Shown piece by piece: positions 1 through 64,000 of a stretch of DNA of 64,000 nt (positions are counted from its first letter, which is position 1; every line of letters begins with the position of its first letter). The notes beneath the pieces were generated by a model. It saw only the letters and a list, made by a program, of their open reading frames with translations. It was not told the origin of the DNA and did no database searches. Position numbers and translations under genes: made by a program. The stretch comes from an uncultured Bacilli bacterium (lineage in GTDB: Bacteria; Bacillota_I; Bacilli_A; RF39; UBA660), in the NCBI GenBank assembly GCA_947629655.1, contig CANREL010000004.1, forward strand, positions 13,577 to 77,576. The letters are read 5' to 3'.

Positions 1-1
1 G

Positions 2-2821
2 TATTTTAGAAACTTATTTTATGAAACGCATGACTTATTTCCCAACTTGGCATTTAATTTAGGAAATGGTCAAAATATATATAATTTGTCATATTATGGA
101 TTTTTGAGTCCAGTCATTTTCATATCATATTTATTTCCTTTTGTAGCCATGAACGATTACATCATCATTTCAACGATAATATTACTTTTGATGAGTAGTA
201 TTTTGATGTATTTCTTCATGAAGAAAAAGACTAATGATTACAATATTGCGTTGATAGGCAGTTTTGTATTTTTAATGGCTTCACCACTAATTTTTCATGC
301 ACATCGTCATATCATGTTCATGAATTATTTACCATTTTTATTGATGGGATATTTTGGTGTTGATAAGTATTTTGAAAAAAATAGTAAATGGTTATTAACT
401 CTATCGGTATTTTTGATGATAATGACTAGTTATCTATTCAGTGTGTGTGGAATTTTATCAATTGTCATATATGGAATTTATTGTTATTTACAAAGAAATG
501 ATAAAATTACTTTAAAAGGTTTTATCAGTGATGGATTTAAATTTGTTTTGCCAATATTAGTTGGCGTGTTGATGTCTTGTATTTTAATTGGACCAACGTT
601 CTATTCTTTGTTGAATGGAAGAGAATCAACTACTAGTATGAATCTTTTTAAGTTGTTAATGCCTGACGTTGACATCAGTAAACTTTTATACGGTACTTAT
701 GCGATGGGACTTTCATCACTAGCTCTAATCGGTTTAGTTGGAAGTTTTTCAATTAAGAAAAAAGAAAATGTCTTTTTAGCTACTGCTTTAGCGATAATAT
801 TGATATTTCCAATATTTACCTATTTGTTAAATGGGGGATTATATACAGAAAGTAAGATATTAATTCCGCTAATACCATTATTTATTTTGATGATTGGTGA
901 TGTGTTAAAGAACATTTTTGAAAAAAGAATAAAGGTTCGACCAATCATTATGTCAACTGTCATAATATGTTCAATTTCATTACTATTTAATGACTATAAA
1001 CAAATAGAAGTTTTATTAATTGAATTATCAATTGTCATCATATGTGTTTATCTACTATATAAAAAGAAATATTTTAGATATTTTTACATGTATCTATTTC
1101 CAGCTCTATTAATCATAAATATTTGCTTTAATTTCGGAGATACACTAATTGAAAAAGATTATTATGATCGTTTTACGGATCCAGTTTTAGATATCATTGA
1201 TGATGATCAATCTTTTTATCGAGTAAATGTTTTTGATTACAATTTGGATCATGTCAATCGCGTTTATGATAGTGAATATTATACTTCAGGTATGTACTCA
1301 TCGAGTGCTTCAATCGGTTATGAAGATTTCTTCTATCAAAGAATCGGTAATGAAATAACTTTTAGAACTTATCGTCAAATGGGAAATACTGCTAATTTGT
1401 TTTATAACATCTATAATGGTAATAAATATTTAGTAGCTGATGACTTTGATTCTGGATTTTATAAAAAGATAGGTGATATGACTTATATCAATGATAATGT
1501 TTTACCAGTTGGATATGTATCAAATCGATTGATGAGTCGCAGTTATTATGATGAATTAAATTATCCTGATAATATCTATGCCTATTTGAATTATGTAATT
1601 GTTGATGATGATCACATATCAAATCACTATGATTCTAAGTTTGAAAAAATAGATCTTGACTATGATTTGATATCGACGGAAGCTAAATATGAATTCATTG
1701 ATAATGGTATTAAGTTCAATTCTTCAAAGAATAAATCAAAAGTTAAATTACATCTTAATAATGATTTGGAAAATAAAGTTTTATTAGTAAGTTTCGATAT
1801 GAAATATCAAGAAATGTGTGATGTTGGGGATACTTACATTAAAATTAATGGTATTGAAAATAAGTTGTCATGTCGCAGTTGGAAATACAATAATAAAAAT
1901 TATAATTTTATTTACGTATTATCTAGTAATGATTTATCAGATATTGATATCGAGATATCTAAAGGCGATTATACAATTAAAAATCTTAACTTTTACACTA
2001 TCGATTATGATGATGTTAGAGATGTTTTAAAAGGTATTGATCCTTTGGTCATTGATAGAGAAAAAACATTGGGGGATAAGATTGTTGGGACTATAAACGT
2101 CACTGAAGATGGATACTTTAATCTATCAGTTCCATATGATGAAGGTTTCAAAATTTATGTCGATGGTAAAATGGTCGATTATGAAAAAACAGATATTAAC
2201 TTCATGGGATTCATGATGAAAAAAGGACATCATGATGTAGAAATTATTTATGAAGCACCATATAAAAAAGTTAGTATGTGGGTATCAATAATTGGATTTA
2301 TATTATTTATTTTGGAGGTATTAATGGTTGGTTTTATCAATGTTTTTGGAGATTTGTTGAATGAAATAAAAAATCCTAAAACAAAATTGTTCAAATTGAT
2401 TATGGGACTTTATTCGAAGTATAAAGAAATTGTTAATTATTTGATAGTTGGAGTTTTGACGACAGTTGTCAGTTTAGCTAGTAAATGGATTCTTCTATTT
2501 ACGGTTTTAGATGCTGAAAATGCATTTCAGTTACAAGTAGCTATTATCATCTCTTGGATATGTGCTGTACTATTTGCTTATGTCACTAATAGAATGTTTG
2601 TCTTCTATAGTAAGAATAAAAATATTTTACAAGAGATGGCGAAGTTCTTTGGGGCGAGAATTATCACATTATTGATGGAAATGGTCATAATGTGGTTCTT
2701 TGTAACACTACTCAGAATGAATAGTGATACTTGGGTTTTGATTTGGACAGTTGTGACTCAAGTGTTGATCATGGTATTTAACTATGTATTCAGTAAATTA
2801 TTAGTTTTCAAGAAAAAGTAA
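2..2821 (+). CDS. YfhO-family polytopic membrane glycosyltransferase fused to a C-terminal GtrA-like domain (5' end cut by the window edge)
   Basis: The frame is open from nt 2 (YFRNLFYETHDLFPNL precedes the track's TTG at 47), so the gene starts upstream of the window. It has many TM helices plus a large soluble domain, as in YfhO. The last ~130 aa (nt ~2420-2821; IVNYLIVGVLTTVVS...NRMFVF...NYVFSKLLVFKK) show the 4-TM GtrA pattern. Confidence 0.75.
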   Translation, partial: YFRNLFYETHDLFPNLAFNLGNGQNIYNLSYYGFLSPVIFISYLFPFVAMNDYIIISTIILLLMSSILMYFFMKKKTNDYNIALIGSFVFLMASPLIFHAHRHIMFMNYLPFLLMGYFGVDKYFEKNSKWLLTLSVFLMIMTSYLFSVCGILSIVIYGIYCYLQRNDKITLKGFISDGFKFVLPILVGVLMSCILIGPTFYSLLNGRESTTSMNLFKLLMPDVDISKLLYGTYAMGLSSLALIGLVGSFSIKKKENVFLATALAIILIFPIFTYLLNGGLYTESKILIPLIPLFILMIGDVLKNIFEKRIKVRPIIMSTVIICSISLLFNDYKQIEVLLIELSIVIICVYLLYKKKYFRYFYMYLFPALLIINICFNFGDTLIEKDYYDRFTDPVLDIIDDDQSFYRVNVFDYNLDHVNRVYDSEYYTSGMYSSSASIGYEDFFYQRIGNEITFRTYRQMGNTANLFYNIYNGNKYLVADDFDSGFYKKIGDMTYINDNVLPVGYVSNRLMSRSYYDELNYPDNIYAYLNYVIVDDDHISNHYDSKFEKIDLDYDLISTEAKYEFIDNGIKFNSSKNKSKVKLHLNNDLENKVLLVSFDMKYQEMCDVGDTYIKINGIENKLSCRSWKYNNKNYNFIYVLSSNDLSDIDIEISKGDYTIKNLNFYTIDYDDVRDVLKGIDPLVIDREKTLGDKIVGTINVTEDGYFNLSVPYDEGFKIYVDGKMVDYEKTDINFMGFMMKKGHHDVEIIYEAPYKKVSMWVSIIGFILFILEVLMVGFINVFGDLLNEIKNPKTKLFKLIMGLYSKYKEIVNYLIVGVLTTVVSLASKWILLFTVLDAENAFQLQVAIIISWICAVLFAYVTNRMFVFYSKNKNILQEMAKFFGARIITLLMEMVIMWFFVTLLRMNSDTWVLIWTVVTQVLIMVFNYVFSKLLVFKKK

Positions 2822-2877
2822 TTACTATTATTTAGCGATATGATATAATATGAAGTATAGAATATGGTGGTGATGAT

Positions 2878-3123
2878 ATGTTTAACGATCTTGGACGTAT
2901 TGTTGTGGTGGCTGGAAGAGAGTACTTGTTAGTTAGTAGAGTTAATCATGAGGTAGATAGTTATCTCTATTTAATGAGTGTTTCTAGTCCGTTAGATATT
3001 CTAATAGCTAAAGAGAAAAATAGTAGTGCATCAGTTGTGGAATTAGTCATGGTTGATGATGACGATGAAAAGAGAAAAATATATGATTTATTCATAAAAG
3101 GTGCTCGTTTAGGGTTATTGTAA
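2878..3123 (+). CDS. small hypothetical protein (81 aa)
   Basis: ATG is preceded by the RBS GGTGGTGA and the ORF is followed by a strong terminator. I recognise no motif with certainty. Confidence 0.4.
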   Translation: MFNDLGRIVVVAGREYLLVSRVNHEVDSYLYLMSVSSPLDILIAKEKNSSASVVELVMVDDDDEKRKIYDLFIKGARLGLL

Positions 3124-3133
3124 ATATGGTCAA

Positions 3134-3161
3134 AGATATGTAAAATACATATCTTTTTTTT
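3134..3161 (+). terminator. rho-independent terminator
   Basis: Hairpin agatatgta/aaa/tacatatct followed by a T-run. Confidence 0.6.
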
Positions 3162-3184
3162 AGTTTCCTTGTTATAATTGGGTT

Positions 3185-4219
3185 ATGGTGATGCATATGG
3201 ATAGCATATATAATAAAACTTATGATGAACTGATTAAGTATTTTGAGTCCATTGGTGAAAAAAAGTTTAAAGCGACACAAGTATTTGAATGGTTGTATTT
3301 AAAAAGAGTAAAATCATTTGATGAGATGAGCAATATAAAAAAAGATATCATCGATGAGTTAAAAAAAGAGTTTGTCATAAAAAATATAAATCTCGATAAA
3401 GTTGAAAGAGACGTTGAAGTTAATAAATATTTATTCACGTTAAGTGATGGTAATCACATCGAATCAGTTTTGATGCGTCATGATTATGGCACTAGTATTT
3501 GTATATCTAGTCAAGTTGGATGCAATATGGGATGTCATTTTTGTGAGAGTGGTAGATTGAAAAAAGTTCGCGATTTAACAGCGGGCGAGATGGTCGAACA
3601 GATATTGAAAGTTGAAGAAGACATAAAGATACGCATCACGCACGTCGTCATCATGGGAATAGGTGAACCATTTGATAATTTTGATAATTTTAAAAGGTTT
3701 GTCGAGATAATTAATTATCAAAAAGGAATCAATATTGGAAGTCGTCACATCACTGTTTCTACTAGTGGAATCATTCCTAAAATAAAAGAATTTGAACAAT
3801 TTCCTTATCAAGTAAATTTAGCGATTAGTCTTCATGCTCCAAATGATAAAATTCGTAATGAACTGATGCCTATCAATAAAGTTTATCCGATTAAAGACTT
3901 GATAAAAGAATTAAAAAATTACATAAAAATTACTAATAGAAGAGTGACATTCGAATATATTTTGTTAGATGGAATCAATGACACAGAGATGTGTGCTAAT
4001 GAATTGTGCAATCTAGTTGAAGGAATGAATTGTTATATCAATTTAATTCCATATAATGAAACTAATAATTTGGGCTATAAAAGGAGCAAAAAAGATACTA
4101 TTTCTAAATTTTATGATATAATAAAAAAGAGAAAAATAAATGTTACGATCAGAAGAGAATTTGGAACTAATATAAGTGCTGCTTGTGGACAACTTAGAAG
4201 TAAGAAGGAGGATTTATGA
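3185..4219 (+). CDS. rlmN: 23S rRNA/tRNA A2503 methyltransferase RlmN (radical SAM)
   Basis: Motifs CNMGCHFCESG (CxxxCxxC), GIGEP and the C-terminal AACGQL. The true start may be the ATG at 3197, behind GGTGA. An extended -10 (TGtTATAAT) lies at 3170-3178. Confidence 0.9.
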   Translation: MVMHMDSIYNKTYDELIKYFESIGEKKFKATQVFEWLYLKRVKSFDEMSNIKKDIIDELKKEFVIKNINLDKVERDVEVNKYLFTLSDGNHIESVLMRHDYGTSICISSQVGCNMGCHFCESGRLKKVRDLTAGEMVEQILKVEEDIKIRITHVVIMGIGEPFDNFDNFKRFVEIINYQKGINIGSRHITVSTSGIIPKIKEFEQFPYQVNLAISLHAPNDKIRNELMPINKVYPIKDLIKELKNYIKITNRRVTFEYILLDGINDTEMCANELCNLVEGMNCYINLIPYNETNNLGYKRSKKDTISKFYDIIKKRKINVTIRREFGTNISAACGQLRSKKEDL

Positions 4220-4956
4220 AATCATTTTATTTGACAGATACTGGTAAAGTAAGAAGTCATAACGAAGATAGTTTAATCGTTTTAGAAAATAGTAATCATG
4301 AGTACTTATTAGCTGTTGCTGATGGGATGGGTGGTCATTCTGCTGGTGAGGTTGCTAGTAGCATTGCGATTACACATCTAAGTAATATGTTTAAAAAAAA
4401 TTTTTTGAACTTGGAAAAGGTTCAAGCTGTCAATTGGTTACGAGATACTGTAATTGAAATTAATGATTTGATTTTTGATTATGCGGATAAACATCCTGAG
4501 AGTAAAGGAATGGGTACTACTCTAGTCGTAGCACTTGTCACTAAAGATTATGTCTTATTTGGAAATATAGGTGATTCTTCAGGATTTGTCGTAAAAAATG
4601 GAAAATTACATAAAGTTACATACGATCACACTTTGGTCAATTTACTTTTAAAAGCTGGAGAACTTACAGAAGAAGAAGCTAAGGATCATCCAAAGAAAAA
4701 TGTCCTTATGAAAGCACTTGGTGCTAACAATCCAATTGATATCGATATTTTTGATTGTGATATGGATATCGATTCAATTCTTTTGTGTAGTGATGGACTT
4801 ACAACGATGCTTGAAACTGAACAAATTGAAAAAGTGTTATTGAGTGATACGGATATTGAAGATAAAGTTATTAAATTGATTAGAAAGAGTAATAATCGCG
4901 GGGGAACTGATAATATTTCGGTTGCTTATTTAGATTTCAAAGAAAGCGGTGAATAA
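4216..4956 (+). CDS. prpC: PP2C-family Ser/Thr phosphatase
   Basis: Motifs AVADGMGGHSAGEVAS, GMGTT, NIGDSS, LCSDGL and GGTDNISV. The start overlaps the rlmN stop (ATGA). Confidence 0.9.
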   Translation: MKSFYLTDTGKVRSHNEDSLIVLENSNHEYLLAVADGMGGHSAGEVASSIAITHLSNMFKKNFLNLEKVQAVNWLRDTVIEINDLIFDYADKHPESKGMGTTLVVALVTKDYVLFGNIGDSSGFVVKNGKLHKVTYDHTLVNLLLKAGELTEEEAKDHPKKNVLMKALGANNPIDIDIFDCDMDIDSILLCSDGLTTMLETEQIEKVLLSDTDIEDKVIKLIRKSNNRGGTDNISVAYLDFKESGE

Positions 4957-4958
4957 GA

Positions 4959-6782
4959 TTGATAACAAAGGGGCAAAAAATAAATGATAGATACGAGATA
5001 ATTAAAAGTATCGGTGAAGGTGGAATGGCCAATGTCTATTTGGCTCAAGATACTATTTTAGATCGTAAAGTAGCTATTAAAGTTTTAAGAGGTGATTTGG
5101 CAAACGATGAAAAATTCATTCGTCGTTTTCAAAGGGAAGCTCTATCAGCGTCGTCTTTGTCTCATCCCAATATTGTTGAAATGTATGATGTTGGTGAAGA
5201 TAATGGTAATCACTACATCGTCATGGAGTATATCGAAGGTAAGACTTTAAAGCAGTTACTTAAGAAAAGAGGTAATTTAACTGTCAGTGAAGCTGTTGAC
5301 ATCATGCTTCAATTAACTGATGGTATTTCGCATGCACATGACAGTTATATAATCCATAGAGATTTAAAACCACAAAACATCATGATTCAAGAGGATGGTC
5401 AAATAAAAATAACCGATTTTGGTATTGCGATGGCCCTCAATTCTACGCAACTTACTCAAACTAATTCGGTCATGGGAAGTGTTCACTATTTACCACCAGA
5501 ACAAGCTAGTGGTAAAGGATCAACTATAAAATGTGATATTTATTCAATGGGAATTCTTTTCTATGAGTTATTGACAGGAGTTCTTCCTTTTAAAGGCGAT
5601 AATGCCGTAGAGATTGCTTTAAAACATATGAGGGATCCATTACCTAGTGTTCGAAAACAAAATTCTAACATTCCGCAAAGCGTTGAAAATATCATCATTA
5701 AAGCAACAGCGAAAAATCCTAAAAATAGATATAATGATGTCAAAGAGATGTATCAGGATTTGAGAGTGTGTCTCGATCCAGATGTGATGAATCAAGAACG
5801 ATATGTCTACAAATATCCTGAACATGAAATTGATGATACAAAAGCGGCAATTCCAACGATTAAGACAAAGAAACCTGAAAAGAAGAAGGAAGAAGAGAAA
5901 AAAGAAGAAGAACTAGAAGAGGAAATTGCGGAAGAGATAGAAGAAGAAAAGGAAGAAAAGAGCAAGTTACGTTATGTAATTTGGGCACTATTTGGAATTT
6001 TAGTCGTTCTTGTAATAGTTCTATCAGTATTATTCCTTCCCGGTTTCTTCAGTAAGGATAAAGAAGTAGAAATACCTGATGTATCAGGACTTTCAGTTGT
6101 CGATGCTGAATCAGTTCTAAAAGATAATGGTTTAGAAGTAGCGAAAGAAACTGAAAAAATGGTCAGTGCTGAATACGAGATTGGTCTTGTCGTCAAAACT
6201 GATCCAATTGCGGGTCGCAGTGTTAAAGAGGGGACTGTTATAACGATTTATGAATCCATTGGTGAAGAGACATATACGATGGAAAACTTTGTCGGTACTA
6301 ACTATATTGAAGCTCAGACCAAATTGGAAGAAGTCTATGGTTTAGATGTTACCGTTGAGAAAAAAGATATTGAAAATATTGAAGATTCTGAAGAGTTAGA
6401 CGCTCAAATTGTTATTGAACAGACACCAGCTGAAGGAACAGTTTTGAAAAAGGGTGATAAAGTAACTTTGTACATACCAGATGTGTATGATAAATATCCA
6501 GATTTCGTCAAAGAAGAATGGACGATTGATGACATTGATGCTTTCTGTCAACAATATGGAATTACTTTAGAGAAGAAATATCAAGCTACATCAAGTTATA
6601 AGCCAGGACAAATAATTCGTCAGTCAAGATCGGCTGGTAGTAAGATAGTTAGTGGTGCAACATTGATAATAACAATCGCTGAAGAACCAAAAGTTGAAAC
6701 ACCAGAACCACCTAGTGATAGTGGTACTAGCAGTAGTGGTGATAGTACAGGAACGACAACAGGTGATGGTGGCAATACGTAA
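4959..6782 (+). CDS. prkC: Ser/Thr protein kinase PrkC with TM segment and three PASTA repeats
   Basis: Motifs GEGGMANVY, VAIK, HRDLKPQN and DFGIA. These are followed by a K/E-rich linker, one TM helix, three PASTA-like repeats and a G/S/T-rich tail. Start codon is TTG. Confidence 0.9.
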   Translation: MITKGQKINDRYEIIKSIGEGGMANVYLAQDTILDRKVAIKVLRGDLANDEKFIRRFQREALSASSLSHPNIVEMYDVGEDNGNHYIVMEYIEGKTLKQLLKKRGNLTVSEAVDIMLQLTDGISHAHDSYIIHRDLKPQNIMIQEDGQIKITDFGIAMALNSTQLTQTNSVMGSVHYLPPEQASGKGSTIKCDIYSMGILFYELLTGVLPFKGDNAVEIALKHMRDPLPSVRKQNSNIPQSVENIIIKATAKNPKNRYNDVKEMYQDLRVCLDPDVMNQERYVYKYPEHEIDDTKAAIPTIKTKKPEKKKEEEKKEEELEEEIAEEIEEEKEEKSKLRYVIWALFGILVVLVIVLSVLFLPGFFSKDKEVEIPDVSGLSVVDAESVLKDNGLEVAKETEKMVSAEYEIGLVVKTDPIAGRSVKEGTVITIYESIGEETYTMENFVGTNYIEAQTKLEEVYGLDVTVEKKDIENIEDSEELDAQIVIEQTPAEGTVLKKGDKVTLYIPDVYDKYPDFVKEEWTIDDIDAFCQQYGITLEKKYQATSSYKPGQIIRQSRSAGSKIVSGATLIITIAEEPKVETPEPPSDSGTSSSGDSTGTTTGDGGNT

Positions 6783-6794
6783 AGTGGGGGTTAA

Positions 6795-7616
6795 ATGGAA
6801 GGTCAAATAGTTAAAATAATAAGTAATTTATATACTGTTAATTGTAATGGAAATTTGTATGAATGCAATAGTCGTGGCAAATTCCGCAAAGATAACATAA
6901 CACCAGTAGTTGGTGATTATGTCGTGATTGATAGTGATAATAAATATATTTTAGAAGTAAAACCTAGGAAGAATCGATTAATAAGACCAATGGTCAGTAA
7001 TATTGACCAAGGTCTTATTCTAACGAGTGTAAAAATTCCTGATTTTTCACCAATTCTATTGGATAAATTGATAACTTTGATGGAAATCAATAATGTTGAA
7101 CCAATTATCTGTTTCAGTAAGATGGATTTATTGAGTGATTCTGAAAAAAAGGAAATATTCAAATATATCGATTACTATAAGAAAATTGGTTATCGCGTCT
7201 TCATCAATGATCAAGTCGCTGAAATAAAAAAGATTTTTAAGAATAAAATAACGGTATTTACTGGTCAGACTGGGGCTGGAAAGAGTAGTTTAATAAATAG
7301 ACTCAGTCCTGATGTCAATTTTCAAACTGGTGAAGTTTCTATTGCTTTGGGACGTGGTAGACATACGACACGCCATGTCGAATTAATTGAATTATTTGAT
7401 GGTAAAATATTAGATACTCCAGGTTTTTCAAGTTTAGAGTTTAATAATATAGATAGAGAAAAAATACGTGATGCTTTTGTCGAGTTTAAAAATTATCCTT
7501 GTAAGTTTAAAGATTGTATGCATTTGAATGAGCGTGATTGTTCAGTTAAAGATGCGGTTAAAAATGGAGAGATATTAGAGTCACGTTATAATGATTATAA
7601 AAAGATAGTACAGTAG
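6795..7616 (+). CDS. rsgA: ribosome small-subunit biogenesis GTPase RsgA
   Basis: Circularly permuted GTPase with FSKMD, GQTGAGKSSLIN and DTPGF, plus a C-terminal Cys/His zinc cluster (CKFKDCMHLNERDC). Confidence 0.9.
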   Translation: MEGQIVKIISNLYTVNCNGNLYECNSRGKFRKDNITPVVGDYVVIDSDNKYILEVKPRKNRLIRPMVSNIDQGLILTSVKIPDFSPILLDKLITLMEINNVEPIICFSKMDLLSDSEKKEIFKYIDYYKKIGYRVFINDQVAEIKKIFKNKITVFTGQTGAGKSSLINRLSPDVNFQTGEVSIALGRGRHTTRHVELIELFDGKILDTPGFSSLEFNNIDREKIRDAFVEFKNYPCKFKDCMHLNERDCSVKDAVKNGEILESRYNDYKKIVQ

Positions 7617-7624
7617 GTGATCAT

Positions 7625-8248
7625 ATGAAAAAGAAAGTATCAGTTTCTTTTTTTAGTAGTAAAAATATTGAAGATGATTTGATAAGTTTATGTGATACAT
7701 CAGTTGATTACATCCATGTCGATGTTGGTGATGGTAAATTCATTGAAAGAAAATTTAATCCAATCAAAGAGTTAAGCGGTTTATCAGGAGCACTTACTAA
7801 GCGATTAGATGTCCATTTCATGGTTGAAGATCCAGAGAAGTATATCATCGATTACAGTGAATTGAATTGTGAATATATAACGTTTCATTGTGAGATAAAA
7901 AAAGATATTTTGAAACTTTTAGATCTCATTAAATCTTATGGAATTAAATGTGGTTTAGCGATTAGTCCAGATACGGATATCTGTTTCTTGGAACCTTTTT
8001 TAGATGACATTGACATGATTTTAGTAATGAGTGTCGTACCAGGTAAAGGGGGACAGAGTTTTATCTATTCGACTATTGATAGAATAAAAGAGATAAAAAA
8101 ATTAATTGGTAGGCGTGATATCGTCATCAATGTCGATGGAGGAATAAATGGGGAAACTTCTAAGTTGGTCGATAGTGATATCGTTGTCAGTGGAAGCTTT
8201 GTCTTAGGTAGTGGTGATCTAGAGAAAAATATTGAAGCAGTAAGGTGA
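7625..8248 (+). CDS. rpe: ribulose-phosphate 3-epimerase family protein (divergent)
   Basis: Motifs HVDVGDGKF, HFMVEDP, MSVVPGKGGQSF and VDGGIN. Its position after rsgA matches the conserved Firmicute operon. Confidence 0.7.
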   Translation: MKKKVSVSFFSSKNIEDDLISLCDTSVDYIHVDVGDGKFIERKFNPIKELSGLSGALTKRLDVHFMVEDPEKYIIDYSELNCEYITFHCEIKKDILKLLDLIKSYGIKCGLAISPDTDICFLEPFLDDIDMILVMSVVPGKGGQSFIYSTIDRIKEIKKLIGRRDIVINVDGGINGETSKLVDSDIVVSGSFVLGSGDLEKNIEAVR

Positions 8249-8252
8249 TTAG

Positions 8253-8876
8253 ATGAAAAAATTTTTAATACCATTAATGTTGGTTTTAGCAATTTTGGTA
8301 ACGGGATGTACAATCGATATCAGTAAGAATCACGATCGAGATGATAATGCGATGGATGAAGAAGAGAGAAGTACTGATAAAGAAAAAATGGAAAGTGTAG
8401 GTAGTACATCTAGTAAAGATGCTCCCCTAAGCATTGGAGAAGTTGGTATTTCTAGTAAGTACAATGCCATATTGGATACTTATCAAGATGTCGATGTCAA
8501 ATTGTTAAAAATTTATGATGATGAACTTTATCAAATTGAAAAATATAATGAAAAAAATCCAGATGATCAGATTGAAGTAGATGATGATTACAAAGCGGTA
8601 GTTCTTCAATATGAGGTATCTCTATTCGATTTTGAAACTGAATCTTTTGGAACTAGTGTTGAACTAGATACGGAAATTACGGATGTAAATGATAACAGTT
8701 TTGTTGTCAATGGTGTTAAACAAGTCATCGATGTCAAAGTTTTAGATAGTGATGCAGGAATTACTAATGGATCTAGTGGAAAAGTTACTATTTTTTTCCA
8801 AATACCGAAAGATGTGACTAATTATTTAGTCAAGTTAGGCACAAATAATCAAAAAATTGCGTATTATAAAGTGTAA
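8253..8876 (+). CDS. lipoprotein, function unknown
   Basis: Signal peptide with the lipobox LVTGC, followed by an acidic linker and a beta-rich domain. Confidence 0.65.
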   Translation: MKKFLIPLMLVLAILVTGCTIDISKNHDRDDNAMDEEERSTDKEKMESVGSTSSKDAPLSIGEVGISSKYNAILDTYQDVDVKLLKIYDDELYQIEKYNEKNPDDQIEVDDDYKAVVLQYEVSLFDFETESFGTSVELDTEITDVNDNSFVVNGVKQVIDVKVLDSDAGITNGSSGKVTIFFQIPKDVTNYLVKLGTNNQKIAYYKV

Positions 8877-8890
8877 ATGAGAGGTGTCAT

Positions 8891-10018
8891 ATGATTTATT
8901 TAGATTATTCAGCAACTACTCCAGTTGATAAAGAAGTCATCAGAACTTTTTCTAAGACTTGTGAAGAGTATTTTGCTAATCCAAATTCATTGCATAAAGA
9001 GGGAGTAAAAGCTAATGCTTTGATAAATGCAGCAACCGTCCAAATAGCTGATATTTTGGGAGTAAAGCCAAGTGAAATAATTTATACGAGTGGCGCTAGT
9101 GAAAGTAATAATTTGGCCATTAAAGGCATTTGTGATAGATATCAAAATCGAGGTAAACACATAATTACTACAGATTTTGAACATTCATCTGTCTTTGCAC
9201 CATGTGGATATTTACAAAAACATGGTTTTGATGTCGATTTCGTAAAGACAAAAGATGATGGAAAAGTCGATTTAGACGATTTGAAAAGACTCATCCGTGA
9301 TGATACGATTTTAGTAAGTATTACGGCGGTTAATAGTGAGATAGGTATCATTGAACCAATTGAAGAAATTGGCGAAATATTGAAAGAATATCCAAAAGTG
9401 TTTTATCATGTCGATTTGACTCAGAGCATTGGAAAGCAAAAGATTGATATGACCAATATTGATCTAGCTAGTTTTTCAGCTCATAAATTTTTTGGAATAA
9501 AGGGCATAGGTGTTTTAGTCAAAAAAGAAAACATCAGTATTGAACCATTAATTCATGGTGGAAAGAGTACGACTATATATCGAAGTGGTACGCCTTCAAC
9601 TCCATTAATCGCATCGATTTCTAAAGCTTTGCGATTAGTTAATATCGATATGGATAAACATTATGAATACGTCACTAAAATAAATGAGAAACTTCGTGAT
9701 GAACTGTCCAAATATGATAAAGTTCGCATCAATAGTCCAGAAGATGCTCTTCCATATATTTTGAACATAAGTGTTTTAGGAGTAAAACCAGAAGTTTTAT
9801 TACATGCGCTTGAGGAAGATGAAGTTTATATTTCAACGCAGACAGCTTGTAGTAGTAAAAATGATGAATCAAAAGCTGTATATGCTTTGACAAAAGATAA
9901 GGACAGAAGTAGATCGAGTGTTAGAATTAGTCTTTCTTATAAGACGACAGAAGAAGAAATAGAAGAATTTTTAAAAATATTTGATAAATGTTATAATAGA
10001 CTTACTACTTTGAGGTGA
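8891..10018 (+). CDS. cysteine desulfurase (NifS/IscS-like, class V aminotransferase)
   Basis: PLP-lysine motif SFSAHKFFGIKGIG, plus SGASESNN and RSGTPS, and the active-site loop STQTACSS. Confidence 0.85.
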   Translation: MIYLDYSATTPVDKEVIRTFSKTCEEYFANPNSLHKEGVKANALINAATVQIADILGVKPSEIIYTSGASESNNLAIKGICDRYQNRGKHIITTDFEHSSVFAPCGYLQKHGFDVDFVKTKDDGKVDLDDLKRLIRDDTILVSITAVNSEIGIIEPIEEIGEILKEYPKVFYHVDLTQSIGKQKIDMTNIDLASFSAHKFFGIKGIGVLVKKENISIEPLIHGGKSTTIYRSGTPSTPLIASISKALRLVNIDMDKHYEYVTKINEKLRDELSKYDKVRINSPEDALPYILNISVLGVKPEVLLHALEEDEVYISTQTACSSKNDESKAVYALTKDKDRSRSSVRISLSYKTTEEEIEEFLKIFDKCYNRLTTLR

Positions 10019-10024
10019 TATTAA

Positions 10025-10285
10025 ATGAAAATTATAAAAATAAATGCTGTTTGGTGTCCAGCATGCATACTAACCAATAAGATTTGGAAAAAAGCTAAAG
10101 AAGATTTTTCTGATTTGAAAATAGAAGAATTGGATTATGACTTTGATGAAGATGAAGTTAAAAAGTATGATGTCGGTAAAGTCCTACCAGTAGTTATTTT
10201 TATGAGAGATGGCATGGAAGTTGAAAGATTAGTTGGTGAAAAGAATAGAGAAGAAATATATGCAGCAATTGATAGGAATAAGTAG
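10025..10285 (+). CDS. small thioredoxin-fold protein
   Basis: WCPAC redox motif in an 86-aa protein. Confidence 0.7.
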   Translation: MKIIKINAVWCPACILTNKIWKKAKEDFSDLKIEELDYDFDEDEVKKYDVGKVLPVVIFMRDGMEVERLVGEKNREEIYAAIDRNK

Positions 10286-10288
10286 AAG

Positions 10289-11491
10289 ATGAAGAAGTTA
10301 GTTTTAATAATTTTGAGTTTATTAATTCTTTTACCAATAAAAAGTTATGCCTTAGTAGATGGTTATGAAGATGTCGTTCACGATGAAGTAGGAGTCGAGA
10401 CTAAAGAAGATGTTGTCAACATATATCTTTTTTATGGTGATGGTTGTCCCCATTGTGCCAAAGAAGAAAAACTTTTAAATCAATTGGAAGAAAAATATGG
10501 TGGACAGATAAAAGTCTATAGTTATGAGACTTGGAATAGTACTAAAAATAAAAATTTAATGATTAAAATAAAAAAGGAAAATGGTATAAATACTAGACTT
10601 GAAGGAGTTCCTTTCACAGTAATTGGCAAAAAGACTTATGTCGGTTATTCGGATTGGGTAGGAACTGAGTTGGAAAAGCAAATTAGATACAATCTAGAAC
10701 TTGATGATATAAGTGAAGAAGAAACAGTCATTCAAAAAAATAAAGTTCATATTCCGTTACTAGGGGACGTCAATGCTACTGATACAGCTGTTGGTGTTGC
10801 AGCAGTCATTTTAGGATTTGTCGATGGTTTCAATCCATGTGCTATGTGGGTATTGCTTTTCATCATAAGTATGTTATTTGGAATGAAGGATAGAAAGAAA
10901 ATGTTTATTTTAGGTTTTGCTTTTCTATTCACTTCGGCACTTTTCTATTTTTTATCAATGATTGGTATTAATATTGTCTTAGATTTTCTTTCAACTGATA
11001 AGATAAGAAGTTTAATTGGTCTTGTTGCAATCATCTTTGGTATTTACAATTTATATGTCTATTTTCGTGATCGTAAACTTGAAGATGGATGTCAAGTTGT
11101 CGATGATAAAAGGAGAAAGAACATAATAGCGAAAGTTAAAAAGATTAAAAATGCTAGAAATTTTTTCATAGCTTTAGGTGGAATAATCCTTTTAGCGATA
11201 TCAGTAAACATGGTAGAACTTGCTTGTAGTGCCGGTTTTCCAATGATATTTAATGAGGTCATGATCGCTAATGAAGTCGATGGTTTTTTAAGAATTATCT
11301 ATTTATTAATATATGTCTTTTTCTACATGATAGATGATATGGTAGTATTTACTATTTCGATGTGTACGTTGTCAATTGCGGGCATGACTACGAAATATAA
11401 TAAATTGATTAAGATCATTGGTGGGATATTGATGTTACTGATGGGAATCTTATTAATATTCAAACCGGAATGGATAATGTTAAATTTTTAA
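10289..11491 (+). CDS. exported thioredoxin-fold domain fused to a CcdA/DsbD-like thiol-disulfide transporter
   Basis: Signal peptide and CPHC motif, then ~6 TM helices carrying FNPCAMW and ELACSAGFP, the two membrane Cys motifs typical of CcdA. Confidence 0.7.
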   Translation: MKKLVLIILSLLILLPIKSYALVDGYEDVVHDEVGVETKEDVVNIYLFYGDGCPHCAKEEKLLNQLEEKYGGQIKVYSYETWNSTKNKNLMIKIKKENGINTRLEGVPFTVIGKKTYVGYSDWVGTELEKQIRYNLELDDISEEETVIQKNKVHIPLLGDVNATDTAVGVAAVILGFVDGFNPCAMWVLLFIISMLFGMKDRKKMFILGFAFLFTSALFYFLSMIGINIVLDFLSTDKIRSLIGLVAIIFGIYNLYVYFRDRKLEDGCQVVDDKRRKNIIAKVKKIKNARNFFIALGGIILLAISVNMVELACSAGFPMIFNEVMIANEVDGFLRIIYLLIYVFFYMIDDMVVFTISMCTLSIAGMTTKYNKLIKIIGGILMLLMGILLIFKPEWIMLNF

Positions 11492-11515
11492 AGTAAACTA
11501 TGTTTACTTTTTTTA
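11492..11515 (+). terminator. rho-independent terminator
   Basis: Hairpin agtaaac/tat/gtttact followed by a T-run. Confidence 0.7.
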
Positions 11516-11547
11516 TTTTTTCTTGATACAATTATAATGGTGATAGT

Positions 11548-11796
11548 ATGAGAGATGAAAAATTTACAATCGAGGTCGATGGTAAAATTATTGATTGTGA
11601 AGCTTTTTTAACTTTTACGCATAATGGTGATAATTTTATCGTTTTTACAGATCATGAATTAGATATGGAAAATGAAGAACGATTGATTGCTTCTAAATAC
11701 GTATTGAATGATGGAAAAGTTGTTCTTTTAGGAGAACTTAGTGATGAAGAATACGATTTAGTTGAAAAAGAAATGGAGAAGTTTATCAATGGATAA
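11548..11796 (+). CDS. DUF1292-like small acidic protein
   Basis: An 82-aa protein with the pattern of a short beta-rich N-terminus and an acidic C-terminus (FTIEVDGK...FIVFTDHELD...EEYDLVEKE). Confidence 0.55.
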   Translation: MRDEKFTIEVDGKIIDCEAFLTFTHNGDNFIVFTDHELDMENEERLIASKYVLNDGKVVLLGELSDEEYDLVEKEMEKFING

Positions 11797-13063
11797 AAAT
11801 ACGATTGTCGTAGGAATCAATGGTGATAATATCTATGCTTGTGATGTCGTTGATGGCGTTTGGTATTACTATACAGAGCTAGAGATGAAGAGTTTATTAC
11901 AAGAATTAAAAGGTGTTCATTTCTCAGGTGTGACAGTAGATAAAAATGGTGATGTTACTTTTACTAGTGATGATGAAAAAATACTTTTTGGCAACATGGA
12001 TAAATTAAAAGAACATGATGCATTTAAAGATATTTATTTACATTTAAAAGAAGAGAGCGATAAAATTGTTAAAAATGCTCAAAAAGAAAAGTTAAAACAG
12101 CGAAAACATCATCGATTGACGAGACTTGCTGCTTTTACTATGGCCGCTTTTATAAGTTTACCAGGTTCGGTCGATGAAAGTTTGATACGAAGTAATGGAT
12201 TCAATTATATCGATCAGTATTTGACTTTAGATTTTGAAAATATAAAAGATAGTGAATTTTCACTTGGAGAACTCGATACAAGAGTATTACAAGGAATTTG
12301 TACAGTTGGTGAAAATACTTTTATAACAGCATATGATTCTAGTGATGATCGCGATAAATCAGTTGTCTACATTCTCGATAAAGACAATAATTGCATTAAT
12401 GAAAAATATTTATATAACAATAGTCATGTCGGTGGAATATGTTATGATGATGAGAATGAGATCTTTTGGATAACTGATAAAAATGGAACGATTAGCGGTT
12501 ATACTTATGATGCACTTTTTTATGACAAAGATGAAATTTGTACTCCTAAATTTAAACAGATTGATGTTGGAAGTGAGGATTTAATCAATTATCAAGGCAT
12601 TCCATCAGTTGGATATATTGCTTATCACAAGGGAAAAATATTCGTTGGTAATTTTGCGATTGATGGTAGTGGTATATTGAAGTCTTTTGATATCAAAAAA
12701 AATGGTAGTATCGATATTGAAAGTTGTAAAAAAGCGAAATTCTTTAATAAAGTTCAGGGAATATCTTTTTATGAAAAGAATGATGAGACGTATTTATTAG
12801 CTAGTGTTTCTTATGGAAAATATAGCGAATCTGATCTTTTAGTTTTAAAATATGATGAAGATTGTAATGACTATACCAAAAAAGTGACAACTAGTTGTAA
12901 GATGCCACCAATGATGGAACAGATAACATTTAATGATAATGGTAAATTGATGACTCTATATGAATCAAATGCCATCAAATATAAAACAGCATTTAGGAAT
13001 AATAGTGATGTCGTCGTTACTAATCTTGATAAAGTAGTAGATCAAGTTTTTAAATCATTATAG
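11789..13063 (+). CDS. hypothetical single-pass membrane protein with a beta-rich extracytoplasmic domain
   Basis: I prefer the ATG at 11789 (RBS GGAGAAG; ATGGATAA overlap with the upstream stop) over the track start at 11762. It has one TM helix (LTRLAAFTMAAFISLPG). No motif recognised. Confidence 0.55.
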   Translation: MDKNTIVVGINGDNIYACDVVDGVWYYYTELEMKSLLQELKGVHFSGVTVDKNGDVTFTSDDEKILFGNMDKLKEHDAFKDIYLHLKEESDKIVKNAQKEKLKQRKHHRLTRLAAFTMAAFISLPGSVDESLIRSNGFNYIDQYLTLDFENIKDSEFSLGELDTRVLQGICTVGENTFITAYDSSDDRDKSVVYILDKDNNCINEKYLYNNSHVGGICYDDENEIFWITDKNGTISGYTYDALFYDKDEICTPKFKQIDVGSEDLINYQGIPSVGYIAYHKGKIFVGNFAIDGSGILKSFDIKKNGSIDIESCKKAKFFNKVQGISFYEKNDETYLLASVSYGKYSESDLLVLKYDEDCNDYTKKVTTSCKMPPMMEQITFNDNGKLMTLYESNAIKYKTAFRNNSDVVVTNLDKVVDQVFKSL

Positions 13064-13112
13064 ATATTTTTATTCAATTATTATATAATTTATTTTTGTG
13101 AGGAGTGATTTT

Positions 13113-14537
13113 ATGGCAAATGAAGTAAAAGAAATAACTAGTCGTGATGTCGATTTTGCTAAGTGGTATACCGATGTCGTCAAGAAAGCTGATTTAGTTG
13201 ATTATTCATCAGTTAAGGGAAGTATGATTATTAGACCATATGGTTATGCGATATGGGAAAACATTCAAAAAATATTAGATGAAGAATTTAAAAAGACAGG
13301 ACATGAAAATGTTCAAATGCCGATGTTCATTCCAGAGAGTTTACTAAATGTGGAAAAAGAGCACGTCCAAGGTTTTGCTCCTGAAGTTGCTTGGGTTACA
13401 CATGGTGGAAGTGAAAAGTTGGAAGAGAGAATGTGCGTTCGACCAACTAGTGAAGTTTTATTCTGTGATCATTTCAAAAAGATAATAAAGTCATATCGTG
13501 ATTTACCAATTTTATACAATCAATGGTGTACGATTGTCAGATGGGAAAAGACAACTCGTCCTTTCTTGAGAAGTCGTGAAATATTATGGCAAGAGGGACA
13601 TACGATGCACGCTACAGAAGAAGATGCTAGAAATGAGACTTTGCGAATGTTAAAAGTCTATGAAGATTTTCAAAGAAATATTTTGGCACTTCCCGTAATT
13701 GTTGGTAAGAAAACTGATAAAGAAAAATTTGCTGGTGCTTTAGAGAGCTATACATTGGAAGCTATGATGTATGATGGTGTAGCTTTACAAAATGGAACGA
13801 GTCATTATTTTGGTAATGGTTTTGCCAAAGCTTTTGGAATAGAATTTTTAAATAAAGAGAATAAAATGGTCAATCCATATCAGACGTCATGGGGTACGAC
13901 AACACGTATGATTGGAGCTATTATAATGACTCATGGTGATGATAACGGTTTAGTTCTACCACCTAATATCGCACCATTTAAAACAATTGTCATTCCGATT
14001 GGTAAGGACGAAAAAGTTTTACAAAAAGCAGATGAAATAAAAAATTTATTAATTGATAATAACATATCTAGTAAAATCGATTTAACAGATAAGACTCCAG
14101 GGTTCAAATTCGCTGAAGCTGAAGTTAAAGGTTACCCAATTCGTGTGGAAGTTGGACCAAGGGATCTTGCTAATGATCTAGTAACTTTAGTAAGACGAGA
14201 TACTCTTGAAAAAATCCAAGTAAAAATAGAAGATGTCTTGATGGAAGTAAGTAATTTATTAGTCGATATTCAAAGAAATTTATATGATCGTGCTTTGAAA
14301 AGACGTGATTCTATGATCTATGAAGCTCACAATTATGAAGAGTTTACAGATATAGCTAATAATAAGTCAGGATTCATCAAAACGAATTGGTGTGGAGATG
14401 TAGCTTGTGAAAATAAGATTAAAGATGATTTTGGAATTAAATCGCGTTGTTTAATTGAAGATGAAGAAGTAAATGGTCCTTGTGTTTGTTGTGGAATAGA
14501 AGCAAGATATCGAATTTATTTCGGAAGACAATACTAA
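13113..14537 (+). CDS. proS: prolyl-tRNA synthetase, archaeal/eukaryotic-type
   Basis: Class II aaRS core, a C-terminal Cys cluster (CGDVAC...CVCC) and a terminal Tyr (FGRQY). The ATG at 13113 follows GAGGAG. Confidence 0.9.
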   Translation: MANEVKEITSRDVDFAKWYTDVVKKADLVDYSSVKGSMIIRPYGYAIWENIQKILDEEFKKTGHENVQMPMFIPESLLNVEKEHVQGFAPEVAWVTHGGSEKLEERMCVRPTSEVLFCDHFKKIIKSYRDLPILYNQWCTIVRWEKTTRPFLRSREILWQEGHTMHATEEDARNETLRMLKVYEDFQRNILALPVIVGKKTDKEKFAGALESYTLEAMMYDGVALQNGTSHYFGNGFAKAFGIEFLNKENKMVNPYQTSWGTTTRMIGAIIMTHGDDNGLVLPPNIAPFKTIVIPIGKDEKVLQKADEIKNLLIDNNISSKIDLTDKTPGFKFAEAEVKGYPIRVEVGPRDLANDLVTLVRRDTLEKIQVKIEDVLMEVSNLLVDIQRNLYDRALKRRDSMIYEAHNYEEFTDIANNKSGFIKTNWCGDVACENKIKDDFGIKSRCLIEDEEVNGPCVCCGIEARYRIYFGRQY

Positions 14538-14539
14538 TT

Positions 14540-14565
14540 AGAAAGTTTGATACTTTCTTTTTTTT
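14540..14565 (+). terminator. rho-independent terminator
   Basis: Hairpin agaaagt/ttgat/actttct followed by T8. Confidence 0.7.
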
Positions 14566-14614
14566 CGACAAAATTCTTCTCGAAGAGATATTATCATCAT
14601 AATAGGTGATTAAT

Positions 14615-15079
14615 GTGAAGAAAAGACTCATTAGAAGTGTTATAATTCCTCTTTTAGTAGCGATTACGCTAGGGTTTTATGGAGCTAAAATTGCTTATGA
14701 TTTCTATCAGGTAAAAAAGACGATAAGAGAAACTGATTATAATGCTTTTGCTGTGCAGTATGGTGCTTATACCAGTATTGAAACTTTAAAAAAAGGTCTT
14801 GAAGGCATTGATAATTATGTCGTTAGTACTGAAGATGGAAAATATTATGTCTATTTAGGTTTTACGACTAATCCTGATAATCTTTCCAAAATACGTCATC
14901 TATATGAAAAAGAAGATAGGGAAATATATACTAAGAAATTATTCATCAACAATTCAGAATTTGTGAGTAGTCTTGAACAGTTTGACGTCTTACTCGCTAG
15001 TGCTAATGAAGAAGATGATATATCATCGATAAATAATGCTATTTTATCGAGTTATGATGAAATTATTTTAGGTAATTAG
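14615..15079 (+). CDS. membrane-anchored SPOR-like domain protein
   Basis: N-terminal TM helix, then a SPOR-like pattern (FAVQYGAYTSIETLKK...DGKYYVYLGF). The GTG at 14615 follows AGGTGA; the track start at 14606 is the alternative. Confidence 0.5.
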   Translation: MKKRLIRSVIIPLLVAITLGFYGAKIAYDFYQVKKTIRETDYNAFAVQYGAYTSIETLKKGLEGIDNYVVSTEDGKYYVYLGFTTNPDNLSKIRHLYEKEDREIYTKKLFINNSEFVSSLEQFDVLLASANEEDDISSINNAILSSYDEIILGN

Positions 15080-15112
15080 AGAATAATCATTAATAATAAT
15101 ATTGGTGATTAT

Positions 15113-15784
15113 ATGATAAAAGATATACCAATTGCTGAAAGACCACGTGAGCGAGCATTGGATTTAGGAGTAGAAAATTTATCAAATAGTGAATTGTTGT
15201 CAATAATATTGCGAACTGGTACTAATAATAAAAGTGTAAAAGATTTATCTTTAGAAATAATTGATCTAGTTGGTGATATTTCTAATTTTAAGTCCTTAAC
15301 TTTGAACAAATTATTGACAATTAGAGGAATAGGTAGAGTTAAAGCGATTGAATTGATCAGTGTAATTGAGTTTTCTAAAAGAATATATTTAGGTAATAAC
15401 AAGAGTCACATAAAAATAAGTTCAGTTAATGATGTCGTTAATAATTATAAAAACTTATTTTTTAACGTCAAACAAGAGATGTTTTATTGCCTTTATTTAA
15501 ATAATAAAAATGTGGTAATTGAAAGGAAATTGTTATTTATGGGAACTATTAATCGAAGTGTAGTACATCCACGTGAAATATTTAAAAACGCTTATCTATG
15601 CAGTGCTTCGGGAATCATTTGTATGCACAATCATCCAAGTGGTGATATCACTCCTTCAATTGAAGATAAAAGACTTACGAAAACTTTAGTCGATATTGGT
15701 AAAATTCAAAATATTCCCATTCTTGATCACGTCATAATTGGGGAAGATAATTATTTCAGTTTTATGGAGAGTGGTCTATTATGA
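15113..15784 (+). CDS. radC: RadC-family JAMM protein
   Basis: N-terminal helix-hairpin-helix (RGIGRVKA) and the JAMM motif HNHPSGD. Confidence 0.9.
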   Translation: MIKDIPIAERPRERALDLGVENLSNSELLSIILRTGTNNKSVKDLSLEIIDLVGDISNFKSLTLNKLLTIRGIGRVKAIELISVIEFSKRIYLGNNKSHIKISSVNDVVNNYKNLFFNVKQEMFYCLYLNNKNVVIERKLLFMGTINRSVVHPREIFKNAYLCSASGIICMHNHPSGDITPSIEDKRLTKTLVDIGKIQNIPILDHVIIGEDNYFSFMESGLL

Positions 15785-16524
15785 AGAGAAAGAAAAAAAG
15801 AATAAAAATTGTCGATTTAAAATATAAAATTATCATCGTAATGACTATTTTAGTAATAGCTATTGCGCTTTTGAGTTATTCTTTTACGAGTGATAATTTG
15901 TACATAACTAGTAGTATCAATAATATTTTTTACTATCCCTTTAACGGTTTGACAAATGATGAAGATATCATCGGTAAAAATATGAATGACGAATTACAAC
16001 AAGAAGTTGCTTCTTTGAAAAAAATTACTAATATCAATAATGTTTTAAGTGATTTTGAAAAGATCAATGGTGTCGTCATATCACGCAATATTGCGTATTG
16101 GCTTGATGATGTCATCGTTAATCGCGGTCAAAAAAATGGGGTTGAAAAGGGAATGGCAGTCGTTGTCAGTGAAGGACTTGTCGGTTATGTCAGTGATGTC
16201 TATGACACGTCTTCAAGAGTTACTCTAATTACTAATAGTTCATATAATAAGACTTCTGTTAGAGTAAATGATATCTATTTGATACTTGAATACGATAGTA
16301 ATAACAATCTCATAATCAATCAACTAGATAATAGTGATAAGATCAAAGTTGGTGATGTTGTCTACACCAGTGGTTTGACTGATAAATTTCCTGCTGGTTT
16401 GACGATTGGATATATTTCTAAAATAGAAGATAACAGTTATGGTACAGGAAAAAAGTTATATGTCGATTTGTATTATGACGTCAACGCTATAAGATATGTA
16501 ACCTTTTTAAAGAGGCAAGTATGA
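15781..16524 (+). CDS. mreC: rod shape-determining protein MreC
   Basis: TM anchor, coiled-coil, GLVGYV and TSGLTDKFPAGLTIG motifs. The start overlaps the radC stop. Confidence 0.85.
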   Translation: MKRKKKRIKIVDLKYKIIIVMTILVIAIALLSYSFTSDNLYITSSINNIFYYPFNGLTNDEDIIGKNMNDELQQEVASLKKITNINNVLSDFEKINGVVISRNIAYWLDDVIVNRGQKNGVEKGMAVVVSEGLVGYVSDVYDTSSRVTLITNSSYNKTSVRVNDIYLILEYDSNNNLIINQLDNSDKIKVGDVVYTSGLTDKFPAGLTIGYISKIEDNSYGTGKKLYVDLYYDVNAIRYVTFLKRQV

Positions 16525-16985
16525 TGAATATAATTGTGACTATTTTATTGTTTTTATCACTAGTTTTAGATTTTTTACTCTCTAATTTCATACCATTTGC
16601 TTTCAATGACATAACTTTTATATATCCCATGTTTTTTGTTGCGACTAATATCGTCTTATGCAAGTACTTAAATAAGAATAATGTATACATATTTCTATTA
16701 TTTGTCATCATCTATTCTTCTCTTGCTTTTAACAATATAATTTTAGGAATAATTGTTTATGCAGTCATCTATACTTTTAATAGATTTACAGATAAAATAG
16801 CGATATATTTACGCTTGGGATTATCAATTGTTCTATATGATCTATTACTATATACAATACTGATAATTTTTAAAGGATATGATTTAAACATCATCTTTTA
16901 TTGGTATAAGTTATCAAGATCAATAATCTTTAATCTTATTTATATGATTATTTTTAATTTAGTTCTAAAAAAAATAAATCCTTAA
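16521..16985 (+). CDS. mreD: rod shape-determining protein MreD
   Basis: Small polytopic membrane protein immediately after mreC, overlapping it by 4 nt. Confidence 0.7.
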   Translation: MMNIIVTILLFLSLVLDFLLSNFIPFAFNDITFIYPMFFVATNIVLCKYLNKNNVYIFLLFVIIYSSLAFNNIILGIIVYAVIYTFNRFTDKIAIYLRLGLSIVLYDLLLYTILIIFKGYDLNIIFYWYKLSRSIIFNLIYMIIFNLVLKKINP

Positions 16986-17007
16986 TATTTTATATTGAGG
17001 TGTTTTT

Positions 17008-17592
17008 ATGGACTATACCGATAGTAAATTTTTAAAAGAAAAAGATCGAGTTAAGAAGAGTGGATTCAAATCTTTCTTTAATAAGATTTTGTTTTGTATC
17101 TTAATATTTTTGATCGCTTTAATAGTTGTTAAAGGTAATCCCAACATAAAAGAAAAATTATATAGTTATATATATGAAAATAATATATCTTTTTCTAAAT
17201 TACATGATTTGTATGATAAATATTTAGGAGGAATTGTTCCTTTTGATAATGTCTTAGTAGATGATACAGTAGCTGTTTTTAAAGAAAATTTGGAGTATGA
17301 AGAGAAAAAAGATTACAATTCAGGAGTTAAATTAGTAGTGGATAACAATTATTTAGTTCCTGTCATTGAAAGTGGTATTGTCGTCTACATTGGCGATAAA
17401 GAAGGTTATGGGAATACAGTTATCATCCAACAAGTGGATGGAGTAGATGCTTGGTATAGTAATGTCGATACTAATATATCTCTATATGATTACGTAGAAA
17501 AAGGATCACTTTTAGGTAATACTAAAGATAATAATTTATATCTATATTTTCAAAAAGATGGAAAATTTATCGATTATAAAGAGTATATCTAA
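17008..17592 (+). CDS. SpoIVFA-like membrane protein with a degenerate M23/LytM domain
   Basis: TM anchor plus an M23-like C-terminus (GIVVYIGDKEGYGNTVIIQQVDG...GSLLG). The metal-binding His residues are replaced (IIQQ for the HxxxD region, LYLYFQ for HLHFE). It sits directly upstream of an M50 protease, as in spoIVFA-spoIVFB. Confidence 0.55.
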   Translation: MDYTDSKFLKEKDRVKKSGFKSFFNKILFCILIFLIALIVVKGNPNIKEKLYSYIYENNISFSKLHDLYDKYLGGIVPFDNVLVDDTVAVFKENLEYEEKKDYNSGVKLVVDNNYLVPVIESGIVVYIGDKEGYGNTVIIQQVDGVDAWYSNVDTNISLYDYVEKGSLLGNTKDNNLYLYFQKDGKFIDYKEYI

Positions 17593-18322
17593 AAAGATTT
17601 ATATTGATTCTTTTTTCTATTTTTTTATTTTGATTTCTTGCCTTACAGCTAATTTTAAAAATTTTTTATTATTTTTTTCCATTATTTTAATCCATGAGAT
17701 GGGTCATTTGATAGTTGGGGTACTTTTGGGATGGAATGTTGATAAAATATGTCTATATCCCTATGGTGGCATGACGCGGTTCAGTGAAGATATAAATAGA
17801 AAAATAAGTGAAGAATTATTAATTTTAATCAGTGGTCCACTAGTTCAAAGCATTTATTTTTTTATTGGTAATGAGTTATTTAAGAGTGCTAGTTTCAATT
17901 ACTATAACATAGCAATCTTATCATTTAATTTACTACCCATATATCCTTTGGATGGTGGTAGAATTCTAAATCTTTTGTTCAATTATTTTTGGTCGTTTAG
18001 AACTAGTTATCACTTATCGATGATAATATCTTTTGGCGTGGCTTTTTTACTACTTTGGATATCTTTAGTAAACGGTTATACTCTTAACATTATTCTAATG
18101 TTTTTAATCGTCATCTCTAAACTTGTAAAAGAGTTTAAAAAGAGGAGATACTATTTCAACAAATTTATTTTAGAGAGATATATGAACAATTATAATTTTT
18201 CAAAGTTAAAAATAATTTCATCAATAAAAAAGATGATGCGCGACTATCGTCACATCATCAAAAATAATGATACTTATTACACCGAAAAAGAATATTTAAA
18301 CAAATTATATCGAAGTAAATGA
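17558..18322 (+). CDS. spoIVFB: M50 site-2 metalloprotease, SpoIVFB-like
   Basis: HEMGH in a TM helix and NLLPIYPLDGGRIL. No C-terminal CBS domain is apparent. The start codon is uncertain because the ORF overlaps the upstream gene by 35 nt. Confidence 0.75.
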   Translation: MENLSIIKSISKKIYIDSFFYFFILISCLTANFKNFLLFFSIILIHEMGHLIVGVLLGWNVDKICLYPYGGMTRFSEDINRKISEELLILISGPLVQSIYFFIGNELFKSASFNYYNIAILSFNLLPIYPLDGGRILNLLFNYFWSFRTSYHLSMIISFGVAFLLLWISLVNGYTLNIILMFLIVISKLVKEFKKRRYYFNKFILERYMNNYNFSKLKIISSIKKMMRDYRHIIKNNDTYYTEKEYLNKLYRSK

Positions 18323-18952
18323 CATTTGAACTTTATCTTTTTCAAGTTCTTTTTCGACTTTCTTTTTATCTATTTTTTTTATGTATTTTAAATAGCACTT
18401 TCCACAAAGAGGAACATATTCAATGTCATCACTTGATCCATCAATGACATTTTGTTCACCAGATGATGTGAATTTACCATTTACTTTACGGGCATTGAAG
18501 CGAGCTTTTTTGCCACAAGTACAAATGGTTTCCAATTCTTTGACGGAATCACATAATTCTAAAAGCCGCTTTGAACCGGGAAAGCTGTTGGTTTGAAAAT
18601 CACTTTTTAATCCAAAACAAATTACGGGTATTTCTAAAGTTTTAGTGATGTACCACAATTCTTCAATTTGTTGTGGTGTTAAAAACTGTACTTCATCTAC
18701 TAAGATACATTCAGCACTTTTAATCTTGGATGAATACTTTTTTTGTAGTAATGGTTCATCTTCTTTTAAAATGATGTCAACTTGTCTTTTAGGACCGATG
18801 CGCGATACTAGATAATCATTACCTTTGGTATCGATTGATGATTTGATGAGAATGACATTTTTATTATTTTCAGTATAGTTATAAGCAACTTGTAGTAACA
18901 TCATACTTTTACCAGAATTCATTGCTCCATAACGAAATTCTAATTTTGCCAT
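18305..18952 (-). CDS. tdk: thymidine kinase
   Basis: Motifs GAMNSGKS and VDEVQF, plus zinc ribbon cysteines (CTCGKKA...CGKC). Confidence 0.92.
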   Translation of the reverse strand: MAKLEFRYGAMNSGKSMMLLQVAYNYTENNKNVILIKSSIDTKGNDYLVSRIGPKRQVDIILKEDEPLLQKKYSSKIKSAECILVDEVQFLTPQQIEELWYITKTLEIPVICFGLKSDFQTNSFPGSKRLLELCDSVKELETICTCGKKARFNARKVNGKFTSSGEQNVIDGSSDDIEYVPLCGKCYLKYIKKIDKKKVEKELEKDKVQMSFTSI

Positions 18953-19052
18953 AAAACCACGCCCCTAATTCTAATTATAAATATCTTTATTTTTTTGTCA
19001 AAGCAATTTTAAAATTTTATTAATAATATTATAATTAGATACATAGAATGGA

Positions 19053-20474
19053 ATGGTGATGTTTTTGAAAAATATTAAAGAGTTATACGATTGTGATTAT
19101 GATTTTTTAGTAAAAGATATCAAAACTAATTCTAAAGAGGTGGAAAAAGGAGATTTATTCGTCTGTATTAAAGGTGTTAATGAAGATAGACATAACTTTA
19201 TTCAAGAAGCAATTGAAAATGGTTGTAGTGGATTAGTTGTCGAAAGAGGAAATAATTATTCAGTTCCTTTTATCAAAGTTGAGAATACTAATAGAGAATT
19301 GGGAAGATTGGCAAAGAAATTTTATGGGTATCAAGATTCTTTAAAAATAATTGGTGTAACTGGTACTGATGGGAAGACGACGACCTCTTTGTGCATTCGT
19401 GATATGCTTAATGATTGTGGCTATATTGGCACTAATGGTATAAAAGATAATGATATGGAAGTTGATACTAATAATACGACTCCAGAACTAAATTTAATCT
19501 ATAAATATCTTTCAATGTTTGAAGAGAAAAAATTAAAATATGCAAGCATGGAAGTATCTAGTGAAGGACTTTTACACAATCGTGTTCATGGCATTATGTT
19601 TGATGTTGGAATCTTGACCAATATTAGTGAAGATCATTTAAATGTTCATAAGACACTTTCTAATTATATTGATGCTAAGATAAAACTTTTCAAAAATATT
19701 AAGGAAGATGGTTATGCAATACTAAATCGTGATGATAGATTTTATGATAAGTTTAAAGAAAATTGTAAATGTAATGTTTTCAGTTATGGAAAGATGAAAG
19801 ATAGTGATTTAAAAATAGAAAATTATGTTTTATCCATAGATGGGGCGAATATTGATTTCAAATATCAAGATGATTTGTATCACGTTCATACCAGTTTAAA
19901 AGGTGAATACAACATTTATAATTTAGCGGCAGCTATTTCTTGTCTATTATGTCTCGGATTTACTTTTGAAGAGGTAATTAAAAGAGTCAACAACATAAAA
20001 AAAGTTGCGGGAAGATGTGAAATATTTAATAGTGATAATTTCCAAGTCGTTTTAGATTATGCTCATACTGAAAAGGGATTAGAGAGCATTCTAACTTTTT
20101 TAAATGCGATAAAGAAAAATAGAATTATTACAGTTACTGGTAGTGCTGGTGGTCGCGAAAAAGAAAAGCGCAAGGGCATGGGAAGAGTTGTTCAAAAACT
20201 TTCAGATTTAGTCATTTATACGATGGATGATCCACGATATGAAAAAGTTATTGATATCATTGATGAAATGAAGGACGATGATAAAAATAATTATTTAATT
20301 GTTGAAGATCGCAAACTGGCCATTATGAAAGCTTTTTCATTAGCATTAGATGATGACATAATTTTAATAGCTGGTAAAGGTCGTGATAAATACATGGCTA
20401 TTTTAGATAAATATGTCGACTATTCTGATTATGATGTCATTATGAATTTGTTATCTAAAGGTAAGACATTATGA
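19053..20474 (+). CDS. murE: UDP-N-acetylmuramoyl-L-alanyl-D-glutamate ligase MurE
   Basis: Motifs GVTGTDGKTTT, EVSSEGL and LIAGKGRD. There is a DDPR motif at the position of the DNPR substrate-specificity motif. Confidence 0.9.
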   Translation: MVMFLKNIKELYDCDYDFLVKDIKTNSKEVEKGDLFVCIKGVNEDRHNFIQEAIENGCSGLVVERGNNYSVPFIKVENTNRELGRLAKKFYGYQDSLKIIGVTGTDGKTTTSLCIRDMLNDCGYIGTNGIKDNDMEVDTNNTTPELNLIYKYLSMFEEKKLKYASMEVSSEGLLHNRVHGIMFDVGILTNISEDHLNVHKTLSNYIDAKIKLFKNIKEDGYAILNRDDRFYDKFKENCKCNVFSYGKMKDSDLKIENYVLSIDGANIDFKYQDDLYHVHTSLKGEYNIYNLAAAISCLLCLGFTFEEVIKRVNNIKKVAGRCEIFNSDNFQVVLDYAHTEKGLESILTFLNAIKKNRIITVTGSAGGREKEKRKGMGRVVQKLSDLVIYTMDDPRYEKVIDIIDEMKDDDKNNYLIVEDRKLAIMKAFSLALDDDIILIAGKGRDKYMAILDKYVDYSDYDVIMNLLSKGKTL

Positions 20475-20564
20475 TTTTTATAGTTATAAAATGATATGAG
20501 TTATGCAATTTATAATAATCATTAATAAAAATTATGTTATAATTTAATCGTTGGTGGTATTACT

Positions 20565-22130
20565 ATGTCTAAGTTTAAAAAAGTTTTTTATACAATTATT
20601 TTTGTCATATCATTGTTTCTATTAATTGGGAAAGTATATGTTGATAATATTAAACCTTTGAAACATGTCGCTATCGATGTTAATGATGAAATAACGACTG
20701 ATATATTTTTTAAACATAAATTGGGGAAAATTAATTTCGTTACAGATGTTGAAAAGATTGATACTAGTAAACTTGGAAAATATGAAGTGATAATAGAAGT
20801 CAATAGTCATAGATTTAAAACGGAATTGGAAGTAGTTGACGTAGATGCTCCTATCGTCAAAGTGAAGAATTTAAAACTCGGTTATTATGAAGATATAAGT
20901 GCAGATATGTTTGTTGAAAAAATAGAAGATGCAACTGAGTGTAGCGTTTCTTTTGAAAAAGAAATTGTTAAGAAAGTTGGAAAACAGAAAGTTGTAATTG
21001 TCGTTGTTGATGAAGCTCATAATAAAACGAAAAAAGAAGTAGAATTGGAATTAGTAAAAGTTAAAGAAGAATTGACGCTCGAAGCAGGTAGTACTTTTGA
21101 GTTAGATAGTGTTTTGTATGGTGCTGATAAGATTGAAGATAAGAAAATAATTCAAAATATTGATACTAAAAAGTTGGGTGTTCAAGATTTGAAATTGATT
21201 GTTGATGGTGATGAATACACAGTCAAAGTTACAGTTGAAGATACTAAAGCACCCGTTGTAACTATCAATAATCCAACTATTTGGTGGGATGCTAAAGGTA
21301 TTACAGTTGATAAATTTATTAAAAAAGTTACGGATGCAACGACAGTAAAAAAAGAATTGTTAACTAAAATAGATTATTCGAAAATTGGAAAACAAGATGT
21401 TAAAATTCGCGTTACTGATGAATCAGGAAACGTAACTGAAGTGACCGCTAAACTAACTATAAAAAAAGATACGACTGGTCCAACAATTCGCAATATGACA
21501 ACGATTAGTGTCGTTAGAGGAAATAGTATCAATTACATGAGTGGTGTTAGTGCCTATGATGATCACGATGGAAAAGTTAGTGTCACATATGATGCTAGTA
21601 AAGTTAATACCGGTAGTCCAGGTAGTTATACAGTGACTTATACAGCTAAAGATTCTAGTGGTAATAAAACGACTAAAAATAGAACGATTAAAATAACAGG
21701 AAATGCGACTGATGTCAAAAATAAACTTCAACCGATTGTCAGTGGTTTGAAAGCTGGAAGTCGTGCTCAAACAGCTCTTAACATTCGAAATTGGGTGGCT
21801 AAAAATATCAGTTATAAGACGAGTAATTTAAAAAGTCTATATCCTTCAGCTTGGGAAGGTATTACAACGCGTAAAGGTGATTGTTATACACATATGGCTC
21901 TTACGAAAATAATGCTTGATTTAGCAGGTATTCCTAATCAGATAATTCATACATGGACAGGTGGTCACTATTGGAATTTAATCCAACTTGAAAATAGTAG
22001 TTGGTGTCATGTCGATTCAACACCGGGAGCTAAGGTTACCGATTTAAGAGATGATGCCAGTTATGAAAAGGTAGTAAAGAAAAAAGGTTGGGATCACTCT
22101 AGCTGGCCAAAAGCAGAGTGTATTAGATAG
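20565..22130 (+). CDS. membrane-anchored protein with Ig-like repeats and a C-terminal transglutaminase-like cysteine protease core
   Basis: N-terminal TM helix, then repeated Ig-like modules (VTDESGNVTEV, YTAKDSSGNKTT). The C-terminus carries GDCYTHMA...GHYWNLI...WCHVDST, a Cys-His-Asp transglutaminase-like pattern. Confidence 0.7.
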   Translation: MSKFKKVFYTIIFVISLFLLIGKVYVDNIKPLKHVAIDVNDEITTDIFFKHKLGKINFVTDVEKIDTSKLGKYEVIIEVNSHRFKTELEVVDVDAPIVKVKNLKLGYYEDISADMFVEKIEDATECSVSFEKEIVKKVGKQKVVIVVVDEAHNKTKKEVELELVKVKEELTLEAGSTFELDSVLYGADKIEDKKIIQNIDTKKLGVQDLKLIVDGDEYTVKVTVEDTKAPVVTINNPTIWWDAKGITVDKFIKKVTDATTVKKELLTKIDYSKIGKQDVKIRVTDESGNVTEVTAKLTIKKDTTGPTIRNMTTISVVRGNSINYMSGVSAYDDHDGKVSVTYDASKVNTGSPGSYTVTYTAKDSSGNKTTKNRTIKITGNATDVKNKLQPIVSGLKAGSRAQTALNIRNWVAKNISYKTSNLKSLYPSAWEGITTRKGDCYTHMALTKIMLDLAGIPNQIIHTWTGGHYWNLIQLENSSWCHVDSTPGAKVTDLRDDASYEKVVKKKGWDHSSWPKAECIR

Positions 22131-22138
22131 GTGTCTTT

Positions 22139-23623
22139 ATGAGTTTGTTATCATTGACATTTGTTTGGTTTTGTCTATTTACTATATTGGCATATTTTAT
22201 CGTACGTAAAAAAATTCAATGGCTCATATTATTGATATCAAGTTGGATTTTTTTATTATACGATGACTTTACGATTGGGACCTTATTACAGGTTTTAATC
22301 GTATTATTTTCAAGTTATGGATTAGGAATTTTAATAAATAAACATAGAAGTAAAGCTAAAATCTTTTTAATACTTGGAATATTGATAATCATTGGACAAT
22401 TGTTCTATTTAAAATATACTAATCTCTTCATTGAGACATTGAATTACTTATTTGATTTAAAAATAGGTTTGGTCAATCGCCATTCCGTAATTGGTATTAG
22501 TTATTATTCTTTGATGATGATCGGTTACTTAGTCGATGTCTATCGTTGAGCGGTTAGAAGTGAAAAGAATATTTTAAAATTATCGTTATTCATGTCTTAT
22601 TTTCCCATTTTGACTAGTGGTCCAATCATCAAATATGAAAATATGAAAAAAGAGTTGTATCATGGACATCGCTTTCGTTTATGCAATTTGACTAATGGCT
22701 TACTAAGAGTGTTATGGGGATTATTTAAGATATTAGTAATATCTCAAAGAGCTCAAATATTTGTCGATTTTGTCTATCGCGATTTCATGAATTTTAGTGG
22801 TTTATACATCTTCTTCGCAGCATTATTATTCGTCGTTCAACTATATACGAATTTCTCGGGTTCAATCGATATCATAATGGGTGTTTCAGAAATATTAGGC
22901 ATCAAGTTACCGGAGAACTTTAAAGCACCTTTCTTTGCAACGACGATTACAGAATTTTGGCGCAATTGGCACATAACCCTAGGAGCATGGTTAAAAGATT
23001 ACATCTTCTATCCACTTTTGAAGAGTAATTTCATGCAGTCTTTGAATAAGAAATGTAAAAATATTTTTGGAAAAAAGATTAGTAAGAAAATACCACTATA
23101 TTTATCAATGTTAATCATGTGGACATTAATTGGAATATGGCATGGTGGTGCATATACTTACATAATAGGGTCAGGTTTACTTCAATTTATCTTCATCTTT
23201 TTAGAAGATGTTTTAGAACCAGTTAGTAACAAGATAAATAAGAAGTTAGGAATAAATACTGATACTTTTAGTTATCGTTTGTATCAGCGAATTAGGACCT
23301 TTTTACTATTCTCTTTTTCAATGATTTTCTTTAGAGCAGTGACCGTAAATGAGGCTTTGAGCATACTTCAAAACATGTTTGTTTGGACGTCGCTTACTGA
23401 TATTGGTGAAATCATGTCAATAGCTAACTTCATAGTGATGTTTTTAGGAATTGGGGCATTGTTAGTAGTTGAATATCTAATGAGTAGAAATATTGTCTCT
23501 TTGAAATTTAAAAATCGTCATCGCGATTATCTCTTTTTGATAATATTCATATTTGTAATTATACTATTTGGAATATATGGAGTCGGTTTTGATAAAGCAG
23601 ATTTCATTTATAATAGGTTTTAG
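22139..23623 (+). pseudogene. MBOAT-family O-acyltransferase (AlgI/DltB/PatA-like) interrupted by one in-frame TGA at 22547-22549
   Basis: ORFs 22139-22549 and 22592-23623 are in the same frame. Read through, the sequence is ...YLVDVYR*AVRSEKNILKLSLFMSYFPILTSGPII. The stop sits where this family usually has Gly after DVYR. The downstream WRNWHITLGAWLKDY catalytic His block is intact. Confidence 0.8.
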
Positions 23624-23631
23624 GTGGTAAT

Positions 23632-24681
23632 ATGAAAAAGTTTATTATGTATTTTATATTATTCATGATTTTATTTTTAGGATTTCAAAGACTAGTTCAA
23701 CCCAAATATGATGAAGATTTAGTCGAAGGATCAATGACGAGTGAATATTATGATTCTTCTAAAAATCATCAAATAATCTTTTTAGGTGATTGTGAAGTTT
23801 ATTCTAGTTACTCACCAATCGTCTTGTTCAATGAATTTGGATATACTTCTTACATAAGAGGAAATTCTCAACAGATGATTTATCAATCTTATCATTTGTT
23901 ACGTGAGACTTTACAGTATGAAATACCTAAAATAGTAGTTTTTAATGTCAATGCGCTTCGTCATGGGGAATTGGATAAAAATGAAGGGTATAATCGTTTA
24001 ATGATTGATGAAATGCGAAACTCTAAAATTAAATATGACTTAATTAATGATTCACTTACGAAAAATGAGACTATCTTTGATTACGTCTTTCCCATTTTTA
24101 GATATCACAGTCGTATTTTTGAATTGACGAAAGAAGACTTTGAATACTTTTTTAAAGATAAAACAATTACACATAATGGATATTTGATGCGCGTTGATGT
24201 CAAACCTGTTACGACGATGTACGAAGGCCTTTCTTTAGCTAATTATGACTTTTCTAAAGAAAATATGGAATACTTGGATAAGATTAGAGAATTGTGTGAA
24301 AAAAATGATATTGAATTGATTCTTGTCAAAGCACCATCTACTTATCCTTACTGGTATCCAGAATATGATGAACAAGTTGTTGAGTACTCACAAAAATATG
24401 GTTTGGAATATATAAATTTTTTGGATTTAAGAGATGAAATAGGTATTGATTACAATACGGATACATATGATGCAGGTCTACATTTGAACTTGAGTGGTGC
24501 AGAAAAGTTGACGAGGTATTTTGGTAATTATTTACAACACAATCACAATTTAGATGACATGCGTAACGATGAAGAAATAAGTCGTGAATACCATGATAAA
24601 AGTGAATATTATGTGAAAATACAAAAAGAGCAATTCAAAGAATTAAAAAAGTATGGTAAGATAGTAATGTATGGAGGATAG
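23632..24681 (+). CDS. membrane-anchored SGNH/DltD-like partner of the MBOAT acyltransferase
   Basis: N-terminal TM helix, a block-I-like FLGDCEVYSS (Cys where GDS has Ser) and a late DAGLHLN. Adjacency to the MBOAT gene is typical of two-component O-acylation systems. Confidence 0.45.
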   Translation: MKKFIMYFILFMILFLGFQRLVQPKYDEDLVEGSMTSEYYDSSKNHQIIFLGDCEVYSSYSPIVLFNEFGYTSYIRGNSQQMIYQSYHLLRETLQYEIPKIVVFNVNALRHGELDKNEGYNRLMIDEMRNSKIKYDLINDSLTKNETIFDYVFPIFRYHSRIFELTKEDFEYFFKDKTITHNGYLMRVDVKPVTTMYEGLSLANYDFSKENMEYLDKIRELCEKNDIELILVKAPSTYPYWYPEYDEQVVEYSQKYGLEYINFLDLRDEIGIDYNTDTYDAGLHLNLSGAEKLTRYFGNYLQHNHNLDDMRNDEEISREYHDKSEYYVKIQKEQFKELKKYGKIVMYGG

Positions 24682-24687
24682 AAGAGT

Positions 24688-25206
24688 ATGAAAAAAGTTT
24701 TGGTGTTGATGCTTGGTATATTATTACTTACGGGATGTGGCGCTAGTAACGCTGATGAAAATAAGGCAAAGGCTAGAGAAACAGATCGAGTTGGTTATTC
24801 TGTAACACTTAATGGTGTAGAAATGATGGTCGGTGATGAGTTTTCTAAAGTTTCTTCAAAGTTGGGTAAAGATTATCAATATCAAGAAGTAGAGACTTGT
24901 GCTTTTGAAGGAATGGATAAAATTTATACTTATCCTGATTATGAAATTTATAATTATCATGAAGATGGTGTTGAGAAAATCTATACGATTACGCTATCAA
25001 CAGAAAATGTTGCGACTGATGAAGGTATAAGAGTTGGTGATAATATTTCTGACGTCATTTCTAAATATGGTGATGATTATGAAGATGTAGCAGGTGCTTA
25101 TACATATACAAAAGGAGATACGTTGTTGACTTTTATCTTTGATGAAGAGGCAGTTACTAGTATCGAATACAAAATTCAATTAGAAGGTGTTGAAGAAGGA
25201 GAGTAG
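24688..25206 (+). CDS. lipoprotein, function unknown
   Basis: Lipobox LLLTGC. Confidence 0.65.
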   Translation: MKKVLVLMLGILLLTGCGASNADENKAKARETDRVGYSVTLNGVEMMVGDEFSKVSSKLGKDYQYQEVETCAFEGMDKIYTYPDYEIYNYHEDGVEKIYTITLSTENVATDEGIRVGDNISDVISKYGDDYEDVAGAYTYTKGDTLLTFIFDEEAVTSIEYKIQLEGVEEGE

Positions 25207-25219
25207 TCCTTCTTTTTTT
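25192..25219 (+). terminator. rho-independent terminator overlapping the stop codon
   Basis: Hairpin gaagaagga/gagtag/tccttcttt followed by a T-run. Confidence 0.6.
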
Positions 25220-25277
25220 GTCGAATAAAAGCATATTTTGTCCATTTTAATTCATACAATTAAATGGAGGATGAAAT

Positions 25278-25976
25278 ATGCTTTTTAAAATATTAGAGCT
25301 TTTTAGAAGTTTTTTCATGTTTACAGGGAGTTATTCAAATAATGTCTTCTATGATCCACTTTCTAAAGAAGAAGAAGAAAAATATATCAAATTGTTAGAG
25401 ATGGGTGATAAGGAAGCGAGAAATAAACTCATTGAGCACAATCTCAGATTAGTTGCACACATCGTAAAAAAGTTTGATAGTAAGAATGTCGATCAAGATG
25501 ATTTAATAAGTATAGGGACTATTGGTCTAATAAAAGGTGTGGATTCCTATTCTTTAAAACATGGAACGAAGATAACGACTTATTGTGCTCGGTGTATTGA
25601 AAATGAAATACTTATGTATTTTCGAAGTAATAATAAAAATGAAAAAAATATATCTTTAAATGAACCAATAGGGTTTGATAAAGAGGGAAATGAAATAACA
25701 GTCATGGATGTTTTAAAATTACCCAGTCCTGATTTTATAGAAGATATTCAAACTAAGGACAATATAAAATTATTAAAAAAATATATTAATGTTTTAAATT
25801 CTCGGGAAAAGGAAATAATAGTTAAGAGATATGGACTTGATAACAATGTGGAACAAACGCAAAAAGCCATAGCTAAAGAATTAAAAATTTCTCGAAGTTA
25901 TGTCTCAAGAATTGAAAAGAGAGCGCTAACTAAAATTTTTAGAGAATTTATTAAAGATAATAATACGAAACCATAG
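25278..25976 (+). CDS. sigK: sporulation sigma factor sigma-K (pro-protein form, uninterrupted)
   Basis: A pro-sequence is followed by YSNNVFYDPLSKEEEEKYIKLLEMGDKEARNKLIEHNLRLVAHIVKKF, which is nearly collinear with B. subtilis SigK as I recall it. Region 4 reads ISRSYVSRIEKRAL. Confidence 0.85.
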   Translation: MLFKILELFRSFFMFTGSYSNNVFYDPLSKEEEEKYIKLLEMGDKEARNKLIEHNLRLVAHIVKKFDSKNVDQDDLISIGTIGLIKGVDSYSLKHGTKITTYCARCIENEILMYFRSNNKNEKNISLNEPIGFDKEGNEITVMDVLKLPSPDFIEDIQTKDNIKLLKKYINVLNSREKEIIVKRYGLDNNVEQTQKAIAKELKISRSYVSRIEKRALTKIFREFIKDNNTKP

Positions 25977-25996
25977 AGATTATCATCTCTTTTTAT
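25975..25996 (+). terminator. rho-independent terminator
   Basis: Hairpin agagat/tatc/atctct followed by ttttatt. Confidence 0.6.
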
Positions 25997-26047
25997 TTAC
26001 AAATTTTTTAAATAATTTTATAATTAGGTTGAAAATAGGGTGGTGTA

Positions 26048-27454
26048 ATGATGAAAAGACGTCTCAAAAAAATATTTTTAACAATTGTTTTCATTCTCAG
26101 CATCATGATGTTTGCGTTAGCTATTTTTGTTAGTAATATCATCGATTTAAATGGAGATAAAGTTGTCTATTTAGCACTTGATAATGAATATCATGAAAAA
26201 GGTTTTAATATCAAATATTTAAATGATGATTCATTTGATGTAAAAATAACTGGTGATGTTGATAATACGAAAGTTGGAGAATACAAAATTAAATATGAAA
26301 CAGATGTTTTTGGCATTAAGATAAAAAATTATCGAACGGTTGAGGTTGTTGATGAAGAAGCACCAACTATTGAACTTGAAAATGGTAGCGATATAAAAAT
26401 TTGTGCTAAAGATAAATATGTCGAAGATGGTTATAAAGCTTCTGACAATTATGATGGGGATTTGACAGATAAAGTTAAAGTTACTGAAAAAGATGATGTG
26501 GTCATTTATAAAGTTTCAGATAGTAGTGGTAATTCTGTTGAAGTTAGGAGATATCTTGATAGAAATGATACTGAAAAACCAGAGTTGGTCTTAAAAGGAA
26601 ATTCTACTTATAACATAGTTGTCGGTGCAAAGTTTAATGATCCAGGGTATGATGTCAAAGATAATTGTAGTCAGGATGTCGATGTCAAAGTTGAAGGAAT
26701 AGTTGATACGAGTAAGACTGGTAGTTATGAGTTAAAGTATACTGCAGTTGATGAAAGTGGCAATGCAACTGAAGTTAAAAGACATGTTAGAGTTTATGAA
26801 AAAGAAAAATACATAAATAATACGGGTATCATTTATTTGACTTTTGATGATGGACCAACTTCTTATTCAACACCTAAGATTTTAGACATTTTAAAAAAGA
26901 AAAATATCAAGGCGACATTCTTTGTAATCAATCATGAAAGTAGTACGAATTATTTGATAAAAAGAGAATATGATGAAGGACATACAGTTGGTCTACACAG
27001 TTATACGCATAATTATAAAGAGATCTATTCATCAAAAGCTAATTTCTATAATGACATGAAAAAGATCAGTGATAAAGTTGAAGGAATAACGGGTAAGAAA
27101 TCTTTAATCATCAGGTTCCCAGGTGGTAGTAGTAATACGATTAGTAGAAAATATCAAAAGGGAATAATGACTGAACTAACTAGTGAAGTGAAGAGTTTAG
27201 GTTATCGTTATTACGATTGGAATGTCGATAGTAATGATGCGGGTGGAGCTAAAAATAGTGATGATGTCTATCGAAATGTCATCAATGGTTTAAAGCCAAA
27301 TAGAAGTAATATTGTCTTAATGCATGATTTTGCTAAAAATGATAAAACGATTGGAGCTTTGGAAGCAATTATCGATTATGGACTTGCAAATGGCTATAGA
27401 TTTGATAAAATAGATATAACGACAAGTATGATTAATCACAAAGTTAATAATTAA
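26048..27454 (+). CDS. membrane-anchored polysaccharide deacetylase (NodB domain) with N-terminal Ig-like repeats
   Basis: TM anchor and Ig-like modules (YKVSDSSGNSVEV, YTAVDESGNATEV), then NodB motifs YLTFDDGP, HSYTH, RFPGGS and LMHD. Confidence 0.85.
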   Translation: MMKRRLKKIFLTIVFILSIMMFALAIFVSNIIDLNGDKVVYLALDNEYHEKGFNIKYLNDDSFDVKITGDVDNTKVGEYKIKYETDVFGIKIKNYRTVEVVDEEAPTIELENGSDIKICAKDKYVEDGYKASDNYDGDLTDKVKVTEKDDVVIYKVSDSSGNSVEVRRYLDRNDTEKPELVLKGNSTYNIVVGAKFNDPGYDVKDNCSQDVDVKVEGIVDTSKTGSYELKYTAVDESGNATEVKRHVRVYEKEKYINNTGIIYLTFDDGPTSYSTPKILDILKKKNIKATFFVINHESSTNYLIKREYDEGHTVGLHSYTHNYKEIYSSKANFYNDMKKISDKVEGITGKKSLIIRFPGGSSNTISRKYQKGIMTELTSEVKSLGYRYYDWNVDSNDAGGAKNSDDVYRNVINGLKPNRSNIVLMHDFAKNDKTIGALEAIIDYGLANGYRFDKIDITTSMINHKVNN

Positions 27455-27465
27455 GGAGTATATAT

Positions 27466-29100
27466 ATGAAAAGTGATAAGAGAATAATAAAGTTGGGGTT
27501 TTTAATTAGTTTATTCGTGTTGTTTTTTATACCTAGTGCAGTTAAGGCAGAGGTTAATTTCAATATTAAAGGACCAGATTCTGTTACTCCTGGTAGTACT
27601 GTTGAGTATGCCATTGAACTAAAGTCTGATGAAACAGATATGATTAAAGGATTTGAAGCATCTGTCAATTTTGAAAGCAATGTTTTGACTTTAAAAAATA
27701 TCAAATTAGGTTCTGGTTGGAGTGGTAATACCGAAGGAGGTAGCTCTGGTAAAAATGTAAAATTTGAGTCTGAAGTAGGAAATACGGGAACTTTTACAGT
27801 TGCGACGTTAGTATTTAGTGTTAATACTAATGCTACTTCAAATAGTGCCTATGTGACTTTGAAAGATGCTAAATATACAATTAATGAAGCAGCAACTACA
27901 CTATCAGAGAAGACTCATAATATAAAAGTAAAATCTGGTGATAACACTCTAAGCGATTTAAAAGTAAATGGAGCAAGGGTTGAAGGATTTTCACCAACTG
28001 TTTATGAATATGAAATGTCTGTCGGTGGCGATATTGCTACTGCTAAGATAAATGCAACGACAAATTCGACAAAGGCAACTTTTAAATCAGGAAATGGTAA
28101 TAGAACCGTTAACTTGAATTATGGAAGTAATGTCATTAAGGTTGTTGTCATAAGTGAGAGTGGTATTGAAAAGACATATACTTTGAACATCACACGAGAA
28201 GATACTAGAAGTACTGATGCAACTTTGTCTTCTATCACGGTCGATGGCAAAGAAATATCTAATTTTAAGAGTACAACTTATAAATATACTATAAAAAAAT
28301 ATAAAGCGACGTCTGTTAAGATACTTGGAATTCCTGCTGATATGAAAGCGACAGTTAAAGTAGATGGTCCAGCTGAAATGGTTGTTGGAGAAAATACTTA
28401 CACAATTGTCGTTACTTCAGAAAGTGGTGCAACAGCTACATATACAGTAATTATTAACAATATCGATACAGCTATTAATAAAAAGTTAAAGACATTGTCT
28501 GTAAAAGGCTATGACATCGATTTCGATCGCAATAATAATCGTTATGAGATAATGTATAATAAGAGCAAGTTTAAAAAATTGCACATCTATTTCACGACGA
28601 TGGCAGCTAGTGATGAAGTTACAGCGGTTTTATCTCCTGACATCAATAATGATAGTGAAGCTTTGAAAAATTTAAAAGTTGGAGATGAAATAACTATCAC
28701 TGTCACGGGAATCGATGGTGAGAAGTCTGAATATACAATCGTCGTTGTCAAGGATAGTAGAATTAGTTTCTTCTTGGTTTTAGAATTATTTCTCATGGCT
28801 GTCATTGCCATTATCATCTTCATTGTCTTCATGAAGAGAAAAAATGCTAAAAATGGAAAAGGAAAGAATTATAAAACTACTAAAGTAGCTAAAAAAGAAG
28901 AAAAAGAAAAACCTGAAAAAACGACGAGAACGCGTTCCAATAGTGAAAATGCTGTTCCTATCGTTGAAGGGGAAAAACCTAAGAAGAGAAGAAGATTCTC
29001 AATTTATGAAGATGAGTATGAAGAAGTCGAAGTAGAAGTCGATGATGATGAATACTCAACGACAAAAGAGTTGACAGATGAAGAATTAAATTTAAAATAG
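27466..29100 (+). CDS. surface protein: signal peptide, cohesin-like N-domain, cadherin-like beta-sandwich repeats, C-terminal TM anchor and charged tail
   Basis: Signal peptide (VKA/E). Repeats begin DNTLSDLKVNG...YEYEMSV, DATLSSITVDG...YKYTI and KKLKTLSVKG. A TM helix lies near aa 440-465, followed by a K/E-rich tail. It is a paralog of 61700-62731. Confidence 0.6.
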   Translation: MKSDKRIIKLGFLISLFVLFFIPSAVKAEVNFNIKGPDSVTPGSTVEYAIELKSDETDMIKGFEASVNFESNVLTLKNIKLGSGWSGNTEGGSSGKNVKFESEVGNTGTFTVATLVFSVNTNATSNSAYVTLKDAKYTINEAATTLSEKTHNIKVKSGDNTLSDLKVNGARVEGFSPTVYEYEMSVGGDIATAKINATTNSTKATFKSGNGNRTVNLNYGSNVIKVVVISESGIEKTYTLNITREDTRSTDATLSSITVDGKEISNFKSTTYKYTIKKYKATSVKILGIPADMKATVKVDGPAEMVVGENTYTIVVTSESGATATYTVIINNIDTAINKKLKTLSVKGYDIDFDRNNNRYEIMYNKSKFKKLHIYFTTMAASDEVTAVLSPDINNDSEALKNLKVGDEITITVTGIDGEKSEYTIVVVKDSRISFFLVLELFLMAVIAIIIFIVFMKRKNAKNGKGKNYKTTKVAKKEEKEKPEKTTRTRSNSENAVPIVEGEKPKKRRRFSIYEDEYEEVEVEVDDDEYSTTKELTDEELNLK

Positions 29101-29130
29101 AAATAAACTTTTGTTTATTTCTATATTTTT
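29099..29130 (+). terminator. rho-independent terminator
   Basis: Hairpin agaaataaac/tttt/gtttatttct followed by a T-rich tract. Confidence 0.65.
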
Positions 29131-29144
29131 CTGGAGGTGTATCT

Positions 29145-29663
29145 ATGGATAAATTTATTCCTAATAGTTATTATGAAAACATATATAGTATCAATTATGA
29201 TGCTTTGAAAAAGAAAAAAATTAAATGTATCATGTTTGATTTAGATAACACCTTAGCGCTAATTGATGAAGGAATACCACCAGAGAAAGTCATTAAATTT
29301 ATGAAGAATTTGAATAAGAGTTTTGATACTTATATCATTTCTAATAATAATCGTAAAAGAATTGAAAAGTTTTGTCGTCATTTCGATAGTGAATTTGTAG
29401 CTTTTGCTTTAAAACCATTATCTAAAGGATTTCGTCAAATTCAAAAGATGAAGAAATATAGAGTTGAAGAGATGTGCATCATTGGTGATCAGTTGATGAC
29501 AGATATATTTGGCGGAAATAGATTTGGGTGTTATACTATACTCGTTGATCCCCTTGGGAAAAAAGATTTAAAAGTTACGACTCTAAATCGATTCTTAGAA
29601 AATAGAATATTAAAAAAACTATCTAAAAGGGGCATACTGGAAAGAGGTAAATATTATGAGTAA
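29145..29663 (+). CDS. yqeG: YqeG-family HAD phosphatase
   Basis: Motifs DLDNTL, ISNN and GDQLMTDI. It sits upstream of yqeH, as in other Firmicutes. Confidence 0.8.
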   Translation: MDKFIPNSYYENIYSINYDALKKKKIKCIMFDLDNTLALIDEGIPPEKVIKFMKNLNKSFDTYIISNNNRKRIEKFCRHFDSEFVAFALKPLSKGFRQIQKMKKYRVEEMCIIGDQLMTDIFGGNRFGCYTILVDPLGKKDLKVTTLNRFLENRILKKLSKRGILERGKYYE

Positions 29664-30660
29664 AAAGATTTGTATTGGATGTGGAGTTACTCTTCAAGAT
29701 GAAAATATGAGTCAAGAAGGATATACTAGTAATATTGAGAATGATATATGTAGTCGTTGTTTTCGAATGAAGAACTATGGTGAATATCAAATTGTCACTA
29801 AATCTAATGATGAATACATAAAGATTTTAAAAGAAGTTAATAAGACGAAAGATTTAGTCTTATACATCGTCGATGCTTTAAATTTTGGTGAAGACATTAC
29901 GGAAATTAGAAAATATATATCTAATAAAATGATTTTAGTTTTAAATAAAAGAGATGTCTTACCTAAAAGTGTCAAAGATGATAAATTGATTGCATATTTG
30001 AAAAAGTTTGATATCGATTTTCAAGATATAATTGTCGTCAGTTGTTTAAAAAATTATAATATTGATGAATTGATGGCGATGATTAAGAAGTATAAGACGA
30101 GTAAAAATGTCTATGTTGTTGGAAATACTAATGTTGGTAAGAGCAGTTTAATAAATAAACTCATAAAGAATTACTCAGAGTATGAAGGGGAGTTGACGAT
30201 ATCGCCAATGCCTTCAACAACTCTCAATAAAATAAGTATAAAATTGAGCGATGATTTAAAAATTATTGATACGCCAGGGTTAGTAAATCGTGGTAATATC
30301 ATCAATTATGTCGATAATAGTATGTTGAAAAAAATAAATCCTAAAAAGGAAATAAAACCGAAAACTTATCAAATAAAAGAAGGTCAATGTCTAGTGATAG
30401 GTGATTTGTTCAGAATTGATTATGTAGCAGGTGAAAAAAACAGTTTTACTCTATTCGTATCGAATGACTTAAAAGTCAAACGATATAATATGTACAAATG
30501 TGAATTGTTAAAGAATCTTTCAAAAACGACTTATGATATTGGTTATCATAAAGATCTCGTCATTGATGGATTAGGGTTTATTAAGATCGTTTCGAAAGCT
30601 AAAGTCGATGTTTATGTCGATATAAATGTTAACGTTTTTGAGAGGGAATCTTTAATTTAG
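29656..30660 (+). CDS. yqeH: ribosome biogenesis GTPase YqeH
   Basis: N-terminal zinc motif (CIGCG...CSRCF) and a circularly permuted GTPase (NKRDVLPK, GNTNVGKSSLIN, DTPG). Confidence 0.85.
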   Translation: MSKKICIGCGVTLQDENMSQEGYTSNIENDICSRCFRMKNYGEYQIVTKSNDEYIKILKEVNKTKDLVLYIVDALNFGEDITEIRKYISNKMILVLNKRDVLPKSVKDDKLIAYLKKFDIDFQDIIVVSCLKNYNIDELMAMIKKYKTSKNVYVVGNTNVGKSSLINKLIKNYSEYEGELTISPMPSTTLNKISIKLSDDLKIIDTPGLVNRGNIINYVDNSMLKKINPKKEIKPKTYQIKEGQCLVIGDLFRIDYVAGEKNSFTLFVSNDLKVKRYNMYKCELLKNLSKTTYDIGYHKDLVIDGLGFIKIVSKAKVDVYVDINVNVFERESLI

Positions 30661-30666
30661 AGAAAA

Positions 30667-30708
30667 AAGCCTAAAAAGTTTGTATTTTGGCTTTTTTTTT
30701 ATTATAAT
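30667..30708 (+). terminator. rho-independent terminator
   Basis: Hairpin aagcctaaaa/agtttgta/ttttggctt followed by T9. Confidence 0.55.
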
Positions 30709-30724
30709 TAATATGGGTGTAGAT

Positions 30725-31447
30725 ATGAAAATAAACGTTAAAGATACAGATGTCAATTACATACAATATGGTAAGGGGAAAGAGTTAATTTTACTCCATG
30801 GATGGGGACAAAATATTGAGATGATGAAACCCCTTGGTGATCGATTAGAAGATAAATATCATATTACGATTATAGATTTACCGGGTTTTGGTGCAAGTGC
30901 TGAACCGGAAAAAGTGTTCACAGTCAGTGATTATTGTGAAGTAGTTGAAGAAATCGTAAAGAAACTGAAGATAAAGAAACCGACCCTGATTGGGCATTCC
31001 TTTGGTGGACGCGTATCGATTGTTTATGCTTCACGAAATGAAATTGATAAGTTGATCTTATTTGGTAGTCCTTGCATTAGAACGGAAGAGAAAGAAAGTC
31101 TCAAACTTAAAACTTTAAAAACTTTGAAGAAAGTTCCAGGACTTAACAAATTTGAGAATTTTGCGAAGAGACATATCGGCAGTAGAGATTATAAAAATGC
31201 CAGTGAAATGATGCGTAAGATTTTGGTTGAAACTGTTAATACCGATTTATCTGAATATGCGAAAAAAATAAAATGTCCAACGTTATTGATGTGGGGCGAT
31301 AATGATTTGGAAGAACCAGTTGAAAGAGCCCGTGAATTGGAAAAAGTTATTGATGATGCAGCACTAATCGTTTTTCCCAATTCGAGTCATTATGCATATT
31401 TAGAGAATATCGATCAAGTCATAAAAATAATAAAAGAATTTGTATAG
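30725..31447 (+). CDS. alpha/beta-fold hydrolase
   Basis: HGWG oxyanion region, GHSFGG nucleophile elbow, and late D and H (SSHYAY). I prefer the ATG at 30725 because the track's TTG at 30680 lies inside the upstream terminator. Confidence 0.75.
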   Translation: MKINVKDTDVNYIQYGKGKELILLHGWGQNIEMMKPLGDRLEDKYHITIIDLPGFGASAEPEKVFTVSDYCEVVEEIVKKLKIKKPTLIGHSFGGRVSIVYASRNEIDKLILFGSPCIRTEEKESLKLKTLKTLKKVPGLNKFENFAKRHIGSRDYKNASEMMRKILVETVNTDLSEYAKKIKCPTLLMWGDNDLEEPVERARELEKVIDDAALIVFPNSSHYAYLENIDQVIKIIKEFV

Positions 31448-31457
31448 GAGTGATTTT

Positions 31458-33071
31458 ATGTTAGTTTGTGCATATATAGTAATGGCGGTTGTTTTCATCT
31501 ATTCAATGATTAAAATGAAAAGAAGTCTACATATGATTCAACAAAATTTATACAATGAGAATAATCGATATTTGAGATGGATCAGTAAGAATAGAAAAGA
31601 GATATATAAAAATCTTGATGTCTATGGAATCGTATTTGTTTTCTGTTATGCATGGTGTTTTAATACTTATGTATCATTCTATTTCTTTGGACTTATCATT
31701 GCTCTTTATTTGATTTCAACTATTATTAATATAAAGAGTAGACAGAATGATCAAAATAAGAAACCATTAGTCATAACAGCTAGAGTTAAGAGATTGATTG
31801 TGACGACAAGTGTTTTGTATTTAATTCCTTGTTTATTAGGAATATTTATCAAATCTAATTTATGCGATTTCATATTTTTATTATCAATTATGGCTGTTTT
31901 AAATTTTTATGTCGTATATCTTGCTTCAGTCATAAATATTCCAATTGAAAAGATGATTTATCATCACTATGAGAAACAAGCTAAAGAAAAGTTAGCAAGT
32001 ATGAAAAATCTCAAAGTTATTGGAATTACGGGAAGTTATGGTAAGACTAGCTGTAAAAATGTCTTAGCTGATGTTTTAAACATTAAATATAATACTTTGG
32101 CATCACCTAAGAGCATAAATACTTTTAATGGTCTAATGATAACAATAAATAATGAATTAACTAAGTTTGATGATTGTTTCATTGCTGAAATGGGGGCTTA
32201 TGTCAAAGGAGAAATAAATGGTTTGTGCAAATTAGTAAATCCTAAATATGGAATAATTACTAGTATTGGAACAGCTCATTTGGAAACTTTTGGTAGTGAA
32301 AAGAACATTCAAGAAGGAAAGATGGAACTTATTGAATATCTACCTAAAGATGGTGTTGGTGTTTTGAATCGTGATGATGAAAAACAAAAAAATTATAAAA
32401 TCAAAAAGAAAGATCATTGTAAGATACTTTGGGTAGGAATTGATAGCAAGGATGAAGTTGATGTCAAAGCACTCAATATAAAGTGTAGTAATGAAGGAAC
32501 TACTTTTGATTGCGTCTTCAAAGGTGATAAGAAAAAGTATCAATTCAAGACTAAACTACTTGGAAAACATAATGTCTATAACATAATTTCAGCGCTAGCT
32601 TTAGGACGTGAGTGGGGAATTGAAATAGATAAATTACAACAAGCAGTTAAAAAGATCAAACCGATTGAACATCGTTTAGAAATAAAAAAATTCAATAATT
32701 TTTATCAATTGGATGATGCATATAATTCTAATCCAGTTGGTGCTAAAGCGGCTTTAGATGTTTTAGATATGATGAATGGTGAAAAAGTTGTCATAACACC
32801 TGGGATGGTGGAACTTGGTGAAAAAGAAGAATACTACAATAGAGAATTTGGTAAACAAATAGCTGAAGTTGCTGATAGAGTAATCTTGGTTGGAGAAAAG
32901 AAGACTAAACCAATTTTACAGGGATTAAAAGATATGAAATTCAATGAGAAAGACATCAAAGTTATAAATGATGTCAGAGAAGCATATACAATTTTGAATA
33001 AGATTAATAGTAAGAAAAACGTTTATGCGCTTTTTGAAAATGATTTACCTGATACATATAATGAAAAGTAG
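31458..33071 (+). CDS. murF: MurF-like Mur ligase with an N-terminal polytopic membrane domain
   Basis: The first ~170 aa contain 4-5 hydrophobic helices. These are followed by GITGSYGKTS, AEMGA, LDDAYNSNP and PGMVELG. The ATG at 31458 follows GGAGTGA. It is located directly upstream of ddl. Confidence 0.8.
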   Translation: MLVCAYIVMAVVFIYSMIKMKRSLHMIQQNLYNENNRYLRWISKNRKEIYKNLDVYGIVFVFCYAWCFNTYVSFYFFGLIIALYLISTIINIKSRQNDQNKKPLVITARVKRLIVTTSVLYLIPCLLGIFIKSNLCDFIFLLSIMAVLNFYVVYLASVINIPIEKMIYHHYEKQAKEKLASMKNLKVIGITGSYGKTSCKNVLADVLNIKYNTLASPKSINTFNGLMITINNELTKFDDCFIAEMGAYVKGEINGLCKLVNPKYGIITSIGTAHLETFGSEKNIQEGKMELIEYLPKDGVGVLNRDDEKQKNYKIKKKDHCKILWVGIDSKDEVDVKALNIKCSNEGTTFDCVFKGDKKKYQFKTKLLGKHNVYNIISALALGREWGIEIDKLQQAVKKIKPIEHRLEIKKFNNFYQLDDAYNSNPVGAKAALDVLDMMNGEKVVITPGMVELGEKEEYYNREFGKQIAEVADRVILVGEKKTKPILQGLKDMKFNEKDIKVINDVREAYTILNKINSKKNVYALFENDLPDTYNEK

Positions 33072-33083
33072 GAGATGATTTAA

Positions 33084-34286
33084 ATGATAAAAGTTGGTGT
33101 TATTTTTGGTGGAGAAAGCGTTGAACATGAAGTAAGTATTATTTCAGCTGTTCAAGCTATGAACAAGATGGATACTGAAAAGTATGAAATCGTACCCATC
33201 TATATCACAAAAGATGGTGAGTGGTATACAGGAGATTTCTTAAAGGAAATTGAAACATTCCAGGACATGCATCTTTTAAAAAAATATGCGAAAAATGTAG
33301 TTTTGTACAAGAGACATGGCAGCTATATCTTACAGAGCAAGGGCTTCTTTAGAAGTGTTGTCAAAGAAATAGATATCGCTTTTCCAATCGTTCATGGAAC
33401 GAATGTTGAAGATGGAGCTTTACAAGGATATTTAAAAACTATTGGTATTCCTTTTGTTGGACCAGATGTTTGTCCAGCAGCTATTGGTCAAGATAAAATC
33501 TTCCAAAAACAAATTTGGGGAAGTGAAGATTTACCAATTCCTAGATATACTTGGTTTTTTGATAGTGAGTATGAAGAAAATCCAGAAGAAGTCATTAAAA
33601 AAGTTGAAAAGATTAAATATCCAGTTATTGTTAAACCAGCTACTTTAGGTAGTAGTGTTGGTATCAGTGTTGCTCACAAAAAAGAAGAATTGATTGAAGC
33701 GATTGAGGATGCCATAACTTATGACAATAAGATTTTAGTTGAAGAAGTAATTGAAAACTTAGTTGAAGTTAATGTCAGTGTCGTTGGTAATCATGACAGT
33801 CTAGATACTAGTGTCATTGAACAAGTCTTGACGGGTAATGACTTACTTACATATGAAGATAAATATATTGGGGGAACGAAGAAGTCAAGCGCTAGTAAAG
33901 GAATGCTTTCAGCTACTCGTAAGATTCCTGCTGATATTGGTGATAAATTGACAAATGAAGTTAAAGACGTTGCTATTCGTGCTTTTAAAGCTTTGAATTT
34001 AAGTGGTGATGTCAGAATAGATTTCTTAATTGATTCAAAGAAGAAAAAAGTATATATAAATGAAGTTAATACCATTCCTGGTTCACTTGCTTTCTATTTG
34101 TGGGAACCAGTTGGTAAAGATTATACAGAATTATTAGATGAACTTATAAATGTTGCTGTTAAAGACTACAAAAAGCGCGTTAATAAGACACACTCTTTTG
34201 ATACTAATATACTAAGTGGATTTGCTAATGGATTAAAGGGGTCAAAAGGAATGAAAGGTGCTAAAGAAGTTAAATCTTTGAAGTAG
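33084..34286 (+). CDS. ddl: D-alanine--D-alanine ligase (ATP-grasp)
   Basis: Motifs FGGESVEHEVS, HGTNVEDGALQG, VKPATLGSSVGI, RIDFL and EVNTIPG. Confidence 0.9.
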   Translation: MIKVGVIFGGESVEHEVSIISAVQAMNKMDTEKYEIVPIYITKDGEWYTGDFLKEIETFQDMHLLKKYAKNVVLYKRHGSYILQSKGFFRSVVKEIDIAFPIVHGTNVEDGALQGYLKTIGIPFVGPDVCPAAIGQDKIFQKQIWGSEDLPIPRYTWFFDSEYEENPEEVIKKVEKIKYPVIVKPATLGSSVGISVAHKKEELIEAIEDAITYDNKILVEEVIENLVEVNVSVVGNHDSLDTSVIEQVLTGNDLLTYEDKYIGGTKKSSASKGMLSATRKIPADIGDKLTNEVKDVAIRAFKALNLSGDVRIDFLIDSKKKKVYINEVNTIPGSLAFYLWEPVGKDYTELLDELINVAVKDYKKRVNKTHSFDTNILSGFANGLKGSKGMKGAKEVKSLK

Positions 34287-34316
34287 TGTGACAATATTCT
34301 ACAGGGGGTGTAAGTA

Positions 34317-35450
34317 TTGGATAACTTTTTTGAATCGGGTTTGGACAGTTTGAGTGATGAAGCTCTTAAATATGTCGGAGTTACTAATCTCGATTTTAGA
34401 ACCCATCTCTCTAAAGATGAATTGTTGGAGGTTCAAAATATAATGTTCTCAATAAATACTTTAATACAGATCACTTTTAAAGATGGAACTTTTGTAAGCG
34501 ATATTGAGAATGTAAAACATTTATTAGAAAATTCACCAATGTGTGATGATAGAAAAATAGAGAAGATCATTCTCAGAAGAAATACATCTGATGAAGTTAA
34601 ACAGATATTGATGATGCCTTATGATAATCCTGATACTTGGAATATTGCTTATGATGTTCACGATGATACTTATATGATAACGACGTTACCCAATTATCGT
34701 CTCATGGAGGAATATATAGGTGTTGTTCTATCTTGTATTAAGGATGACATGAGTCCTTTGGAAAAAATAAAAGAAGTATATGATTTTGTCAAGTTATTGG
34801 AACTTGATGAAAAGGCGAGTAATAGATTTCCTGATATCATAAAAAATAGAGTCACTAACAATTTGGGATTTAATGTTTTATTCAGTGAAATTTTGAAGAG
34901 AATAGGAATTAAATCTTATATTGGGAAGATTCAAAGAGAACAGATGGAATATATCACAATTGTTTCTGTTAAAGATGAAAAGTATGAAGCAGATGGTATA
35001 TATGCATTTGATCCAGTTAGTGATTCAATTCCCAAGCATGCTTATAAAAATGATGCCATGCGTAAAATAAATTATAATTTTTTTGCTCTTTCTTTGAAAA
35101 AGATTGTTTCAACTACTTCTTCGGATAAATTATTAGAACCATTATCCCTATTAACTATTGATTCTTTAGATTTTTCAGAACGTCGAGTTAATGTCAATGA
35201 ACGTAGAAAGTTAGAAGAGATTTTTGATTCAAATTATGAAGAAATATTTAAAATAGTAAATAAAACTAAAGATATAAAAGATGAAAATTTATTAAATTTA
35301 TTCATTTCGACAGTTCATCGTGAAGATTTTATCAATTTGAATAGAGATATTGAAGAATTGATAAGAAACAATTATTATTTACGAAAGAAAGATCTTTTTA
35401 TAAATCTTAAGAAAGATGATATTGAAGATATGAATATTCATGATGTTTAA
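34317..35450 (+). CDS. hypothetical cytoplasmic protein (possible degenerate transglutaminase-like fold)
   Basis: TTG start behind AGGGGGTG. The segment NNLGFNVLFSEILKRIGIKSYIG...EYITIVSV...IYAFDP resembles a GxCxxFA...H...D core spacing, but the Cys and His are absent. Confidence 0.45.
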   Translation: MDNFFESGLDSLSDEALKYVGVTNLDFRTHLSKDELLEVQNIMFSINTLIQITFKDGTFVSDIENVKHLLENSPMCDDRKIEKIILRRNTSDEVKQILMMPYDNPDTWNIAYDVHDDTYMITTLPNYRLMEEYIGVVLSCIKDDMSPLEKIKEVYDFVKLLELDEKASNRFPDIIKNRVTNNLGFNVLFSEILKRIGIKSYIGKIQREQMEYITIVSVKDEKYEADGIYAFDPVSDSIPKHAYKNDAMRKINYNFFALSLKKIVSTTSSDKLLEPLSLLTIDSLDFSERRVNVNERRKLEEIFDSNYEEIFKIVNKTKDIKDENLLNLFISTVHREDFINLNRDIEELIRNNYYLRKKDLFINLKKDDIEDMNIHDV

Positions 35451-35479
35451 AGATTAAATAAGTTTATTTAATCTTTTTA
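35451..35479 (+). terminator. rho-independent terminator
   Basis: 10-bp stem agattaaata/tatttaatct with a 4-nt loop and T5. Confidence 0.75.
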
Positions 35480-35484
35480 TATTG

Positions 35485-35513
35485 TTGTTATTTTCAAGAA
35501 GAAATGATATCAT
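35485..35513 (+). promoter_or_regulatory. putative sigma-A promoter of the giant pilin gene
   Basis: TTGTTA, a 17-nt spacer to the TATCAT hexamer (35508-35513), and TG at 35505-35506 giving an extended -10 (TGaTATCAT). It lies ~29 nt upstream of the ATG. Confidence 0.4.
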
Positions 35514-35541
35514 ATAGATAGAATATAATAGGTGGTGCCAT

Positions 35542-38277
35542 ATGAAAAGAACTAATAAAAAGGGATTTACTCTAATGGAAGTAATAGCGGTCATAATAAT
35601 TTTAGGATTATTAATCATGATAGCTGTACCAGCCGTAAATAAACAGTTATCAAATTTTAGAGTAAATTATTATGATAAATTGGAGAGTAGTGCGAAAGCT
35701 GCTGGTGAAGATTATGTCTCAGATAAAAGATATGCGAAACCGACGAAACTTTTGTACTCTAAGGTTATTAAGATTAGTGAATTGGAAGATGAAGGGTATA
35801 TCGATGAAGTAAAAGATTATCTCGGTAATAAATGTGATTCGAAAGATACTTCATACAGTTATGTCGTCGTCGTTAAAACAGGAGAAAAAGAGTATCAATA
35901 TCAAGCATGTTTAAGATGTAGTGAAGATGAATATGCGACAAATACGAATGATAAAAAATATAATTTATGTGATACTGCTTGGTTAAATAATACAGGAATA
36001 GAATATGTTAAACCAGGTATTAGTAGTGATTTGTTATATGTTTATTATGGAACTACAGAACAAGAGATCAAAGAGCAAGTTGGAATAACTTACGATATTG
36101 TAAAAAGAGATCGAAATGGGGAAGTTTTAGCGCAAGTAAAAAACAGTGAAGCTGAAGAAGATGACATTCTATACCCACAAAACATTGGTGAATTAGTAGG
36201 AAAAAATGTCAATAGTATCGTTGAATTGCGTTATGTTTTACCAAATGGTGAGACTTTAACGAGAAGAGCTGTCATTTATAAACACAACGATCCAAAAGTT
36301 ACGATGACATATGGTAATGCCAATACAGTAACTGGTAAAAAAGTTGGCGATAAATATAATAATGGTAGTAATGAATGGGCAAGTAAATTAAATATAAAAA
36401 TTGAATTCTCACCTAGTGATATCAAAGAGATAACTGATAAGATTAACATGAAGACAGCTGAGTATTATGATCCTGCTACTAACAAATGGGTTGATACCAA
36501 TTGTAGTTTGAGTAGTGATAAAAAGAGTTGTACTTGGACGGTTGCTAGTAACTTTAATAAATCAGTCAAGATAAGAGTAGTTAATCAAAATGATCGCCGA
36601 GGTGATGGCATAAAAGAACACTCAATAAAAGTTGATATAACGAAACCGACATGTGCAAGTAACAATGGCAGTACGACGTGGGCAAAATCACGAACTGTCA
36701 CTGAGAGTTGTACAGATAGTGGTGGAAGTGGATGTAATAAAGGAAGTTATGCAATAACTTATCCAACTAGTTCAGTAAAAAATAAGAAAACTGATAACAT
36801 CACGATATATGATAATGCTGGTAATAGTCAAAGTTGTCCTGTCAATATTTATGTTGACTCAACACCACCTTCAAGTTGTGATGTAACATTACATGGTGTA
36901 ACTAATAATGGAACGACTAGTTCAGATATTACAATTGATGTCAAAGGTGTTGATAATGAAACTGATGCTAGTGGAATAAAGAGTGAAACAGTTGATGTCA
37001 AGTTAAATGGAAGTAGCCTTGGTGATATAAGAAATACGAGTGGTAAGAACAATGGTAAATATACAATAGTTGGAACTTGTACTGATAAAGCTGGAAATTC
37101 TAAAACTAGTGCAACGCAAACTTTCACTTTAAGTAAAAAGGTAACGATAAGCTATAGTGCTGGAGTTGGTGGTAGTGGAAGTATGGCTAGTACGACATGT
37201 GGTTATAATGAAAACTGTAACATAAGTGGAAACAGTTTTACTAGAACAGGATATCACTTCACGGGATGGAAAAATGGTAGTGCTAGTTATTTAGCTGGTG
37301 GAACGTATAAATTTACTTCAAATGTTACTTTGACAGCGCAATGGGCACCTAATACTTATACGATCAATTTCAATGGTAATGGTGCTAATGGTGGTGCAAC
37401 GGGAGCTGTTACTTGTACGTATGATCAAAATTGTACTTTGCCAGGAAATGGTTTTTCAAGAACGGGTTATAGATTTATTGGATGGGGTCTATCAACTGGT
37501 GATGGCGTTGTTTATAATAATGGCGCAACTGTTAATAATTTAGTTGCTAGTGGTTCAATTACGTTATATGCAAAATGGTCTGTTTACAAAGTTCACATCC
37601 GTTACAATACGAATGGTGGATCAATTTTGAGCAGTAATGCATCAGGAAGATGGTCAACATCTGGTAACAATGTTTATTTGAATGGTGCTTTATATGAAGA
37701 GACAATTGATTATGGTAGTAGAATGGGAAGTTCTGGTCTATCTAACTGGAATAATAGTGGATACATATACATAACACGCCCAAGTTATACAGCAGTACCT
37801 GGTCAAGAATGGGTATGTAATAGTGGATGTTCTTCCGTTGGTAGAAAGTTTAGTCAAGATGTCGTTTATAGTGCTAGTGACTTCTGTAATGCTGCTAATG
37901 GTGATTGTACAGTAACAGTGGGCGTTAACTGGCAAGTTGCCTGTGGACCAGTTTATTTGAGTGCTGTTTCAACTGGTGGTAACAATGGTGGTTACTGTTG
38001 GAATAACTGCATGGGTAAGAGTTGTCAAGATTATCGCATAACATTCTCAATTTCAGGATGTAATAGTGGCATGTATGGTCATGTCTGCTACTACAATCCA
38101 GCTGGTTACGGAATTAGTTGTAATGTCTTCCAAGCTACTTATCCAACTCATAACAGTGGATATGGTGTCGTTTGCTTCAACTCATCTACTAACTGGACAT
38201 ATGATAGATCAACTGAATGGGGATATGGTTATGTTTGTAATCAAGCTAACCAATGTGCTGAGAAAATAGCTCCATAG
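35542..38277 (+). CDS. giant (911 aa) type IV pilin-like protein with Ig-like modules, Listeria-Bacteroides-type repeats and a Cys-rich C-terminus
   Basis: Prepilin N-terminus MKRTNKKG/FTLMEVIAVIIILGLLIMIAVPAV (Gly-1, Glu+5). Mid-region has DxAGN-type Ig modules. The repeats FTRTGYHFTGWKNG and FSRTGYRFIGWGL are followed by a C-terminal ~130 aa with many Cys. Confidence 0.75.
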   Translation: MKRTNKKGFTLMEVIAVIIILGLLIMIAVPAVNKQLSNFRVNYYDKLESSAKAAGEDYVSDKRYAKPTKLLYSKVIKISELEDEGYIDEVKDYLGNKCDSKDTSYSYVVVVKTGEKEYQYQACLRCSEDEYATNTNDKKYNLCDTAWLNNTGIEYVKPGISSDLLYVYYGTTEQEIKEQVGITYDIVKRDRNGEVLAQVKNSEAEEDDILYPQNIGELVGKNVNSIVELRYVLPNGETLTRRAVIYKHNDPKVTMTYGNANTVTGKKVGDKYNNGSNEWASKLNIKIEFSPSDIKEITDKINMKTAEYYDPATNKWVDTNCSLSSDKKSCTWTVASNFNKSVKIRVVNQNDRRGDGIKEHSIKVDITKPTCASNNGSTTWAKSRTVTESCTDSGGSGCNKGSYAITYPTSSVKNKKTDNITIYDNAGNSQSCPVNIYVDSTPPSSCDVTLHGVTNNGTTSSDITIDVKGVDNETDASGIKSETVDVKLNGSSLGDIRNTSGKNNGKYTIVGTCTDKAGNSKTSATQTFTLSKKVTISYSAGVGGSGSMASTTCGYNENCNISGNSFTRTGYHFTGWKNGSASYLAGGTYKFTSNVTLTAQWAPNTYTINFNGNGANGGATGAVTCTYDQNCTLPGNGFSRTGYRFIGWGLSTGDGVVYNNGATVNNLVASGSITLYAKWSVYKVHIRYNTNGGSILSSNASGRWSTSGNNVYLNGALYEETIDYGSRMGSSGLSNWNNSGYIYITRPSYTAVPGQEWVCNSGCSSVGRKFSQDVVYSASDFCNAANGDCTVTVGVNWQVACGPVYLSAVSTGGNNGGYCWNNCMGKSCQDYRITFSISGCNSGMYGHVCYYNPAGYGISCNVFQATYPTHNSGYGVVCFNSSTNWTYDRSTEWGYGYVCNQANQCAEKIAP

Positions 38278-38294
38278 TTAGAAAGGAAATTATT

Positions 38295-39122
38295 ATGAAA
38301 AAGAAAAACACAAAGAAAATTAAAAAGAATAATTCAAAAAAAGTTTTAATCGCATTTTCAATAATAGTGATGTTATCTATCATAACTTTGGCTCTATTTC
38401 TCATAAATAGCGACAATAAAAAATATAAGAGTAATAGAGAAGTAGTCGAAAATGTCATCAAAGATGTTTTCTTAACAGAAAATACTTCTCAAAAGAAAAT
38501 AGAAAATTATTTTGGTAATCAAACTGTAAAAGTATTTGTAGCAATGGGAGAGGATAGTTACTTGCGATATATCCCTCCAACTTTTACAGAAAAGAATGCT
38601 GACTACATGAAGTATGAAACTACTCAGAAAAAATATGCCGAAAAAGTAGAAGAAAAAATCTTGAACAACACGAGTTATGTCATAAGTGAGTATGAGGAAA
38701 ATGACAATTTGCAATTTAGGATAACCCCATGGTATTTTGCCCAATATTCCAGTGATTTGTCATATTTGAAAAATAAATTGTTAGAATTGAGTAATATTGA
38801 TCCAGAATTGGTTAATACTAATTATGATAAATATAGTTTTTATGAATATAAAGCTCGTGTTAAAGCTATGGAAATAATGGACAGATATTTAGATAATTAT
38901 GATAATAAAGATGAATCATTAGATTTTACTTTCTATTATGAAAATGGTGAACCCGCTGTTAATCAATATTTGAGTTTATATTTCAATTTAATTGGTATTA
39001 CATCAAAATACAATGTCAATAGTGATGAAAAAATAAAAGAACAAGTGACGAGAGTAGATAAATATTTAGATGAGGCAATTGATAAAAAAATAGTTGATAA
39101 AGATAATGCTTTAGCACTTTAG
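38295..39122 (+). CDS. N-terminally anchored hypothetical protein, tandem paralog 1
   Basis: K-rich N-terminus and one TM helix. It shares long blocks with the next gene (for example TPWYFAQYSSDLSYLKNKLLE...YEYKARVKAM). Confidence 0.6.
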   Translation: MKKKNTKKIKKNNSKKVLIAFSIIVMLSIITLALFLINSDNKKYKSNREVVENVIKDVFLTENTSQKKIENYFGNQTVKVFVAMGEDSYLRYIPPTFTEKNADYMKYETTQKKYAEKVEEKILNNTSYVISEYEENDNLQFRITPWYFAQYSSDLSYLKNKLLELSNIDPELVNTNYDKYSFYEYKARVKAMEIMDRYLDNYDNKDESLDFTFYYENGEPAVNQYLSLYFNLIGITSKYNVNSDEKIKEQVTRVDKYLDEAIDKKIVDKDNALAL

Positions 39123-39135
39123 AAAGAAGATAATT

Positions 39136-39975
39136 ATGAATAAAAAGAGAATAATTGGATTAGTAATAATGGTGTTGGGAAGTATTTGTATATTGAGTTC
39201 TGTTTTCATGATGGTGATCAATTTTTCAAAAGATGACAATACTCCAAAAGATAATGATGAAAGTAATGAAGAAACAACAGAATCAAAACATACTAAAGAA
39301 GTGAAAGAAAATATTGAAAACATCTTTTTAAACGATGATACATCTAGTGATAAAATTGAAGAAATAACAGGTAAAGAAGTGCGTTTTGACTATGTCGTTT
39401 TAGGTAGTGATAGCTATCTTCGCAGTAGACCTACGAGTGAAGTCATCGCTAGTGAAAAACTTGATGATTATGTCACTAAACAAGATGAATATGCTAAAAA
39501 AGTGGAAAAAAATTATAGAGATAATACTGAATATGTCATCGTTGAAGGTGATGATAAAAATTTGAATTTTCAAGTTACACCATGGTATTTCGCTCTATAT
39601 TCTAGTGATTTATCCAGTTTAAAAAATAAATTATTAGAGATGGCTAATGTCGATTTGAGTTTAATTGATACTGATTATTCTAAATATTCTATTTATGAAT
39701 ATAAAGCTCGCGTTAAAGCAATGATAATTTTAGATAGTTATTTAAATAATTATAAAAATGATAATGAAAATATTGATTTCGTATTCTATTACGAAAATGA
39801 TAAACCAGCACCTGATCAATATCTCAACTTGTATTATAATTTAATCGGTTCTACTTCTAAGTACATGACTAATAATGAAGAACAATTAAAAGTACAAGTT
39901 ACAAGAGTAAATGATTATCTCAATCAAGCTATTGAAAATGGTTTAATTGATAAAAATGATGTTTTAGGATTGTAG
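39136..39975 (+). CDS. N-terminally anchored hypothetical protein, tandem paralog 2
   Basis: Same architecture as 38295-39122. A 63-aa block is 44/63 identical by my hand alignment. Confidence 0.6.
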   Translation: MNKKRIIGLVIMVLGSICILSSVFMMVINFSKDDNTPKDNDESNEETTESKHTKEVKENIENIFLNDDTSSDKIEEITGKEVRFDYVVLGSDSYLRSRPTSEVIASEKLDDYVTKQDEYAKKVEKNYRDNTEYVIVEGDDKNLNFQVTPWYFALYSSDLSSLKNKLLEMANVDLSLIDTDYSKYSIYEYKARVKAMIILDSYLNNYKNDNENIDFVFYYENDKPAPDQYLNLYYNLIGSTSKYMTNNEEQLKVQVTRVNDYLNQAIENGLIDKNDVLGL

Positions 39976-39982
39976 TTTTTTT

Positions 39983-40006
39983 AAGAGAATTTTTATTCTC
40001 TTTTTC
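39983..40006 (+). terminator. rho-independent terminator
   Basis: Hairpin aagagaat/tttt/attctctt followed by a T-run. Confidence 0.7.
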
Positions 40007-40029
40007 TTATTTTAAAATATCTATTACTA

Positions 40030-40038
40030 TGTTATAAT
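40030..40038 (+). promoter_or_regulatory. putative extended -10 element of the tad operon
   Basis: TGtTATAAT lies 31 nt upstream of the ATG at 40070. The RBS GGAAGG lies between them. Confidence 0.4.
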
Positions 40039-40069
40039 TATATTGATAATAATAGGAAGGGTTGATTTG

Positions 40070-40426
40070 ATGAAAAATAAGCAAAGTGGTCAAGCATTAA
40101 TAGAATTTGTCATTATTTTACCAGTTGTGATCTTGCTTATTTTTTCTTTTGTAGATTTGGGTAGAATTGTTTTAGAAAATAATAGATTAGAGAATTTAAC
40201 TACGAGTGTTATTGAAAAATATAATGAGACTAAAAAATATGATGATGTCATTTCTTATATCGATTCATTAGGATATGAAAAAGTTGATTTATCTATTTCT
40301 GCACATGATGATATGTTGACGATTAAACTCACTGAAAAAATTGACTTAGTTACGCCAGGACTTTCAAAAATCATGGGTGATCCTTATAAAGTTGAAGTAG
40401 AGAGAGTTGTTAAATATGAAAAATGA
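40070..40426 (+). CDS. TadE-like pseudopilin
   Basis: N-terminus MKNKQSGQALIEFVIILPVVILLIF matches the TadE-type hydrophobic segment (G/xxxxE[FY]). I prefer the ATG at 40070 over the track start at 40043. Confidence 0.65.
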   Translation: MKNKQSGQALIEFVIILPVVILLIFSFVDLGRIVLENNRLENLTTSVIEKYNETKKYDDVISYIDSLGYEKVDLSISAHDDMLTIKLTEKIDLVTPGLSKIMGDPYKVEVERVVKYEK

Positions 40427-41192
40427 AAAAGGTCAAGTATTAGTTCTTTTCATAATGATTTTACCACTTCTATTATTAGGAGGAGCGTGTATCGTTGATT
40501 CTTCTTATATGTTATATCAAAAAAATCGTTTAGATAATATAAATCGTGATGTTTTGAATAGTGTCAATAATAGTTCTTCTTTGAGTGAAGAAGTAATTGA
40601 TGAAATAATTAGAGAAAATGATGCGAAAATTGTCAATGATGAGATATCGATTGATGAGAAAATTGTGATTAAAAATCATGTGATGGTCGATAGCCTATTT
40701 GGAAAGATAATAGGTATTGATAAATATAGAGTCAATTCAGAAGTCAGTGTAAAAGCTAAGAGATTGATATTAGATATCGATAGTTTAAAGAATATTGATA
40801 ATACTGGTAATTATTCAGTTATCAATAATAATGTCATTTATGATGGAGGATTAGTTTTTAAAGATTCTGATTTGGTGATTAATAATTTTAATATGAATGG
40901 TGACTTTGAGATAAATATTTCTTTTTCATTTGAAAAAAATGGTAATTTATTAGAATTCAATAATCTTTTGATAAATATTAGTAATGATGAATTATTCATA
41001 AATGGAAAAAGAGTTACTAGTTTAAAAATTGGTGAAAAATATGATTTAGTCATAACTAAAGATCGAGTTGTATTAAATGGTGATAGTTCAGTATCTTCTA
41101 ATGATATTGACAATTATTCTGGTGATTTGATCATTGGTAAGGGATTCAGTGGAAAAATAGAATTCATAAAAATATATAATATTGGAAATTAG
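40416..41192 (+). CDS. TadG/TadF-like pseudopilin with a C-terminal LamG-like (concanavalin-type) domain
   Basis: N-terminus MKNEKGQVLVLFIMILPLLLLGGACIVD. The C-terminus ends LIIGKGFSGKIEFIKIYN, which resembles the F-x-G-x-I-D-E-V-R-I-Y-N signature of LamG-like domains. Confidence 0.5.
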   Translation: MKNEKGQVLVLFIMILPLLLLGGACIVDSSYMLYQKNRLDNINRDVLNSVNNSSSLSEEVIDEIIRENDAKIVNDEISIDEKIVIKNHVMVDSLFGKIIGIDKYRVNSEVSVKAKRLILDIDSLKNIDNTGNYSVINNNVIYDGGLVFKDSDLVINNFNMNGDFEINISFSFEKNGNLLEFNNLLINISNDELFINGKRVTSLKIGEKYDLVITKDRVVLNGDSSVSSNDIDNYSGDLIIGKGFSGKIEFIKIYNIGN

Positions 41193-41200
41193 GTGAAAAT

Positions 41201-41974
41201 ATGGAAAGTAAAAAAGGTAAAATTCTTACGATTACATCAATGAAGGGTGGAGTTGGAAAAACGATGGTGACGATGCTTCTAGCTAATGTTTTTTCGAAAT
41301 GTGGTAAAAAAGTATTAGTTGTCGATTTGGATTTATACAATGGTAATTTAGCTTTTGCTTATAAAACTAGAGTAAAAAGTTCTATCTATAATTTGTGTGA
41401 TGACATAGCTAATAATCGTTTAGTCAATGGAATAACATCTGAATACGTTTCAAAGATAAGTGATAATTTATACTTTATCGCGGCACCTAAGGATCCACGT
41501 CAAGCTAATAAGATTGATAATAAATATCTCGATAGCATTTTGAAATCATTATCTTTTTTATACGATGTCATTTTAATCGATACTAATCATATATTAAGTG
41601 TTTCTAACATGGTCGCTTTTGAAAACAGTTATAAGATTGTTGACCTTGTCACCAATGACAGCTTTGATTTACAGAGTACGAAGAGTTTTGTGGCCATCTG
41701 TAAGAACATGGGTGTTGACAATTTAGTTTTGATGTTAAATAACGCCATTGATTCACGAAGAGGTTACTATACGACTTATGACATGAAAAATATTACGAAG
41801 AAGAATATTGATTATACAATTCCAAGCGCTTTCTATTTAAAGAATTTTGATCAGTTGGTAATGGATGGTAAGATTGGTTTCTTTGATGAATATTTAAAGG
41901 GTGAAGCTAAAAAGAGTTTGGAAGATTTTGCTGGTCACATGTTAAGTCTCATTGATGATGGAGGTAAGGAATAA
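41201..41974 (+). CDS. TadZ/CpaE-like ParA/MinD-family ATPase
   Basis: Deviant Walker A motif SMKGGVGKT and a DTNH Walker B-like motif. It sits immediately upstream of the CpaF ATPase. Confidence 0.7.
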   Translation: MESKKGKILTITSMKGGVGKTMVTMLLANVFSKCGKKVLVVDLDLYNGNLAFAYKTRVKSSIYNLCDDIANNRLVNGITSEYVSKISDNLYFIAAPKDPRQANKIDNKYLDSILKSLSFLYDVILIDTNHILSVSNMVAFENSYKIVDLVTNDSFDLQSTKSFVAICKNMGVDNLVLMLNNAIDSRRGYYTTYDMKNITKKNIDYTIPSAFYLKNFDQLVMDGKIGFFDEYLKGEAKKSLEDFAGHMLSLIDDGGKE

Positions 41975-43359
41975 TGAAGAAATCTAGTTGGTTAGAAGAA
42001 TTTGATGTAGTTGATCTATCTCCTAAAGTTGATACTCATGAATCTGATTATGAAGTGTTTGAAGATAAGAAGTTACTCGACAATTTTAGAAATAGTATCA
42101 TTCAGGAATTGATCGATAGTAATATAAGTGATAATAGTAATTTATCACAATACATAAATGAAGAAATAGACCGCATTACTGATGGATATGATTTGAGTGG
42201 TCAAGAGAGAAATTATCTTTTGAATTTGATTGAAAATGAAGTTAATGGTTATGGACCAATTACGGAGCTTTTGGATGATAAAAACGTTACAGAAATAATG
42301 ATAAATGGTCCAGATGAAATATATATTGAAGTCGATGGTGTTCTATCACGTGATAAAAGTGTTTCTTTTATCAATGCTGATCACATCATTCGAACTGTTC
42401 AAAGAATAATTCAACCCCTTGGTAGAACGATAGATTCCGCAAGTCCGATGGTCGATTCGCGACTTCCTGACGGTTCAAGAATTAATGCGATCATTCCACC
42501 ATTGTCTGTCAAAGGACCAGTGGTGACAATTCGTAAATTTAAAGATGATATCGACAATATCGATTCTCTAATTGGTAATGGAACACTAACACCTTATATG
42601 GCTAGATTTTTAGATGCCTGTGTCGATGCACGATTAAATATTTTGGTCTGTGGTGGTACTGGTAGTGGTAAGACGACACTTCTAAACGTCTTATCAAACT
42701 TTATCGGTAATGAAGAGAGAATAATCACGATTGAGGATGCTGTCGAATTGCGATTAAAACAAGATCATGTCATTTCACTTGAGACTAAAAGTACTAACTA
42801 TGATCAAGAAGGCGAAGTGACAATTCGTGATTTGGTCAGAAACTCATTACGTATGCGACCTGACCGCATAATTGTTGGTGAAGTTCGTGGTAAAGAAGCA
42901 TTTGATATGCTTCAAGCGATGAATACTGGTCATGATGGAAGTTTGACTACGTTGCATGCCAATGGTTGTAGAGACGCTTTAAATAGACTTGAAACGATGA
43001 TTTTAATGGGTGAGTTGGAACTTCCTATCAAAGCTATCCGCGGTTATATAGAAAGCGCAATTGATATCGTCATATCAGTTGAAAGATTGAGTGATGGTAA
43101 GAGAAAAGTTACATCAATATCAGAAATTGTCGGTTTTGATGGGGAAAACATTCAATTAAAAGAAATATTTGGTTTTATTAAACATGGATTGACGGAAAGT
43201 AAAGAGGTAAATGGAGAATTCATCCTATACGATTACGTTCCAGAAGTTTATGAAAAGATTAAGAGTCGTGGTATTAATACCATTGATGACATGTTTGTAA
43301 AAGAGGAAAAAAAGAAAAAAAGTTCAGTTAAAAAAACAACAAAAAAGACTAAAAAGTAG
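41974..43359 (+). CDS. tadA: Tad/Cpa secretion ATPase (TadA/CpaF family)
   Basis: Motifs VTEIMINGPDEIYIE, GGTGSGKTTLLN, RPDRIIVGEVRGKEAFDMLQAMNTGHDGSLTTLHAN. It ends in a K-rich C-terminal tail. Confidence 0.9.
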   Translation: MKKSSWLEEFDVVDLSPKVDTHESDYEVFEDKKLLDNFRNSIIQELIDSNISDNSNLSQYINEEIDRITDGYDLSGQERNYLLNLIENEVNGYGPITELLDDKNVTEIMINGPDEIYIEVDGVLSRDKSVSFINADHIIRTVQRIIQPLGRTIDSASPMVDSRLPDGSRINAIIPPLSVKGPVVTIRKFKDDIDNIDSLIGNGTLTPYMARFLDACVDARLNILVCGGTGSGKTTLLNVLSNFIGNEERIITIEDAVELRLKQDHVISLETKSTNYDQEGEVTIRDLVRNSLRMRPDRIIVGEVRGKEAFDMLQAMNTGHDGSLTTLHANGCRDALNRLETMILMGELELPIKAIRGYIESAIDIVISVERLSDGKRKVTSISEIVGFDGENIQLKEIFGFIKHGLTESKEVNGEFILYDYVPEVYEKIKSRGINTIDDMFVKEEKKKKSSVKKTTKKTKK

Positions 43360-43370
43360 GAAGTGATAAA

Positions 43371-44387
43371 ATGGATACAGCACTTGATATAATCATTTTT
43401 ATAATTCAAGTGATAACAGGATTTGTACTGTTGTACATCGCTTATCGTCTATTCAGATTTTATCGAACAGTAGGGTTTGATAAGCGCTTTGGACCTTATT
43501 CTGTCGAATTGTTAGAAGATGATAGTGAATCGTTTTTTGACATGGTCAGTTATTATTATGACAAAGTACAAAATTATCTTTCAAAGTCTTTGATAAAAAT
43601 AAAAATATTTGATAGTTATAGTAAAAAATATGAAAAGTATAGTTATGGAAAAAGAGTTAATGCGATAGATGATATGAATTATATATCGAAAAAGATATTC
43701 ATTGGTTTACTATGTGTATTTCTACTATTATTCTCTTGTATTTTTAGATATGTACACGTAAGTTTACTATCGATTTTATTAGCTTTCTTAGTAGGTTTTT
43801 TTGCTCTTGATGTCTATTTGATAATTTATGATAGAATGCGAAAAAACAGTATTGAAAAAGATATTAATAAAGCGGTCATCATCATGAATAATGCCTTTAA
43901 ATCAGGTTATAGTATCATGCAGGCAATATACCTTGTCCATACACAAATGGATGGGGCGATAAGTGAAGAATTTAGAAAGATGTACATCGATATTACTTTT
44001 GGGTTGAACATGGAAGTAGTCTTTAATCGTTTCGCTGATCGCGTTGATTGTGTTGAAGCTCGCTACATGGCTACATCTTTAGGTGTTGTCAATAGGACTG
44101 GTGGAAATATCATTCAAGTTTTTGATGCCGTTGAAAGAAATGCTACGACGAGGCAACGATTGAAAGAAGAACTTAGCAGTGTTTCAGCATCGGCTCGTGC
44201 TATGTTTAAGATTTTGGTATGCATTCCAATATTCATAATTGGTATTCTATTGATTTTAAATCCTACTTATTTTGCACCACTATTCAAAACACCAATAGGT
44301 ATTTTGTGTTTGTTATTGAGTGTGATCATATATGTTTTATACATCATCATCATTAGAAAAATTATATATGTGGAGGTTGATTTATGA
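43371..44387 (+). CDS. tadB: TadB-like platform protein (T2SS-F domain)
   Basis: Polytopic protein with a GspF-like cytoplasmic domain (MNNAFKSGYSIMQAIYLV...EEFRKMYIDITFGLNMEVVFNRFADRV). Confidence 0.75.
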   Translation: MDTALDIIIFIIQVITGFVLLYIAYRLFRFYRTVGFDKRFGPYSVELLEDDSESFFDMVSYYYDKVQNYLSKSLIKIKIFDSYSKKYEKYSYGKRVNAIDDMNYISKKIFIGLLCVFLLLFSCIFRYVHVSLLSILLAFLVGFFALDVYLIIYDRMRKNSIEKDINKAVIIMNNAFKSGYSIMQAIYLVHTQMDGAISEEFRKMYIDITFGLNMEVVFNRFADRVDCVEARYMATSLGVVNRTGGNIIQVFDAVERNATTRQRLKEELSSVSASARAMFKILVCIPIFIIGILLILNPTYFAPLFKTPIGILCLLLSVIIYVLYIIIIRKIIYVEVDL

Positions 44388-45097
44388 AAAAGGTAAAGAA
44401 TAAGAAAAGAACTCTTTCACGTAGTATTTTTTCTAAGAGACAAATCGATAGAATTCAAAGAAAAATCGATTTATTAGGTGAAAATAGTAAATTTGATGCG
44501 ATTTTCTTCTTAAATTTGCGCTTTATTTCTTCCATAGTTCTATTTTTAGTGGTATTATATGTATTTGAGTTGGGGTACTTCTTAGCACCACTAATCACGT
44601 TTATTTACTATTATTTAATTTACTATCTTTTAATTGAATACAATATAAATAAGAGATGTGATAAATTAGATGTTGAAGCGATGTATTTTTTTGAAGTTAT
44701 GACTTTGGCATTAGAATCTGGTAATAATTTAAAAAATGCTTTAGATATGACTTGTAGTAATGTGGACAATGAATTGTCTAGAGAATTTCGTAAAGCTCTT
44801 GATGAAGTTGATTACGGAAAGAGTTTGAATGAAGCTTTAGAGAGTTTGAAGCTTAGAATACCTTCGGATACAATTAACAATATTATTTTGAATATCATGC
44901 AATCTAATATTTTTGGTAATAATATAACTAATGATATGTACAATCAATTGGATTACATTAGAGATAGAGAAATTCAAAAAGCTAAGAGTAGAATTAGTAA
45001 AATACCTCTATACGTATCAGTCATTTCAGTCGTATTTTATGTACCTTTGATAATGTTGTTGATTTTATCACCAGTTATAATAGAATTTTTAAGTTAG
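44384..45097 (+). CDS. tadC: TadC-like platform protein (T2SS-F domain)
   Basis: Overlaps tadB by 4 nt. It has a GspF-like domain (LALESGNNLKNALDMT...REFRKALDEVDYGKSLNEALESL). Confidence 0.7.
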   Translation: MKKVKNKKRTLSRSIFSKRQIDRIQRKIDLLGENSKFDAIFFLNLRFISSIVLFLVVLYVFELGYFLAPLITFIYYYLIYYLLIEYNINKRCDKLDVEAMYFFEVMTLALESGNNLKNALDMTCSNVDNELSREFRKALDEVDYGKSLNEALESLKLRIPSDTINNIILNIMQSNIFGNNITNDMYNQLDYIRDREIQKAKSRISKIPLYVSVISVVFYVPLIMLLILSPVIIEFLS

Positions 45098-45108
45098 GAG
45101 ATGTTAAA

Positions 45109-45828
45109 ATGAGTGGACATTCAAAGTGGGCAACTATCCATAGAAAAAAAGGATTATTGGATGCTGAAAGAGGAAAGATTTTCCAAAAGATTGCTAAAGA
45201 ATTATACGTAGCTGCGAAAGGGACAAATGGTAATCCAGATGATAACCCCGGTTTGCGCTTAGTAGTTGAAAAGGCAAAGAGTAATAACATGCCTAAAGAC
45301 AACATTCAAAAAGCGATTGATAAAGCTGTTAAATCAGCTGGTGGTGAAGACTATGAATCAGTTAGATACGAGGGATATGGTCCAAATGGTGTCGCATTCA
45401 TGGTTGATTGCTTAACTGATAATCGCAATAGAACAGCGATGCTTGTCAGATCAACTTTTACTAAACGTGGTGGAAATCTTGGAACTGACGGATCTGTTTC
45501 ATACATGTTTGAAAGACGTGGGGTTATCGTCATCGATAAAACTCTTGAAGAAGATGAAGCAATGATGGTATGCCTAGATAATGGTGCAGATGATTTCATC
45601 GTCAATGATGACAGTTATGAAATATATACGACACCTGATGATTTCATCAAAGTAAAGACAGCTTTAGAAGAAAGTGGTGTCAAAGAGTTTTTAACTAGTG
45701 AGATTACATATGTAGCTAATAATTTAGTTGAACTTGATGAAGAAGCAACAGAAAGAGTCATGGCCTTAGCTGATGCTCTAGATGAAATTGATGACGTTCA
45801 AAACGTATATCATAATTTGAGTATTTAA
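45109..45828 (+). CDS. yebC: YebC/PmpR-family transcriptional regulator
   Basis: Canonical N-terminus MSGHSKWATIHRKK, with family-wide collinearity. Confidence 0.92.
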   Translation: MSGHSKWATIHRKKGLLDAERGKIFQKIAKELYVAAKGTNGNPDDNPGLRLVVEKAKSNNMPKDNIQKAIDKAVKSAGGEDYESVRYEGYGPNGVAFMVDCLTDNRNRTAMLVRSTFTKRGGNLGTDGSVSYMFERRGVIVIDKTLEEDEAMMVCLDNGADDFIVNDDSYEIYTTPDDFIKVKTALEESGVKEFLTSEITYVANNLVELDEEATERVMALADALDEIDDVQNVYHNLSI

Positions 45829-45851
45829 GTAGATTTATATCTACTTTTTTT
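45829..45851 (+). terminator. rho-independent terminator
   Basis: Hairpin gtagat/ttat/atctac followed by T7. Confidence 0.75.
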
Positions 45852-45877
45852 GTATACTATAAAGGGTGGTGATCTAA

Positions 45878-48800
45878 ATGAGCTATATAAAATCTTTTGA
45901 TGAAGAAGAATTTGAATCTTTAAAAGAGTATTGTCAAAAATATAGTTCTCAATATGGACTCAGTGCTCATGTCATGGAGTTATTAGATGAGAATGGACTT
46001 TATTATTTGAATAAATTTGTCAATGATGATGAAGATTTTGATGAACGTGATTTTGATACTTTAATAAGAGCTTTCTTTGATGGTTTTGATTTTTATTATG
46101 ATCGTTTAGATGATAATTATTTATTAGCGGCTAAAGAAAAATTAGAAGAGACTTTTTCATTCTTTGAAGATAGTCATTTAGATGATGAACACAAAAGTGA
46201 AATTGTCGATAATTTTTTTGAAATACTATCGAGTTATACGCGTGAAGAGTTGAGTGATAGTAAAGCTTTATACTATTTATTGACTTCTGATGTTTTTAGA
46301 AGGAGCAACATGGTTAAAGAATATTTGTACAATTCTTATAATTCGGTTGCTACTAGTAAAGAAAAGTTGGTCTTTTTTGTCAAAAATCTATATGATTTAT
46401 TGAACAAATTACCATATGAAGATGCTCACAAAGTCGATTATATATTTTTGAGTAGTTCTGATGCCTTCACTTATTTTTTAGATGTACCTGAAGAGATGAA
46501 TATCTTTTTTAATGAGAGAATTTTATCAAAATTTGGAAAAGAGACCTTGAGCTTTCTATTCAGAATGTCAGATTATTCTGTCTTCAGCAGTTTTTGTAGA
46601 TCTGATGATAAGTTTTTGTCTGTCGTAGCAGCTATGAATGAATACGTATTAAAAAAATATAATAAAAATTCTTATTTCTTTGATGGAGTTTTTAAATTTT
46701 TTAACAGATTTGAGAAAAAAGATATTAGAGCTAGAAAAATAATCATTGATCTATTCTCTGAATATTATGACAAATATTTTGAAGAAAGTAAAAAGAATGG
46801 TTTTGAAAACGATGAGATTTTTAATAATTTATTGGGATTAATTCTGCAACATCGTGATGTAATATATTTTTTGAATGAAAAAAATATTGAAAATTTAGAT
46901 GATTTCTTTAAAGCGACGAGAGAGAAAATAGATGAATTACACACGACTATATTTGGTAAGGAAGGTTTGGTCAAGTTTAAATATGGTGTCTTTGATCCAA
47001 AAAAAGATTTTCCACCTTTTGAGATGCGAGTACAGGGACTACACGATTTGAAAAATGCTTTCTTGCAAAGAGTTTATGGAATAACTTATGAAGATGCCTT
47101 TTATATCGCGTCAAAATATGGAACTTTTATCGAGCTATGTCAAGATGAAATAGCGGATGAAGATCGTGATGTTTATGAGATAGTTAAGACGATAACCGAT
47201 GTCGCTAATATGATTGATTACAATGGTAATAAAATAAATAATATTAGATTAGCTGCCCATGAATTTATTAAGAATAAGGGACTTTATAATTATAATAATG
47301 GGTCTTGTTATCCGATTCTATTATCATTGATTAATCGCATGTACATGCATGCATATAATGATTGTGTCTTTAAAGTTGATGAAAATTCTAAAGTTTTATA
47401 TCGTCAAAGAAAAGTTCCTGTAATTGATGCAGGAGTTAATTTCAACATGATTGTAAGTTCTATCAATGCTGTTGATGAGTTTTATACCAGTCGTGATAAC
47501 ATGATGGAGAAGTACAACATATCGAGTCGTTCCAATAATCAAGGAATTTGTGCAAGTTTTATCAATAATGAAAGTTTAGGAGTCATATCTTTACGCCAAC
47601 CATTAATTGGGTATGCCAATTTAGCTGATGACAGTTTGGATGCGATGGGAGTTGGTGATATATATTCCAAAACGATTGATTTAGATTTGTTGAGAGCTAA
47701 TTCTACAACTGGTGAGGGAAATTATTTCTTCACTCCTAAAAAATATATCGATTATACAAGATTTGGATATAACGAAATGGTCGTTGATCGCTTTTTGGTC
47801 AAAGATGATGACGATGCGATAAAAGTTCAACCGAGTTACATAGTTGTCTATAAAATAGATGACAATTATAAAAAGACTAGAATGTATAAAAAAGGAATAA
47901 GAATGGCTAGAGATTTTGGTGTTCCACTAGTCTTAGTTGACGTTCCAAAAGTTAAAGAAAATGAACGTGATATCATTCTTCAAAAAGAAAAAGAATTATT
48001 CAAAAGTAGTAAAGTCGATAAGGAATTATTAAATGAAATAGTAACGCGTTATATGAATAATTACAGTGGATCTTTAACGATTATGCGAAGTCGAAATCGC
48101 CGTGGAAATGAATGGCACTATCCAAAGGATTTCTCTGTGCGTGGTTTGACGAGATTTTTAGATAAAGTGGCTCGAAAGTTTGAAGATTTTGATGAAGCAC
48201 AAATAGAAGAGTGGAGTCAAGCTTTGAACGAAGTTTATAATTTAGAAAAAGAAAAGAACAAAATGGCTTTACAAATAAATGATTATGAGGATTCATTGAG
48301 TGGTGGAGAATTTTTACTCGATGATAAGATCATGTTTTCAGAATTTGTTCAAAATATCAAAGATCGCAATATCAATCGTCTTCTTCTCAGAAAGGGCATG
48401 TTTGATCAAGATAAATATTTACACATACCAGATGTCAAAGTACCAAGTGATGTCCAATTGATTGTCGATTTAGCAAACTTATTGTGTAAGAGTAAAGTTT
48501 ATGCCAATGTCAGTGGTCACAATGGGGAAAATATTTATCAGACGAAGAAGACTTATGATTATAGTGAAGAAGAAAAAAATGCTTATGGTCTCGTAATTTC
48601 TTATTTACTTGGGGACTATAGTACTAATTATTTTGCTAATCTCGATACTTGTGATATTACAAATATCAAAATTGATGAAAATATCCAACGCGTTGAGAGG
48701 TGCCTAGATGGCAATGATGCTTTTTCTAATCAGAATATCGATACAGAATTGTTATTAAAAGTTGCTACAGATATTGAAGATCTACCAACGGCAATCTTTT

Positions 48801-48958
48801 CTAAAGTGTTTAGACCATTCATTCAAGATTACAGTGCAAAGATGGGCGTTGCTCCAGATAAAGTACGCGATAATTTTCTTCGTAAGAAAGAACACATTTT
48901 TAGTGAGATGTCTAAATTTGCCCGTTCTGATAGAATTAATAAAGCAATTAGTAAATAA
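45878..48958 (+). CDS. large uncharacterised cytoplasmic protein, paralog A1 (1026 aa)
   Basis: RBS GGGTGGTGA. No signal peptide or TM helix. It has a helical N-terminal module, a conserved core (nt ~47410-48080) and a divergent C-terminal module, and is collinear with 53730-57098 and 57111-60092. Confidence 0.8.
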   Translation: MSYIKSFDEEEFESLKEYCQKYSSQYGLSAHVMELLDENGLYYLNKFVNDDEDFDERDFDTLIRAFFDGFDFYYDRLDDNYLLAAKEKLEETFSFFEDSHLDDEHKSEIVDNFFEILSSYTREELSDSKALYYLLTSDVFRRSNMVKEYLYNSYNSVATSKEKLVFFVKNLYDLLNKLPYEDAHKVDYIFLSSSDAFTYFLDVPEEMNIFFNERILSKFGKETLSFLFRMSDYSVFSSFCRSDDKFLSVVAAMNEYVLKKYNKNSYFFDGVFKFFNRFEKKDIRARKIIIDLFSEYYDKYFEESKKNGFENDEIFNNLLGLILQHRDVIYFLNEKNIENLDDFFKATREKIDELHTTIFGKEGLVKFKYGVFDPKKDFPPFEMRVQGLHDLKNAFLQRVYGITYEDAFYIASKYGTFIELCQDEIADEDRDVYEIVKTITDVANMIDYNGNKINNIRLAAHEFIKNKGLYNYNNGSCYPILLSLINRMYMHAYNDCVFKVDENSKVLYRQRKVPVIDAGVNFNMIVSSINAVDEFYTSRDNMMEKYNISSRSNNQGICASFINNESLGVISLRQPLIGYANLADDSLDAMGVGDIYSKTIDLDLLRANSTTGEGNYFFTPKKYIDYTRFGYNEMVVDRFLVKDDDDAIKVQPSYIVVYKIDDNYKKTRMYKKGIRMARDFGVPLVLVDVPKVKENERDIILQKEKELFKSSKVDKELLNEIVTRYMNNYSGSLTIMRSRNRRGNEWHYPKDFSVRGLTRFLDKVARKFEDFDEAQIEEWSQALNEVYNLEKEKNKMALQINDYEDSLSGGEFLLDDKIMFSEFVQNIKDRNINRLLLRKGMFDQDKYLHIPDVKVPSDVQLIVDLANLLCKSKVYANVSGHNGENIYQTKKTYDYSEEEKNAYGLVISYLLGDYSTNYFANLDTCDITNIKIDENIQRVERCLDGNDAFSNQNIDTELLLKVATDIEDLPTAIFSKVFRPFIQDYSAKMGVAPDKVRDNFLRKKEHIFSEMSKFARSDRINKAISK

Positions 48959-49017
48959 AAACTAAAGTGTAAATTAAAGTAAAATTGACGTAAAAACATT
49001 TTAGTTTTTTTTATTTT

Positions 49018-49026
49018 TGATAGAAT
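49018..49026 (+). promoter_or_regulatory. putative extended -10 element (TGaTAGAAT)
   Basis: Lies 32 nt upstream of the ATG at 49059. It is preceded by a weak large-loop hairpin and a T-run after the A1 stop. Confidence 0.35.
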
Positions 49027-49058
49027 GATAATATAGGAATATTAGGATAGGTGATTAT

Positions 49059-49877
49059 ATGGAAGATTTAGAAAAACTTGGAAAGTTTGAAACTTTACAT
49101 TTAGGTGGAACTGGTACTATGTACTTAGTACATGGGGAAACAAAAAATTACATTTATAAACCGGCTGAAAGTAAGTTCAGTCATCAAAAAGAACCTTTTA
49201 GAGGAATAGTTCAAGAATGTGCTTATGAATTACAAGAGATAGTTGATCCAGTTTCAGCGGTCGTATGTAGATATGTTGATGCGGGAAAGATTTGTGGATC
49301 TGTTCAGGAACTGATCGTCGTTGATAAAAATGCTCCTGACTATAGAGATATGCAATATGCTGGTCAAATACCTGAATTATCATCTTCAGAAGTTGATCAA
49401 TTCATGAGAGAATTTGTAACTGATTATTTATTGTACAATTATGATTCACACGGAAAAAATTTTATAACTGACCAACAGGGAATCATTAGAGGTATTGACA
49501 AAGAACAATCTTTTAGATACATGCGTGAAAAGAAAGCGCAAACACTTGATTTGTATTACTCACCTAATGCGGCTTATGGTGAAGCTGAACCAATATACAA
49601 TACTATTTTTAGAGCGTATCGCGATGGTAAATTAGACATTGATTACAGTGTCATCAGTGGATGCATGGATAGAGTTGAAGCAGTCAGTGAAGACAGATAT
49701 CGCGCCATATTCGCTCCTTATTGTGAAGCTTGTGGTAAAGCTTTTGGTCAAAATCCTAATGAGATGTTAGATCAGATTGTCGCAAGACGCAATACGATGC
49801 GTGAAAAAGTGGATACTTTCTTTCAGGGATTGACTGAGGAACGCGAAGTTAATTTGAGTTCAGGAAAGGGAAAATAA
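49059..49877 (+). CDS. minimal PI3K/PI4K-fold kinase (type II PI4K-like), substrate unknown
   Basis: Blocks are collinear with human PI4K2A as I recall it. GGTGTMYLV...IYKPAE matches GSSGSYFV...VFKPKNEE. GSVQELIVV matches GSFQLFVE. DYLLYNYDSHGKNFI matches DYIIRNTDRGNDNWLI. GIDKEQSF matches AIDNGLAF. Confidence 0.6.
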   Translation: MEDLEKLGKFETLHLGGTGTMYLVHGETKNYIYKPAESKFSHQKEPFRGIVQECAYELQEIVDPVSAVVCRYVDAGKICGSVQELIVVDKNAPDYRDMQYAGQIPELSSSEVDQFMREFVTDYLLYNYDSHGKNFITDQQGIIRGIDKEQSFRYMREKKAQTLDLYYSPNAAYGEAEPIYNTIFRAYRDGKLDIDYSVISGCMDRVEAVSEDRYRAIFAPYCEACGKAFGQNPNEMLDQIVARRNTMREKVDTFFQGLTEEREVNLSSGKGK

Positions 49878-49878
49878 T

Positions 49879-51147
49879 ATGTTAGATAGTGAGGATAAGA
49901 AGTATAATTTTCATTCTCATACTTTTAGATGTGGTCATGCTTCAAATCTTCCTGATTCCACTTATTTAAATGTGGCTTTAAATAACAACTATAATAAGTA
50001 TGGTATTACTGACCATGCGCCTGTTCATCCCATTTTTTATGGCGATTCCAAAATGCGCATGAATGATAGTGAGCGATATGAATATATAAATGCGATTAAC
50101 AATTTGAAAGTGATGTATGCTAAAGAACTAGAAGTCTTTTGCGGATTTGAAGCTGAGTATGACGAAATTATTGAAGAGTATCTATGCGATTTGCGCGATA
50201 GTGTCGATTACATGATTTTGGGACAACACTATGTCTTAAATAGAGATATTAGAAAAAGTCCCAATTATCCAATAGAGTATGCGAAAAAAGTTTGTAAAGG
50301 AATTGAGAGCGGTTTATTCGACATCGTTGCTCATCCTGATATCTTTATGAAATTTCGCACTTCTTTAAAAGATGATGATAGTAGAGAAACATTCATGAAA
50401 AATGCTTACTTAGCATCAAAAATGATTTGTGCTAAAGCAAAGGAATATAATGTACCGCTAGAATTAAATTTAGGAGGAGTCCACATCTTTCCTCGAAAGA
50501 GAATTGAAAGTTTAGATATTGCTCTACCAACTGATTTCTTTCAAGATGATGATGATATGGATTATATCGATTATCCAACAAATTTATTTTGGAATATAGC
50601 TATTGAAATGGGAAATAGTGCTGTCGTTGGAATCGATGCACATTTTCCAAATGAAATTGAAGATCGTGAAGAAAAATTAGAAAGAATTAATCGATATATT
50701 GATCTCTCTAAAATAAATTTTTTACCAAATTCTTATGATCCTGTTAAAGCACGTTTAAACAATCCCAAATTGGAAGAAGCATATCAAAAGACGAAGGACA
50801 GTTTAAATTCAGTTGAAGCGCGATTAATAGATGACATAGTTAGTAAGAGTCTTGAAAGTGATAAAGAAGTTAAGCGTCATTCTTTGGCAACACAAATATC
50901 ACGCAGTTTGAAGTCACCAACTCATATTAGAGCGGTTCCCTTTGGCAATGGTTTTCTAACTCAAGATCAAATATATGACGACATGACTAAAAGAAATAGA
51001 GATGAGTTAGCAATTGTCGCAAGAAATGGTATCATGAGAACAAAAAGTCGTGATAGTGATATTTTTAGAACAGAACTACTAAATGAAATAGATGCTTATT
51101 ACCGTCATCAAGAAGTTGTTAATAAAGAGATTAAAAAGAATAAATAA
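49879..51147 (+). CDS. PHP-domain phosphoesterase (HisJ/histidinol-phosphatase-like) with a ~130-aa C-terminal extension
   Basis: Metal-binding blocks FHSHTFRCGHA, GITDHAP, GFEAEY, ILGQHY, VAHPD and GIDAH. The ATG lies 1 nt after the kinase stop (TAAtATG). Confidence 0.8.
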   Translation: MLDSEDKKYNFHSHTFRCGHASNLPDSTYLNVALNNNYNKYGITDHAPVHPIFYGDSKMRMNDSERYEYINAINNLKVMYAKELEVFCGFEAEYDEIIEEYLCDLRDSVDYMILGQHYVLNRDIRKSPNYPIEYAKKVCKGIESGLFDIVAHPDIFMKFRTSLKDDDSRETFMKNAYLASKMICAKAKEYNVPLELNLGGVHIFPRKRIESLDIALPTDFFQDDDDMDYIDYPTNLFWNIAIEMGNSAVVGIDAHFPNEIEDREEKLERINRYIDLSKINFLPNSYDPVKARLNNPKLEEAYQKTKDSLNSVEARLIDDIVSKSLESDKEVKRHSLATQISRSLKSPTHIRAVPFGNGFLTQDQIYDDMTKRNRDELAIVARNGIMRTKSRDSDIFRTELLNEIDAYYRHQEVVNKEIKKNK

Positions 51148-51148
51148 T

Positions 51149-51180
51149 AAAGAGTAAAACTTGTTTTTACTCTTTTGTTT
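51149..51180 (+). terminator. rho-independent terminator
   Basis: Hairpin aaagagtaaaa/cttg/tttttactcttt followed by a T-rich tract. Confidence 0.7.
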
Positions 51181-51210
51181 TGATAAAATATTGTTAGAAT
51201 AAGATAGTGG

Positions 51211-52503
51211 GTGAAAAAGATGGTTAATGTGTCAAATAAAAAGATATTATCGCTAACGCTTAATGAACTTATTAATATATCTTTAGATGATACTTTAGTC
51301 ATGTTGAATAATGATTTGACCAAAGTGGATAAGTATAGTTCTGATTATGCTTTATCAATCGCATCAGCTATCGTAAAAAGAATATTTTTAATTAAGAATT
51401 TTGCCCATCAATATGATAAATTTTATAAAATAATAACTTCTAATGAATTTAGAAATAATAAATATATTTATAGTGCTTTAAAAGATGAAAATACAACGCT
51501 TAGTGATTTGTTAGACGTCTATGATGATGCTGAAGAATTGACTAGTCTCATCGATGCCATTCTCATGAAAAATGAAAAGATGTTTGATGAATTAGTCTAT
51601 GGTCAATACAATGTACGTGAATTGTTTTCTTTAGAATTTGTCAATAAATTTAATCATAATTCTTTTAAAAGAATTTTATCTTTTTTGTTGAAAGATAGTG
51701 ATAGAAAAAGAGTTGTTAAAGCTCTATTCAAAAATAAGAATAATAAATTCATATACATGGTATCAAAAATGGATGATGTCGTTTTACAATACAGTAAAGA
51801 TGATACGAGTTATTTAGATGCCGTTTTAGTCATGTTAAATTACAACAATTATCGTCATCTCTTATGGGATTATTACAATAAATATATTGGTAATATAGAA
51901 AATGAGAATCTTATGAACAGTCCAGAATATCGTAAAGAAGTACCTGATGAGTTAAAAGAATTATTAAATTATACTTTTGCACTGATGGATTATAAGTATT
52001 TAAATGACAAAGTTCCTGAGATAATATCTAGTATCGATGAGTTGATAAGTTCTTTAAATGAAGGAAAAGATATGGTTCATACTACTGTTTTTGGGGTCAG
52101 TGGTTATGAAAAGGTCAAGAATGAAAGTTTTGATATCTTATTTGATTTTCCAAAGATGGATGATGAAAATAAATTGTTGAATTTAAAGATTGCTTTTTTT
52201 AGTAATATATATGGTATAACTTATGATCAAGCAGGGAAAATAATTGATAATTTTGATGATTTTATGAAAGATTTTGATGGATCTTTTGATAAAAAAGATC
52301 AATTGATATATGAGACAGTGATAGCGATGAAGTCTTTATATGATTTAAAGTTAGATGATAAAGATGGAATTGATCTATATCGTGAAGTATATTATAAATA
52401 TGTTAAAAAGAATGGATTATATGCTCCCGTTGAGTTATCAGCGGCAATCATGATGGAAGAGTTGATGCATAGAATGTATGAGAATTCTATAGAAATAATC
52501 TAG
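51211..52503 (+). CDS. paralog A4: N-terminal module only (430 aa) of the large protein family
   Basis: Collinear with the N-terminal ~500 aa of A1-A3 (for example TTVFGVSGYEKVKN...NIYGITYDQAGKII...YKYVKKNGLY...LMHRMYENS). It ends just before the position of the conserved core. The start is GTG 51211 or ATG 51220. Confidence 0.75.
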   Translation: MKKMVNVSNKKILSLTLNELINISLDDTLVMLNNDLTKVDKYSSDYALSIASAIVKRIFLIKNFAHQYDKFYKIITSNEFRNNKYIYSALKDENTTLSDLLDVYDDAEELTSLIDAILMKNEKMFDELVYGQYNVRELFSLEFVNKFNHNSFKRILSFLLKDSDRKRVVKALFKNKNNKFIYMVSKMDDVVLQYSKDDTSYLDAVLVMLNYNNYRHLLWDYYNKYIGNIENENLMNSPEYRKEVPDELKELLNYTFALMDYKYLNDKVPEIISSIDELISSLNEGKDMVHTTVFGVSGYEKVKNESFDILFDFPKMDDENKLLNLKIAFFSNIYGITYDQAGKIIDNFDDFMKDFDGSFDKKDQLIYETVIAMKSLYDLKLDDKDGIDLYREVYYKYVKKNGLYAPVELSAAIMMEELMHRMYENSIEII

Positions 52504-52537
52504 TTTTATGTGATAGAATGTTATTAGGAGGTCTACT

Positions 52538-53641
52538 ATGAGTGAAATTTATAAAGACAATGAAAGAGTAGATGAAAGAGAAGCAGAAAAGAATTCTATT
52601 TTGGATGATTACTTAAAAGACGTTGGGCCAATTTCAAAATTTATTAATGAGGGCTTTGAAGAGATTGATAGGGATCTTGGCGTTCAAGATGGTGTTTTAG
52701 GATTTGCGGTAGGAGATGCTTTGGGTGTCCCTGTTGAATTTTCAAGACGTGAAACTTTGATAGATAGACCAGTTGTTGATATGATGGAGTATGGTGTTCA
52801 CAATCAACCAAAGGGAACTTGGAGTGATGATACTTCAATGATGATTGCTACAATGGATGCCATTATCAATAGTTCAAAGATTGATTATCACAAGATAGCT
52901 GATAATTTTTGCCTTTGGGCTAGCAGTAGAAAGTTTAATCCTCATGGTAAATTGTTTGACATTGGAATTACGACGAGTGATGCTCTTAAGCGTTACATGT
53001 TTGAAGGATGTGAGCCTACAAAAGCTGGCAATAAAGGTTATTATGACAATGGTAATGGTTCACTAATGCGCATTTTACCTTTGGCATATTACTTTAATAG
53101 TAATAAGATGTCCGATGAAGAGATGGCTACTATCATCAATAATGTCTCATCAATAACGCATGCTCATCCAATCAGTTGTATGGGATGTTATCTATACGTA
53201 AAATATGCCATGGATTTATTAGATGGAAAAGATTTCAATGAGGCTTATCAAGATCTACTAAGATGTGATGTATCAATGTATGATAATGATACAGTCAAAG
53301 CTTATGGTCGTATTTTAAGTGGTGAACTTGGACAAATAAAGGATCAAAATAAGATTAAATCTAGTGGCTTTGTCGTCGATTCTTTAGAGGCATCTATTTG
53401 GTGTTGCTTAAATAGTGATAATTATAAAGTTGCGACTTTGAAAGCTGTCAATCTTGGCGATGATACCGATACGGTTGGAGGATTGACAGGAGGATTAGCG
53501 GGTATTAAATATGGACGTGAAAGTATTCCTAAGAATTGGGTCGATTCTTTAGCACAAAAAGATTATTTAGTCGAGTTGTGTGATGAATATCAAAAAACGA
53601 TAAAAAAAACAGCAAATTTGAATAAAATTAGACATGTTTAA
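52538..53641 (+). CDS. ADP-ribosylglycohydrolase (ARH/DraG family) with a ~47-aa N-terminal leader
   Basis: Motifs GFAVGDALGVPVEF, WSDDTSM, GNGSLMR and LGDDTDTVGGLTGGLAG, so the metal-binding acidic residues are present. RBS AGGAGG. Confidence 0.9.
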   Translation: MSEIYKDNERVDEREAEKNSILDDYLKDVGPISKFINEGFEEIDRDLGVQDGVLGFAVGDALGVPVEFSRRETLIDRPVVDMMEYGVHNQPKGTWSDDTSMMIATMDAIINSSKIDYHKIADNFCLWASSRKFNPHGKLFDIGITTSDALKRYMFEGCEPTKAGNKGYYDNGNGSLMRILPLAYYFNSNKMSDEEMATIINNVSSITHAHPISCMGCYLYVKYAMDLLDGKDFNEAYQDLLRCDVSMYDNDTVKAYGRILSGELGQIKDQNKIKSSGFVVDSLEASIWCCLNSDNYKVATLKAVNLGDDTDTVGGLTGGLAGIKYGRESIPKNWVDSLAQKDYLVELCDEYQKTIKKTANLNKIRHV

Positions 53642-53673
53642 AGAAAAAGTGTTATCATTTTTTCTTTTTTTTT
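53641..53673 (+). terminator. possible rho-independent terminator (A/U-rich stem)
   Basis: Hairpin aagaaaaa/10-nt loop/tttttctt followed by a T-run. Confidence 0.4.
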
Positions 53674-53701
53674 GACCTTGGTCATCAATATTTGTTACAA
53701 T
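53672..53701 (+). promoter_or_regulatory. putative sigma-A promoter of the A2-A3-ORF70 unit
   Basis: TTGACC, an 18-nt spacer and TACAAT, located 28 nt upstream of the ATG at 53730. Confidence 0.5.
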
Positions 53702-53729
53702 TATATTAGAATAGGATAGGTGTGGTAAC

Positions 53730-56700
53730 ATGGATGATCAAAGTATTGATAATGATTCTTTCTTGGAAGAAGATGATTTATATAGTGCAGTTGTAAACTC
53801 AGATGAAGAATTCGATGATGAGGATTTAGAAGATACACTTGATTTAGGTCTCTTTTCTAAAAATGATATGGACGAATCACCTAGTTTTGACGATGAAGAA
53901 GACTTACCGGAATTAGATAGTGATACTTTAAATGATCCTTTTCAAGATCCCTTTGATTCATCTTTGAGTAAAAGTTTCTTTCCACAGATGCAGGCCGTTT
54001 TAAAAAAGAGTGAAGCTATTGCTGTTAAACCAAGTATTTTAGATAAAAAAATTGTTGAATTAGAATCTATTCCCATTCAGGAATTGAGTGAAAAATTACT
54101 TGAAGAGATTAGAAGTTTAGAAAGTGAGACACCAGAATTTAGAAATGCACAATTACAAAGTATTTTTTCAAGAATATTAGAATTTCAACCAGTCAATAAG
54201 GCCGGTTCAACAAATGATTCGCATTTTGAAAAATATGAACAGAGATTGTTTACTGATCTAGTAAGTGCGATTGGCCTTTCCGATATCGATTTTGTCAAAG
54301 ACTTTTTAAAGTCAAGTTTTAAGTACGGCGGAAATAGTAGTAAAGTTCAACAGCGAAAATTATTATTACAAGTATTCGATTATTATGATACTCATTCTGA
54401 AGATGCCATTGAAAAATTCAATTACATATTTAGAAGTAGTGAAGCTATAGGTATAATGTTACTTGATGAACCAGAACTTTTAAAGACGCAATATTTTTCT
54501 AATCGTGTCATGGAACTATTTAGTAAAGAAAGTTTATCGCAACTTTATAGATTTAAATTTGTGATGGGTTATCAAGAGTTGGAGAATTTAGTCAAAGAAG
54601 AAAATGCTAAAGCTCTTTTTGTCGTTTCCCAAATGTGTAATTATAGTACCAATGTCATCGGTCATGATTTTGAATTCATGTCAGCTGTTTTTAAACAAAT
54701 TTCAACAAATCCAAAATTTTTTCAGTTGTTGAGTGATTCTTATGATTCTTTAGTTCATGGTGATGAAAAAGCTCATATGGCCAAAAAGGAATTAGAACCC
54801 GAATTTCGTAAATTGATGAATTATATATTGAATCAGTCATATGATAAAAGAGCGCTTGGTAGAAGTGACCATAGTAATATTTCAACACTTGCTGATTTTA
54901 TGAAATATGTTTCTAAACAGAGTGAAGAATTTCATGATTATGTCGTTAGACCTGGTACTTTATCAAAGATAGAAGATGAAACTTTTGATCCTGAAAATGA
55001 TTTCTTGAAAATTACTGATAAACAAGATTTACAAAATTTTAAACGTGGTATATTGATGGGAATTTATGGTATAAGTTTTGAAGAAGCTAAACATTACGTA
55101 TCACAATATGGTCAATACATGGAAGCTTTGGAAAAAGGAATTGTCGATGAAGATAAAGAAATTCTTCAGGTTTTAAAATCCATATGTTCAATTGTCAAAC
55201 TAGATGAAACTGATCAAAATTTTGAATCAAAAATTAGTCAGTTACAAACTGCTTATGCATATCAGATTAAGAAAAATGGACCTTATTTCCAAGATAAATA
55301 CGTTTCGACGATGATTCTTCAAGGTTTATTCAATAGAATGATAATGAATACTTATAACAAGAGAAATCTTTTAGCTTCCAGTTGTGAAGAACTTGGACGT
55401 GATGACGATGTAGTCTTGTTGGATGCGGGATATGATTTTGATATGGTAGTAACGTCTTTTAGTGGCGTTGAGAGTTTTTATCAATCTGGAGTTAATATGG
55501 CTAGTAAGTGGAATACGGCAGCTCTATCAGAAGGTCAAGGTCTTTGTGTATCACATATTTCTTCTCAAAATTTAGGAGTAATTTCTTTACAATCTCCAAT
55601 TATTGGATTTAGTAAGATTCCACAATACGCTTTAGATAGTATGGGACCAAATGATATATTCACTAATATCTCCAGTTATAATTTGCGCATGTTAAATGAA
55701 AATCGTGGTCGTGTTCAAAATCGTTTTTTCATTCCAGCTAATGTCATGTCTGATGAACAGCGATATGGTTATAATGAGATTTTGCTTGAAAGATTTTTAT
55801 CACAAGATGAAAAAGGCGATATCAAAATACAACCTAGTTATGTGGTATGTTATAAGATGAATGAAAATTATAAACAGTCTTTAAATTATAAACAATCTTT
55901 GAAAGTAGCTAAAGACTTTGGCATTCCAATGGTTGTCGTCGATGTCATGAAGATTAAGGAAAAAGAACAAAGTATCATCGAAGAACAACAACAACAATTG
56001 TTGAGTAGTGAAAAAGTCGATCTTGCAATGATGCATGATATTGTGACGCGATATATGAATAATTATACGGGATCTTTGACCATGTGTTGGGAGAATCAAT
56101 CTGATTGGCGCTATAGAGAAGATTTCTCAGTACCGGGAATGCGTAATTTTTTTGATGAAGTATTTCGAAAAATTTCCAGTATTGATGATGAAAATTTACA
56201 AAAAGAGTGGTTGGATGCTTTAGAATTCGCTTATCGTGATGAAAAGAGAAAGAATGATTCTGCTCATAAAGTTAGCAGTTATAAAGGATCAGTTCGAGGA
56301 TTTATTTTTGATCGTGATATGGAGAGTGGTGGATTTGATCTGTTGACTAGAATTACTGATGCAAGAAATGGAAAGTTCACTTATGCAAGCGAAGTGTATG
56401 TGGAAGATGAACCAACTGCTGATTTAGGTATTGTAACGCAAGTTAAAGTTACTAAAGTCATGTTATCGGATGGTGTCACAGAAGGTATTTTTGTCACTCC
56501 ACAAGAACTTAAAGAGGAAGATATTGCCATTATCAGTCTAACTAATGCGATGGAGATGGGTTCAACTTTTGACCTTGAAGATTATTCTCTAAATGGAGTT
56601 GATGGTTTTGCCATAAAATATAATGAGGTAGAAGATCAAGATGTTGTCGCAGCTGAAAATTTAGTCGTAAGTTATCTATTTGCCAATTTTGAAAGTGCCT

Positions 56701-57098
56701 TTATTGAAGATGTAGGTTTTGATCTCGGTAAGAAAGTGGCTGATGAATATGAATTGAATTTGGAACCAAACTATGACGTCACCTACAAATTTGATAACTC
56801 ATTATATAGTTCGGTATTCAATAAGAATTCGGAGAATCATCTCGATTTCAACCACGATATAATGGATAAGTACATCACTAAGATAGAGACGATGGACGAT
56901 AAAGATTTCTTAAAGATATTTACGCCAGTAATAGATAAAAAAGCAAGTGCTCTACAAAAGAGTCAAGAAGAGATAGGTGCCATTCTATTGGATCGCAAAG
57001 CCAATATTCGTTCACAATTCAACAACTTAGAACAGCACATCGCTATTGTTAATGGTGAAGCAGTAGACGTTATCAGTGATCATTTATCAACAAAGTAA
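53730..57098 (+). CDS. large uncharacterised cytoplasmic protein, paralog A2 (1122 aa) with an acidic N-terminal tail
   Basis: The first ~80 aa are D/E-rich. The rest is collinear with A1 and A3. The conserved core lies at nt ~55410-56085. Confidence 0.8.
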   Translation: MDDQSIDNDSFLEEDDLYSAVVNSDEEFDDEDLEDTLDLGLFSKNDMDESPSFDDEEDLPELDSDTLNDPFQDPFDSSLSKSFFPQMQAVLKKSEAIAVKPSILDKKIVELESIPIQELSEKLLEEIRSLESETPEFRNAQLQSIFSRILEFQPVNKAGSTNDSHFEKYEQRLFTDLVSAIGLSDIDFVKDFLKSSFKYGGNSSKVQQRKLLLQVFDYYDTHSEDAIEKFNYIFRSSEAIGIMLLDEPELLKTQYFSNRVMELFSKESLSQLYRFKFVMGYQELENLVKEENAKALFVVSQMCNYSTNVIGHDFEFMSAVFKQISTNPKFFQLLSDSYDSLVHGDEKAHMAKKELEPEFRKLMNYILNQSYDKRALGRSDHSNISTLADFMKYVSKQSEEFHDYVVRPGTLSKIEDETFDPENDFLKITDKQDLQNFKRGILMGIYGISFEEAKHYVSQYGQYMEALEKGIVDEDKEILQVLKSICSIVKLDETDQNFESKISQLQTAYAYQIKKNGPYFQDKYVSTMILQGLFNRMIMNTYNKRNLLASSCEELGRDDDVVLLDAGYDFDMVVTSFSGVESFYQSGVNMASKWNTAALSEGQGLCVSHISSQNLGVISLQSPIIGFSKIPQYALDSMGPNDIFTNISSYNLRMLNENRGRVQNRFFIPANVMSDEQRYGYNEILLERFLSQDEKGDIKIQPSYVVCYKMNENYKQSLNYKQSLKVAKDFGIPMVVVDVMKIKEKEQSIIEEQQQQLLSSEKVDLAMMHDIVTRYMNNYTGSLTMCWENQSDWRYREDFSVPGMRNFFDEVFRKISSIDDENLQKEWLDALEFAYRDEKRKNDSAHKVSSYKGSVRGFIFDRDMESGGFDLLTRITDARNGKFTYASEVYVEDEPTADLGIVTQVKVTKVMLSDGVTEGIFVTPQELKEEDIAIISLTNAMEMGSTFDLEDYSLNGVDGFAIKYNEVEDQDVVAAENLVVSYLFANFESAFIEDVGFDLGKKVADEYELNLEPNYDVTYKFDNSLYSSVFNKNSENHLDFNHDIMDKYITKIETMDDKDFLKIFTPVIDKKASALQKSQEEIGAILLDRKANIRSQFNNLEQHIAIVNGEAVDVISDHLSTK

Positions 57099-57110
57099 GG
57101 GGAGATTTGA

Positions 57111-60092
57111 ATGGAAAAGAAAACAGAAGAAATTGTCCTAAAGAAAAATTTTATGCCATCGATGAGTATGGTATTCGGTTTTCTAAGTCAAAATAAATTT
57201 ATCAATATGTCGATTAATAAGATGGAAGAGAAAGATATTGAAGAAGTTAGAGCGATTCTTTTGAATGATGTCAAAGAGTTAAAAGACAAAAATCAAGCTG
57301 TCCAAAAACAACAACTTCAAAAAATTTTTTCCAAGATCTTTGCTCTTCAACCATATCTCAATCAACGATTAAAAGATAGAAGTTTGCGAAGTACAGAGCA
57401 GCGCCTATATGCTGATCTAATTTTGACACCTGGTTTATTCGATCTCGATTACGTCGATAATTTTATTAGAAATGATTTTGTCAATAATGAGAAAAATCGT
57501 TTTAAATATGAATCTTTGATTGAAATATTAGATTATCGAAAAGGTTTATCAGATGAATCACGAGAAAAATTTGATTATTGTTATCGCAGTAGTGTTAAAT
57601 TTGCTAATTCTTTAATAAATAATCCAAATATAATTAGTCATTTACTAACGGAAAGAAATTTACAAATGTTTAGTAAAGAAACATTGTCACACATTTTTAG
57701 ATTTTTAAATTCTGGTGAAGATATCTCTAATTTATTTGCTGAAGAAAATAGTAAAGTATTATTTATCTTTTCACAGATGTGTGATGCTGTATATAAAAAA
57801 GTTGGACATGAAAGCGAAGTATTAGATGCCGGTTATCGAATGTTGAGAGATGCCGATTTTAAAGAAATTCTAAATGACTATTATGACAAATATGTTGGTA
57901 GTCAAGATAATGAAAATGACTTTAAAAAAAGAGTTGGTTTGGCTAATTCAGTTGAAATGCAAGAACTCTTTAATTACATGGTTACTCAAGGCTATAATTT
58001 CAGTTATGGTTCTAAAACTTTTTCTGATATTCATACCATAGAAGAATTTATGAATTTCGTAAGAGAAGAAAGAGAAAATAATCATATTGTTGTATTTGGA
58101 AAAGAGAATTATGAAAGAATAAAAAATGGTCATTTGGATGATGATATAACTTTTAAAAAGATAACAGATGAAGATGAGTTAAAAGAGTTTAAAAAAGCTG
58201 TTTTAGAAAATATATATGGAATCAATACATTTGAAGCAAGTCACATCACTAGAACTTATGGAAATTATTTAGAGGAGTTACAGAAATGTCTCAATGAAAA
58301 TGATAAAGTTACTTTTGAAATATTGGAAGCGATTGTCAAGATTGATAAAATGGAACTCGATAATGAAGATGATATCAAACACATTCAAAGAGCTTATTGG
58401 AAATATGTTAAAGAAAAAGGTTTGGATCATCGAAAAGAATATTCTTCAATTTTAGTATTAGATGGATTGTTAAACAGAATGTATATGAATACATATAGTG
58501 ATATTTTGTTTGATGAAAAAGATAAGAGAACTATTAGAGTTGATGATGGTGTACCAGTAATTGATGCGGGAGTCGAATTCAACATGATCGTCACTGCTTT
58601 AAATGGAGCACAAAAGTTTTTACAAAGAGGCGTTAACATTGCCAGTAAATGGAATACAGCTATGATGGAAGATAGACAGGGATTGTGTGCTTCTTTTATC
58701 AATAATTCCAATTTGGGAACAATTACTCTTAATGGTCCTTTATTAGGATTTAAAAATTTGCCCAAAGATTGTTTGAATGCGATGGGTACTACTGATATAT
58801 ATACGACTCCAGGATCTTTCAACTTGCGTTATTACAATCGAAGTCATACACTTTTTGTACCGGGACCAAATTTAGCTGATGAGACCCGATATGGTTACAA
58901 TGAGATGTTGTTAGATAGATTTTTATCAAAAGATGAAGACAATCAATTAAAACTTCAACCGGATTATGTCATCTATTACAAGACAGAAGAACCTTATCAG
59001 ACTAGTATGCGTTATGAAATGTGTTTAAAGACCGCTAAAGAATTTGGAATACCATTAGTTGTCGTCGACTATGAAAAAATCAAGAAAAATGAAAAAAAAG
59101 TTATCCATGAAATGGAACAAGAATTATTTTCAAAAGAAGAAGTTAATAAAGATTTATTAGTAGATATAATGAGTAGATATATGAACAATATCAGTGGAAC
59201 TAGAACGATTCATGGACCTACTAAATTTGGTGGTTTACACGTCAAAGATGAAGATACTTTTCCAACTGGTGATTTAAGAATTTTTATCAATGATGTGGAA
59301 CGTAGATGTGAATATATAACTGATGCAGAAAAGAAGGAAAAATGGATCGAGGCTTTTGAAGCAGCTTATGAAAATGAACAGCGAAAACATTTTGTAGCGG
59401 TCAGTGTCAATTCATATAATTGTTCAATTGGCGCTGATAAAGTTGAATTTATGTTGATGAGTGAATATGATGTTGGAAATCGCATAAAACGCTTGAAAAA
59501 AGTAGAAGAAGAAACAATAGAAGAAGAGGGAATATTTTATAAATCAAGAGATGTTCCTGGGGATATGGATGCTCTTTGTCTATTATCCAATGCTTTAGAT
59601 TTCAATACGCAGTACGACATTGTTGAAAAATACAATGATGAAGGAGAATATGGATATTATTATCAAGTAAAAAAGAATAGTAAAGAACCTAGTATTGAAG
59701 AAAAGTTAATCGTTTCTTATCTAACTGATAATTATGATACAGATTTATTGAAAGAGATGCACGATGATATCAAGACTAAAAATGTTAAATTCAATATTCC
59801 TGATAATAGGAATTTAACTGAACATGTAATGTCTTCACCAATATTTAGTAATGTTCAATATGATCAAAATAAACTAGATGGTATCATTGAAAAAATAGAA
59901 AAGATGAATGAAAAAGATTTTATCAACTTATTTGGAGCACATATTGTAGATAAATCTGATAAATATCACATAGATGTTGATACTGTTGCTTATGAGATAT
60001 CGCTTAAAAAGAGTAGTATTCGTGAAGATTTTAACAATTTGAATAATTTTATTAATAAAGGTTCAGAAGAAATAGTAGTGAAAGGAAAGTAG
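57111..60092 (+). CDS. large uncharacterised cytoplasmic protein, paralog A3 (993 aa)
   Basis: Starts 12 nt after A2, behind AGGGGAG. The conserved core lies at nt ~58548-59210. Confidence 0.8.
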   Translation: MEKKTEEIVLKKNFMPSMSMVFGFLSQNKFINMSINKMEEKDIEEVRAILLNDVKELKDKNQAVQKQQLQKIFSKIFALQPYLNQRLKDRSLRSTEQRLYADLILTPGLFDLDYVDNFIRNDFVNNEKNRFKYESLIEILDYRKGLSDESREKFDYCYRSSVKFANSLINNPNIISHLLTERNLQMFSKETLSHIFRFLNSGEDISNLFAEENSKVLFIFSQMCDAVYKKVGHESEVLDAGYRMLRDADFKEILNDYYDKYVGSQDNENDFKKRVGLANSVEMQELFNYMVTQGYNFSYGSKTFSDIHTIEEFMNFVREERENNHIVVFGKENYERIKNGHLDDDITFKKITDEDELKEFKKAVLENIYGINTFEASHITRTYGNYLEELQKCLNENDKVTFEILEAIVKIDKMELDNEDDIKHIQRAYWKYVKEKGLDHRKEYSSILVLDGLLNRMYMNTYSDILFDEKDKRTIRVDDGVPVIDAGVEFNMIVTALNGAQKFLQRGVNIASKWNTAMMEDRQGLCASFINNSNLGTITLNGPLLGFKNLPKDCLNAMGTTDIYTTPGSFNLRYYNRSHTLFVPGPNLADETRYGYNEMLLDRFLSKDEDNQLKLQPDYVIYYKTEEPYQTSMRYEMCLKTAKEFGIPLVVVDYEKIKKNEKKVIHEMEQELFSKEEVNKDLLVDIMSRYMNNISGTRTIHGPTKFGGLHVKDEDTFPTGDLRIFINDVERRCEYITDAEKKEKWIEAFEAAYENEQRKHFVAVSVNSYNCSIGADKVEFMLMSEYDVGNRIKRLKKVEEETIEEEGIFYKSRDVPGDMDALCLLSNALDFNTQYDIVEKYNDEGEYGYYYQVKKNSKEPSIEEKLIVSYLTDNYDTDLLKEMHDDIKTKNVKFNIPDNRNLTEHVMSSPIFSNVQYDQNKLDGIIEKIEKMNEKDFINLFGAHIVDKSDKYHIDVDTVAYEISLKKSSIREDFNNLNNFINKGSEEIVVKGK

Positions 60093-60096
60093 AGAG

Positions 60097-60309
60097 ATGA
60101 AAGCAAGTGAATTGAGAAGAATTGTTGAAGAAAAAAAGGGTGTTAACAATGAGAGAAGTACTAGTAGTATTTCTAATTTAGATGATGATTATGGAAGTTA
60201 TCATGAGACTATTCTCAATAATTATTTAGAGGATGTCGGTGCTATTTCTAAATATATTAATGATGGATTAAAAGAAGTAGAAAAAAATAAGAATTTACCA
60301 AACGTTTAG
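60097..60309 (+). CDS. 70-aa protein homologous to the N-terminal leader of the ADP-ribosylglycohydrolase
   Basis: ATG lies 4 nt after the A3 stop and has an AGGAAAG RBS. TILNNYLEDVGAISKYINDGLKEVEKN aligns with ARH SILDDYLKDVGPISKFINEGFEEIDRD (14/27 identical, the rest mostly conservative). Confidence 0.6.
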   Translation: MKASELRRIVEEKKGVNNERSTSSISNLDDDYGSYHETILNNYLEDVGAISKYINDGLKEVEKNKNLPNV

Positions 60310-60334
60310 AAGAAAACATTTTTGTTTTCTTTTA
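60310..60334 (+). terminator. rho-independent terminator
   Basis: Hairpin agaaaaca/tttt/tgttttct followed by a T-rich tract. Confidence 0.7.
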
Positions 60335-60375
60335 TTGTTTAACGATATATAATGTAATTAATAGGGAGTGATTTA

Positions 60376-61086
60376 ATGGAACTAAAATATAAGAGAATTT
60401 TAATCAAGTTGAGTGGTGAAAGTTTAGCTGGTAAGATTGGACATGGCATAGATTTTGATAGAACTTTGGAAATTTGTAGTGAAATAAAGAAAGTTAGTGA
60501 TTTAGGTGTAGAAGTAGCTATCGTAGTTGGTGGTGGTAACTTCTGGCGTGGTCGTAGCAATATGCATATGGACAGATGTACATCTGATTATATTGGGATG
60601 CTTGGAACGACGATGAATGCTTTAGCGCTTGGTGATGCTTTTAAACAATTAGGACAAGATGTCAGAGTTCAAACGGGAGTTGAAATGCGCCAAATTGCAG
60701 AGTTTTATATCAAGAATAGAGCTGATCGTCATTTGAGTAAGGGAAGAGTTGTAATTTTTGGTTGTGGTACTGGTAGTCCTTTCTTCTCAACTGATACAGC
60801 AGCTGCTCTAAGAAGTGCGGAGATAGGAGCTGATGCGGTTTTAAAGGCCACGAATGTCAGTGGTATTTACACAGCTGATCCAAAGAAAGATGCTAATGCA
60901 ACGATGATTGATGAGATAACTTATATGGAAGTTCTAAATAAAAAATTAAATGTCATGGATTCGACAGCGATGACTCTATGCATGGATAATGATATTCCAA
61001 TAGTAGTGTTCAACATAAATGAAAAAGGAAATCTTTTAAAATTGATTGAAGGAGAGAAAATAGGGACAGTAGTAAGTAATAAGTAG
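60376..61086 (+). CDS. pyrH: UMP kinase
   Basis: Motifs [21 protein letters not shown] and [13 protein letters not shown]. Confidence 0.92.
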
Positions 61087-61097
61087 GAGGTATCTTC

Positions 61098-61664
61098 ATG
61101 GAGAATAAGAAGAAAACAGAAAAAGAAATGTTTTTTGATTATGATTTGAGTGATCATTATTTCAAATATTATGATGAAGCTTATGGAGTTAATTTCGGCA
61201 AGAAAAAATTGTTAAAACATCCCAATGCTAAGATTGGTAGTTTCTTAAAAGAAATGACGAAAATTCTTGGTTTACTATTTTTATTATTTTTGTTCATCGG
61301 TATTATAGGAGGAGAGGATTGTTTAGAAGTATCAGCATCTTTCATGTCTTTTATAATCGTTTTAGAAATATTTTACATATTGGTAATTTTTATTGCGTCA
61401 AATTCAAAAGCCAATAGTAAAAAAGGAAGACTTATCGTAAATAAGAATGGTATTATTGATGAGACTGATGGTCTACGAATAGAAGTTGATTACGTTAATA
61501 TCGATTTAGTTTGTGTTACGAAAAATTTAGTGGTATTCATATGTAAAGCGCCATTTTTCATCATGGTCAAGAATGATCAAGCTTCAGAAATCGTTGAAGC
61601 TTTGAACAAATATAGTGATGTCGAAATTAGAAATTTTTTAAAAGAAGATGTTGAAGAAGACTGA
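61098..61664 (+). CDS. two-TM membrane protein with a YcxB-like C-terminal domain
   Basis: A hairpin of two TM helices is followed by a small beta-rich domain (GRLIVNKNGIIDE...LVVFICKAPFFIMVKND). The call rests on architecture only. Confidence 0.45.
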   Translation: MENKKKTEKEMFFDYDLSDHYFKYYDEAYGVNFGKKKLLKHPNAKIGSFLKEMTKILGLLFLLFLFIGIIGGEDCLEVSASFMSFIIVLEIFYILVIFIASNSKANSKKGRLIVNKNGIIDETDGLRIEVDYVNIDLVCVTKNLVVFICKAPFFIMVKNDQASEIVEALNKYSDVEIRNFLKEDVEED

Positions 61665-61699
61665 TATTTGTGATTATATATAATTAAAATAGAGGTGGT

Positions 61700-62731
61700 A
61701 TGATGAAGAAAGTATTTTTATTAATAGTTGCTCTTTTACTACTTGGACCTTTAGGAGTAAGTGCGGCTAGTCCCAGTGTCAGCAATTTGAGTGTTACTGG
61801 TGATAGTAGTGGCGAAGTTGGTAAAGCTTTAACAGTAAATGTTGACATAAAGTTTTCTAATATAAGTGAATTAGGTGTTAAACTTATCGACTTAGAATTC
61901 AATTTTGATGATGCATATCTTGAAGTTGTCAACATTTCTTCTAGTAATTATTCTTCAGAAGTATATGAAGAAAATGGTAAGTATTATATTCGTGCTAATT
62001 CGATGGCTAAAAATCTTGAAAGTTATAGTGCTAAGGTAATTTTTAAGCCTAAGAAGGCCGTTGATAATACTACGATTAAAACAGGTAGTATCGTTGCGGA
62101 ATTCATGCCAAAGAGAGATGGGGATGGATTGTACATCGAAAATGAAAGTGATAAGGTTAGAATTAAAACGTCTCTAGTTAAGACGAAGAGTATTTCTGTT
62201 AAGAGTTCAAGTACTAGTAATACTAGTGATAGTAAGACTGGTAGTAGTTCTACTAGTAAAGGAAGCAGTTCTTCATCACCAAGTGATAAAAAAGTAAATA
62301 TAGATGATGGTAAATCAAATAATAATTATTTGAAGAATTTAAGTATTGAAAACTATGATATTAAGTTTGATAAAGAAAAACACGTTTATGAAGTTGAAGT
62401 AAAAAAAGATGTCAATACGATTAATTTAAAAGTTGAACCCGAAGACAGTAAAGCTACTTATGATGTAGAAGGTGCTGATGATTTAAAGAAGAATGACTAC
62501 AAAGTAACAGTTAAAGTAACAGCGGAGAATGGAGATGTCAACACTTATATAGTCAATGTCAAAAATGATCAAGCAGTTGAGGTAAAAGATGATAAAGATG
62601 GTAAAATTCCAACAAAATATTTCATCATTGGTGGGATTGTGGCAGCGATCATCATCATTGTTATCATCATTATATATTTCATAGCCCATGGAAAAGATCG
62701 CAAATTAGAAAAGTCTTTGGATGAGATGTAA
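61700..62731 (+). CDS. surface protein: signal peptide, cohesin-like domain, S/T-rich linker, cadherin-like beta-sandwich repeat, C-terminal TM anchor
   Basis: Signal peptide (VSA/A), an S-rich linker, the repeat NNYLKNLSIENYDIKFDKEKHVYEVEV, and a TM helix (IIGGIVAAIIIIVIIIIYF). It is a shorter paralog of 27466-29100. Confidence 0.6.
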   Translation: MMKKVFLLIVALLLLGPLGVSAASPSVSNLSVTGDSSGEVGKALTVNVDIKFSNISELGVKLIDLEFNFDDAYLEVVNISSSNYSSEVYEENGKYYIRANSMAKNLESYSAKVIFKPKKAVDNTTIKTGSIVAEFMPKRDGDGLYIENESDKVRIKTSLVKTKSISVKSSSTSNTSDSKTGSSSTSKGSSSSSPSDKKVNIDDGKSNNNYLKNLSIENYDIKFDKEKHVYEVEVKKDVNTINLKVEPEDSKATYDVEGADDLKKNDYKVTVKVTAENGDVNTYIVNVKNDQAVEVKDDKDGKIPTKYFIIGGIVAAIIIIVIIIIYFIAHGKDRKLEKSLDEM

Positions 62732-62763
62732 ATAGATTTTAGTAAATATAGTAGGTGAGTAGT

Positions 62764-64000
62764 ATGCGTGAAAAGAATGGACCTTCTAAGAAGATGTTGG
62801 TCACGGAAGTTAAAATTACTTATAGTGAATATAAAAAGATGCATAAGTATTTTAACTATAAATTAAAAAAGAGATTAATTATTATCAGTCTGTTGATCAT
62901 CTTTGTGATGATGTTTGGACTTTTTCCTCCAGATCCTTTGCCAATTTGGGGAGTAATTGAAGTAGATATCATTTTAATCTCATTGGTTTATATCGTCTTA
63001 AAATTGTTCGATTTACTTTTTAGAAAATTTAATTATAAAAAAATTTTTAAAAAGGATAGAGATAACGTCTATTATGCTCTTTGTTTCTATGATGACCACA
63101 TTGAGAAAAGAGCAAAAAATAGTGCTAAAAACATTTTCTTTAGCGATATAAAAAAGATAAAAGAAATAGATAAACATTTTTATATAGTCGTTGATAAAGA
63201 AAATGTCATTCCTATCGATATGAATAAATGTAGTAGTGATTTGATCCTTTTTATTAGGTCATTACAGATAAATAATCTCAAGAAAAGAAATGATTATTTA
63301 AATGATTTAAATAACTATATGGTTCCAATTGAACAAGATAATAAGGGAATGCAGATTTTTTTAAAGATTTTGTTCGTCATTTGTCTTTTAATCGTTCCCA
63401 TTGGTGTCATGTTATCGTTACCAATAGCGTGTAAAAATATACCTAGCTATGTGATTGATTATTTTCCAACAATGGATCTTCGCTTGATATTTTTTAAAAT
63501 AACTTTATCAAGTATTCTAATTTCTAGTTATTTGTGGAGTTGTTTAATTCTATTACCAATTCCAATAATTTCATTTATTCTAGGAATTATATATCGAGAA
63601 AGACAAATTAAATGTACTAAGAATATCGTCATTGGTGTCATTGCTAGTATCTTGTTATTAATAATAGGTTCATATTCTTTTAGTTTTAATTTCGAAAAAG
63701 ATTATAGTGAAGTTCATTCTTTGGATAAAATTGTTGATATAAATTTCCCTAAAGAGGGAAGAGTTTTTGTCGTTGATTACCAAAAAATAGATGATTCCGA
63801 TGATGTTTCAACATTCATATTATTCAAGAATAGAAAAGAAGCTAATAAATTTTATGAACAAATTCAAAATGATTCTAGATGGATTTATAAAGATGATGTC
63901 AGTGATGAGTTGGAGCAATTCGTTCAATCAACTTGTGCTGATGATGAAATTTGTTATTTTTCTATCTATATCGATGATATTGATGAGTATAATACTTTCC
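62764..64000 (+). CDS. polytopic membrane protein (3' end cut by the window edge); absent from the supplied ORF track
   Basis: ATG at 62764 follows AGGTGA. I read the frame codon by codon to nt 64000 without meeting a stop. It has a two-TM hairpin plus a YcxB-like segment, then 4 more TM helices and a soluble tail. Confidence 0.65.
   Translation, partial: MREKNGPSKKMLVTEVKITYSEYKKMHKYFNYKLKKRLIIISLLIIFVMMFGLFPPDPLPIWGVIEVDIILISLVYIVLKLFDLLFRKFNYKKIFKKDRDNVYYALCFYDDHIEKRAKNSAKNIFFSDIKKIKEIDKHFYIVVDKENVIPIDMNKCSSDLILFIRSLQINNLKKRNDYLNDLNNYMVPIEQDNKGMQIFLKILFVICLLIVPIGVMLSLPIACKNIPSYVIDYFPTMDLRLIFFKITLSSILISSYLWSCLILLPIPIISFILGIIYRERQIKCTKNIVIGVIASILLLIIGSYSFSFNFEKDYSEVHSLDKIVDINFPKEGRVFVVDYQKIDDSDDVSTFILFKNRKEANKFYEQIQNDSRWIYKDDVSDELEQFVQSTCADDEICYFSIYIDDIDEYNTF

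Follow-up and report, generated by a model that had tools for sequence, protein, structure and literature searches.

A minimal Tad-type pilus operon without a linked Flp pilin gene, next to a modular type IV pilin unit, in an uncultured gut Bacilli bacterium

Gene organization of the locus

The locus described here lies in a 64-kb window (the whole stretch of DNA that was analyzed) from an uncultured Bacilli bacterium, whose lineage consists of uncultured, small-genome, low-GC gut Bacilli with Clostridium sp. CAG:710, Firmicutes bacterium CAG:822, and Ca. Coprosoma as relatives. Two units follow each other on the plus strand, a pilin unit (35542-39975) and a tad operon (40070-45097), with these genes and sites:

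35451..35478, +: hairpin followed by a U-run, likely terminator; 10-bp stem AGAUUAAAUA/UAUUUAAUCU, then UUUUUAU
35485..35513, +: promoter-like site of the pilin unit; extended -10, TTGTTA-17-TATCAT with TG; consensus match only
35542..38277, +: modular type IV pilin, 911 aa; N_methyl, TIGR02532, and matches to solved pilins
38295..39122, +: N-terminally membrane-anchored partner protein 1, 275 aa; paralogue of partner 2
39136..39975, +: N-terminally membrane-anchored partner protein 2, 279 aa
39983..40006, +: hairpin with U-rich tail; 8-bp AU-rich stem
40011..40038, +: promoter-like site of the tad operon; extended -10, TTTAAA-16-TATAAT with TG; consensus match only
40070..40426, +: TadE-like pseudopilin, 118 aa; PF07811, E 8e-10; signal MKNKQSG/QALIEF
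40416..41192 (alternative start 40407), +: second pseudopilin; TadF/TadG-like N terminus KG/QVLVLF
41201..41974, +: short TadZ/CpaE-like ParA/MinD-type ATPase, KGGVGKT; ParA/AAA_31 matches
41974..43359, +: TadA/CpaF-family ATPase; T2SSE; best NCBIfam model TIGR03819
43371..44387, +: TadB-like platform protein; single T2SSF domain (PF00482)
44384..45097, +: TadC-like platform protein; single T2SSF domain (PF00482)

The downstream unit encodes the components by which Tad systems are recognized, i.e., a TadA/CpaF ATPase, paired platform proteins with a single T2SSF domain each, a TadZ ATPase, and TadE/TadF pseudopilins, and all six ORFs are intact. Family matches agree with a preliminary description of this DNA for TadE, TadZ, TadA, TadB, and TadC, but the protein it called TadG-like is reassigned here as a second pseudopilin in the TadF position. 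The TadE-like protein carries the processing site of TadE and TadF proteins, G/XXXXE[FY], in the form SG/QALIEF (PF07811). The second pseudopilin has no glutamate at position +5, its N-terminal match to the "Tad" model reaches 20.4 bits, under the cutoff of 22.3, and it ends in a beta-rich C-terminal extension of ~130 aa that was not found in relatives. The TadZ-like protein comprises the ATPase domain only, without the N-terminal receiver-like domain of classical TadZ, and is 257 aa long, versus 383 to 417 aa for most TadZ proteins of loci from other phyla. TadA matches T2SSE with an E value of 1e-63 and TIGR03819 with 313 bits, below the equivalog cutoff of 373; its Walker A (GGTGSGKTT), Walker B, and His box motifs are intact. 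In addition, an independent assembly (L001) reproduces the junction between the two units over a stretch that begins in the second anchored protein and reaches TadB; identity is 100% from TadE to TadB and 99% in the anchored-protein fragment.

Flp and prepilin peptidase genes in the window and in related genomes

The intergenic gaps across 35542-45097 are, in order, 17, 13, 94, overlap, 8, overlap, 11, overlap, and 11 nt. As the preliminary description had pointed out, a flp gene cannot fit into gaps of 8 to 94 nt or overlaps. In the 64-kb window as a whole, a regular-expression scan of ORFs of at least 25 aa retrieved no Flp major pilin (a precursor of ~50 to 80 aa with G/XXXXEY), and the top match of an HMM built from 24 lineage Flp sequences, when searched against the six-frame translation, was TadE itself (E 2e-3). 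No A24 prepilin peptidase was found in the 64 kb by Pfam scans of nearly all ORFs of at least 100 aa, by a motif scan, or by phmmer with three TadV-like proteins. The earlier claims that the window holds neither an Flp pilin nor a TadV/PilD/ComC-type peptidase are thus borne out. In related genomes, no TadV/CpaA-type (A24) gene was detected within ~6 to 10 kb of any lineage tad or flp locus examined, flp-bearing operons included.

The tad operon itself is well conserved, being intact and in the same six-gene order in 62 related uncultured gut Bacilli genomes, with TadA identities of 60 to 76% across related loci. In the closest relatives, L002 and L003, TadC is 59 to 62% and TadZ 53 to 54% identical to the window proteins. 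Nearly all 62 loci have the TadE-like gene, whose products keep the G/QALxEF processing site with Glu at +5 and are alike in length and sequence whether or not flp is present. It is scarcely credible that the operon is a decaying relic that no longer makes a filament: the pilin and the peptidase are both missing from the 64 kb, but the six ORFs and the ATPase motifs are intact, 100% identical copies occur in an independent assembly, and 62 species share the six-gene order even though their lineage has reduced genomes.

Of the 62 loci, 26 have a canonical flp gene (KG/QALVEY, Flp_Fap) immediately upstream of tadE, 28 have none anywhere in the locus (28 of 54 assessable loci), and 8 were not assessable. 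The slot upstream of tadE is variable, and relatives carry flp and a DUF192 gene there. The locus of L017 is orthologous to that of the window, as judged from a common context with ddl on one side and yebC on the other, but contains flp. When metagenomes were scanned with the lineage Flp alignment, 42 clusters (90% identity) were obtained; in 16 of them flp was followed by a tadE-like gene, 17 were orphan, and 9 were not classed. Orphan flp genes neighbor gmk, rpoZ, ruvAB, or hpt or lie upstream of priA, and one of them (L160) is located 78 nt past a 1.45-kb block sharing 98.5% identity with flanking DNA of a flp-less tad locus (L051). The complete genome OW818670.1 (L172) has three housekeeping genes between flp and tadE. 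Across the lineage, separation of flp from the tad operon is frequent, occurring in about half of the species. Both counts, of flp-less loci and of orphan versus linked clusters, together with the lack of a peptidase gene near tad and flp loci, support the first option of the preliminary description, namely that pilin and peptidase are encoded elsewhere. For the window, we infer that flp and the peptidase gene are present elsewhere in its own genome and that pili are made.

No flp is present at the locus in the window or in its four closest relatives (L002 to L005), so a real loss of flp in this sub-lineage is possible. The TadE-like protein and the second pseudopilin would then form the fiber or a short pseudopilus, which might drive secretion or DNA uptake in the manner of a piston. 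Such a Flp-less machine would fit the retention of the G/QALxEF site and Glu at +5 in TadE-like proteins and an operon that stays intact and conserved despite having no linked flp. We nonetheless regard it as improbable, since the lineage commonly has flp as an orphan gene, one such gene being tied to a flp-less-locus species by its nearly identical flank, and since TadE does not change in length or sequence with the presence of a linked flp.

The explanation that we favor, and hold to be probable, is that 40070-45097 is a minimal monoderm Tad (type IVc) operon with an unlinked Flp pilin and peptidase, next to which the giant pilin forms a separate adhesin cassette. A TadA/CpaF hexamer would power the TadB/TadC platform, the short TadZ would set the position of the machine, and the TadE-like protein and the second pseudopilin would prime or cap a fiber whose body consists of a ~55-residue Flp pilin from an unlinked site in the same genome. 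An unlinked prepilin peptidase would cleave Flp, the TadE-like protein, and the second pseudopilin.

The giant pilin unit upstream of tadE

The upstream unit had been described as encoding a 911-aa prepilin with the signal KKG/FTLMEV and two paralogous anchored proteins, and our searches confirmed this. The prepilin begins with a class III signal (MKRTNKKG/FTLMEV), as do modular pilins, scores above the cutoffs of N_methyl (24.6 bits; cutoff, 21.2) and TIGR02532 (25.4 bits; cutoff, 16.3), and matches PilE1, MshA, and geopilin chains at its N terminus. The signal is followed by grafted C-terminal non-pilin modules, i.e., two Flg_new repeats and Ig-like domains, along with weak Big domains. Its AF2 model (mean pLDDT, 69.6) shows a helix at residues 11 to 60, strands at 73 to 123 (pLDDT, 64 to 85), and beta domains at 240 to 680 (block means, ~80 to 95). 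The fold search was dominated by the Ig-like rod, with Foldseek matching the Ig-like domains to BIg domains of the SiiE adhesin and also to the GhpA adhesin rod. According to the model, the protein may consist of a long alpha-1 helix, a small head, and a rod of Ig-like domains; the C-terminal 230 aa, outside the model, are apparently rich in Cys, Gly, Asn, and Tyr. The two anchored partners are paralogous (phmmer E 1e-71); neither has a Pfam match, and partner 2 has no relative in the PDB. Modular type IV pilins are exemplified by PilB and PilC of Streptococcus sanguinis, with more than 1,200 in InterPro (PMC8179133). The 911-aa protein resembles PilB and PilC in its class III signal, pilin module, large grafted non-pilin modules, and predicted adhesin function at the filament tip. 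It differs from them in its length, its several Ig-like domains, Flg_new repeats, and apparently Cys-rich end, and in the location of its gene with anchored-partner genes, outside any T4a pil locus.

Homologues of the giant pilin (36 to 51% identity) occur in loci without tad genes within 10 kb, each followed by its own one or two small anchored proteins; partner 1 is homologous (E 1e-18) to the gene after one such giant pilin (P0011 in L165). The family is found mostly far from tad genes, and the unit is absent from the loci of L002 and L003. The hairpin at 35451-35478, after the upstream gene (34317-35450), likely isolates the pilin unit as a terminator. The hairpin at 39983-40006, at the boundary of the two units, is likely a weak, AU-rich terminator. 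It had been called a terminator outright: a hairpin with a U-rich tail is indeed present, but it is too GC-poor for the consensus terminator scan and no better than shuffled sequence. In L061 and L054, the giant pilin gene is likewise followed by a similar hairpin. The pilin cassette is autonomous, given its homologues without tad genes, their own anchored proteins, the bracketing hairpins, and a promoter-like site of its own. A separately transcribed cassette of this kind, comprising a modular pilin-adhesin and two anchored partners, would have inserted at the variable position ahead of tadE and would depend in trans on whatever type IV filament machine is present in the cell. Pfam scans of the window revealed none of the type IVa/Com components (PilB/ComGA, two-domain PilC/ComGB, and PilD/ComC).

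Relation to known systems and to N_methyl pilins

The published minimal monoderm set comprises a pilin, two minor pilins, TadZ, TadA, TadB, TadC, and an unlinked peptidase (PMC6916266), as in the Tad (Tfpc/T4c) system of Bifidobacterium breve UCC2003, whose peptidase is encoded at another locus (PMC6916266). The window shares with B. breve the two minor pilins, TadZ, TadA, the single-domain platform paralogues TadB and TadC, the lack of secretin or Rcp proteins, and a peptidase that is not in the locus. In B. breve, however, flp is in the locus, whereas it is absent from the 64 kb here; moreover, the window TadZ is short and its second pseudopilin is extended by 130 aa. The diderm T4c systems, Cpa of Caulobacter crescentus and tad of Aggregatibacter actinomycetemcomitans, also have a split TadB/TadC platform and a TadE-type pseudopilin, and the window ATPase is a clear CpaF/TadA relative, with CpaF structures (8rkd and 9e24) as its closest PDB sequence relatives (E 1e-100). 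Unlike these systems, the window has no secretin, RcpB/C, TadD, or CpaB and no linked flp or pilA, TadV, or CpaA. The second option of the preliminary description was a hybrid, atypical for a Gram-positive organism, in which TadE/TadG-like proteins and possibly the giant pilin would build the fiber. The genes found here correspond to the minimal monoderm Tad machine, whose peptidase is also unlinked, so the judgment of atypicality was mistaken and a hybrid need not be invoked; the absence of the 911-aa unit from L002 and L003 and its homologues in tad-less loci speak against such a fiber.

Hybrid use still deserves consideration, in which the Tad machine of the lineage would also assemble pilins with a GFTLxE signal (type IVa/Com-style). 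N_methyl pilins, several with adhesin modules, lie co-oriented in or against the tad operons of ~8 relatives, so the adjacency seen in the window is perhaps not pure chance and Tad use of such pilins is possible. In L013, the N_methyl pilin gene is located between flp and tadE and overlaps the flp stop; in L061, a 1,074-aa N_methyl pilin with DUF285/LRR modules occupies the same interval; and in L054, a 591-aa pilin is encoded 93 nt upstream of tadE. The pilin gene directly follows tadA in L040 and L023 and tadC in L015, L025, and L047. A cluster reported in TANB77, uncultured genome-reduced gut Firmicutes like the window's host, also has a Tad-type ATPase, TadZ-like proteins, and TadB/C, together with several pilin-like proteins, one of 621 aa with a TadE/PilV-like N terminus, and no canonical Flp was reported (PMC11680825). 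It differs from the window in belonging to Clostridia, in having CpaB and a TadC-TadB fusion, and in its pilin-like genes, which are downstream, within the cluster (PMC11680825). Furthermore, no second T2SSF platform (PilC/ComGB-type) was found in ~2 Mb of lineage DNA, and the PilB-type ATPase of the lineage stands alone, with no platform within 10 kb. Against shared assembly, the 911-aa family is mostly distant from tad genes and missing from the loci of the closest relatives, the two units in the window are set apart by a terminator-like hairpin and a promoter-like site, and the enrichment of N_methyl pilins near tad is modest, with non-independent sampling. A stand-alone PilB/GspE-type ATPase also occurs in some relatives, ~8 kb from the tad operon in one sub-lineage; its presence implies that at least some members of the lineage have a second filament system, which could serve the N_methyl pilins. 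On balance, shared assembly is a doubtful but live alternative, as is its more specific form, in which the 911-aa protein would be a tip or minor Tad subunit displaying an adhesin rod and one peptidase would process both pilin classes. It is also rather unlikely that TadB/TadC is the only type IV filament platform of the lineage, assembling both Flp and GFTLxE pilins, giant adhesin-pilins included; the conserved PilB-type ATPase might take part in such a cross-family machine.

These results add a well-conserved minimal Tad operon to uncultured, genome-reduced gut bacteria. In this lineage the pilin gene is often apart from the machinery, which calls for caution in automated Tad detection that expects flp in the locus. 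If the Tad machine does present N-methyl-type modular adhesin-pilins, the boundary between type IVa/Com and type IVc systems would be blurred, and this would suggest that gut bacteria with tiny genomes could vary their adhesins by exchanging cassettes beside a single machine.

Organization and conservation of the tad operon

The region has a G+C content of about 30%, with nearly all genes on the + strand. Searches against Pfam and NCBIfam upheld the gene list of the preliminary description, and the operon comprises six genes:

40070-40426, +: TadE-like pseudopilin with the signal SG/QALIEF (Pfam/NCBIfam)
40416-41192, +: second pseudopilin, with a sub-threshold TadE/G-family resemblance at the N-terminus only
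41201-41974, +: short ParA/MinD-type TadZ (Pfam/NCBIfam)
41974-43359, +: TadA ATPase (nearest solved structures by sequence, CpaF; E 1e-100)
43371-44387, +: TadB, with one T2SSF domain
44384-45097, +: TadC, with one T2SSF domain

The Walker and His-box motifs of TadA are intact. The second pseudopilin, originally named "TadG-like", resembles the TadE/G family at its N-terminus alone, below threshold, and the glutamate at position +5 is missing. This protein is also long, at 261 aa (258 aa from the ATG at 40416) versus approximately 106 to 136 aa in nearly all relatives; the additional 130 residues are predicted to be beta-rich and end in a motif reminiscent of LamG/lectin domains (GFSGKIEFIKIYN), and a single-sequence AF2 model reached a pLDDT of 39. 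The window TadB, at 338 aa, is shorter than the TadB of 488 to 527 aa in roughly half of the lineage (L007, L010, L014, L015, L019, and about 25 other loci), which has about 160 extra residues at its N-terminus. An independent metagenome assembly contains the same junction, from the second anchored protein encoded upstream through TadB, with TadE to TadB 100% identical.

Scanning with TadA, using one genome per species, yielded 62 related tad loci at 60 to 76% identity, all from uncultured gut metagenome-assembled genomes labelled Bacilli, Tenericutes, Mollicutes, or Erysipelotrichaceae. These include Clostridium sp. CAG:710, Firmicutes bacterium CAG:822, and Ca. Coprosoma, names that we take to correspond to GTDB order RF39. 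The order tadE-second pseudopilin-tadZ-tadA-tadB-tadC is retained in every complete locus. The operon is conserved across 62 species of a genome-reduced lineage, which makes a relic unlikely, and that reading was dropped. Altogether, the window operon displays every testable hallmark of T4c (Tad) systems except Flp and TadV, neither of which is in the window.

Location of the Flp pilin and the prepilin peptidase

The absence of Flp and of a prepilin peptidase from the window, noted earlier from the sequence, withstood every search. No pilin-like ORF of at least 25 aa was found across the 64 kb beyond those already known, and an HMM built from 24 lineage Flp pilins matched TadE alone (E 2e-3) in the six-frame translation. 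Nor do the gene borders leave room for a small pilin: genes within the window units overlap or are separated by 8 to 17 nt, with the sole exception of a 94-nt spacer 5′ of tadE. No A24 peptidase was detected in the window by Pfam scans covering almost every ORF of at least 100 aa, by a catalytic-motif scan, or by phmmer with three TadV-like queries from other fetched loci. To reach the gmk/rpoZ region, a frequent site of orphan flp genes, the left end was extended by 1.9 kb through contigs encoding the exact RlmN protein; no flp was found in this extension.

The relatives indicate where the pilin gene might be. A canonical flp lies immediately 5′ of tadE in 26 of the 62 loci. This ORF of 63 to 89 aa has the signal KG/QALVEY and two conserved cysteines, and its mature product is about 55 residues long; it matches Flp_Fap, and NCBI annotates members of the family as "Flp family type IVb pilin." The gene is missing from the whole fetched locus in 28 others, counted among those with enough upstream DNA, and the remaining 8 were not assignable. 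One flp-carrying locus, L017, has ddl upstream and yebC downstream as in the window, plus a DUF192 gene and flp, from which it follows that the two loci are orthologous and that the slot 5′ of tadE varies. Scanning metagenomes with the Flp alignment recovered 80 loci, forming 42 clusters at 90% identity. A tadE-like gene follows in 16 of these clusters, flp is an orphan among housekeeping genes in 17 (beside gmk; after rpoZ, ruvAB, or hpt; or 2.7 kb upstream of priA), and 9 lie on too little DNA to classify. Two cases connect orphan or displaced flp genes with tad loci. In L160, an orphan flp is located 78 nt past a block of 1.45 kb, and this block shares 98.5% identity with flanking DNA of the flp-less tad locus L051, where it lies about 6 kb from tadC. 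In the closed genome OW818670.1, a DUF192-flp pair is split from tadE by three housekeeping genes. With flp missing from the tad locus in roughly one species in two, and with orphans making up roughly half of all flp genes, the most economical interpretation is that the flp of the window organism would also be unlinked and lie elsewhere in its genome. The earlier suggestion of a pilin encoded elsewhere thus gains a basis in the lineage, where flp is often unlinked from tad, and for the window genome itself we infer its flp from these relatives.

The 62 tad loci and 80 flp loci have no A24 peptidase within about 6 to 10 kb, nor was one present in the Pfam-annotated neighborhoods fetched later. 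It is missing nearby even in genomes that must have a peptidase because flp is in the operon. In this lineage the peptidase is therefore normally unlinked, and not finding one in the window carries no information about the rest of the genome. The peptidase is likewise unlinked in Bifidobacterium breve (PMC6916266), whose minimal monoderm set the window operon matches.

The flp gene has a companion of its own. A divergently transcribed DUF192 gene (about 100 to 120 aa, motif CNSIHTFFM) lies just 5′ of flp in 21 of the 26 flp-bearing tad loci and never occurs without flp (loci among L006-L061, e.g., L017:7245-7580 on the - strand; also L120, L136, and L172-L174). The two genes remain together even where flp lies away from the tad operon as an orphan, and DUF192 is also present in Tad loci of another phylum (Dehalococcoidia, L064 and L071). 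DUF192 may represent an undescribed accessory factor of Flp pili.

The giant pilin cassette

The unit at 35542-39975 (+) precedes the tad operon. Its 911-aa product carries a genuine class III/N-methylation signal (KKG/FTLMEV), in agreement with the type IVa/ComGC-style signal first proposed, and the two N-terminally anchored paralogues downstream (38295-39122 and 39136-39975) are also as first described. The spacer before tadE contains an 8-bp AU-rich hairpin with a U-rich tail followed by an extended -10 promoter-like site, and a comparable hairpin and promoter-like site lie 5′ of the 911-aa gene. Since such elements precede both units, the giant pilin unit looks like a separate transcription unit. 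The terminator previously placed between the units, at 39983, is plausible but weak: the hairpin and U-rich tail are present, but a consensus terminator scan did not call it and the spacer folds with no better energy than shuffled sequences. A permissive Rfam search of 34000-46500 returned neither a riboswitch nor any other RNA family.

The family of the 911-aa protein comprises 34 proteins of 515 to 1542 aa, with N_methyl in nearly all and Flg_new in about half. An AF2 model built with 16 homologues (mean pLDDT 69.6) predicts a 50-residue alpha-1 helix, a small alpha-beta head, and a confident rod of Ig-like domains at residues 240-680, the C-terminal 230 residues being unmodelled. In Foldseek, the rod matched BIg domains of the giant adhesin SiiE, as well as GhpA. 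The protein is a modular pilin as described in PMC8179133.

Within 10 kb of three homologues on long contigs (36 to 51% identity), there is neither a tad gene nor any other pilus gene. One or two N-anchored proteins (140 to 285 aa) are encoded after each homologue, and one of these proteins is clearly homologous to the window paralogues (E 1e-18 to 1e-20). Because these homologues keep anchored partners while lacking nearby tad genes, the giant pilin with its anchored partner(s) is an autonomous cassette. Adjacency to tad is not a conserved trait of the family. Three giant pilin modules even occur within one 15-kb locus (L167:631-15057), encoding N_methyl/Flg_new proteins of 1219, 1272, and >1197 aa; small anchored proteins follow the first two modules, the third is truncated by the contig end, and a sigma-70-family gene lies directly 5′ of the first.

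The closest relatives, L002 and L003, share the upstream mur-ddl context and a conserved 377- to 382-aa protein between ddl and the variable cassette (window 34317-35450; L002:5354-6499; L003:4755-5903), which has no Pfam family and is restricted to this sub-lineage. The giant pilin unit is replaced in both by three or four tandem secreted paralogues of about 180 aa (L002:6578-8390; L003:5906-8407), with an N-terminal signal (..AVAYAAF(S/A)TTLxINGTASI..), a Thr/Ser-rich beta-type body, and no credible Pfam or PDB relative. The signal is reminiscent of SipW/TasA-type fiber proteins. Pfam likewise returned nothing credible for the window 377-aa protein, the pseudopilin extension, the 911-aa C-terminus, or the ORFs at 45878-48958 (1026 aa), 53730-57098 (1122 aa), and 57111-60092 (993 aa), and the partner at 39136-39975 had no credible match in Pfam (E<=1) or a PDB sequence search. 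Several other predicted surface proteins are encoded in the window (20565-22130, 26048-27454, 27466-29100, and 61700-62731), namely, a transglutaminase-like protein with an Ig-like domain, a polysaccharide deacetylase with Ig-like domains, and two proteins with cohesin and cadherin-like domains, which suggests heavy investment in cell-surface interactions.

N-methyl pilins and the Tad platform

Could the Tad platform also handle N-methyl-type pilins, including the 911-aa protein? Over 63 tad loci, 19 N_methyl-type pilin genes were found, all co-oriented with the operon, and about eight relatives have one inside the operon or contiguous with it:

L013:8089-8544: between flp and tadE
L061:4856-8080: between flp and tadE
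L054:6676-8451: 93 nt 5′ of tadE
L040:2840-3865: immediately after tadA
L023:11315-11833: immediately after tadA
L015:13534-14892: immediately after tadC
L025:9360-10549: immediately after tadC
L047:9781-10347: immediately after tadC

These embedded pilins carry a type IVa/Com-style signal (GFTLxE, Pfam N_methyl), some with DUF285/LRR, Flg_new, or Ig-like modules. No second T2SSF platform was found in about 2 Mb of lineage DNA, and a highly conserved PilB/GspE-type ATPase is present in part of the lineage (L043:1195-2784, L045:483-1826, L063:1973-3511, L137:8436-9740, and L168-L171; best 120 database matches 80 to 100% identical), with neither platform nor peptidase within 10 kb. In the L043/L045/L063 sub-lineage, about 8 kb including mutS lie between this ATPase gene and the tad operon; in L045 it adjoins two pilin-like genes, of 424 and 148 aa, and in L137 an orphan flp is 2.2 kb away. 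Two readings fit these facts: the Tad platform also handles N-methyl pilins, which we regard as rather unlikely, at about one chance in five, or a Com/T4a-type platform is encoded elsewhere.

For TANB77, another uncultured gut Firmicute, a Tad-like cluster has been described that also includes a large pilin-like protein (PMC11680825). The finding is real but largely ordinary; flp is often unlinked in this lineage. What is worth pursuing lies at the lineage level, namely, that N-methyl pilins occur within tad operons and that DUF192 pairs with flp.

Follow-up and report, generated by a model that had tools for sequence, protein, structure and literature searches.

Modular Pilins and Adhesins of Similar Composition

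Modular pilins combine the N-terminal pilin signature IPR012902/PF07963 with at least one domain that is not specific to pili (Raynaud et al., 2021; PMC8179133). The architecture IPR012902-IPR013378-IPR013378 is represented by nine proteins in Dataset S1 of that work, and the modular pilin PilB of S. sanguinis mediates adhesion (PMC8179133). InlB B-repeats, for their part, are a typical feature of the large surface adhesins of Gram-positive bacteria. In the literature, no work linking PF09479 with PF07963 was found, and the terms 'Listeria-Bacteroides repeat' and 'pilin' meet in incidental co-mentions only.

The 911-aa protein described here is encoded in a 64-kb stretch of DNA from an uncultured Bacilli bacterium, referred to as the window. 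It pairs PF07963 with two PF09479 repeats and belongs among the modular pilins as defined above; its predicted design is one that has already been described, with the same InterPro architecture catalogued. The protein resembles S. sanguinis PilB (vWA) and PilC (lectin) in its monoderm host, its class III signal and its small pilin module, onto which non-pilus domains with a predicted or proven role in adhesion are grafted (PMC8179133; PMC9934059). By contrast, it is about twice as long, carries at least seven passenger domains instead of one, contains neither a vWA nor a lectin module, lies outside a pil operon and is a member of another sequence family, one whose conserved core spans 533 aa. 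CofB of the type IVb pili of ETEC and GspK of type II secretion are found in diderms and are encoded within the operons of their machines (PMC8179133), and the 911-aa protein shares no sequence similarity with them beyond the α1-N helix.

Further likenesses are restricted to parts of the protein. Its B-repeats belong to the same family (PF09479/IPR013378) as those of Listeria InlB and of the aggregation adhesins FMG_0048/0049 of Finegoldia magna, but InlB B-repeat proteins rely on Sec signal peptides and on domains that anchor them in the cell wall, whereas this protein has a prepilin N-terminus and no LPXTG. With the Tad/Flp (type IVc) pilins and TadE/TadF/TadG it shares Gly-1 and Glu+5, and its gene adjoins a Tad-like locus; it differs from Tad/Flp pilins in length (911 aa against 63-130 aa) and in its signal, and the linkage is not conserved. 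The BIg domains of Salmonella SiiE are the best structural match for its Ig-like stalk, a likeness at the level of domain fold only. SiiE, unlike the 911-aa protein, is exported by type I secretion and contains 53 repeats.

The Gene and Its Prepilin Signal

The features of the locus are collected in Table 1. A chance origin of the ORF is excluded by its length of 911 codons in DNA of 30% G+C and by its 44 database relatives, the top 11 of which are 42-59% identical over aa 1-533.

Table 1. Features of the prepilin locus, in window coordinates.
Feature	Coordinates	Strand	Basis or remarks
Left-edge terminator-like hairpin and U-run, immediately 3' of the stop codon of the preceding 377-aa gene	35449..35476	+	RNA fold
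Promoter-like TTGTTA-17-TATCAT with TG extension	35485..35513	+	Consensus scan only
Shine-Dalgarno-like AGGTGGTG, 4 nt 5' of ATG	35530..35537	+	Read from sequence
Modular prepilin gene, 911 aa	35542..38277	+	ORF list (ATG start), Pfam and NCBIfam matches, homologs
Class III leader MKRTNKKG, aa 1-8	35542..35565	+	PF07963 and TIGR02532 above cut-offs
Pilin module, aa 9-144	35566..35973	+	α1-N FTLMEVIAVIIILGLLIMIAVPAV, helix to aa 61, small β sheet
α/β domain, aa 145-248	35974..36285	+	Family-conserved, without family assignment
Three Ig-like modules, aa 249-365, 366-443, 444-533	36286..37140	+	AF2, Foldseek, PDB profile, motifs
Two Listeria-Bacteroides/InlB B-repeats, aa 534-603, 604-681	37141..37584	+	PF09479, TIGR02543
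Long B-repeat-like domain, ~115 aa, aa 682-798	37585..37935	+	Exhaustive HMMER
Cys-rich C-terminal tail, aa 799-911, 10 Cys	37936..38274	+	Cys count
p275, 275 aa, one N-terminal transmembrane segment	38295..39122	+	First of two tandem paralogs
p279, second tandem paralog	39136..39975	+	p275/p279 identity 47.9%
Right-edge terminator-like hairpin AAGAGAAU-UUUU-AUUCUCUU and U-run, after p279	39983..40012	+	RNA fold

The prepilin N-terminus that an earlier note had read from the sequence is recognized by two curated models, Pfam N_methyl PF07963 (aa 4-28, 24.6 bits, gathering cut-off 21.2) and NCBIfam TIGR02532 IV_pilin_GFxxxE (25.4 bits, cut-off 16.3). The family profile also matches the α1-N helix of solved pilins, namely Geobacter PilA-N (1e-9) and S. 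sanguinis PilE1 (8pfb_G, 8.6e-7). The leader is short and basic with Gly at -1, as in class III signals, and cleavage is predicted after Gly8 (MKRTNKKG/FTLME, where the slash marks the site), leaving a mature N-terminus that reads FTLMEVIAVIIILGLLIMIAVP. It matches the T4a pattern of Glu5 and ~21 hydrophobic residues with the helix breakers Gly14 and Pro22; the mature protein displays F1, E5, G14 and P22. Among 20 relatives Glu5 (E13 in precursor numbering) is invariant, and Gly-1 (Gly8), Gly14 (G22) and Pro22 (P30) are at least 90% conserved; the relative P0011 has Ala, not Gly, at -1. The family thus retains Glu5, whereas GspK is devoid of it. The residues on which packing into a type IV filament depends, beyond membrane insertion, are present in the protein and conserved in its family.

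Other assignments, that of a sortase-anchored adhesin among them, were not supported. The NCBIfam equivalogs of the competence pilins ComGC/GD/GE match the N-terminal ~34 residues only, at 12-25 bits (cut-offs 49-75), and the signal G/FTLMEV is not of the Flp/TadE/TadF type, with no TadE or Flp Pfam match in the protein. The protein contains no LPxT[GA] motif, and its sole hydrophobic stretch covers aa 14-29. In a regular-expression scan of the window, class-III-like N-termini were found in two proteins only, the 911-aa protein and TadE.

Domain Architecture

The earlier note had also claimed a pilin-like head region, Ig-like modules with D-x-AGN motifs, at least two Listeria-Bacteroides repeats and a C-terminal region of ~130 aa with about a dozen Cys, all of which were recovered. 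In the pilin module a 51-residue α1 helix and a β sheet after it are predicted, and four Cys (C98, C123, C126 and C143) are near-invariant. The last two Ig-like modules, whose boundaries are our reading of the AF2 secondary structure, end in DNAGN (aa 424) and DKAGN (aa 515). The best PDB matches of the Ig-like region in Foldseek are the SiiE BIg domains (2.5e-9), with GhpA also matched, and a PDB profile match to SiiE covers aa 454-539 (E 7e-6); Pfam Big_3_2, Big_13 and DUF7743 match these modules below threshold only. Structure prediction, proposed earlier as a check, was informative for one part of the protein: AlphaFold2 models aa 250-533 as all-β domains with pLDDT >90, while the distal 230 aa remain at pLDDT <50, since the alignment holds no relatives there.

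The two B-repeats are matched by Pfam Flg_new PF09479 in two stretches (59 bits, cut-off 27) and by TIGR02543 (28.4 bits, cut-off 20.95), with the motifs FTRTGYHFTGW at aa 566 and FSRTGYRFIGW at aa 638. The InlB B-repeat structure 2y5p is matched by the family profile at aa 611-685. The following domain of ~115 aa, which no Pfam model covers and for which AF2 confidence is <50, is a longer B-repeat-like unit with the consensus V-I-Y..NGG ... GY ... EW ... DFC..DC..VNW. By exhaustive HMMER, 381 representative proteins carry this unit in one to six copies each, and 253 of them are matched at E<=1e-10.

The protein contains 30 Cys, with 12 in its last 130 aa. The Cys-rich tail (aa 799-911), like the rest of the distal 230 aa, has no Pfam or PDB match in sequence searches; a word-index search returned its same-species copy P0065 only, and exhaustive HMMER gave no credible relatives and one compositional repeat hit. 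This tail is a putative ligand-binding tip, where ligand binding is pure inference because the distal 230 aa are not confidently modelled.

A Conserved Core with Variable Distal Parts

The family has no name of its own; it comes from uncultured gut "Bacilli bacterium" assemblies, and close homologs bear the NCBI name 'InlB B-repeat-containing protein'. The closest relatives are 740-1219 aa long. Whether the passenger is modular or variable had been raised as a point for comparison among orthologs, and it proved to be both: a colinear core common to the 11 closest relatives ends at aa ~530-533, and beyond it their B-repeats number one to five or more and their tails measure 16-540 aa. This retention of the core, with distal repeats and tips swapped, suggests a diversifying adhesin repertoire. 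Paralogs also occur within one genome, with three giant-pilin genes on 16.5 kb in L008 and two in tandem in L092. Among the 149 best representatives with the ~115-aa domain, 80 start with a GFTL[VI]E prepilin N-terminus, at lengths of 430-2043 aa.

Homologs of the 911-aa protein are scattered among housekeeping genes and are not found in pilus operons. In L003 a pilin of 117 aa is encoded ahead of the homolog. In the genome of a distant relative (locus L094), genes for a PilC-like T2SSF protein and an A24 prepilin peptidase lie side by side at a distance of 5 kb from its giant pilin. Judged by its genes, a PilD-type machine does exist in this group.

The Three-Gene Cassette

The prepilin gene and the two genes for paralogous membrane proteins p275 and p279 form one predicted cassette bracketed by terminator-like hairpins. 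The left hairpin (dG -8.7 kcal/mol, z -4.35) was matched in stability by 0 of 200 shuffles, and was missed by the consensus terminator scan owing to its AT-rich stem. The right hairpin folds with a dG of -7.2 kcal/mol (z -3.0). The promoter-like site that follows the left hairpin is weak evidence, as such consensus matches are about as frequent in shuffled sequence.

The closest syntenic relative, L012, shows the arrangement murF-ddl-377aa-tadE, without the cassette. A hairpin (AAGAGA-TTTA-TTCTCTT, then T8) is retained there immediately 3' of the stop codon of the 377-aa gene, and the right hairpin of the window is homologous to this one. Relative to L012, the cassette is an insertion.

Neither p275 nor p279 matches a Pfam or NCBIfam family, and their own family has only two other clusters among 5.8 billion sequences, one of which is again a tandem pair (L096/L097). 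A homolog of p275 (286 aa, E 1e-18) lies directly 3' of the gene of the giant-pilin homolog P0011 in L001. Small proteins encoded 3' of other giant-pilin homologs are also N-terminally membrane-anchored, with one only detectably homologous to p275/p279.

Proposed Function and Alternatives

The 911-aa protein is probably a modular minor type IV pilin, that is, an adhesin displayed on a type IV filament. A prepilin peptidase of the PilD/ComC type, with its gene outside the window, would cleave off the eight-residue leader behind Gly8, and the mature protein would probably be methylated at Phe1. The hydrophobic α1-N, with F1, E5, G14 and P22, would first anchor the protein in the membrane and then dock it into a filament of the T4a/Com kind, most likely at or near the tip, a position suggested by the ~770 residues of passenger that follow the pilin module. 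In this passenger, the α/β domain, the three Ig-like modules, the two InlB-type B-repeats and the long B-repeat-like domain would form a rod that keeps the orphan Cys-rich domain at a distance from the cell for its putative binding of a ligand. The gene would travel as a three-gene cassette, together with those of its two paralogous membrane-anchored neighbours. The earlier claim of an adhesin delivered by a pilus machine stands in part: the signal, the packing residues and the passenger modules fit it, but Pfam scans of the window, which covered all 53 ORFs that do not overlap and reach 100 aa or more, revealed neither an A24 prepilin peptidase nor a PilB/PilC/ComG-type machine, and the neighbouring Tad-like machine does not appear to be a conserved or co-transcribed partner.

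This neighbouring locus, tadE-tadG-tadZ-tadA-tadB-tadC, lies on the same strand 1.8 kb 3' of the prepilin gene, and no flp gene was found in the window. The protein might accordingly be a substrate of the adjacent Tad (type IVc) machine, either as its giant minor pilin or as an adhesin at the pilus tip, perhaps compensating for the missing flp. The occurrence of other GFTLxE pilins within 1-2 kb of Tad loci (L015, L031 and L034) agrees with such a role, and Gly-1 and Glu+5, present in both signal types, would make cross-processing possible. In L015 and L031, however, an opposite-strand gene separates the pilin from the Tad operon; no homolog of the prepilin gene adjoins any of 27 related Tad loci, and the whole cassette is missing from the syntenic L012. 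In addition, the Flp and TadE proteins of this clade bear the distinct signature G/QALVE[YF] in place of G/FTLME, the ATPase of the window is TadA/VirB11-like and not PilB/ComGA-like, and a terminator-like hairpin and a promoter-like site lie between the cassette and tadE. Membership of the gene in the downstream Tad-like operon was rejected as the main reading on account of the 27 related loci, the different Flp signal and the hairpins on both sides, the right one of which is homologous to that of L012. By these sequence signals the cassette is beside the Tad-like operon yet transcriptionally separate from it; the adjacent locus is probably not the partner of the protein, and a role as its tip adhesin is improbable.

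An alternative that dispenses with any filament is a surface stalk that never polymerizes, in which the pilin N-terminus, cleaved or not, acts as anchor and export signal only, and the ~770-residue rod crosses the Gram-positive wall to display the tip domain, taking the place of a sortase anchor. The orphan genes scattered through genomes, with several paralogs in each, the lack of a cognate machine nearby and of an LPXTG motif, and the ordinary Sec signal peptides or TM anchors that precede the ~115-aa domain in about 45% of representatives are all consistent with this possibility. It is nevertheless considered unlikely, as a simple anchor needs no Glu5, Gly14 or Pro22, yet all three are conserved in the family, and characterized modular pilins do enter filaments (PMC8179133). 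The gene may also be dispensable, as codon 601 is a premature stop in a contig of the same species. That nonsense change, accompanied by a 40-nt patch with 15 mismatches, and the status of the cassette as an insertion relative to L012 could point to a decaying or non-functional remnant of a mobile cassette that yields no working protein. This is very improbable: the variant contig has only 3x coverage, the copy in the window is an intact ORF of 911 codons with a good ribosome-binding site, and the core is 42-59% identical in full-length relatives.

Implications

The gain of new binding functions by simple type IV filaments is explained by modular pilins, and those studied in experiments have just one extra module. 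The present family takes this design much further: a conserved 533-aa pilin-plus-stalk chassis is combined with interchangeable repeats and tips, and genomes of uncultured Firmicutes from the gut or rumen encode several paralogs each. At least 80 other clusters of giant prepilins have the ~115-aa domain, which lies outside Pfam, in common with this chassis. If displayed on pili, the proteins of this family would be candidate factors for attachment to the host, mucin, fibre or other cells in organisms that have never been cultured, and the orphan Cys-rich tip would represent a new binding domain. Current concepts are left unchanged by these observations, which extend the scale and diversity of a described class.

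A broader reading, offered tentatively and regarded as doubtful, is that the type IV pilin N-terminus serves uncultured gut Bacilli as a general handle by which they display a large and rapidly shuffled repertoire of adhesins, comprising hundreds of protein clusters with members of up to ~2,000 aa. These would be encoded in orphan cassettes, each with a small membrane-anchored partner, so that one filament machine, or none, might present many giant tips and functionally replace sortase-anchored adhesins.

Architecture of the Giant Prepilin

The giant prepilin gene is an intact reading frame of 911 codons, and AGGTGGTG, as read from the sequence, is located 4 bases 5' of its ATG. The protein begins with MKRTNKKG/FTLMEVIAVIIILGLLIMIAVPAV (the slash marks the predicted processing site), and the prepilin N-terminus proposed in the earlier note scores above threshold with both Pfam N_methyl (24.6 bits against 21.2) and NCBIfam IV_pilin_GFxxxE (25.4 against 16.3). 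F1, E5, G14, and P22 (mature numbering) are present; across 20 aligned relatives the E5 column is invariant and the G-1, G14, and P22 columns are at least 90% conserved. The close homolog P0011 (L001 10001-13177) has a predicted -1 residue that is Ala, not Gly (NRKA/YTLIE), which is unusual for a prepilin.

The other elements listed in that note were also recovered. The Ig-like D-x-AGN motifs occur as DNAGN (aa 424) and DKAGN (aa 515), the Listeria-Bacteroides (InlB-type) B-repeats, of which at least two had been claimed, number two (Pfam Flg_new 59 bits, cut-off 27; FTRTGYHFTGW at aa 566, FSRTGYRFIGW at aa 638), and the last 130 residues, said to hold about a dozen Cys, contain 12 of a total of 30. 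The β-sheet of the pilin module carries four near-invariant Cys (C98, C123-x2-C126, C143), which span aa 98-143 (window 35833-35970) and might pair into two disulfides or coordinate a metal as a tetra-Cys site, the host apparently being an anaerobic gut Firmicute.

AlphaFold2, run with a 20-sequence alignment, models aa 10-680 confidently (blocks of pLDDT 70-95) and gives no confident model for aa 682-911 (pLDDT below 50); aa 1-250 modelled separately reach a mean pLDDT of 83. The top PDB matches of the full model are tandem Ig arrays, headed by SiiE BIg (2.5e-9) and followed by GhpA and complement MG domains. Comparison of the family profile with solved structures matches α1-N of pilins (Geobacter PilA-N, 1e-9; S. 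sanguinis PilE1, 8.6e-7); further along, aa 454-539 match SiiE and aa 611-685 match the InlB B-repeat.

Features of the giant prepilin and its neighborhood (domain boundaries read off predicted secondary structure; nucleotide positions are those of the window)
Feature	Position	Strand	Remarks
Giant prepilin gene	35542-38277	+	
Leader peptide	aa 1-8		
Pilin module	aa 9-144		α1 helix aa 11-61, then small β-sheet
α/β domain	aa 145-248		no family assignment
Three Ig-like modules	aa 249-533		
Two B-repeats	aa 534-681		
~115-aa domain	aa 682-798 (37585-37935)		
Cys-rich tail	aa 799-911		
Hairpin 3' of 377-aa gene	35449-35476		dG -8.7, z -4.35; unlike the L012 hairpin
p275	38295-39122	+	downstream of giant gene; one N-terminal TM segment
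p279	39136-39975	+	downstream of p275; one N-terminal TM segment
Hairpin 3' of p279	39983-40002		dG -7.2, z -3.0; homologous to the L012 hairpin
TadE-like	40043-40426		probable true start ATG 40070
TadG-like	40407-41192		
ParA/TadZ-like ATPase			Tad-like locus, after TadG-like
TadA-family ATPase			best NCBIfam TIGR03819, 313 bits, under the 373-bit cut-off; ComGA 72, PilB 52 bits
TadB, TadC			two single-domain T2SSF proteins of the Tad-like locus, then yebC

Family Members and Their Distal Ends

A search of 5.8 billion sequences yields 44 relatives, 40 of them with a prepilin N-terminus. The closest eleven (P0001-P0011, 740-1219 aa) are colinear with aa 1-533 at 42-59% identity, and in each the common block stops at residue ~530-533. 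Past this shared core they differ, with 1 to 5 or more B-repeats (lower bounds, from a weak HMM built from two sequences) and tails of 16-540 aa, that of P0007 bearing thrombospondin-type repeats; the check proposed earlier, whether the passenger is modular and variable among orthologs, thus has a positive outcome. Three close homologs are named 'InlB B-repeat-containing protein [Bacilli bacterium]' by NCBI. One related locus derives from a sheep-ileum Bacilli MAG, and several relatives' loci include genes for sporulation, among them spo0A and spoIIGA-sigE. Giant-pilin paralogs can be numerous per genome, with three on one 16.5-kb contig (L008) and a tandem pair in L092.

When 1.84 billion representatives were searched exhaustively by HMMER with aa 682-911 as query, 381 proteins were retrieved, 253 of them at E<=1e-10; almost all cover aa 683-798 only, with 1-6 domain copies per protein. 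In its consensus this ~115-aa domain still shows the B-repeat frame (V-I-Y..NGG ... GY ... EW ... VNW), together with a long insertion and a conserved DFC..DC pair. No Pfam model matches aa 682-798, which, judged from sequence, is a candidate new domain family. Among the best 149 of the 381 representatives, 80 show a canonical GFTL[VI]E prepilin start (430-2043 aa, median 957) and the remainder mostly carry Sec-type signals or TM anchors. For the last 113 residues, the sole credible relative in searches that included exhaustive HMMER is a same-species copy with 99% identity, and neither Pfam nor the PDB gave a match.

Gene Neighborhood and the Tad-like Locus

The giant gene is followed on the same strand by p275 and p279 and then by a Tad-like locus, an arrangement that made linkage to Tad plausible at first. 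However, a giant-gene homolog lies beside none of 27 related Tad loci (ATPases 60-74% identical), in which the order tadE-tadG-tadZ-tadA-tadB-tadC(-yebC) is conserved. In L012, the closest syntenic relative, the order is murF (70%)-ddl (79%)-377aa (49%)-tadE, with nothing between the 377-aa gene and tadE, and a hairpin, AAGAGA-TTTA-TTCTCTT followed by T8, stands immediately 3' of the 377-aa gene. The placement of the hairpins in the window and in L012 indicates that the giant gene, p275, and p279 (35542-39975) form a cassette inserted upstream of the ancestral terminator, and that this cassette is a separate transcription unit. A TG-extended, promoter-like site, TTTAAA-16-TATAAT, is present 5' of tadE.

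The pilin signatures also differ. Eight related Tad loci (L011, L013, L015, L016, L017, L025, L027, L031) encode a Flp pilin of 63-85 aa (KG/QALVEY) just 5' of TadE, whose own signal in these loci is G/QALVEF. The giant protein has G/FTLME, unlike Tad pilins, a signature common to small and large orphan pilins scattered in these genomes, such as the 117-aa pilin directly 5' of the L003 homolog. The flp major-pilin gene is absent from the Tad-like operon of the window (40043-45097) and from that of L012, and the major pilin of this machine is therefore unaccounted for in the window's organism. Giant-gene homologs are located among housekeeping genes (after sigE, after spo0A, beside tRNA synthetase genes), and one sits beside conjugation-like genes. 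P0013 (1532 aa; L002 1-9901) lies directly 3' of such genes (TraC-like, VirB4/TraG-type P-loop ATPase, glucosaminidase); part of the family may thus be carried by mobile elements or function in mating-pair contact.

The products of p275 and p279 are 47.9% identical and have no family match. Their own family is very rare, and its N-terminally membrane-anchored members occur 3' of giant pilin genes (window; L001 13190-14050) or as tandem pairs (L096; L096/L097). Small TM-anchored proteins with no detectable homology to p275/p279 also trail other giant-pilin homologs, and small membrane-anchored proteins in this position may represent an accessory or partner class.

Elsewhere in the window, seven sizeable ORFs (1026, 1122, and 993 aa among them) have no significant Pfam match (45878-48958, 53730-57098, 57111-60092, 51211-52503, 49059-49877, 10289-11491, 11762-13063). 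Four further genes encode probable surface proteins (20565-22130, 26048-27454, 27466-29100, 61700-62731): one with an Ig-like domain and a transglutaminase-like core, one with three Ig-like domains and a polysaccharide deacetylase, and two with cohesin and cadherin-like domains. The MurF-like ligase (31440-33071) has a ~190-aa, multi-pass-membrane-like N-terminal extension ahead of the Mur ligase domains, an arrangement shared by its L012 counterpart.

Proposed Mechanism and Alternatives

The giant protein is probably a PilD/ComC-processed, filament-incorporated, ligand-binding modular pilin. Its N-terminus has a class III signal and, by prediction, a long α1 helix with a β head; behind these comes a multi-domain β-rich stalk with a variable distal end. 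The gene is organized in a cassette and has no conserved Tad linkage. The leader would be cut by a PilD/ComC-type peptidase encoded elsewhere, and α1-N would insert the protein into a filament resembling T4a or Com pili. The bulky passenger makes the tip its most plausible position, and the distal domains would bind a ligand. ORF scans found no PilD/PilC-type components within the window. In L094, the locus of a distant relative, a PilC-like T2SSF protein and an A24 prepilin peptidase are encoded 5 kb from the giant pilin, so such components do occur in such Firmicutes.

The orphan state of these genes, and the presence of the passenger domains on Sec-type proteins as well, would also suit a surface stalk that is pilin-anchored and never polymerizes. 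In T4a pilins, residues of the E5/G14/P22 type serve filament assembly rather than membrane anchoring; their conservation here speaks against such a stalk, which is unlikely. Still less likely is a Tad substrate: membership of the giant gene in the Tad-like operon is disfavored by the missing conserved linkage, the hairpins, the different pilin signature, and the homologs elsewhere. Decay of the gene is suggested by a stop at codon 601 in a same-species contig of 3x coverage, and is very improbable. This contig (L091, ENA sample ERZ27249610; window 35889-40957) is 99.6% identical to the window, with the stop arising from Trp601 by G-to-A at 37343. Fifteen of its 21 mismatches crowd into 40 nt (36585-36624), a possible gene conversion from a paralog.

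Relation to Known Modular Pilins

The concept of modular pilins was established with PilB and PilC of S. sanguinis (PMC8179133, PMC9934059), and the giant protein follows it; membership tests place it among modular pilins and outside Flp/TadE, ComG pilins, and LPXTG adhesins. A 2021 survey counted 1,219 such proteins in 264 architectures, in which the prepilin motif IPR012902 is followed by IPR013378 ('Internalin B-like, B-repeat') twice in nine proteins, three times in two, five times in one, and once in one, with four further mixed architectures (PMC8179133). The longest modular pilin cited in its text has 860 residues (PMC8179133), whereas the giant protein has 911 and related prepilins reach 2,043 aa. 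A literature search found no paper treating this family. The sequence evidence for the giant protein is solid, its function is predicted, and it joins an already described kind, the modular pilins, as a new member.

Follow-up and report, generated by a model that had tools for sequence, protein, structure and literature searches.

Among the described systems closest to the gene pair reported here, the type II phosphatidylinositol 4-kinases (PI4K IIα/β; PDB 4pla, 4hnd) carry inserts, I1-I3, that are unique to PI4KII, and protein kinases are the nearest structural counterparts of PI4K-II-type folds (PMC3974213). Kinase-PolyVal, which is typical of Verrucomicrobia, Chlamydiae and Bacteroidetes, is reported to lack the whole C-terminal subdomain (Iyer, Burroughs, Anand, de Souza & Aravind 2017, PMC5512222). 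Other points of comparison are the proinflammatory Ser/Thr kinase CtkA of Helicobacter pylori (JHP0940; PDB 3akj), the HipA/HipT toxin kinases, the MuF polymorphic toxins and virion-packaged effectors that come with an enzymatic immunity (e.g., the ADP-ribosyltransferase (ART) Tre1 with the ADP-ribosylglycohydrolase (ARH) Tri1), and the HisJ-family PHP histidinol-phosphate phosphatases (PDB 2yxo, 3dcp). Here, we describe a kinase gene and a PHP phosphoesterase gene that lie side by side in a 64,000-nucleotide stretch of DNA from an uncultured Bacilli bacterium (the window; Table 1).

The kinase differs from each of the described kinases. It is only 12% identical to PI4K II, and neither the CCPCC palmitoylation insertion nor any other insert specific to PI4KII is present; a lipid substrate is unlikely, and the window family is bacterial and phage-borne with protein-modifying fusion partners. 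It has no detectable sequence similarity to CtkA (no PDB match at E<=10), and the signature motifs differ, that of the window family being DKEQxF. HipA_C (PF07804) scored 15.3 bits against a cut-off of 30.5 and aligned with residues 103-135 alone; the protein is too short to hold a HipA N-terminal domain, and its neighbors are bigA and a phosphoesterase instead of HipB/HipS. [quoted passage not shown] However, it has a helical C-lobe (H158-268 in the predicted model; the subdomain loss was compared by description), is found mainly in phages of Firmicutes and Actinobacteria, and has no Pfam match; the window kinase does not belong to Kinase-PolyVal. As in MuF polymorphic toxins, most kinase relatives are MuF-fused and would be packaged in virions, and a neighboring enzyme is predicted to be capable of reversing the modification. 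In contrast, the window kinase is free-standing, lacks a trafficking or packaging domain (MuF and giant N-terminal regions occur in relatives only), and lies in a conserved chromosomal island.

Table 1. Features of the kinase-PHP locus and its island, in window coordinates
Feature	Position	Strand	Length	Remarks
bigA1	45878..48958	+	1026 aa	Immediately 5' of the kinase gene
Kinase ORF	49059..49877	+	272 aa	ATG start; putative stand-alone atypical protein-kinase-like (PKL) phosphotransferase
Coupling junction	49862..49881	+		Shine-Dalgarno-like run AGGAAAGGGAAAA; TAA at 49875-49877; 1 nt; PHP ATG at 49879-49881
PHP phosphoesterase	49879..51147	+	422 aa	HisJ-like, predicted metal-dependent; ATG start; PF02811
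AU-rich hairpin	51150..51182	+	10 bp	With U-run; weak terminator-like; just 3' of the PHP stop
p430	51211..52503	+		bigA profile positions 102-458, E 2e-49
ARH	52538..53641	+	367 aa	PF03747, E 9e-67; phrog_6572
bigA2 and bigA3	53730..60092	+		bigA2, 53730-57098; bigA3, 57111-60092; bigA paralogs closing the island
bigA2 C-terminal module	56751..57056	+		Residues 1008-1109; kinase profile E 1e-14

The motifs that a preliminary description of the window had quoted for the kinase (GGTGTMYLV...IYKP, GSVQELIVV, DSHGKNF and GIDKEQSF) are all present in the translation, at columns that are invariant in 33 close homologs. The protein has a G-loop (G16-G-T-G19), an ATP-binding Lys (K34), an αC Glu (E53), a hinge Gln (Q83), a catalytic loop (D129-S-H-G-K-N134) and a metal-binding D147-K-E-Q. 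Residues G16, G17, G19, K34, E53, Q83, D129, N134, D147, K148, E149 and Q150 are invariant in the 33 close homologs, and K34, Q83, D129, N134, D147, K148, E149 and Q150 are retained in 126 of 126 distinct, more distant homologous domains. The AlphaFold model (pLDDT 92) belongs to the PKL fold superfamily, with a bilobal fold, the G-loop, the Lys/αC Glu pair, the Asp/Asn loop and the metal-binding Asp. Consistent with the fold originally proposed, the catalytic Asp and Lys (K34, D129, D147) are conserved in all 126 domains. Structure comparison places the kinase in the neighborhood of PI4K-II, CtkA, actin-fragmin kinase, Fam20, CotH and HipA, with PI4K-II and CtkA far nearer than HipA; apart from PI4K-II, the best matches are protein kinases. 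The PI4K-II likeness that had been suggested holds for this fold neighborhood but not for family membership: PF00454 (PI3_PI4_kinase; gathering score 27.1 bits) gave no match at E<=0.1, and CCPCC is missing. The suggested likeness to HipA likewise holds for the structural neighborhood, but PF07804 is below threshold and PI4K-II and CtkA are closer. A Pfam scan returned no kinase-clan match except the weak HipA_C alignment. PDB sequence searches with the single sequence and a profile matched helical stretches of Bcl-xL and calpain EF-hand at E 0.004-0.01, which we judged to be chance. The gene product is apparently an active, catalytically competent atypical kinase of the PKL fold. Judging from its nearest structural analogues, it would most likely use ATP to phosphorylate a protein target (Ser/Thr).

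The PHP protein falls in the PHP superfamily (PF02811, 34.8 bits against a cut-off of 26.4, E 2.7e-8), and its best sequence relatives are small-molecule histidinol phosphatases, not PHP protein phosphatases. Its nearest PDB relative is the Thermus thermophilus histidinol phosphatase 2yxo (E 4e-12). All metal ligands are retained, as had been claimed: ten invariant His, Asp and Glu residues (H12, H14, H20, D45, H46, E91, H117, H152, D253 and H255) align with the motifs of 2yxo. Unlike HisJ-family enzymes, however, the window protein is below the cut-offs of the NCBIfam HisJ models (TIGR01856, 66.6 vs 90.2 bits; NF005596, 75.3 vs 202 bits), its immediate neighbors are the kinase, bigA, p430 and ARH instead of histidine-biosynthesis genes, and its core (residues ~1-265) is followed by a conserved C-terminal extension (~265-422). 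The extension had been noticed before, but at ~130 aa; we find ~150 aa, with the pattern YDPVxARxNNxKLxxAYxxTK...SVExRL...T370...L377, in which P288, R292, N295, K297, T305, E313 and R315 are invariant. It is kept in both kinase-linked and kinase-free relatives (hmm positions to ~395) and is unrelated to the kinase and bigA (hhalign probability <2%). When the PHP served as the seed of a metagenome scan, most of the proteins recovered were standard HisJ-like PHPs of 280-320 aa that lacked the extension and had neither a kinase nor bigA as a neighbor. PHROGs and PADLOC contained no match for the kinase, the PHP or bigA.

A single nucleotide separates the kinase stop from the PHP start, as first described. 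The junction reads ...GGAAAGGGAAAA TAA t ATG, with a purine-rich Shine-Dalgarno-like run in the final codons of the kinase gene. This order of stop, 1 nt and ATG recurs in the related loci L001, L004, L009, L069 and L077, the spacing is 2 nt in L007, and the genes overlap in L010. We predict that kinase and PHP are translationally coupled and carried on one mRNA. The AU-rich hairpin downstream of the PHP (-8.4 to -9.5 kcal/mol; z -2.6) is a weak terminator-like element that would close the kinase-PHP unit; it was missed by a GC-biased terminator scan, and promoter and terminator consensus scans performed no better than shuffles in the 30% GC window DNA. In L008, which has no PHP, the same hairpin stands directly 3' of the kinase.

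Both genes are real, and conservation of the pair in at least seven species-level loci, at 50-69% identity, confirms that the adjacency is beyond chance. More widely, the kinase domain is tightly linked to three unrelated phosphohydrolase folds: PHP (in two architectures), His_Phos_1 and fused HD. In the island, the PHP lies 1 nt downstream of the kinase; in L019, L033 and L044, a PHP protein of 800 aa is encoded just before the kinase fusion genes, ending 6-9 nt upstream. A His_Phos_1 gene ends ~16 nt upstream in L026 and L029-L031, and an HD domain (PF01966) is fused N-terminally to the kinase in L053 and L059, the N-terminal motifs of which are shared by L056. Active-looking LMW-PTP genes are located 3' of kinase giants in five genomes; we downgraded this adjacency because these genes overlap uvrC and lie 270-370 nt from the giant gene, and it may be inherited housekeeping synteny. 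The coupling of kinase and PHP is neither obligatory nor exclusive. The kinase occurs without a PHP in L008, and phage MuF-kinase proteins have no phosphatase nearby. The PHP with its extension also stands alone in chromosomes, follows a bigA gene directly in the kinase-free first module of L001, precedes 1640-1666-aa mobile-element giants that have a bigA core and no kinase, and is also found ahead of a transglutaminase-like protein accompanied by SUKH immunity genes. The opposing kinase/phosphoesterase couple of the preliminary description gains support from the repeated linkage to unrelated phosphohydrolases, but not as an exclusive or obligatory partnership. This comparison of gene neighborhoods strengthens the reading of a kinase plus eraser, which is plausible.

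Clustering the kinase family at 50% identity gave at least 1313 clusters (E<=1e-3), many of them from 1000-3500-aa proteins. The commonest settings are ~1100-aa phage MuF head proteins and giant multi-domain proteins of 2000-3000 aa. MuF and Rho_N domains flank the kinase; ADP-ribosyltransferase fusions and HD fusions also carry it. Viral contigs yielded at least 99 matches, nearly all in MuF-type proteins of ~1120-1150 aa, and mycobacteriophage head proteins have the domain order VG15/MuF, kinase, ADPrib_exo_Tox. Free-standing copies such as the window kinase are rare; elsewhere, the domain is mostly built into phage and mobile-element proteins. In 14 loci, the kinase carries a fused N-terminal domain with the motifs "R / STS / ExE". 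Although these motifs look ART-like, we did not call the domain an ART: just 13 residues separate the Arg from STS, and neither Pfam nor PDB profiles lend support. The family is uncurated and, if our reading is correct, has no entry in Pfam, NCBIfam, PHROGs or PADLOC. We found no paper on it; new kinase-like families in a 2026 preprint (including "LACHF", with a phosphatase domain) may overlap.

The pair is embedded, as had been stated, in an island that forms a stable, syntenic chromosomal block across species, in the order YebC, bigA, kinase, PHP, p430, ARH, bigA. bigA1, for which the databases searched gave no family match, consists of a helical N-region, a conserved α/β core of unassigned fold and a C-terminal degenerate kinase-derived module. 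p430 duplicates the helical N-terminal half of bigA but has neither the core nor the C-terminal module, and its place 3' of the PHP is conserved in L001, L004, L007 and L009. The ARH has an N-terminal extension of ~47 aa and is below the cut-offs of the Tri1 and DraG NCBIfam models. Fold comparison of bigA3 (AF2 pLDDT 75) and the bigA core gave no informative match, and a divergent ART was ruled out for the core (hhalign probability 0.1%). The bigA2 C-terminal module shares homology with the helices of the kinase C-lobe (hhalign probability 93.6-95.9%), and a bigA profile matches kinase C-lobes elsewhere, but the module is without catalytic motifs (LVVSYLFANFES vs FVTDYLLYNYDSHGKNF in the kinase). 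The bigA C-termini are predicted to be inactivated, degenerate copies of the window kinase, and the bigA proteins are therefore, speculatively, candidate docking partners or substrates.

Our working interpretation, held tentatively and at slightly less than even confidence, is that the kinase and the HisJ-like PHP form a write/erase (or immunity) pair within the ARH/bigA island. The kinase would phosphorylate a protein target using ATP, and the PHP, made from the same mRNA, would erase the phosphate; alternatively, the PHP would provide immunity by restraining the product of the kinase in the producing cell. The pair would work within the conserved island together with the ARH and three bigA paralogs. 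It is also conceivable, though rather doubtful, that the true partner of the PHP is the bigA core, that the adjacency to the kinase merely reflects a shared multi-enzyme island, and that the free kinase works together with bigA or acts on it; it might, for instance, pair with the dead bigA C-terminus as active Fam20C does with the pseudokinase Fam20A. The PHP straight after bigA in the first module of L001 fits this explanation, as do the kinase-lobe homology of the bigA C-terminus, with its catalytic motifs lost, and distant PHP-extension homologs followed by a 75-aa ORF and giants in which the bigA core (E 2e-22) is present and the kinase domain is not. Yet the same PHP subfamily lies directly upstream of kinase fusions in the bigA-free genomes L019, L033 and L044, and other phosphatase folds take its place next to the kinase. 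No mechanism can be proposed for a bigA partnership because neither fold nor chemistry is assignable to the bigA core.

The PKL fold takes in many small-molecule kinases, and the PHP is closest to HisJ-type small-molecule phosphatases. The pair might accordingly handle a small phosphorylated metabolite or nucleotide of NAD/ADP-ribose chemistry, the kinase acting on a ribose or nucleotide derivative and the PHP and ARH degrading the products. The link to ADP-ribose raised in the preliminary description finds support in context, namely the ARH in the island, an ARH that also adjoins a kinase-bearing giant in L063, and mycobacteriophage proteins in which the kinase is joined to a bona fide ART domain. 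However, there is no sign of a link between ADP-ribose and the kinase active site, or of ADP-ribose as its substrate, exoenzyme-type ART domains act on proteins, protein kinases are the top structural matches besides PI4K-II, and no NAD-salvage, Nudix or macro gene adjoins the pair in the window; we consider a metabolite substrate improbable. We find it harder still to credit a HipA-like toxin-antitoxin pair, in which the kinase would arrest growth and the PHP would be an enzymatic antitoxin. The tight bicistron and the relatives on mobile elements near PemK/MazF genes would suit such a pair, but the low HipA_C score, the absence of both the HipA N-terminal domain and a HipB-type HTH partner, the greater proximity to PI4K-II and CtkA, and an island that is stable, syntenic and chromosomal across species, unlike typical toxin-antitoxin loci, argue against it. 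It is very improbable that the window protein is a true type II PI4K-like enzyme acting on phosphoinositides or other lipids. Two relatives match PF00454 weakly (17.3 and 19.3 bits), but the window kinase does not; it is 272 aa long with no hydrophobic segment, it lacks CCPCC and inserts I1-I3, the PI4KII structure paper itself names protein kinases as the closest analogues of PI4KII (PMC3974213), and the fusion partners of its family are MuF, ART, HD and Rho_N, not membrane modules. Overall, the interpretation put forward in the preliminary description is partly supported.

The write/erase reading could form part of a larger picture, which we offer as an unlikely but far-reaching speculation. 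The kinases would represent a very large undescribed family of virion-delivered PI4KII/CtkA-like enzymes, injected with ADP-ribosyltransferases by phages and mobile elements of Gram-positive bacteria and countered by any phosphatase fold at hand (PHP, His_Phos_1, HD or LMW-PTP), whether from cells or from the elements themselves. The window island would be a domesticated, split polyvalent effector with a live kinase, dead kinase copies on bigA, and erasers for phosphate (PHP) and ADP-ribose (ARH), together a dual reversible modification system acting on a cellular target.

The recurring non-homologous phosphatase partners provide a concrete, testable write/erase or toxin/immunity hypothesis and a handle for finding the substrate. 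The analysis exposes, in uncultured gut Bacilli, an island with one apparently live kinase, three pseudokinase-tailed proteins with an unassigned enzymatic core, a PHP and an ARH. Mycobacteriophage proteins labelled merely "minor capsid and ADP-ribosyltransferase fusion" contain an unannotated kinase domain. If our reading is true, the more than 1000 clusters at 50% identity would make up one of the major classes of effector kinase that phages and mobile elements carry, both in gut Firmicutes and among actinobacteriophages.

The kinase and PHP phosphoesterase genes appear to form a separate unit joined by translational coupling, a view based on a conserved 1-nt junction and on the 10-bp AU-rich hairpin and U-run found 3' of the PHP stop. 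The junction reads GGAAAGGGAAAA-TAA-t-ATG, placing the kinase stop and the PHP start 1 nt apart, and the last kinase codons hold a purine-rich Shine-Dalgarno-like run. ORF coordinates and junction sequence thus bear out the two closely spaced ORFs of the preliminary description. Orthologous loci L001, L004, L009, L069 and L077 have the same arrangement of stop, one nucleotide and ATG; the gap is 2 nt in L007, and the genes overlap in L010. Generic promoter and terminator scans of the window, where the DNA is 30% GC, were uninformative.

Features of the kinase-PHP locus in the window
Feature	Position (nt)	Strand	Product or note
Kinase ORF	49059..49877	+	272 aa
PHP ORF	49879..51147	+	422 aa
Three bigA paralogs	45878-48958, 53730-57098, 57111-60092		~1000 aa
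p430	51211-52503		truncated N-half copy of bigA
Degenerate kinase-derived C-terminal module of bigA2	56751-57056		residues 1008-1109; bigA1 and bigA3 C-termini equivalent

Conserved residues and a predicted structure show the 272-aa protein to be an enzyme of kinase fold with an intact protein-kinase-like active site. Its close homologs form 35 clusters; their alignment has invariant G16, G17, G19, K34, E53, Q83, D129, N134 and D147-K-E-Q, and yielded an AlphaFold2 model with pLDDT 92 and pTM 0.90. A wider set of 126 distinct domain sequences (genomes, phages, viral contigs) shows no exception at K34, Q83, E118, D122, N127, D129, N134, F135, D147, K148, E149, Q150 or F152. The kinase fold proposed earlier is therefore supported by both model and active site, and the catalytic Asp and Lys are conserved in the homologs (K34, D129 and D147 in 126/126). 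The proposed resemblance to type II PI4-kinases survives at the fold level only: PF00454 does not match and the CCPCC insertion is absent, which rules out membership of that family. HipA membership was also rejected, since Pfam offered nothing beyond a HipA_C match over the catalytic loop that fell below threshold (15.3 bits vs 30.5). Searches of NCBIfam, PHROGs and PADLOC found no match, and PDB sequence searches returned only Bcl-xL and calpain, both chance helical matches. The kinase family differs from the polyvalent-protein kinase family, whose members have no C-lobe and a different taxonomic spread (Iyer et al. 2017). We found no paper on it in the literature; the new kinase-like families of a 2026 preprint, one with a phosphatase domain, may overlap with it.

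Profile searching across 1.8 billion representatives recovered the kinase domain in 1313 proteins when the limit was E<=1e-3 (357 at <=1e-30), many of which span 1000-3500 aa with the domain internal or C-terminal. Architectures were surveyed in 60 genome loci, nearly all from gut or rumen Firmicutes MAGs, where the free-standing form (261-295 aa) occurs only in the island. The others are MuF-kinase-Rho_N proteins of ~1100-1150 aa, giants that carry the kinase at their C-terminus (1800-3060 aa), fusions of an HD domain to the kinase (PF01966, E 3e-11 and 2e-12), and 570-690-aa proteins joining the kinase to a ~290-aa N-terminal domain with invariant R-G / S-T / E-x-E. This last domain (L026, L029-L033, L019, L040, L041, L044, L050-L052, L065; for example L033 7998-10076, with R88-G, S101-T and E153-x-E155) has motifs like those of an ADP-ribosyltransferase (ART), but its Arg-to-STS spacing of 13 aa is atypically short and HMM and PDB support is absent, and we do not call it an ART. 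An unannotated ~150-aa ORF overlaps the stop of several of these fusion genes and of the L061 and L062 kinase genes. IMG/VR contains at least 99 matches, and nearly every one belongs to the MuF class. Its occurrences in GenBank phages are in mycobacteriophage head proteins labelled "minor capsid and ADP-ribosyltransferase fusion", where VG15/MuF and a bona fide ADPrib_exo_Tox flank the domain. For example, BK061311 gp53 (L067 2582-6124) carries it unannotated between VG15/MuF and ART, and phage Onyinye gp16 (L068 3266-7288) N-terminal to ART; both are annotated as minor capsid/ADP-ribosyltransferase alone.

PHP has a complete metal site, with the HxH, CGH, DH, E, H, H and DxH motifs all invariant. 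It matches PF02811 above threshold and HisJ models below their cut-offs; its best solved relatives are the histidinol phosphatases 2yxo and 3dcp. The ~150-residue C-terminal extension shows sequence conservation (P288, R292, N295, K297, T305, E313, R315, T370, L377), is kept in relatives down to 32-40% identity, and shows no relationship to the kinase or bigA. Ordinary HisJ-like PHPs of 280-320 aa (30-35% identity) have neither the extension nor kinase or bigA neighbours.

The order YebC, bigA, kinase, PHP, p430, ARH, bigA, sometimes with another bigA, recurs in the window, L001-L010, L069/070 and L077. Neither the three bigA paralogs nor p430, which duplicates the N-terminal part of bigA, could be matched to any family or solved structure. 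The conserved α/β core of the paralogs (bigA3 ~470-660) looks enzymatic, although attempts to assign its fold gave no match; its invariant residues are D485, C526, D562, R593, G-Y-N-E 595-598, K614, D653, E661 and R-Y-M-N-N 689-693. The bigA C-termini share homology with the kinase domain (kinase profile vs bigA2, E 1e-14; hhalign probability 94-96%). They have lost the G-loop, Lys, D-x-H-x-x-N and DKEQ motifs, indicating degenerate copies that may act as pseudokinase docking modules. Small ORFs of 54-75 aa (window 60082-60306; L001 13323-13487 and 17006-17209) resemble the N-terminal extension (residues 13-51) of the ARH at 52538-53641. This extension therefore also exists on its own, as a mini-protein encoded behind bigA or p430. 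Directly upstream of the island, at 40043-45828, lie YebC and a Tad/Flp-type pilus operon (TadE-like, ParA/CpaE-like ATPase, CpaF-type T2SSE and two T2SSF genes), as also in L004.

The proposal that kinase and phosphoesterase form an opposing write/erase couple gains support from comparative genomics but is unproven. Conservation of the 1-nt coupling speaks for it. In L019, L033 and L044, where bigA is absent, the PHP subfamily appears as an 800-aa protein whose gene ends 6-9 nt before the kinase fusion. In L026 and L029-L031 the corresponding place is taken by a His_Phos_1 gene, which has RH(S) and SH motifs and ends ~16 nt upstream. Pfam finds an HD domain fused to the kinase in L053 and L059, and L056 has the same N-terminal motifs; in L063, an HD_4-like gene and ARH follow a 3061-aa kinase giant. 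Such replacement of one phosphohydrolase by another, non-homologous one is the strongest argument tying phosphatase activity functionally to the kinase. Five kinase giants are followed by LMW-PTP genes whose CX5R(S) loop is intact; the PTP genes overlap uvrC, with 270-370 nt separating them from the giant gene, so their position may reflect mere synteny.

The PHP link is real but facultative, since each gene occurs without the other. L008 has the kinase and lacks PHP; there (9965-10830) the kinase stop directly abuts the AU-rich hairpin that in the window comes after PHP, suggesting that PHP was cleanly deleted. No phosphatase gene adjoins the MuF-kinase genes of phages. Conversely, PHP may equally serve the bigA core: one PHP in L001 follows a bigA gene with no kinase there, and PHP-plus-extension proteins precede mobile-element giants that share the core (E 2e-22) and lack the kinase. 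They also stand alone in chromosomes, or precede a transglutaminase-like protein with SUKH immunity genes. In L071-L076 (for example L071 8001-14833), distant PHP-plus-extension homologs lie on mobile elements, close to resolvase, Mob_Pre, PemK and transposase genes; next come a 75-aa ORF and a giant of 1643-1666 aa that bears the bigA core (E 2e-22) and has no kinase domain.

Translational coupling and conserved synteny of the pair are established. We infer that the kinase would be an ATP-dependent phosphotransferase acting most likely on protein, because, PI4K-II aside, protein kinases are its nearest structural analogues, and the modules fused to it modify proteins or are delivered by virions. 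The PI4KIIα structure itself has protein kinases (CtkA, Golgi casein kinase, actin-fragmin kinase) as nearest analogues (PMC3974213). Lipids are an unlikely substrate, and a small molecule related to ADP-ribose is a possible though less probable one. PHP would hydrolyse the phosphoester made by the kinase, as eraser or for self-protection. ARH could play a parallel role for ADP-ribosylation, which phage fusions link to the kinase, and bigA proteins may be substrates, docking partners via the dead kinase module, or independent enzymes. The gene pair is real and the fold assigned to the kinase is correct; the 272-aa protein stands for a branch of atypical kinases that is centred on phages and has not been curated.

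Follow-up and report, generated by a model that had tools for sequence, protein, structure and literature searches.

A stand-alone, core-less helical paralog retained at the yebC-pyrH locus of uncultured Bacilli, with or without a neighbouring ADP-ribosylglycohydrolase gene

The locus described here lies within a 64,000-nucleotide stretch of DNA from an uncultured Bacilli bacterium, the whole of which is referred to below as the window. Between yebC and pyrH there is an array of paralogous genes (A1-A4) and their neighbours, with the following features.

45109-45828, + strand: yebC, anchoring the locus on its upstream side and conserved at 77-91% identity across all the related loci
45878-48958, + strand: A1, a long paralog of 1026 aa (helical N-module, alpha/beta core, helical C-domain)
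49059-49877, + strand: kinL, a 272-aa protein with kinase-like motifs, linked to the family by a fusion (P0105) and a shared C-terminus
49879-51147, + strand: PHP-domain phosphoesterase-like protein, 422 aa (PF02811, E 2.7e-8)
51149-51180, + strand: terminator-like hairpin with a U-run, between the PHP gene and A4 (RNA fold -13.3 kcal/mol, z -3.4)
51220-52503, + strand: A4, a 427-aa helical paralog of A1-A3 that lacks the core and stands alone, so described from homology, shared length and end, an all-alpha model, purifying selection and monophyly
52504-52537, + strand: A4-to-S spacer with an extended -10-like element, TGTGATAGAAT, and an AGGAGG RBS, no hairpin
52538-52678, + strand: S-derived N-terminal extension of the ARH protein, ~47 aa, with the motif YLKDVGPISKFINEGFEEID
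52679-53641, + strand: ADP-ribosylglycohydrolase (DraG/ARH-type) domain of S~ARH, the whole gene being 52538-53641
53640-53675, + strand: terminator-like hairpin and U9 after ARH (RNA fold -12.4 kcal/mol, z -3.1)
53730-57098, + strand: A2, a long paralog of 1122 aa, of the type that follows ARH in five of six ARH lineages
57111-60092, + strand: A3, a long paralog of 993 aa, the closest relative of A4 in the window
60097-60309, + strand: second, free-standing copy of S (70 aa) at the array end before pyrH (S HMM E 1.8e-11)
60376-61086, + strand: pyrH (UMP kinase), the downstream anchor, from locus comparison

The likely start of A4 is the ATG at 51220, which gives a protein of 427 aa, the same length as its database copies; counted from the alternative GTG start at 51211, the ORF (51211-52503, + strand) would encode 430 aa. 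The protein ends in ...LMHRMYENSIEII*. Alignment confirmed the proposal of the initial annotation that A4 is collinear with the N-terminal parts of A1, A2 and A3 (21-25% identity), with the IYGI[TSN] block and the NRMY helix inside the aligned region, and BLASTP against A3 (E 7e-33) paired A4 residues 4-423 with A3 residues 25-461. The shared part had been given as ~500 aa; the collinearity stood but a uniform length did not, as the portion matched by A4 is really ~460-545 aa, varying by paralog. The protein was also found to stop, as had been claimed, shortly before the [VL][IL]DAG start of the core: its final residues align with MNTYSDIL of A3, and alignments and translation place its end ~16 residues ahead of VPVIDAG. 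In the structure model the last helix of A4 occupies residues 406-426 of 427, and its counterpart in the model of A3 (residues 330-800, pLDDT 81.9) stops ~10 residues before the first core strand. The A4 stop, as modelled, falls where the final lead-in helix finishes, ahead of the alpha/beta core. Modelled alone, A4 is predicted to be all-alpha (pLDDT 87.4, pTM 0.82), which favors the earlier idea of the N-module as an independently folding unit. No remnant of the core follows A4, again as first reported, since tblastn with the core and C-domain of A3 over positions 52300-53900 returned nothing at E<=10.

More than 30 orthologs of A4 were identified, at 41-64% identity. The 37 homologs collected are 403-428 aa long, save for two partial matches (242 and 244 aa) on contigs of less than 1.6 kb. 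When A4 was aligned with 31 homologs (32 sequences), the terminus ...RRMYNNSIE[LI][LI]* was common to 30 of the 31, the exception being P0032, on a 1.6-kb contig, which ends ~20 residues earlier than the others. Given this common terminus, the end point of A4 is not a chance truncation. A family tree built from Poisson distances with midpoint rooting united the A4-type sequences in one clade with a bootstrap value of 100.

The substitution pattern points to purifying selection. Two near-identical pairs of A4 genes, L005/L008 and L001/L002 (lineages are designated by L numbers), each differ at five synonymous and no nonsynonymous sites, which sums to 10 synonymous against 0 nonsynonymous differences. 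For L011-L003 an omega of 0.19 was obtained, a rough value because dS of A4 is saturated in most pairs, and omega of distant pairs was discounted. Across the same species pairs dN was 0.25-0.40 for A4, compared with 0.49-0.72 for the N-modules of A1-A3 and 0.27-0.43 for the cores, so that A4 evolves at about half the rate of the homologous N-modules. Relaxed selection, variable ends and broken frames were not seen among the orthologs. The view that A4 is not a product of random decay was therefore upheld by its intact frame, the same length and end down to 41% identity, and these substitution counts. A full-length A4 in related genomes together with relaxed selection on A4 here, the outcome that would have spoken for simple deletion, was not encountered: A4 is never full-length in the loci of 13 lineages, and no ORF joining A4 to ARH occurs among the A4 homologs or in any locus. 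By these comparisons A4 is an old, intact and well-conserved stand-alone gene, present with or without ARH.

The A4 loci of 13 lineages with known context were compared for architecture. ARH follows the A4 region in six (the window, L006, L032, L005/8, L030 and L009) and is absent from the A4 locus in seven (L010, L031, L007, L029, L003, L011 and L001), in five of which A4 is the sole family member at the yebC locus. The whole yebC-pyrH interval of L007 and L029 consists of only A4 and a small ORF (S). Other genes come after A4 in L001, L003 and L011, with a hairpin and T-run immediately past the A4 stop in L001 and L003, while L010 has a long paralog directly downstream of A4, and in L031 A4 is followed by a small ORF and then an ABC transporter gene. 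ARH was seen only where long paralogs come after it, and its neighbor best matches A2 in five of the six ARH lineages, the corresponding gene of L032 scoring about equally against A2 and A3. Long forms in L032 are visibly split (651+343 aa and 1044+188 aa). The A4 of L007 is the closest relative of that of L009 (73% identity) and L010, a lineage with long forms, falls among A4-only lineages in the tree; together these relationships imply repeated loss of everything but A4.

On this evidence A4 is the one constant member of the locus beside yebC in a clade of uncultured Bacilli from gut and rumen, and the A1-kinL-PHP genes upstream, as well as ARH and the A2/A3-type long forms downstream, are variable accessory blocks. 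Because A4 exists with or without a neighboring ARH, the adjacency of the two genes in the window is, judging from gene order, a lineage-specific arrangement and no domain swap. The initial annotation had read the pair as an N-module plus ARH in place of an N-module plus core, and this did not survive the comparison, with ARH in just six of 13 lineages and A4 never fused to it.

The start of ARH at 52538, 34 nt past the A4 stop, was confirmed. The 34-nt spacer reads TTTTATGTGATAGAATGTTATTAGGAGGTCTACT, and matching spacers of 34-37 nt with the same elements are found in L006, L005, L030 and L032, each with S as the following gene. The spacer is thus conserved in five lineages, with the element TGTGnTAnAAT and an RBS, and shows no structure in RNA folding (z +2.2). 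The RBS and TGnTAnAAT element had been assigned to ARH as its own, but they belong to a conserved A4-to-S junction, S being fused to ARH in the window only. The TGTGATAGAAT element itself is a putative promoter. A4 and S~ARH, bracketed by the two hairpins, are likely to form one transcription unit and would then be co-transcribed in the window lineage. A consensus scan for promoters and terminators carried no information in DNA so rich in AT (80 promoter-like sites, 92 expected), and the spacers were assessed by RNA folding instead.

S (63-82 aa) is the commonest gene directly downstream of A4. Matches to an S-family HMM occur immediately after A4 in eight lineages and at the array end in five loci (the window, L006, L009, L010 and L032), with S of L009 and L010 lying there, away from A4, and S is absent from three A4-only lineages (L001, L003 and L011). 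Five of the six ARH lineages have S between A4 and ARH, either as a separate ORF of 67-72 aa (L005, L006, L030, L032) or, in the window, fused to ARH; the exception is L009, where ARH starts 8 nt after the A4 stop. The N-terminal extension of the window ARH matches the S-family HMM (E 1e-9) and aligns with free-standing S proteins. In the window lineage, to judge from this match, S is fused in frame to the N-terminus of ARH, and it is as a result of this fusion that ARH appears to begin right after A4. The fused form of 367 aa was found as two sequence variants on at least four contigs, and the exact 70-aa S protein of the array end on seven contigs. S was also considered as a detached C-terminal tail of a long form, in which case A4 and S would be an internally deleted long gene, and this was rejected (hhalign probability 0.1%).

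The ARH domain belongs to PF03747, scoring above the gathering threshold over the whole domain (226.2 bits, cut-off 26.2; E 8.9e-67, residues 52-332, profile positions 2-286 of 287). It contains GDALGVPVEF, WSDDTSM and LGDDTDTVG, which on reading by eye resemble the usual acidic metal-binding motifs; an acidic metal-binding E-D-D set is described in DraG and Tri1 (PMC8120803). Scores against the NCBIfam models of both proteins were below cut-off, at 182.2 bits (cut-off 490) for the Tri1 equivalog NF041672 and 132 bits (E 2.9e-38, cut-off 337) for DraG.

Two accessory genes lie upstream of A4. kinL is the gene next after A1 in every lineage having A1, occurs as a fusion with a long form in P0105 (BLASTP E 2e-30) and shares homology with the long-form C-terminus over its C-terminal ~85 aa (hhalign 94.9%). 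Its match to Pfam HipA_C is weak and below cut-off (E 0.016), no sequence relative was found in the PDB, and by eye it has NYDSHGKNF and GIDKE, which may be compared with a DxHxxN catalytic loop and a metal-binding Asp. The PHP gene product matches PF02811 with 34.8 bits, above the cut-off of 26.4, while its matches to HisJ-family NCBIfam models fall below their cut-offs.

The long paralogs A1-A3 belong, by profile comparison, to an unannotated family that numbers more than 450 clusters (453 representative ones at E<=1e-10) and occurs in AT-rich Firmicutes. Distant representatives match only profile positions ~350-770, that is the lead-in helices and the core, and in ~100 of them conservation is continuous from the IYGIT helices through the core. 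The A4 end point therefore lies inside the family's conserved unit, and the boundary taken earlier for that of a swapped module is a structural one, between helices and core, yet not a limit of the conserved unit. Only proteins of the A4-bearing clade have the first ~330 aa of the N-module.

The core gave no matches in Pfam, NCBIfam or PADLOC, and PADLOC models gave none at E<=0.1 to seven proteins of the locus. A Pfam search of 16 core segments at E<=10 returned nothing recurrent and no ART family, PDB sequence profiles revealed no relatives, and Foldseek against the PDB gave nothing (best E 0.34); there was one weak fold match to an ADP-ribosyltransferase. Over 150 representatives the conserved polar residues of the core are C/S195, S197, D231, S/T234, R262, N266, E267, R272 and Y288, one Glu being conserved in 100% of the family and a dozen residues nearly invariant; ahead of the C-x-S strand no R or H is conserved. 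Neither an R-[ST]-E nor an H-Y-[EDQ] triad in canonical strand order was found. A metagenome scan of the wider family with a six-sequence alignment of a distant subfamily yielded 14 loci, none with ARH, kinL or PHP within 10 kb; neighbors in L016 and L024 include the housekeeping genes tilS, ftsH, yabG and ksgA. No relatives of the distant subfamily were found on viral contigs.

Taken together, we consider it reasonably probable, at about 60%, that A4 is an anciently truncated, non-catalytic paralog of large proteins made of an N-module, an enzyme-like core and a C-domain, and that it has been kept as a stand-alone gene independently of ARH. That it is most likely an ancient, retained truncation follows from the conserved unit of the family spanning its end point. 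The helical N-module would have come through this event whole, while the core and C-domain were dropped. The gene has since been maintained under purifying selection; its product may serve in binding or as a scaffold, with the interaction surface of the N-module preserved. Truncation is favored over fusion by this outgroup argument alone, the midpoint root placing A4 as sister to all long forms. That root would suit an ancestral short form, a duplicate of which was fused to a pre-existing core gene to give the long forms, as would the presence of A4 alone at the yebC locus of the most distant lineages and the restriction of the first ~330 aa of the N-module to the A4 clade. Such an origin is nevertheless improbable. 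The last ~120 aa of A4 (IYGIT to NRMY) are helices that accompany the core in the ~100 distant representatives lacking the clade-specific N-terminus, and A4 thus carries part of a core-linked unit; the position of L010 among A4-only lineages suggests losses over gains, and the slower rate of A4 could by itself pull a midpoint root. Far less credible still is that A4 is a deletion pseudogene or decaying remnant. It does lack the conserved core, and the split long forms of L032 indicate that decay occurs in the family, but its intact ORF, the equal length of more than 30 homologs, the lack of nonsynonymous changes in near-identical pairs, a dN half that of the N-modules, a confident fold model and retention where all other members were lost together refute it.

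The relation of A4 to ARH can be read in more than one way. If ARH had taken the place of the core, the two genes would be a split version of N-module plus core in which A4 targets the hydrolase, and the close spacing without a terminator, the hairpins flanking the pair, the gap of merely 8 nt in L009, a stop at the helix/core boundary and the recurrence of ARH after A4 in six lineages would all fit. We regard this replacement as very unlikely. It is largely refuted by the ARH-less loci, five of them with A4 as sole member, and it is opposed by the position of S between the two genes in five of six ARH lineages, by the restriction of ARH to loci where long paralogs, mostly A2-type, come next, and by the absence of any fused ORF. 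Since orthologs at 41% identity keep the same stop, the truncation most likely predates the association with ARH. A later co-option, in which the old A4 and S~ARH became a working operon and A4 recruits the hydrolase to the substrates that the long paralogs modify, is compatible with the ancient truncation and not opposed to it; as a reading in its own right it is conceivable, if on the unlikely side. The operon-like arrangement, the spacer conserved across five lineages, the S~ARH fusion in two variants, the weak ART-like fold match of the core and the precedent of Tri1, an ARH with a docking N-terminal extension, are in its favor, whereas the ART nature of the core is only putative and no ARH was seen within 10 kb of distant family members. 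S could be a small partner of A-family proteins, and S~ARH might tether the hydrolase to one of them as the extension of Tri1 does. A broader and more doubtful scheme would make the yebC-pyrH interval a double writer/eraser island acting in post-translational modification, in which an A-core/ARH pair, the core being a divergent NAD-using ART-like transferase, and a kinL/PHP pair are joined by shared docking modules: the N-module (A1-A4), the C-terminal tail (A1-A3 and kinL) and S, free or ARH-fused. A4 would be its conserved, catalytically silent hub and S~ARH an eraser tethered in the manner of Tri1.

With the failure of the domain-swap claim the finding is less striking than it first seemed. 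The ancient truncation would nonetheless make A4 a clean case of a core-less paralog outliving its catalytic relatives. The locus has also brought to light an orphan family, more than 450 clusters strong and without a relative in Pfam, NCBIfam or the PDB, together with the unannotated small protein S, and the S~ARH fusion points to a possible physical link of the hydrolase with A-family proteins. Should ADP-ribosyltransferase activity be demonstrated for the core, gut Bacilli would have here a reversible ADP-ribosylation system of a new kind.

Among the closest known systems is Tre1/Tri1 of Serratia proteamaculans, an ADP-ribosyltransferase toxin and a DraG-like immunity hydrolase whose N-terminal extension docks the ARH onto its transferase (PMC8120803, section 5.6). 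The window ARH is far under the equivalog cut-off for Tri1, its extension derives from the free-standing family S, and its partner proteins, ~1000 aa long and tandemly duplicated, look cytoplasmic by eye and are not recognizable as ARTs from their sequences; with yebC and pyrH on either side, the locus has no type VI secretion context, and A4 has no counterpart in Tre1/Tri1. With DraT/DraG the window shares the hydrolase family (PF03747) and, potentially, the logic of writer and eraser in one locus, although its writer is only putative and there is neither a DraT homolog nor a nitrogenase context. The CteC-type mono-ADP-ribosyltransferase fold (PDB 8ux2) has a catalytic R-S-E (R65, S97, E220), whereas the conserved residues of the core run in the order C/S-x-S, D, R, N-E, R, the first strand lacks a conserved Arg/His, and neither Pfam ART families nor Foldseek against the PDB gave a match. 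A4 itself can be likened to non-catalytic truncated paralogs and pseudoenzyme-like regulators, having likewise, as it appears, lost the catalytic part and kept an interaction domain under purifying selection. It differs from them in persisting in loci without a nearby catalytic paralog, and a regulatory or binding role is only putative. As the one family member kept in every lineage examined, evolving more slowly than the homologous N-modules, A4 argues for a function of the helical module in its own right.

A4, the short core-less paralog of the long proteins A1, A2 and A3 (each a helical N-module, an alpha/beta core and a helical C-domain), lies in an AT-rich region of the window (GC ~30%) in which the + strand carries nearly all sizeable ORFs. 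The gene array, running from yebC to pyrH, is placed 3' of a Tad-pilus cluster. The ORF list of the window was made with a threshold of 100 aa, below which the 70-aa ORF of the small-protein family S falls.

Genes of the array in the window
45109-45828, +, yebC, 239 aa
45878-48958, +, A1, long paralog, 1026 aa
49059-49877, +, kinL, protein with kinase-like motifs, 272 aa
49879-51147, +, PHP-domain protein, 422 aa
51211/51220-52503, +, A4, 430/427 aa
52538-53641, +, ARH, DraG-type ADP-ribosylglycohydrolase, 367 aa
53730-57098, +, A2, long paralog, 1122 aa
57111-60092, +, A3, long paralog, 993 aa
60097-60309, +, second copy of S, between A3 and pyrH, 70 aa (S HMM, E 1.8e-11)
60376-61086, +, pyrH, 236 aa

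RNA folding identified hairpins with U-runs after A1 (48957-49015), PHP (51149-51180, z -3.4) and ARH (53640-53675, z -3.1), all AT-rich and overlooked by a GC-based terminator scan, while the A4-ARH spacer was without structure. This suggests four transcription units, namely A1, kinL-PHP, A4-S~ARH (S fused to ARH) and A2-A3-S. A consensus promoter scan of the window was uninformative. The Tad-type cluster (40043-45097; TadE-like, CpaE/ParA-like ATPase, T2SSE ATPase and two T2SSF genes) also lies directly 5' of yebC in most related loci for which the upstream flank was recovered, with no functional link to the A-family evident. The A2 N-terminus (53730-53960) has a highly acidic, Asp/Glu-rich stretch of ~80 residues that looks disordered and does not occur in A3 or A4.

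A4 aligns collinearly with the helical N-terminal region of A1-A3 (21-25% identity), and its residues 4-423 match residues 25-461 of A3 (BLASTP, E 7e-33). Its likely start is ATG 51220, since database copies are 427 aa long. Alignments and translation place its C-terminal end (...LMHRMYENSIEII*) ~16 residues short of VPVIDAG of A3, no trace of core or C-domain was found 3' of the stop, and ARH, a clear PF03747 member (E 8.9e-67), starts 34 nt further on, preceded by AGGAGG and TGTGATAGAAT. The arrangement described in the initial annotation, a stop at the N-module/core boundary with ARH close behind and no core remnant, was thus confirmed.

A database search returned 37 A4 homologs of 41-64% identity, 403-428 aa in length apart from two partial matches (242 and 244 aa) on contigs of <1.6 kb. 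In an alignment of A4 with 31 homologs (32 sequences), 30 of these share one terminal residue and the tail ...RRMYNNSIE[LI][LI]*; the exception, P0032 on a 1.6-kb contig, ends ~20 residues earlier. The L032 contig holds only the C-terminal 256 codons of A4, with the conserved end kept. On a neighbour-joining tree of N-modules, 24 A4-type sequences formed one clade (bootstrap 100), distinct from the A1-, A2- and A3-type clades. The near-identical A4 pairs L005/L008 and L001/L002 each differ by five synonymous and no nonsynonymous substitutions, and omega was 0.19 and 0.30 in the least saturated pairs. Rates were also compared over the same species pairs.

dN over the same species pairs
A4: 0.25-0.40
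N-modules of A1-A3: 0.49-0.72
Cores of A1-A3: 0.27-0.43
C-domains of A1-A3: 0.55-0.74
ARH: 0.26-0.35
yebC: 0.06-0.07

A4 has a lower dN than the N-modules, its homologous region in the full-length paralogs, and is therefore under greater constraint than these. The common end point and the lack of nonsynonymous change in near-identical pairs bear out the proposal that A4 is maintained and not debris. Likewise, the proposal that the N-module folds independently agrees with the model predicted from the ortholog alignment, which is compact and all-alpha with 25 helices (pLDDT 87.4, pTM 0.82).

The context of A4 was recovered in 13 distinct lineages; a 14th locus, L014, breaks off inside A4.

Gene order around A4, with A4 identity to the window
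Window, 100%: yebC-A1-kinL-PHP-A4-S~ARH-A2-A3-S-pyrH
L006, 64%: A4-S-ARH-A2-A3-S-ABC
L032, 62%: A4-S-ARH-four/five long forms (two split)-S
L005/L008, 59%: yebC-A1-kinL-PHP-A4-S-ARH-three long forms
L030, 57%: as L005, plus two extra small ORFs 5' of A4
L031, 52%: yebC-A1-kinL-PHP-A4-S-ABC; without ARH, without A2/A3
L007, 52%: yebC-A4-S-pyrH
L009, 49%: yebC-A1-kinL-PHP-A4-ARH (8-nt gap, no S)-A2-S ... pyrH
L010, 48%: yebC-A1-kinL-A4-A3-type-S; without PHP, without ARH
L003, 46%: yebC-A4-unrelated genes
L029, 45%: yebC-A4-S-pyrH
L011, 43%: yebC-A4-unrelated genes
L001, 41%: yebC-A4-unrelated genes

A4 is constant across all 13 lineages and ARH is present in six, found only where long paralogs come after it; the gene 3' of ARH best matches A2 in five of these six, with A2 and A3 scoring about equally in L032. 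A hairpin and T-run directly follow the A4 stop in L001 and L003, and a similar, less clean one in L011. The extra ORFs of L030 (9261-9904), between PHP and A4 in this lineage only, encode a 136-aa protein, which has a hydrophobic stretch rich in Gly and Ala, and a 77-aa protein.

The commonest gene directly 3' of A4 is S (L005/8, L006, L030, L032, L031, L007, L029), which also stands at the array end in L006, L009, L010, L032 and the window (60097-60309). The ORFs of 63-72 aa 3' of A4 gave an HMM, with the motif RE.AM..YL.DVG.ISK.IN...EI, which identified the N-terminal ~47 residues of the window ARH (52538-52678, +) as an in-frame S fusion (E 1e-9). S is a separate ORF of 67-72 aa in L005, L006, L030 and L032, with an overlap of a few bases with the ARH start in all four, and the ARH of L009 has no S part. 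An assembly artefact was ruled out, because the fused 367-aa protein is found in two sequence variants and on four or more contigs. The exact 70-aa S protein (60097-60309) was found on seven public contigs. A Pfam search with S gave no match, and a relationship to the long-form C-terminus was rejected (hhalign probability 0.1%).

It had been proposed that ARH took the place of the core, with A4 perhaps serving as a targeting unit for it. The comparative data do not support either idea, ARH being present in six of 13 lineages and A4 in all, often without ARH and never fused to it; nor was a full-length A4 found among the 13. The ribosome-binding site and TGaTAGAAT element once assigned to ARH itself belong to a spacer of 34-37 nt (TGTG[AT]TA[GA]AAT and AGGAGG) conserved in the window, L006, L005, L030 and L032, which is the A4-to-S junction and not a feature specific to ARH. 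ARH abuts A4 in the window because S is fused to it. A4 itself is a core-less paralog that is both ancient and conserved, and ARH is among the variable genes of the island. By A4 sequence, L009 (full island) has its closest relative in L007 (A4 only; 73% identity), and on the tree L010, with long forms, clusters with the A4-only lineages, so that repeated loss of accessory genes with retention of A4 is the simplest history. Two long paralogs of L032 (5323-8457 and 8555-12287) are split into ORFs of 651+343 aa and 1044+188 aa; long forms are therefore decaying in some lineages.

Searched with a profile of the long-form family, 1.84 billion representatives yielded 612 proteins at E<=1e-3 (453 at E<=1e-10), with ~45 full-length representatives and only four of A4 type. 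Distant members (330-3240 aa) match only at profile positions ~350-770, which comprise the core and the last ~120 N-module residues (IYGIT to NRMY), so the widely conserved unit, as delimited by these matches, spans the A4 end point. In A4, ~300 clade-specific N-terminal aa are followed by the universal lead-in helices, and core and C-domain are lacking; as it carries these helices of a core-spanning unit we read it as a probable truncation and not an ancestral short form. No match to the long-form family was found in Pfam, NCBIfam, PADLOC or PDB sequences. Distant members occur on Firmicutes-like contigs (GC 18-29%), with no ARH, kinL or PHP within 10 kb in 14 metagenomic loci; tilS, ftsH, yabG and ksgA are among the neighbours in L016 and L024, the two loci examined for their gene content.

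kinL and the long forms are homologous over their C-terminal ~85 aa (e.g. within A2 residues 978-1105; hhalign 94.9%, E 4.6e-8), and in the distant P0105 (1257 aa) one chain holds the core and, fused at the long-form C-terminus, kinL (BLASTP, E 2e-30). The DxHxxN-like (NYDSHGKNF) and GID motifs of kinL are both absent from the long forms at the aligned position. Modules are thus shared among the island proteins: A1-A4 have the N-module, A1-A3 and kinL the C-tail, and S occurs free or joined to ARH, a sharing that would fit their assembling together.

Over 150 representatives the core Glu (in N-E) is 100% conserved and C/S-x-S, D, S/T, R, R, P and Y are near-invariant. A3 keeps the conserved residues at every listed position, and by eye A1-A3 all appear to do so. 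Where a distant subfamily reads HG-x-C and TRHxHNE, the window clade (A3 residues ~470-705) reads QG-x-C and TRYGYNE. Other residues thus stand in for three histidines, which may reflect an altered cofactor or metal requirement, and N-E, D, R and Y stay invariant. In the model of A3 residues 330-800 (pLDDT 81.9, pTM 0.83), lead-in helices are followed by an alpha/beta domain of ~180 aa and then by further helices. The functions of A4, S and the core are ones that we infer. Foldseek found nothing for the core in the PDB, and whereas the ADP-ribosyltransferase (ART) CteC has the conserved order R-S-E, the residues of the A1-A3 family core do not follow it; ART-likeness is for these reasons a lead and not a finding. 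The idea is attractive only because the island holds a DraG-type hydrolase and because there is a precedent in Tri1, an ADP-ribosylglycohydrolase with a docking N-terminal extension (PMC8120803).
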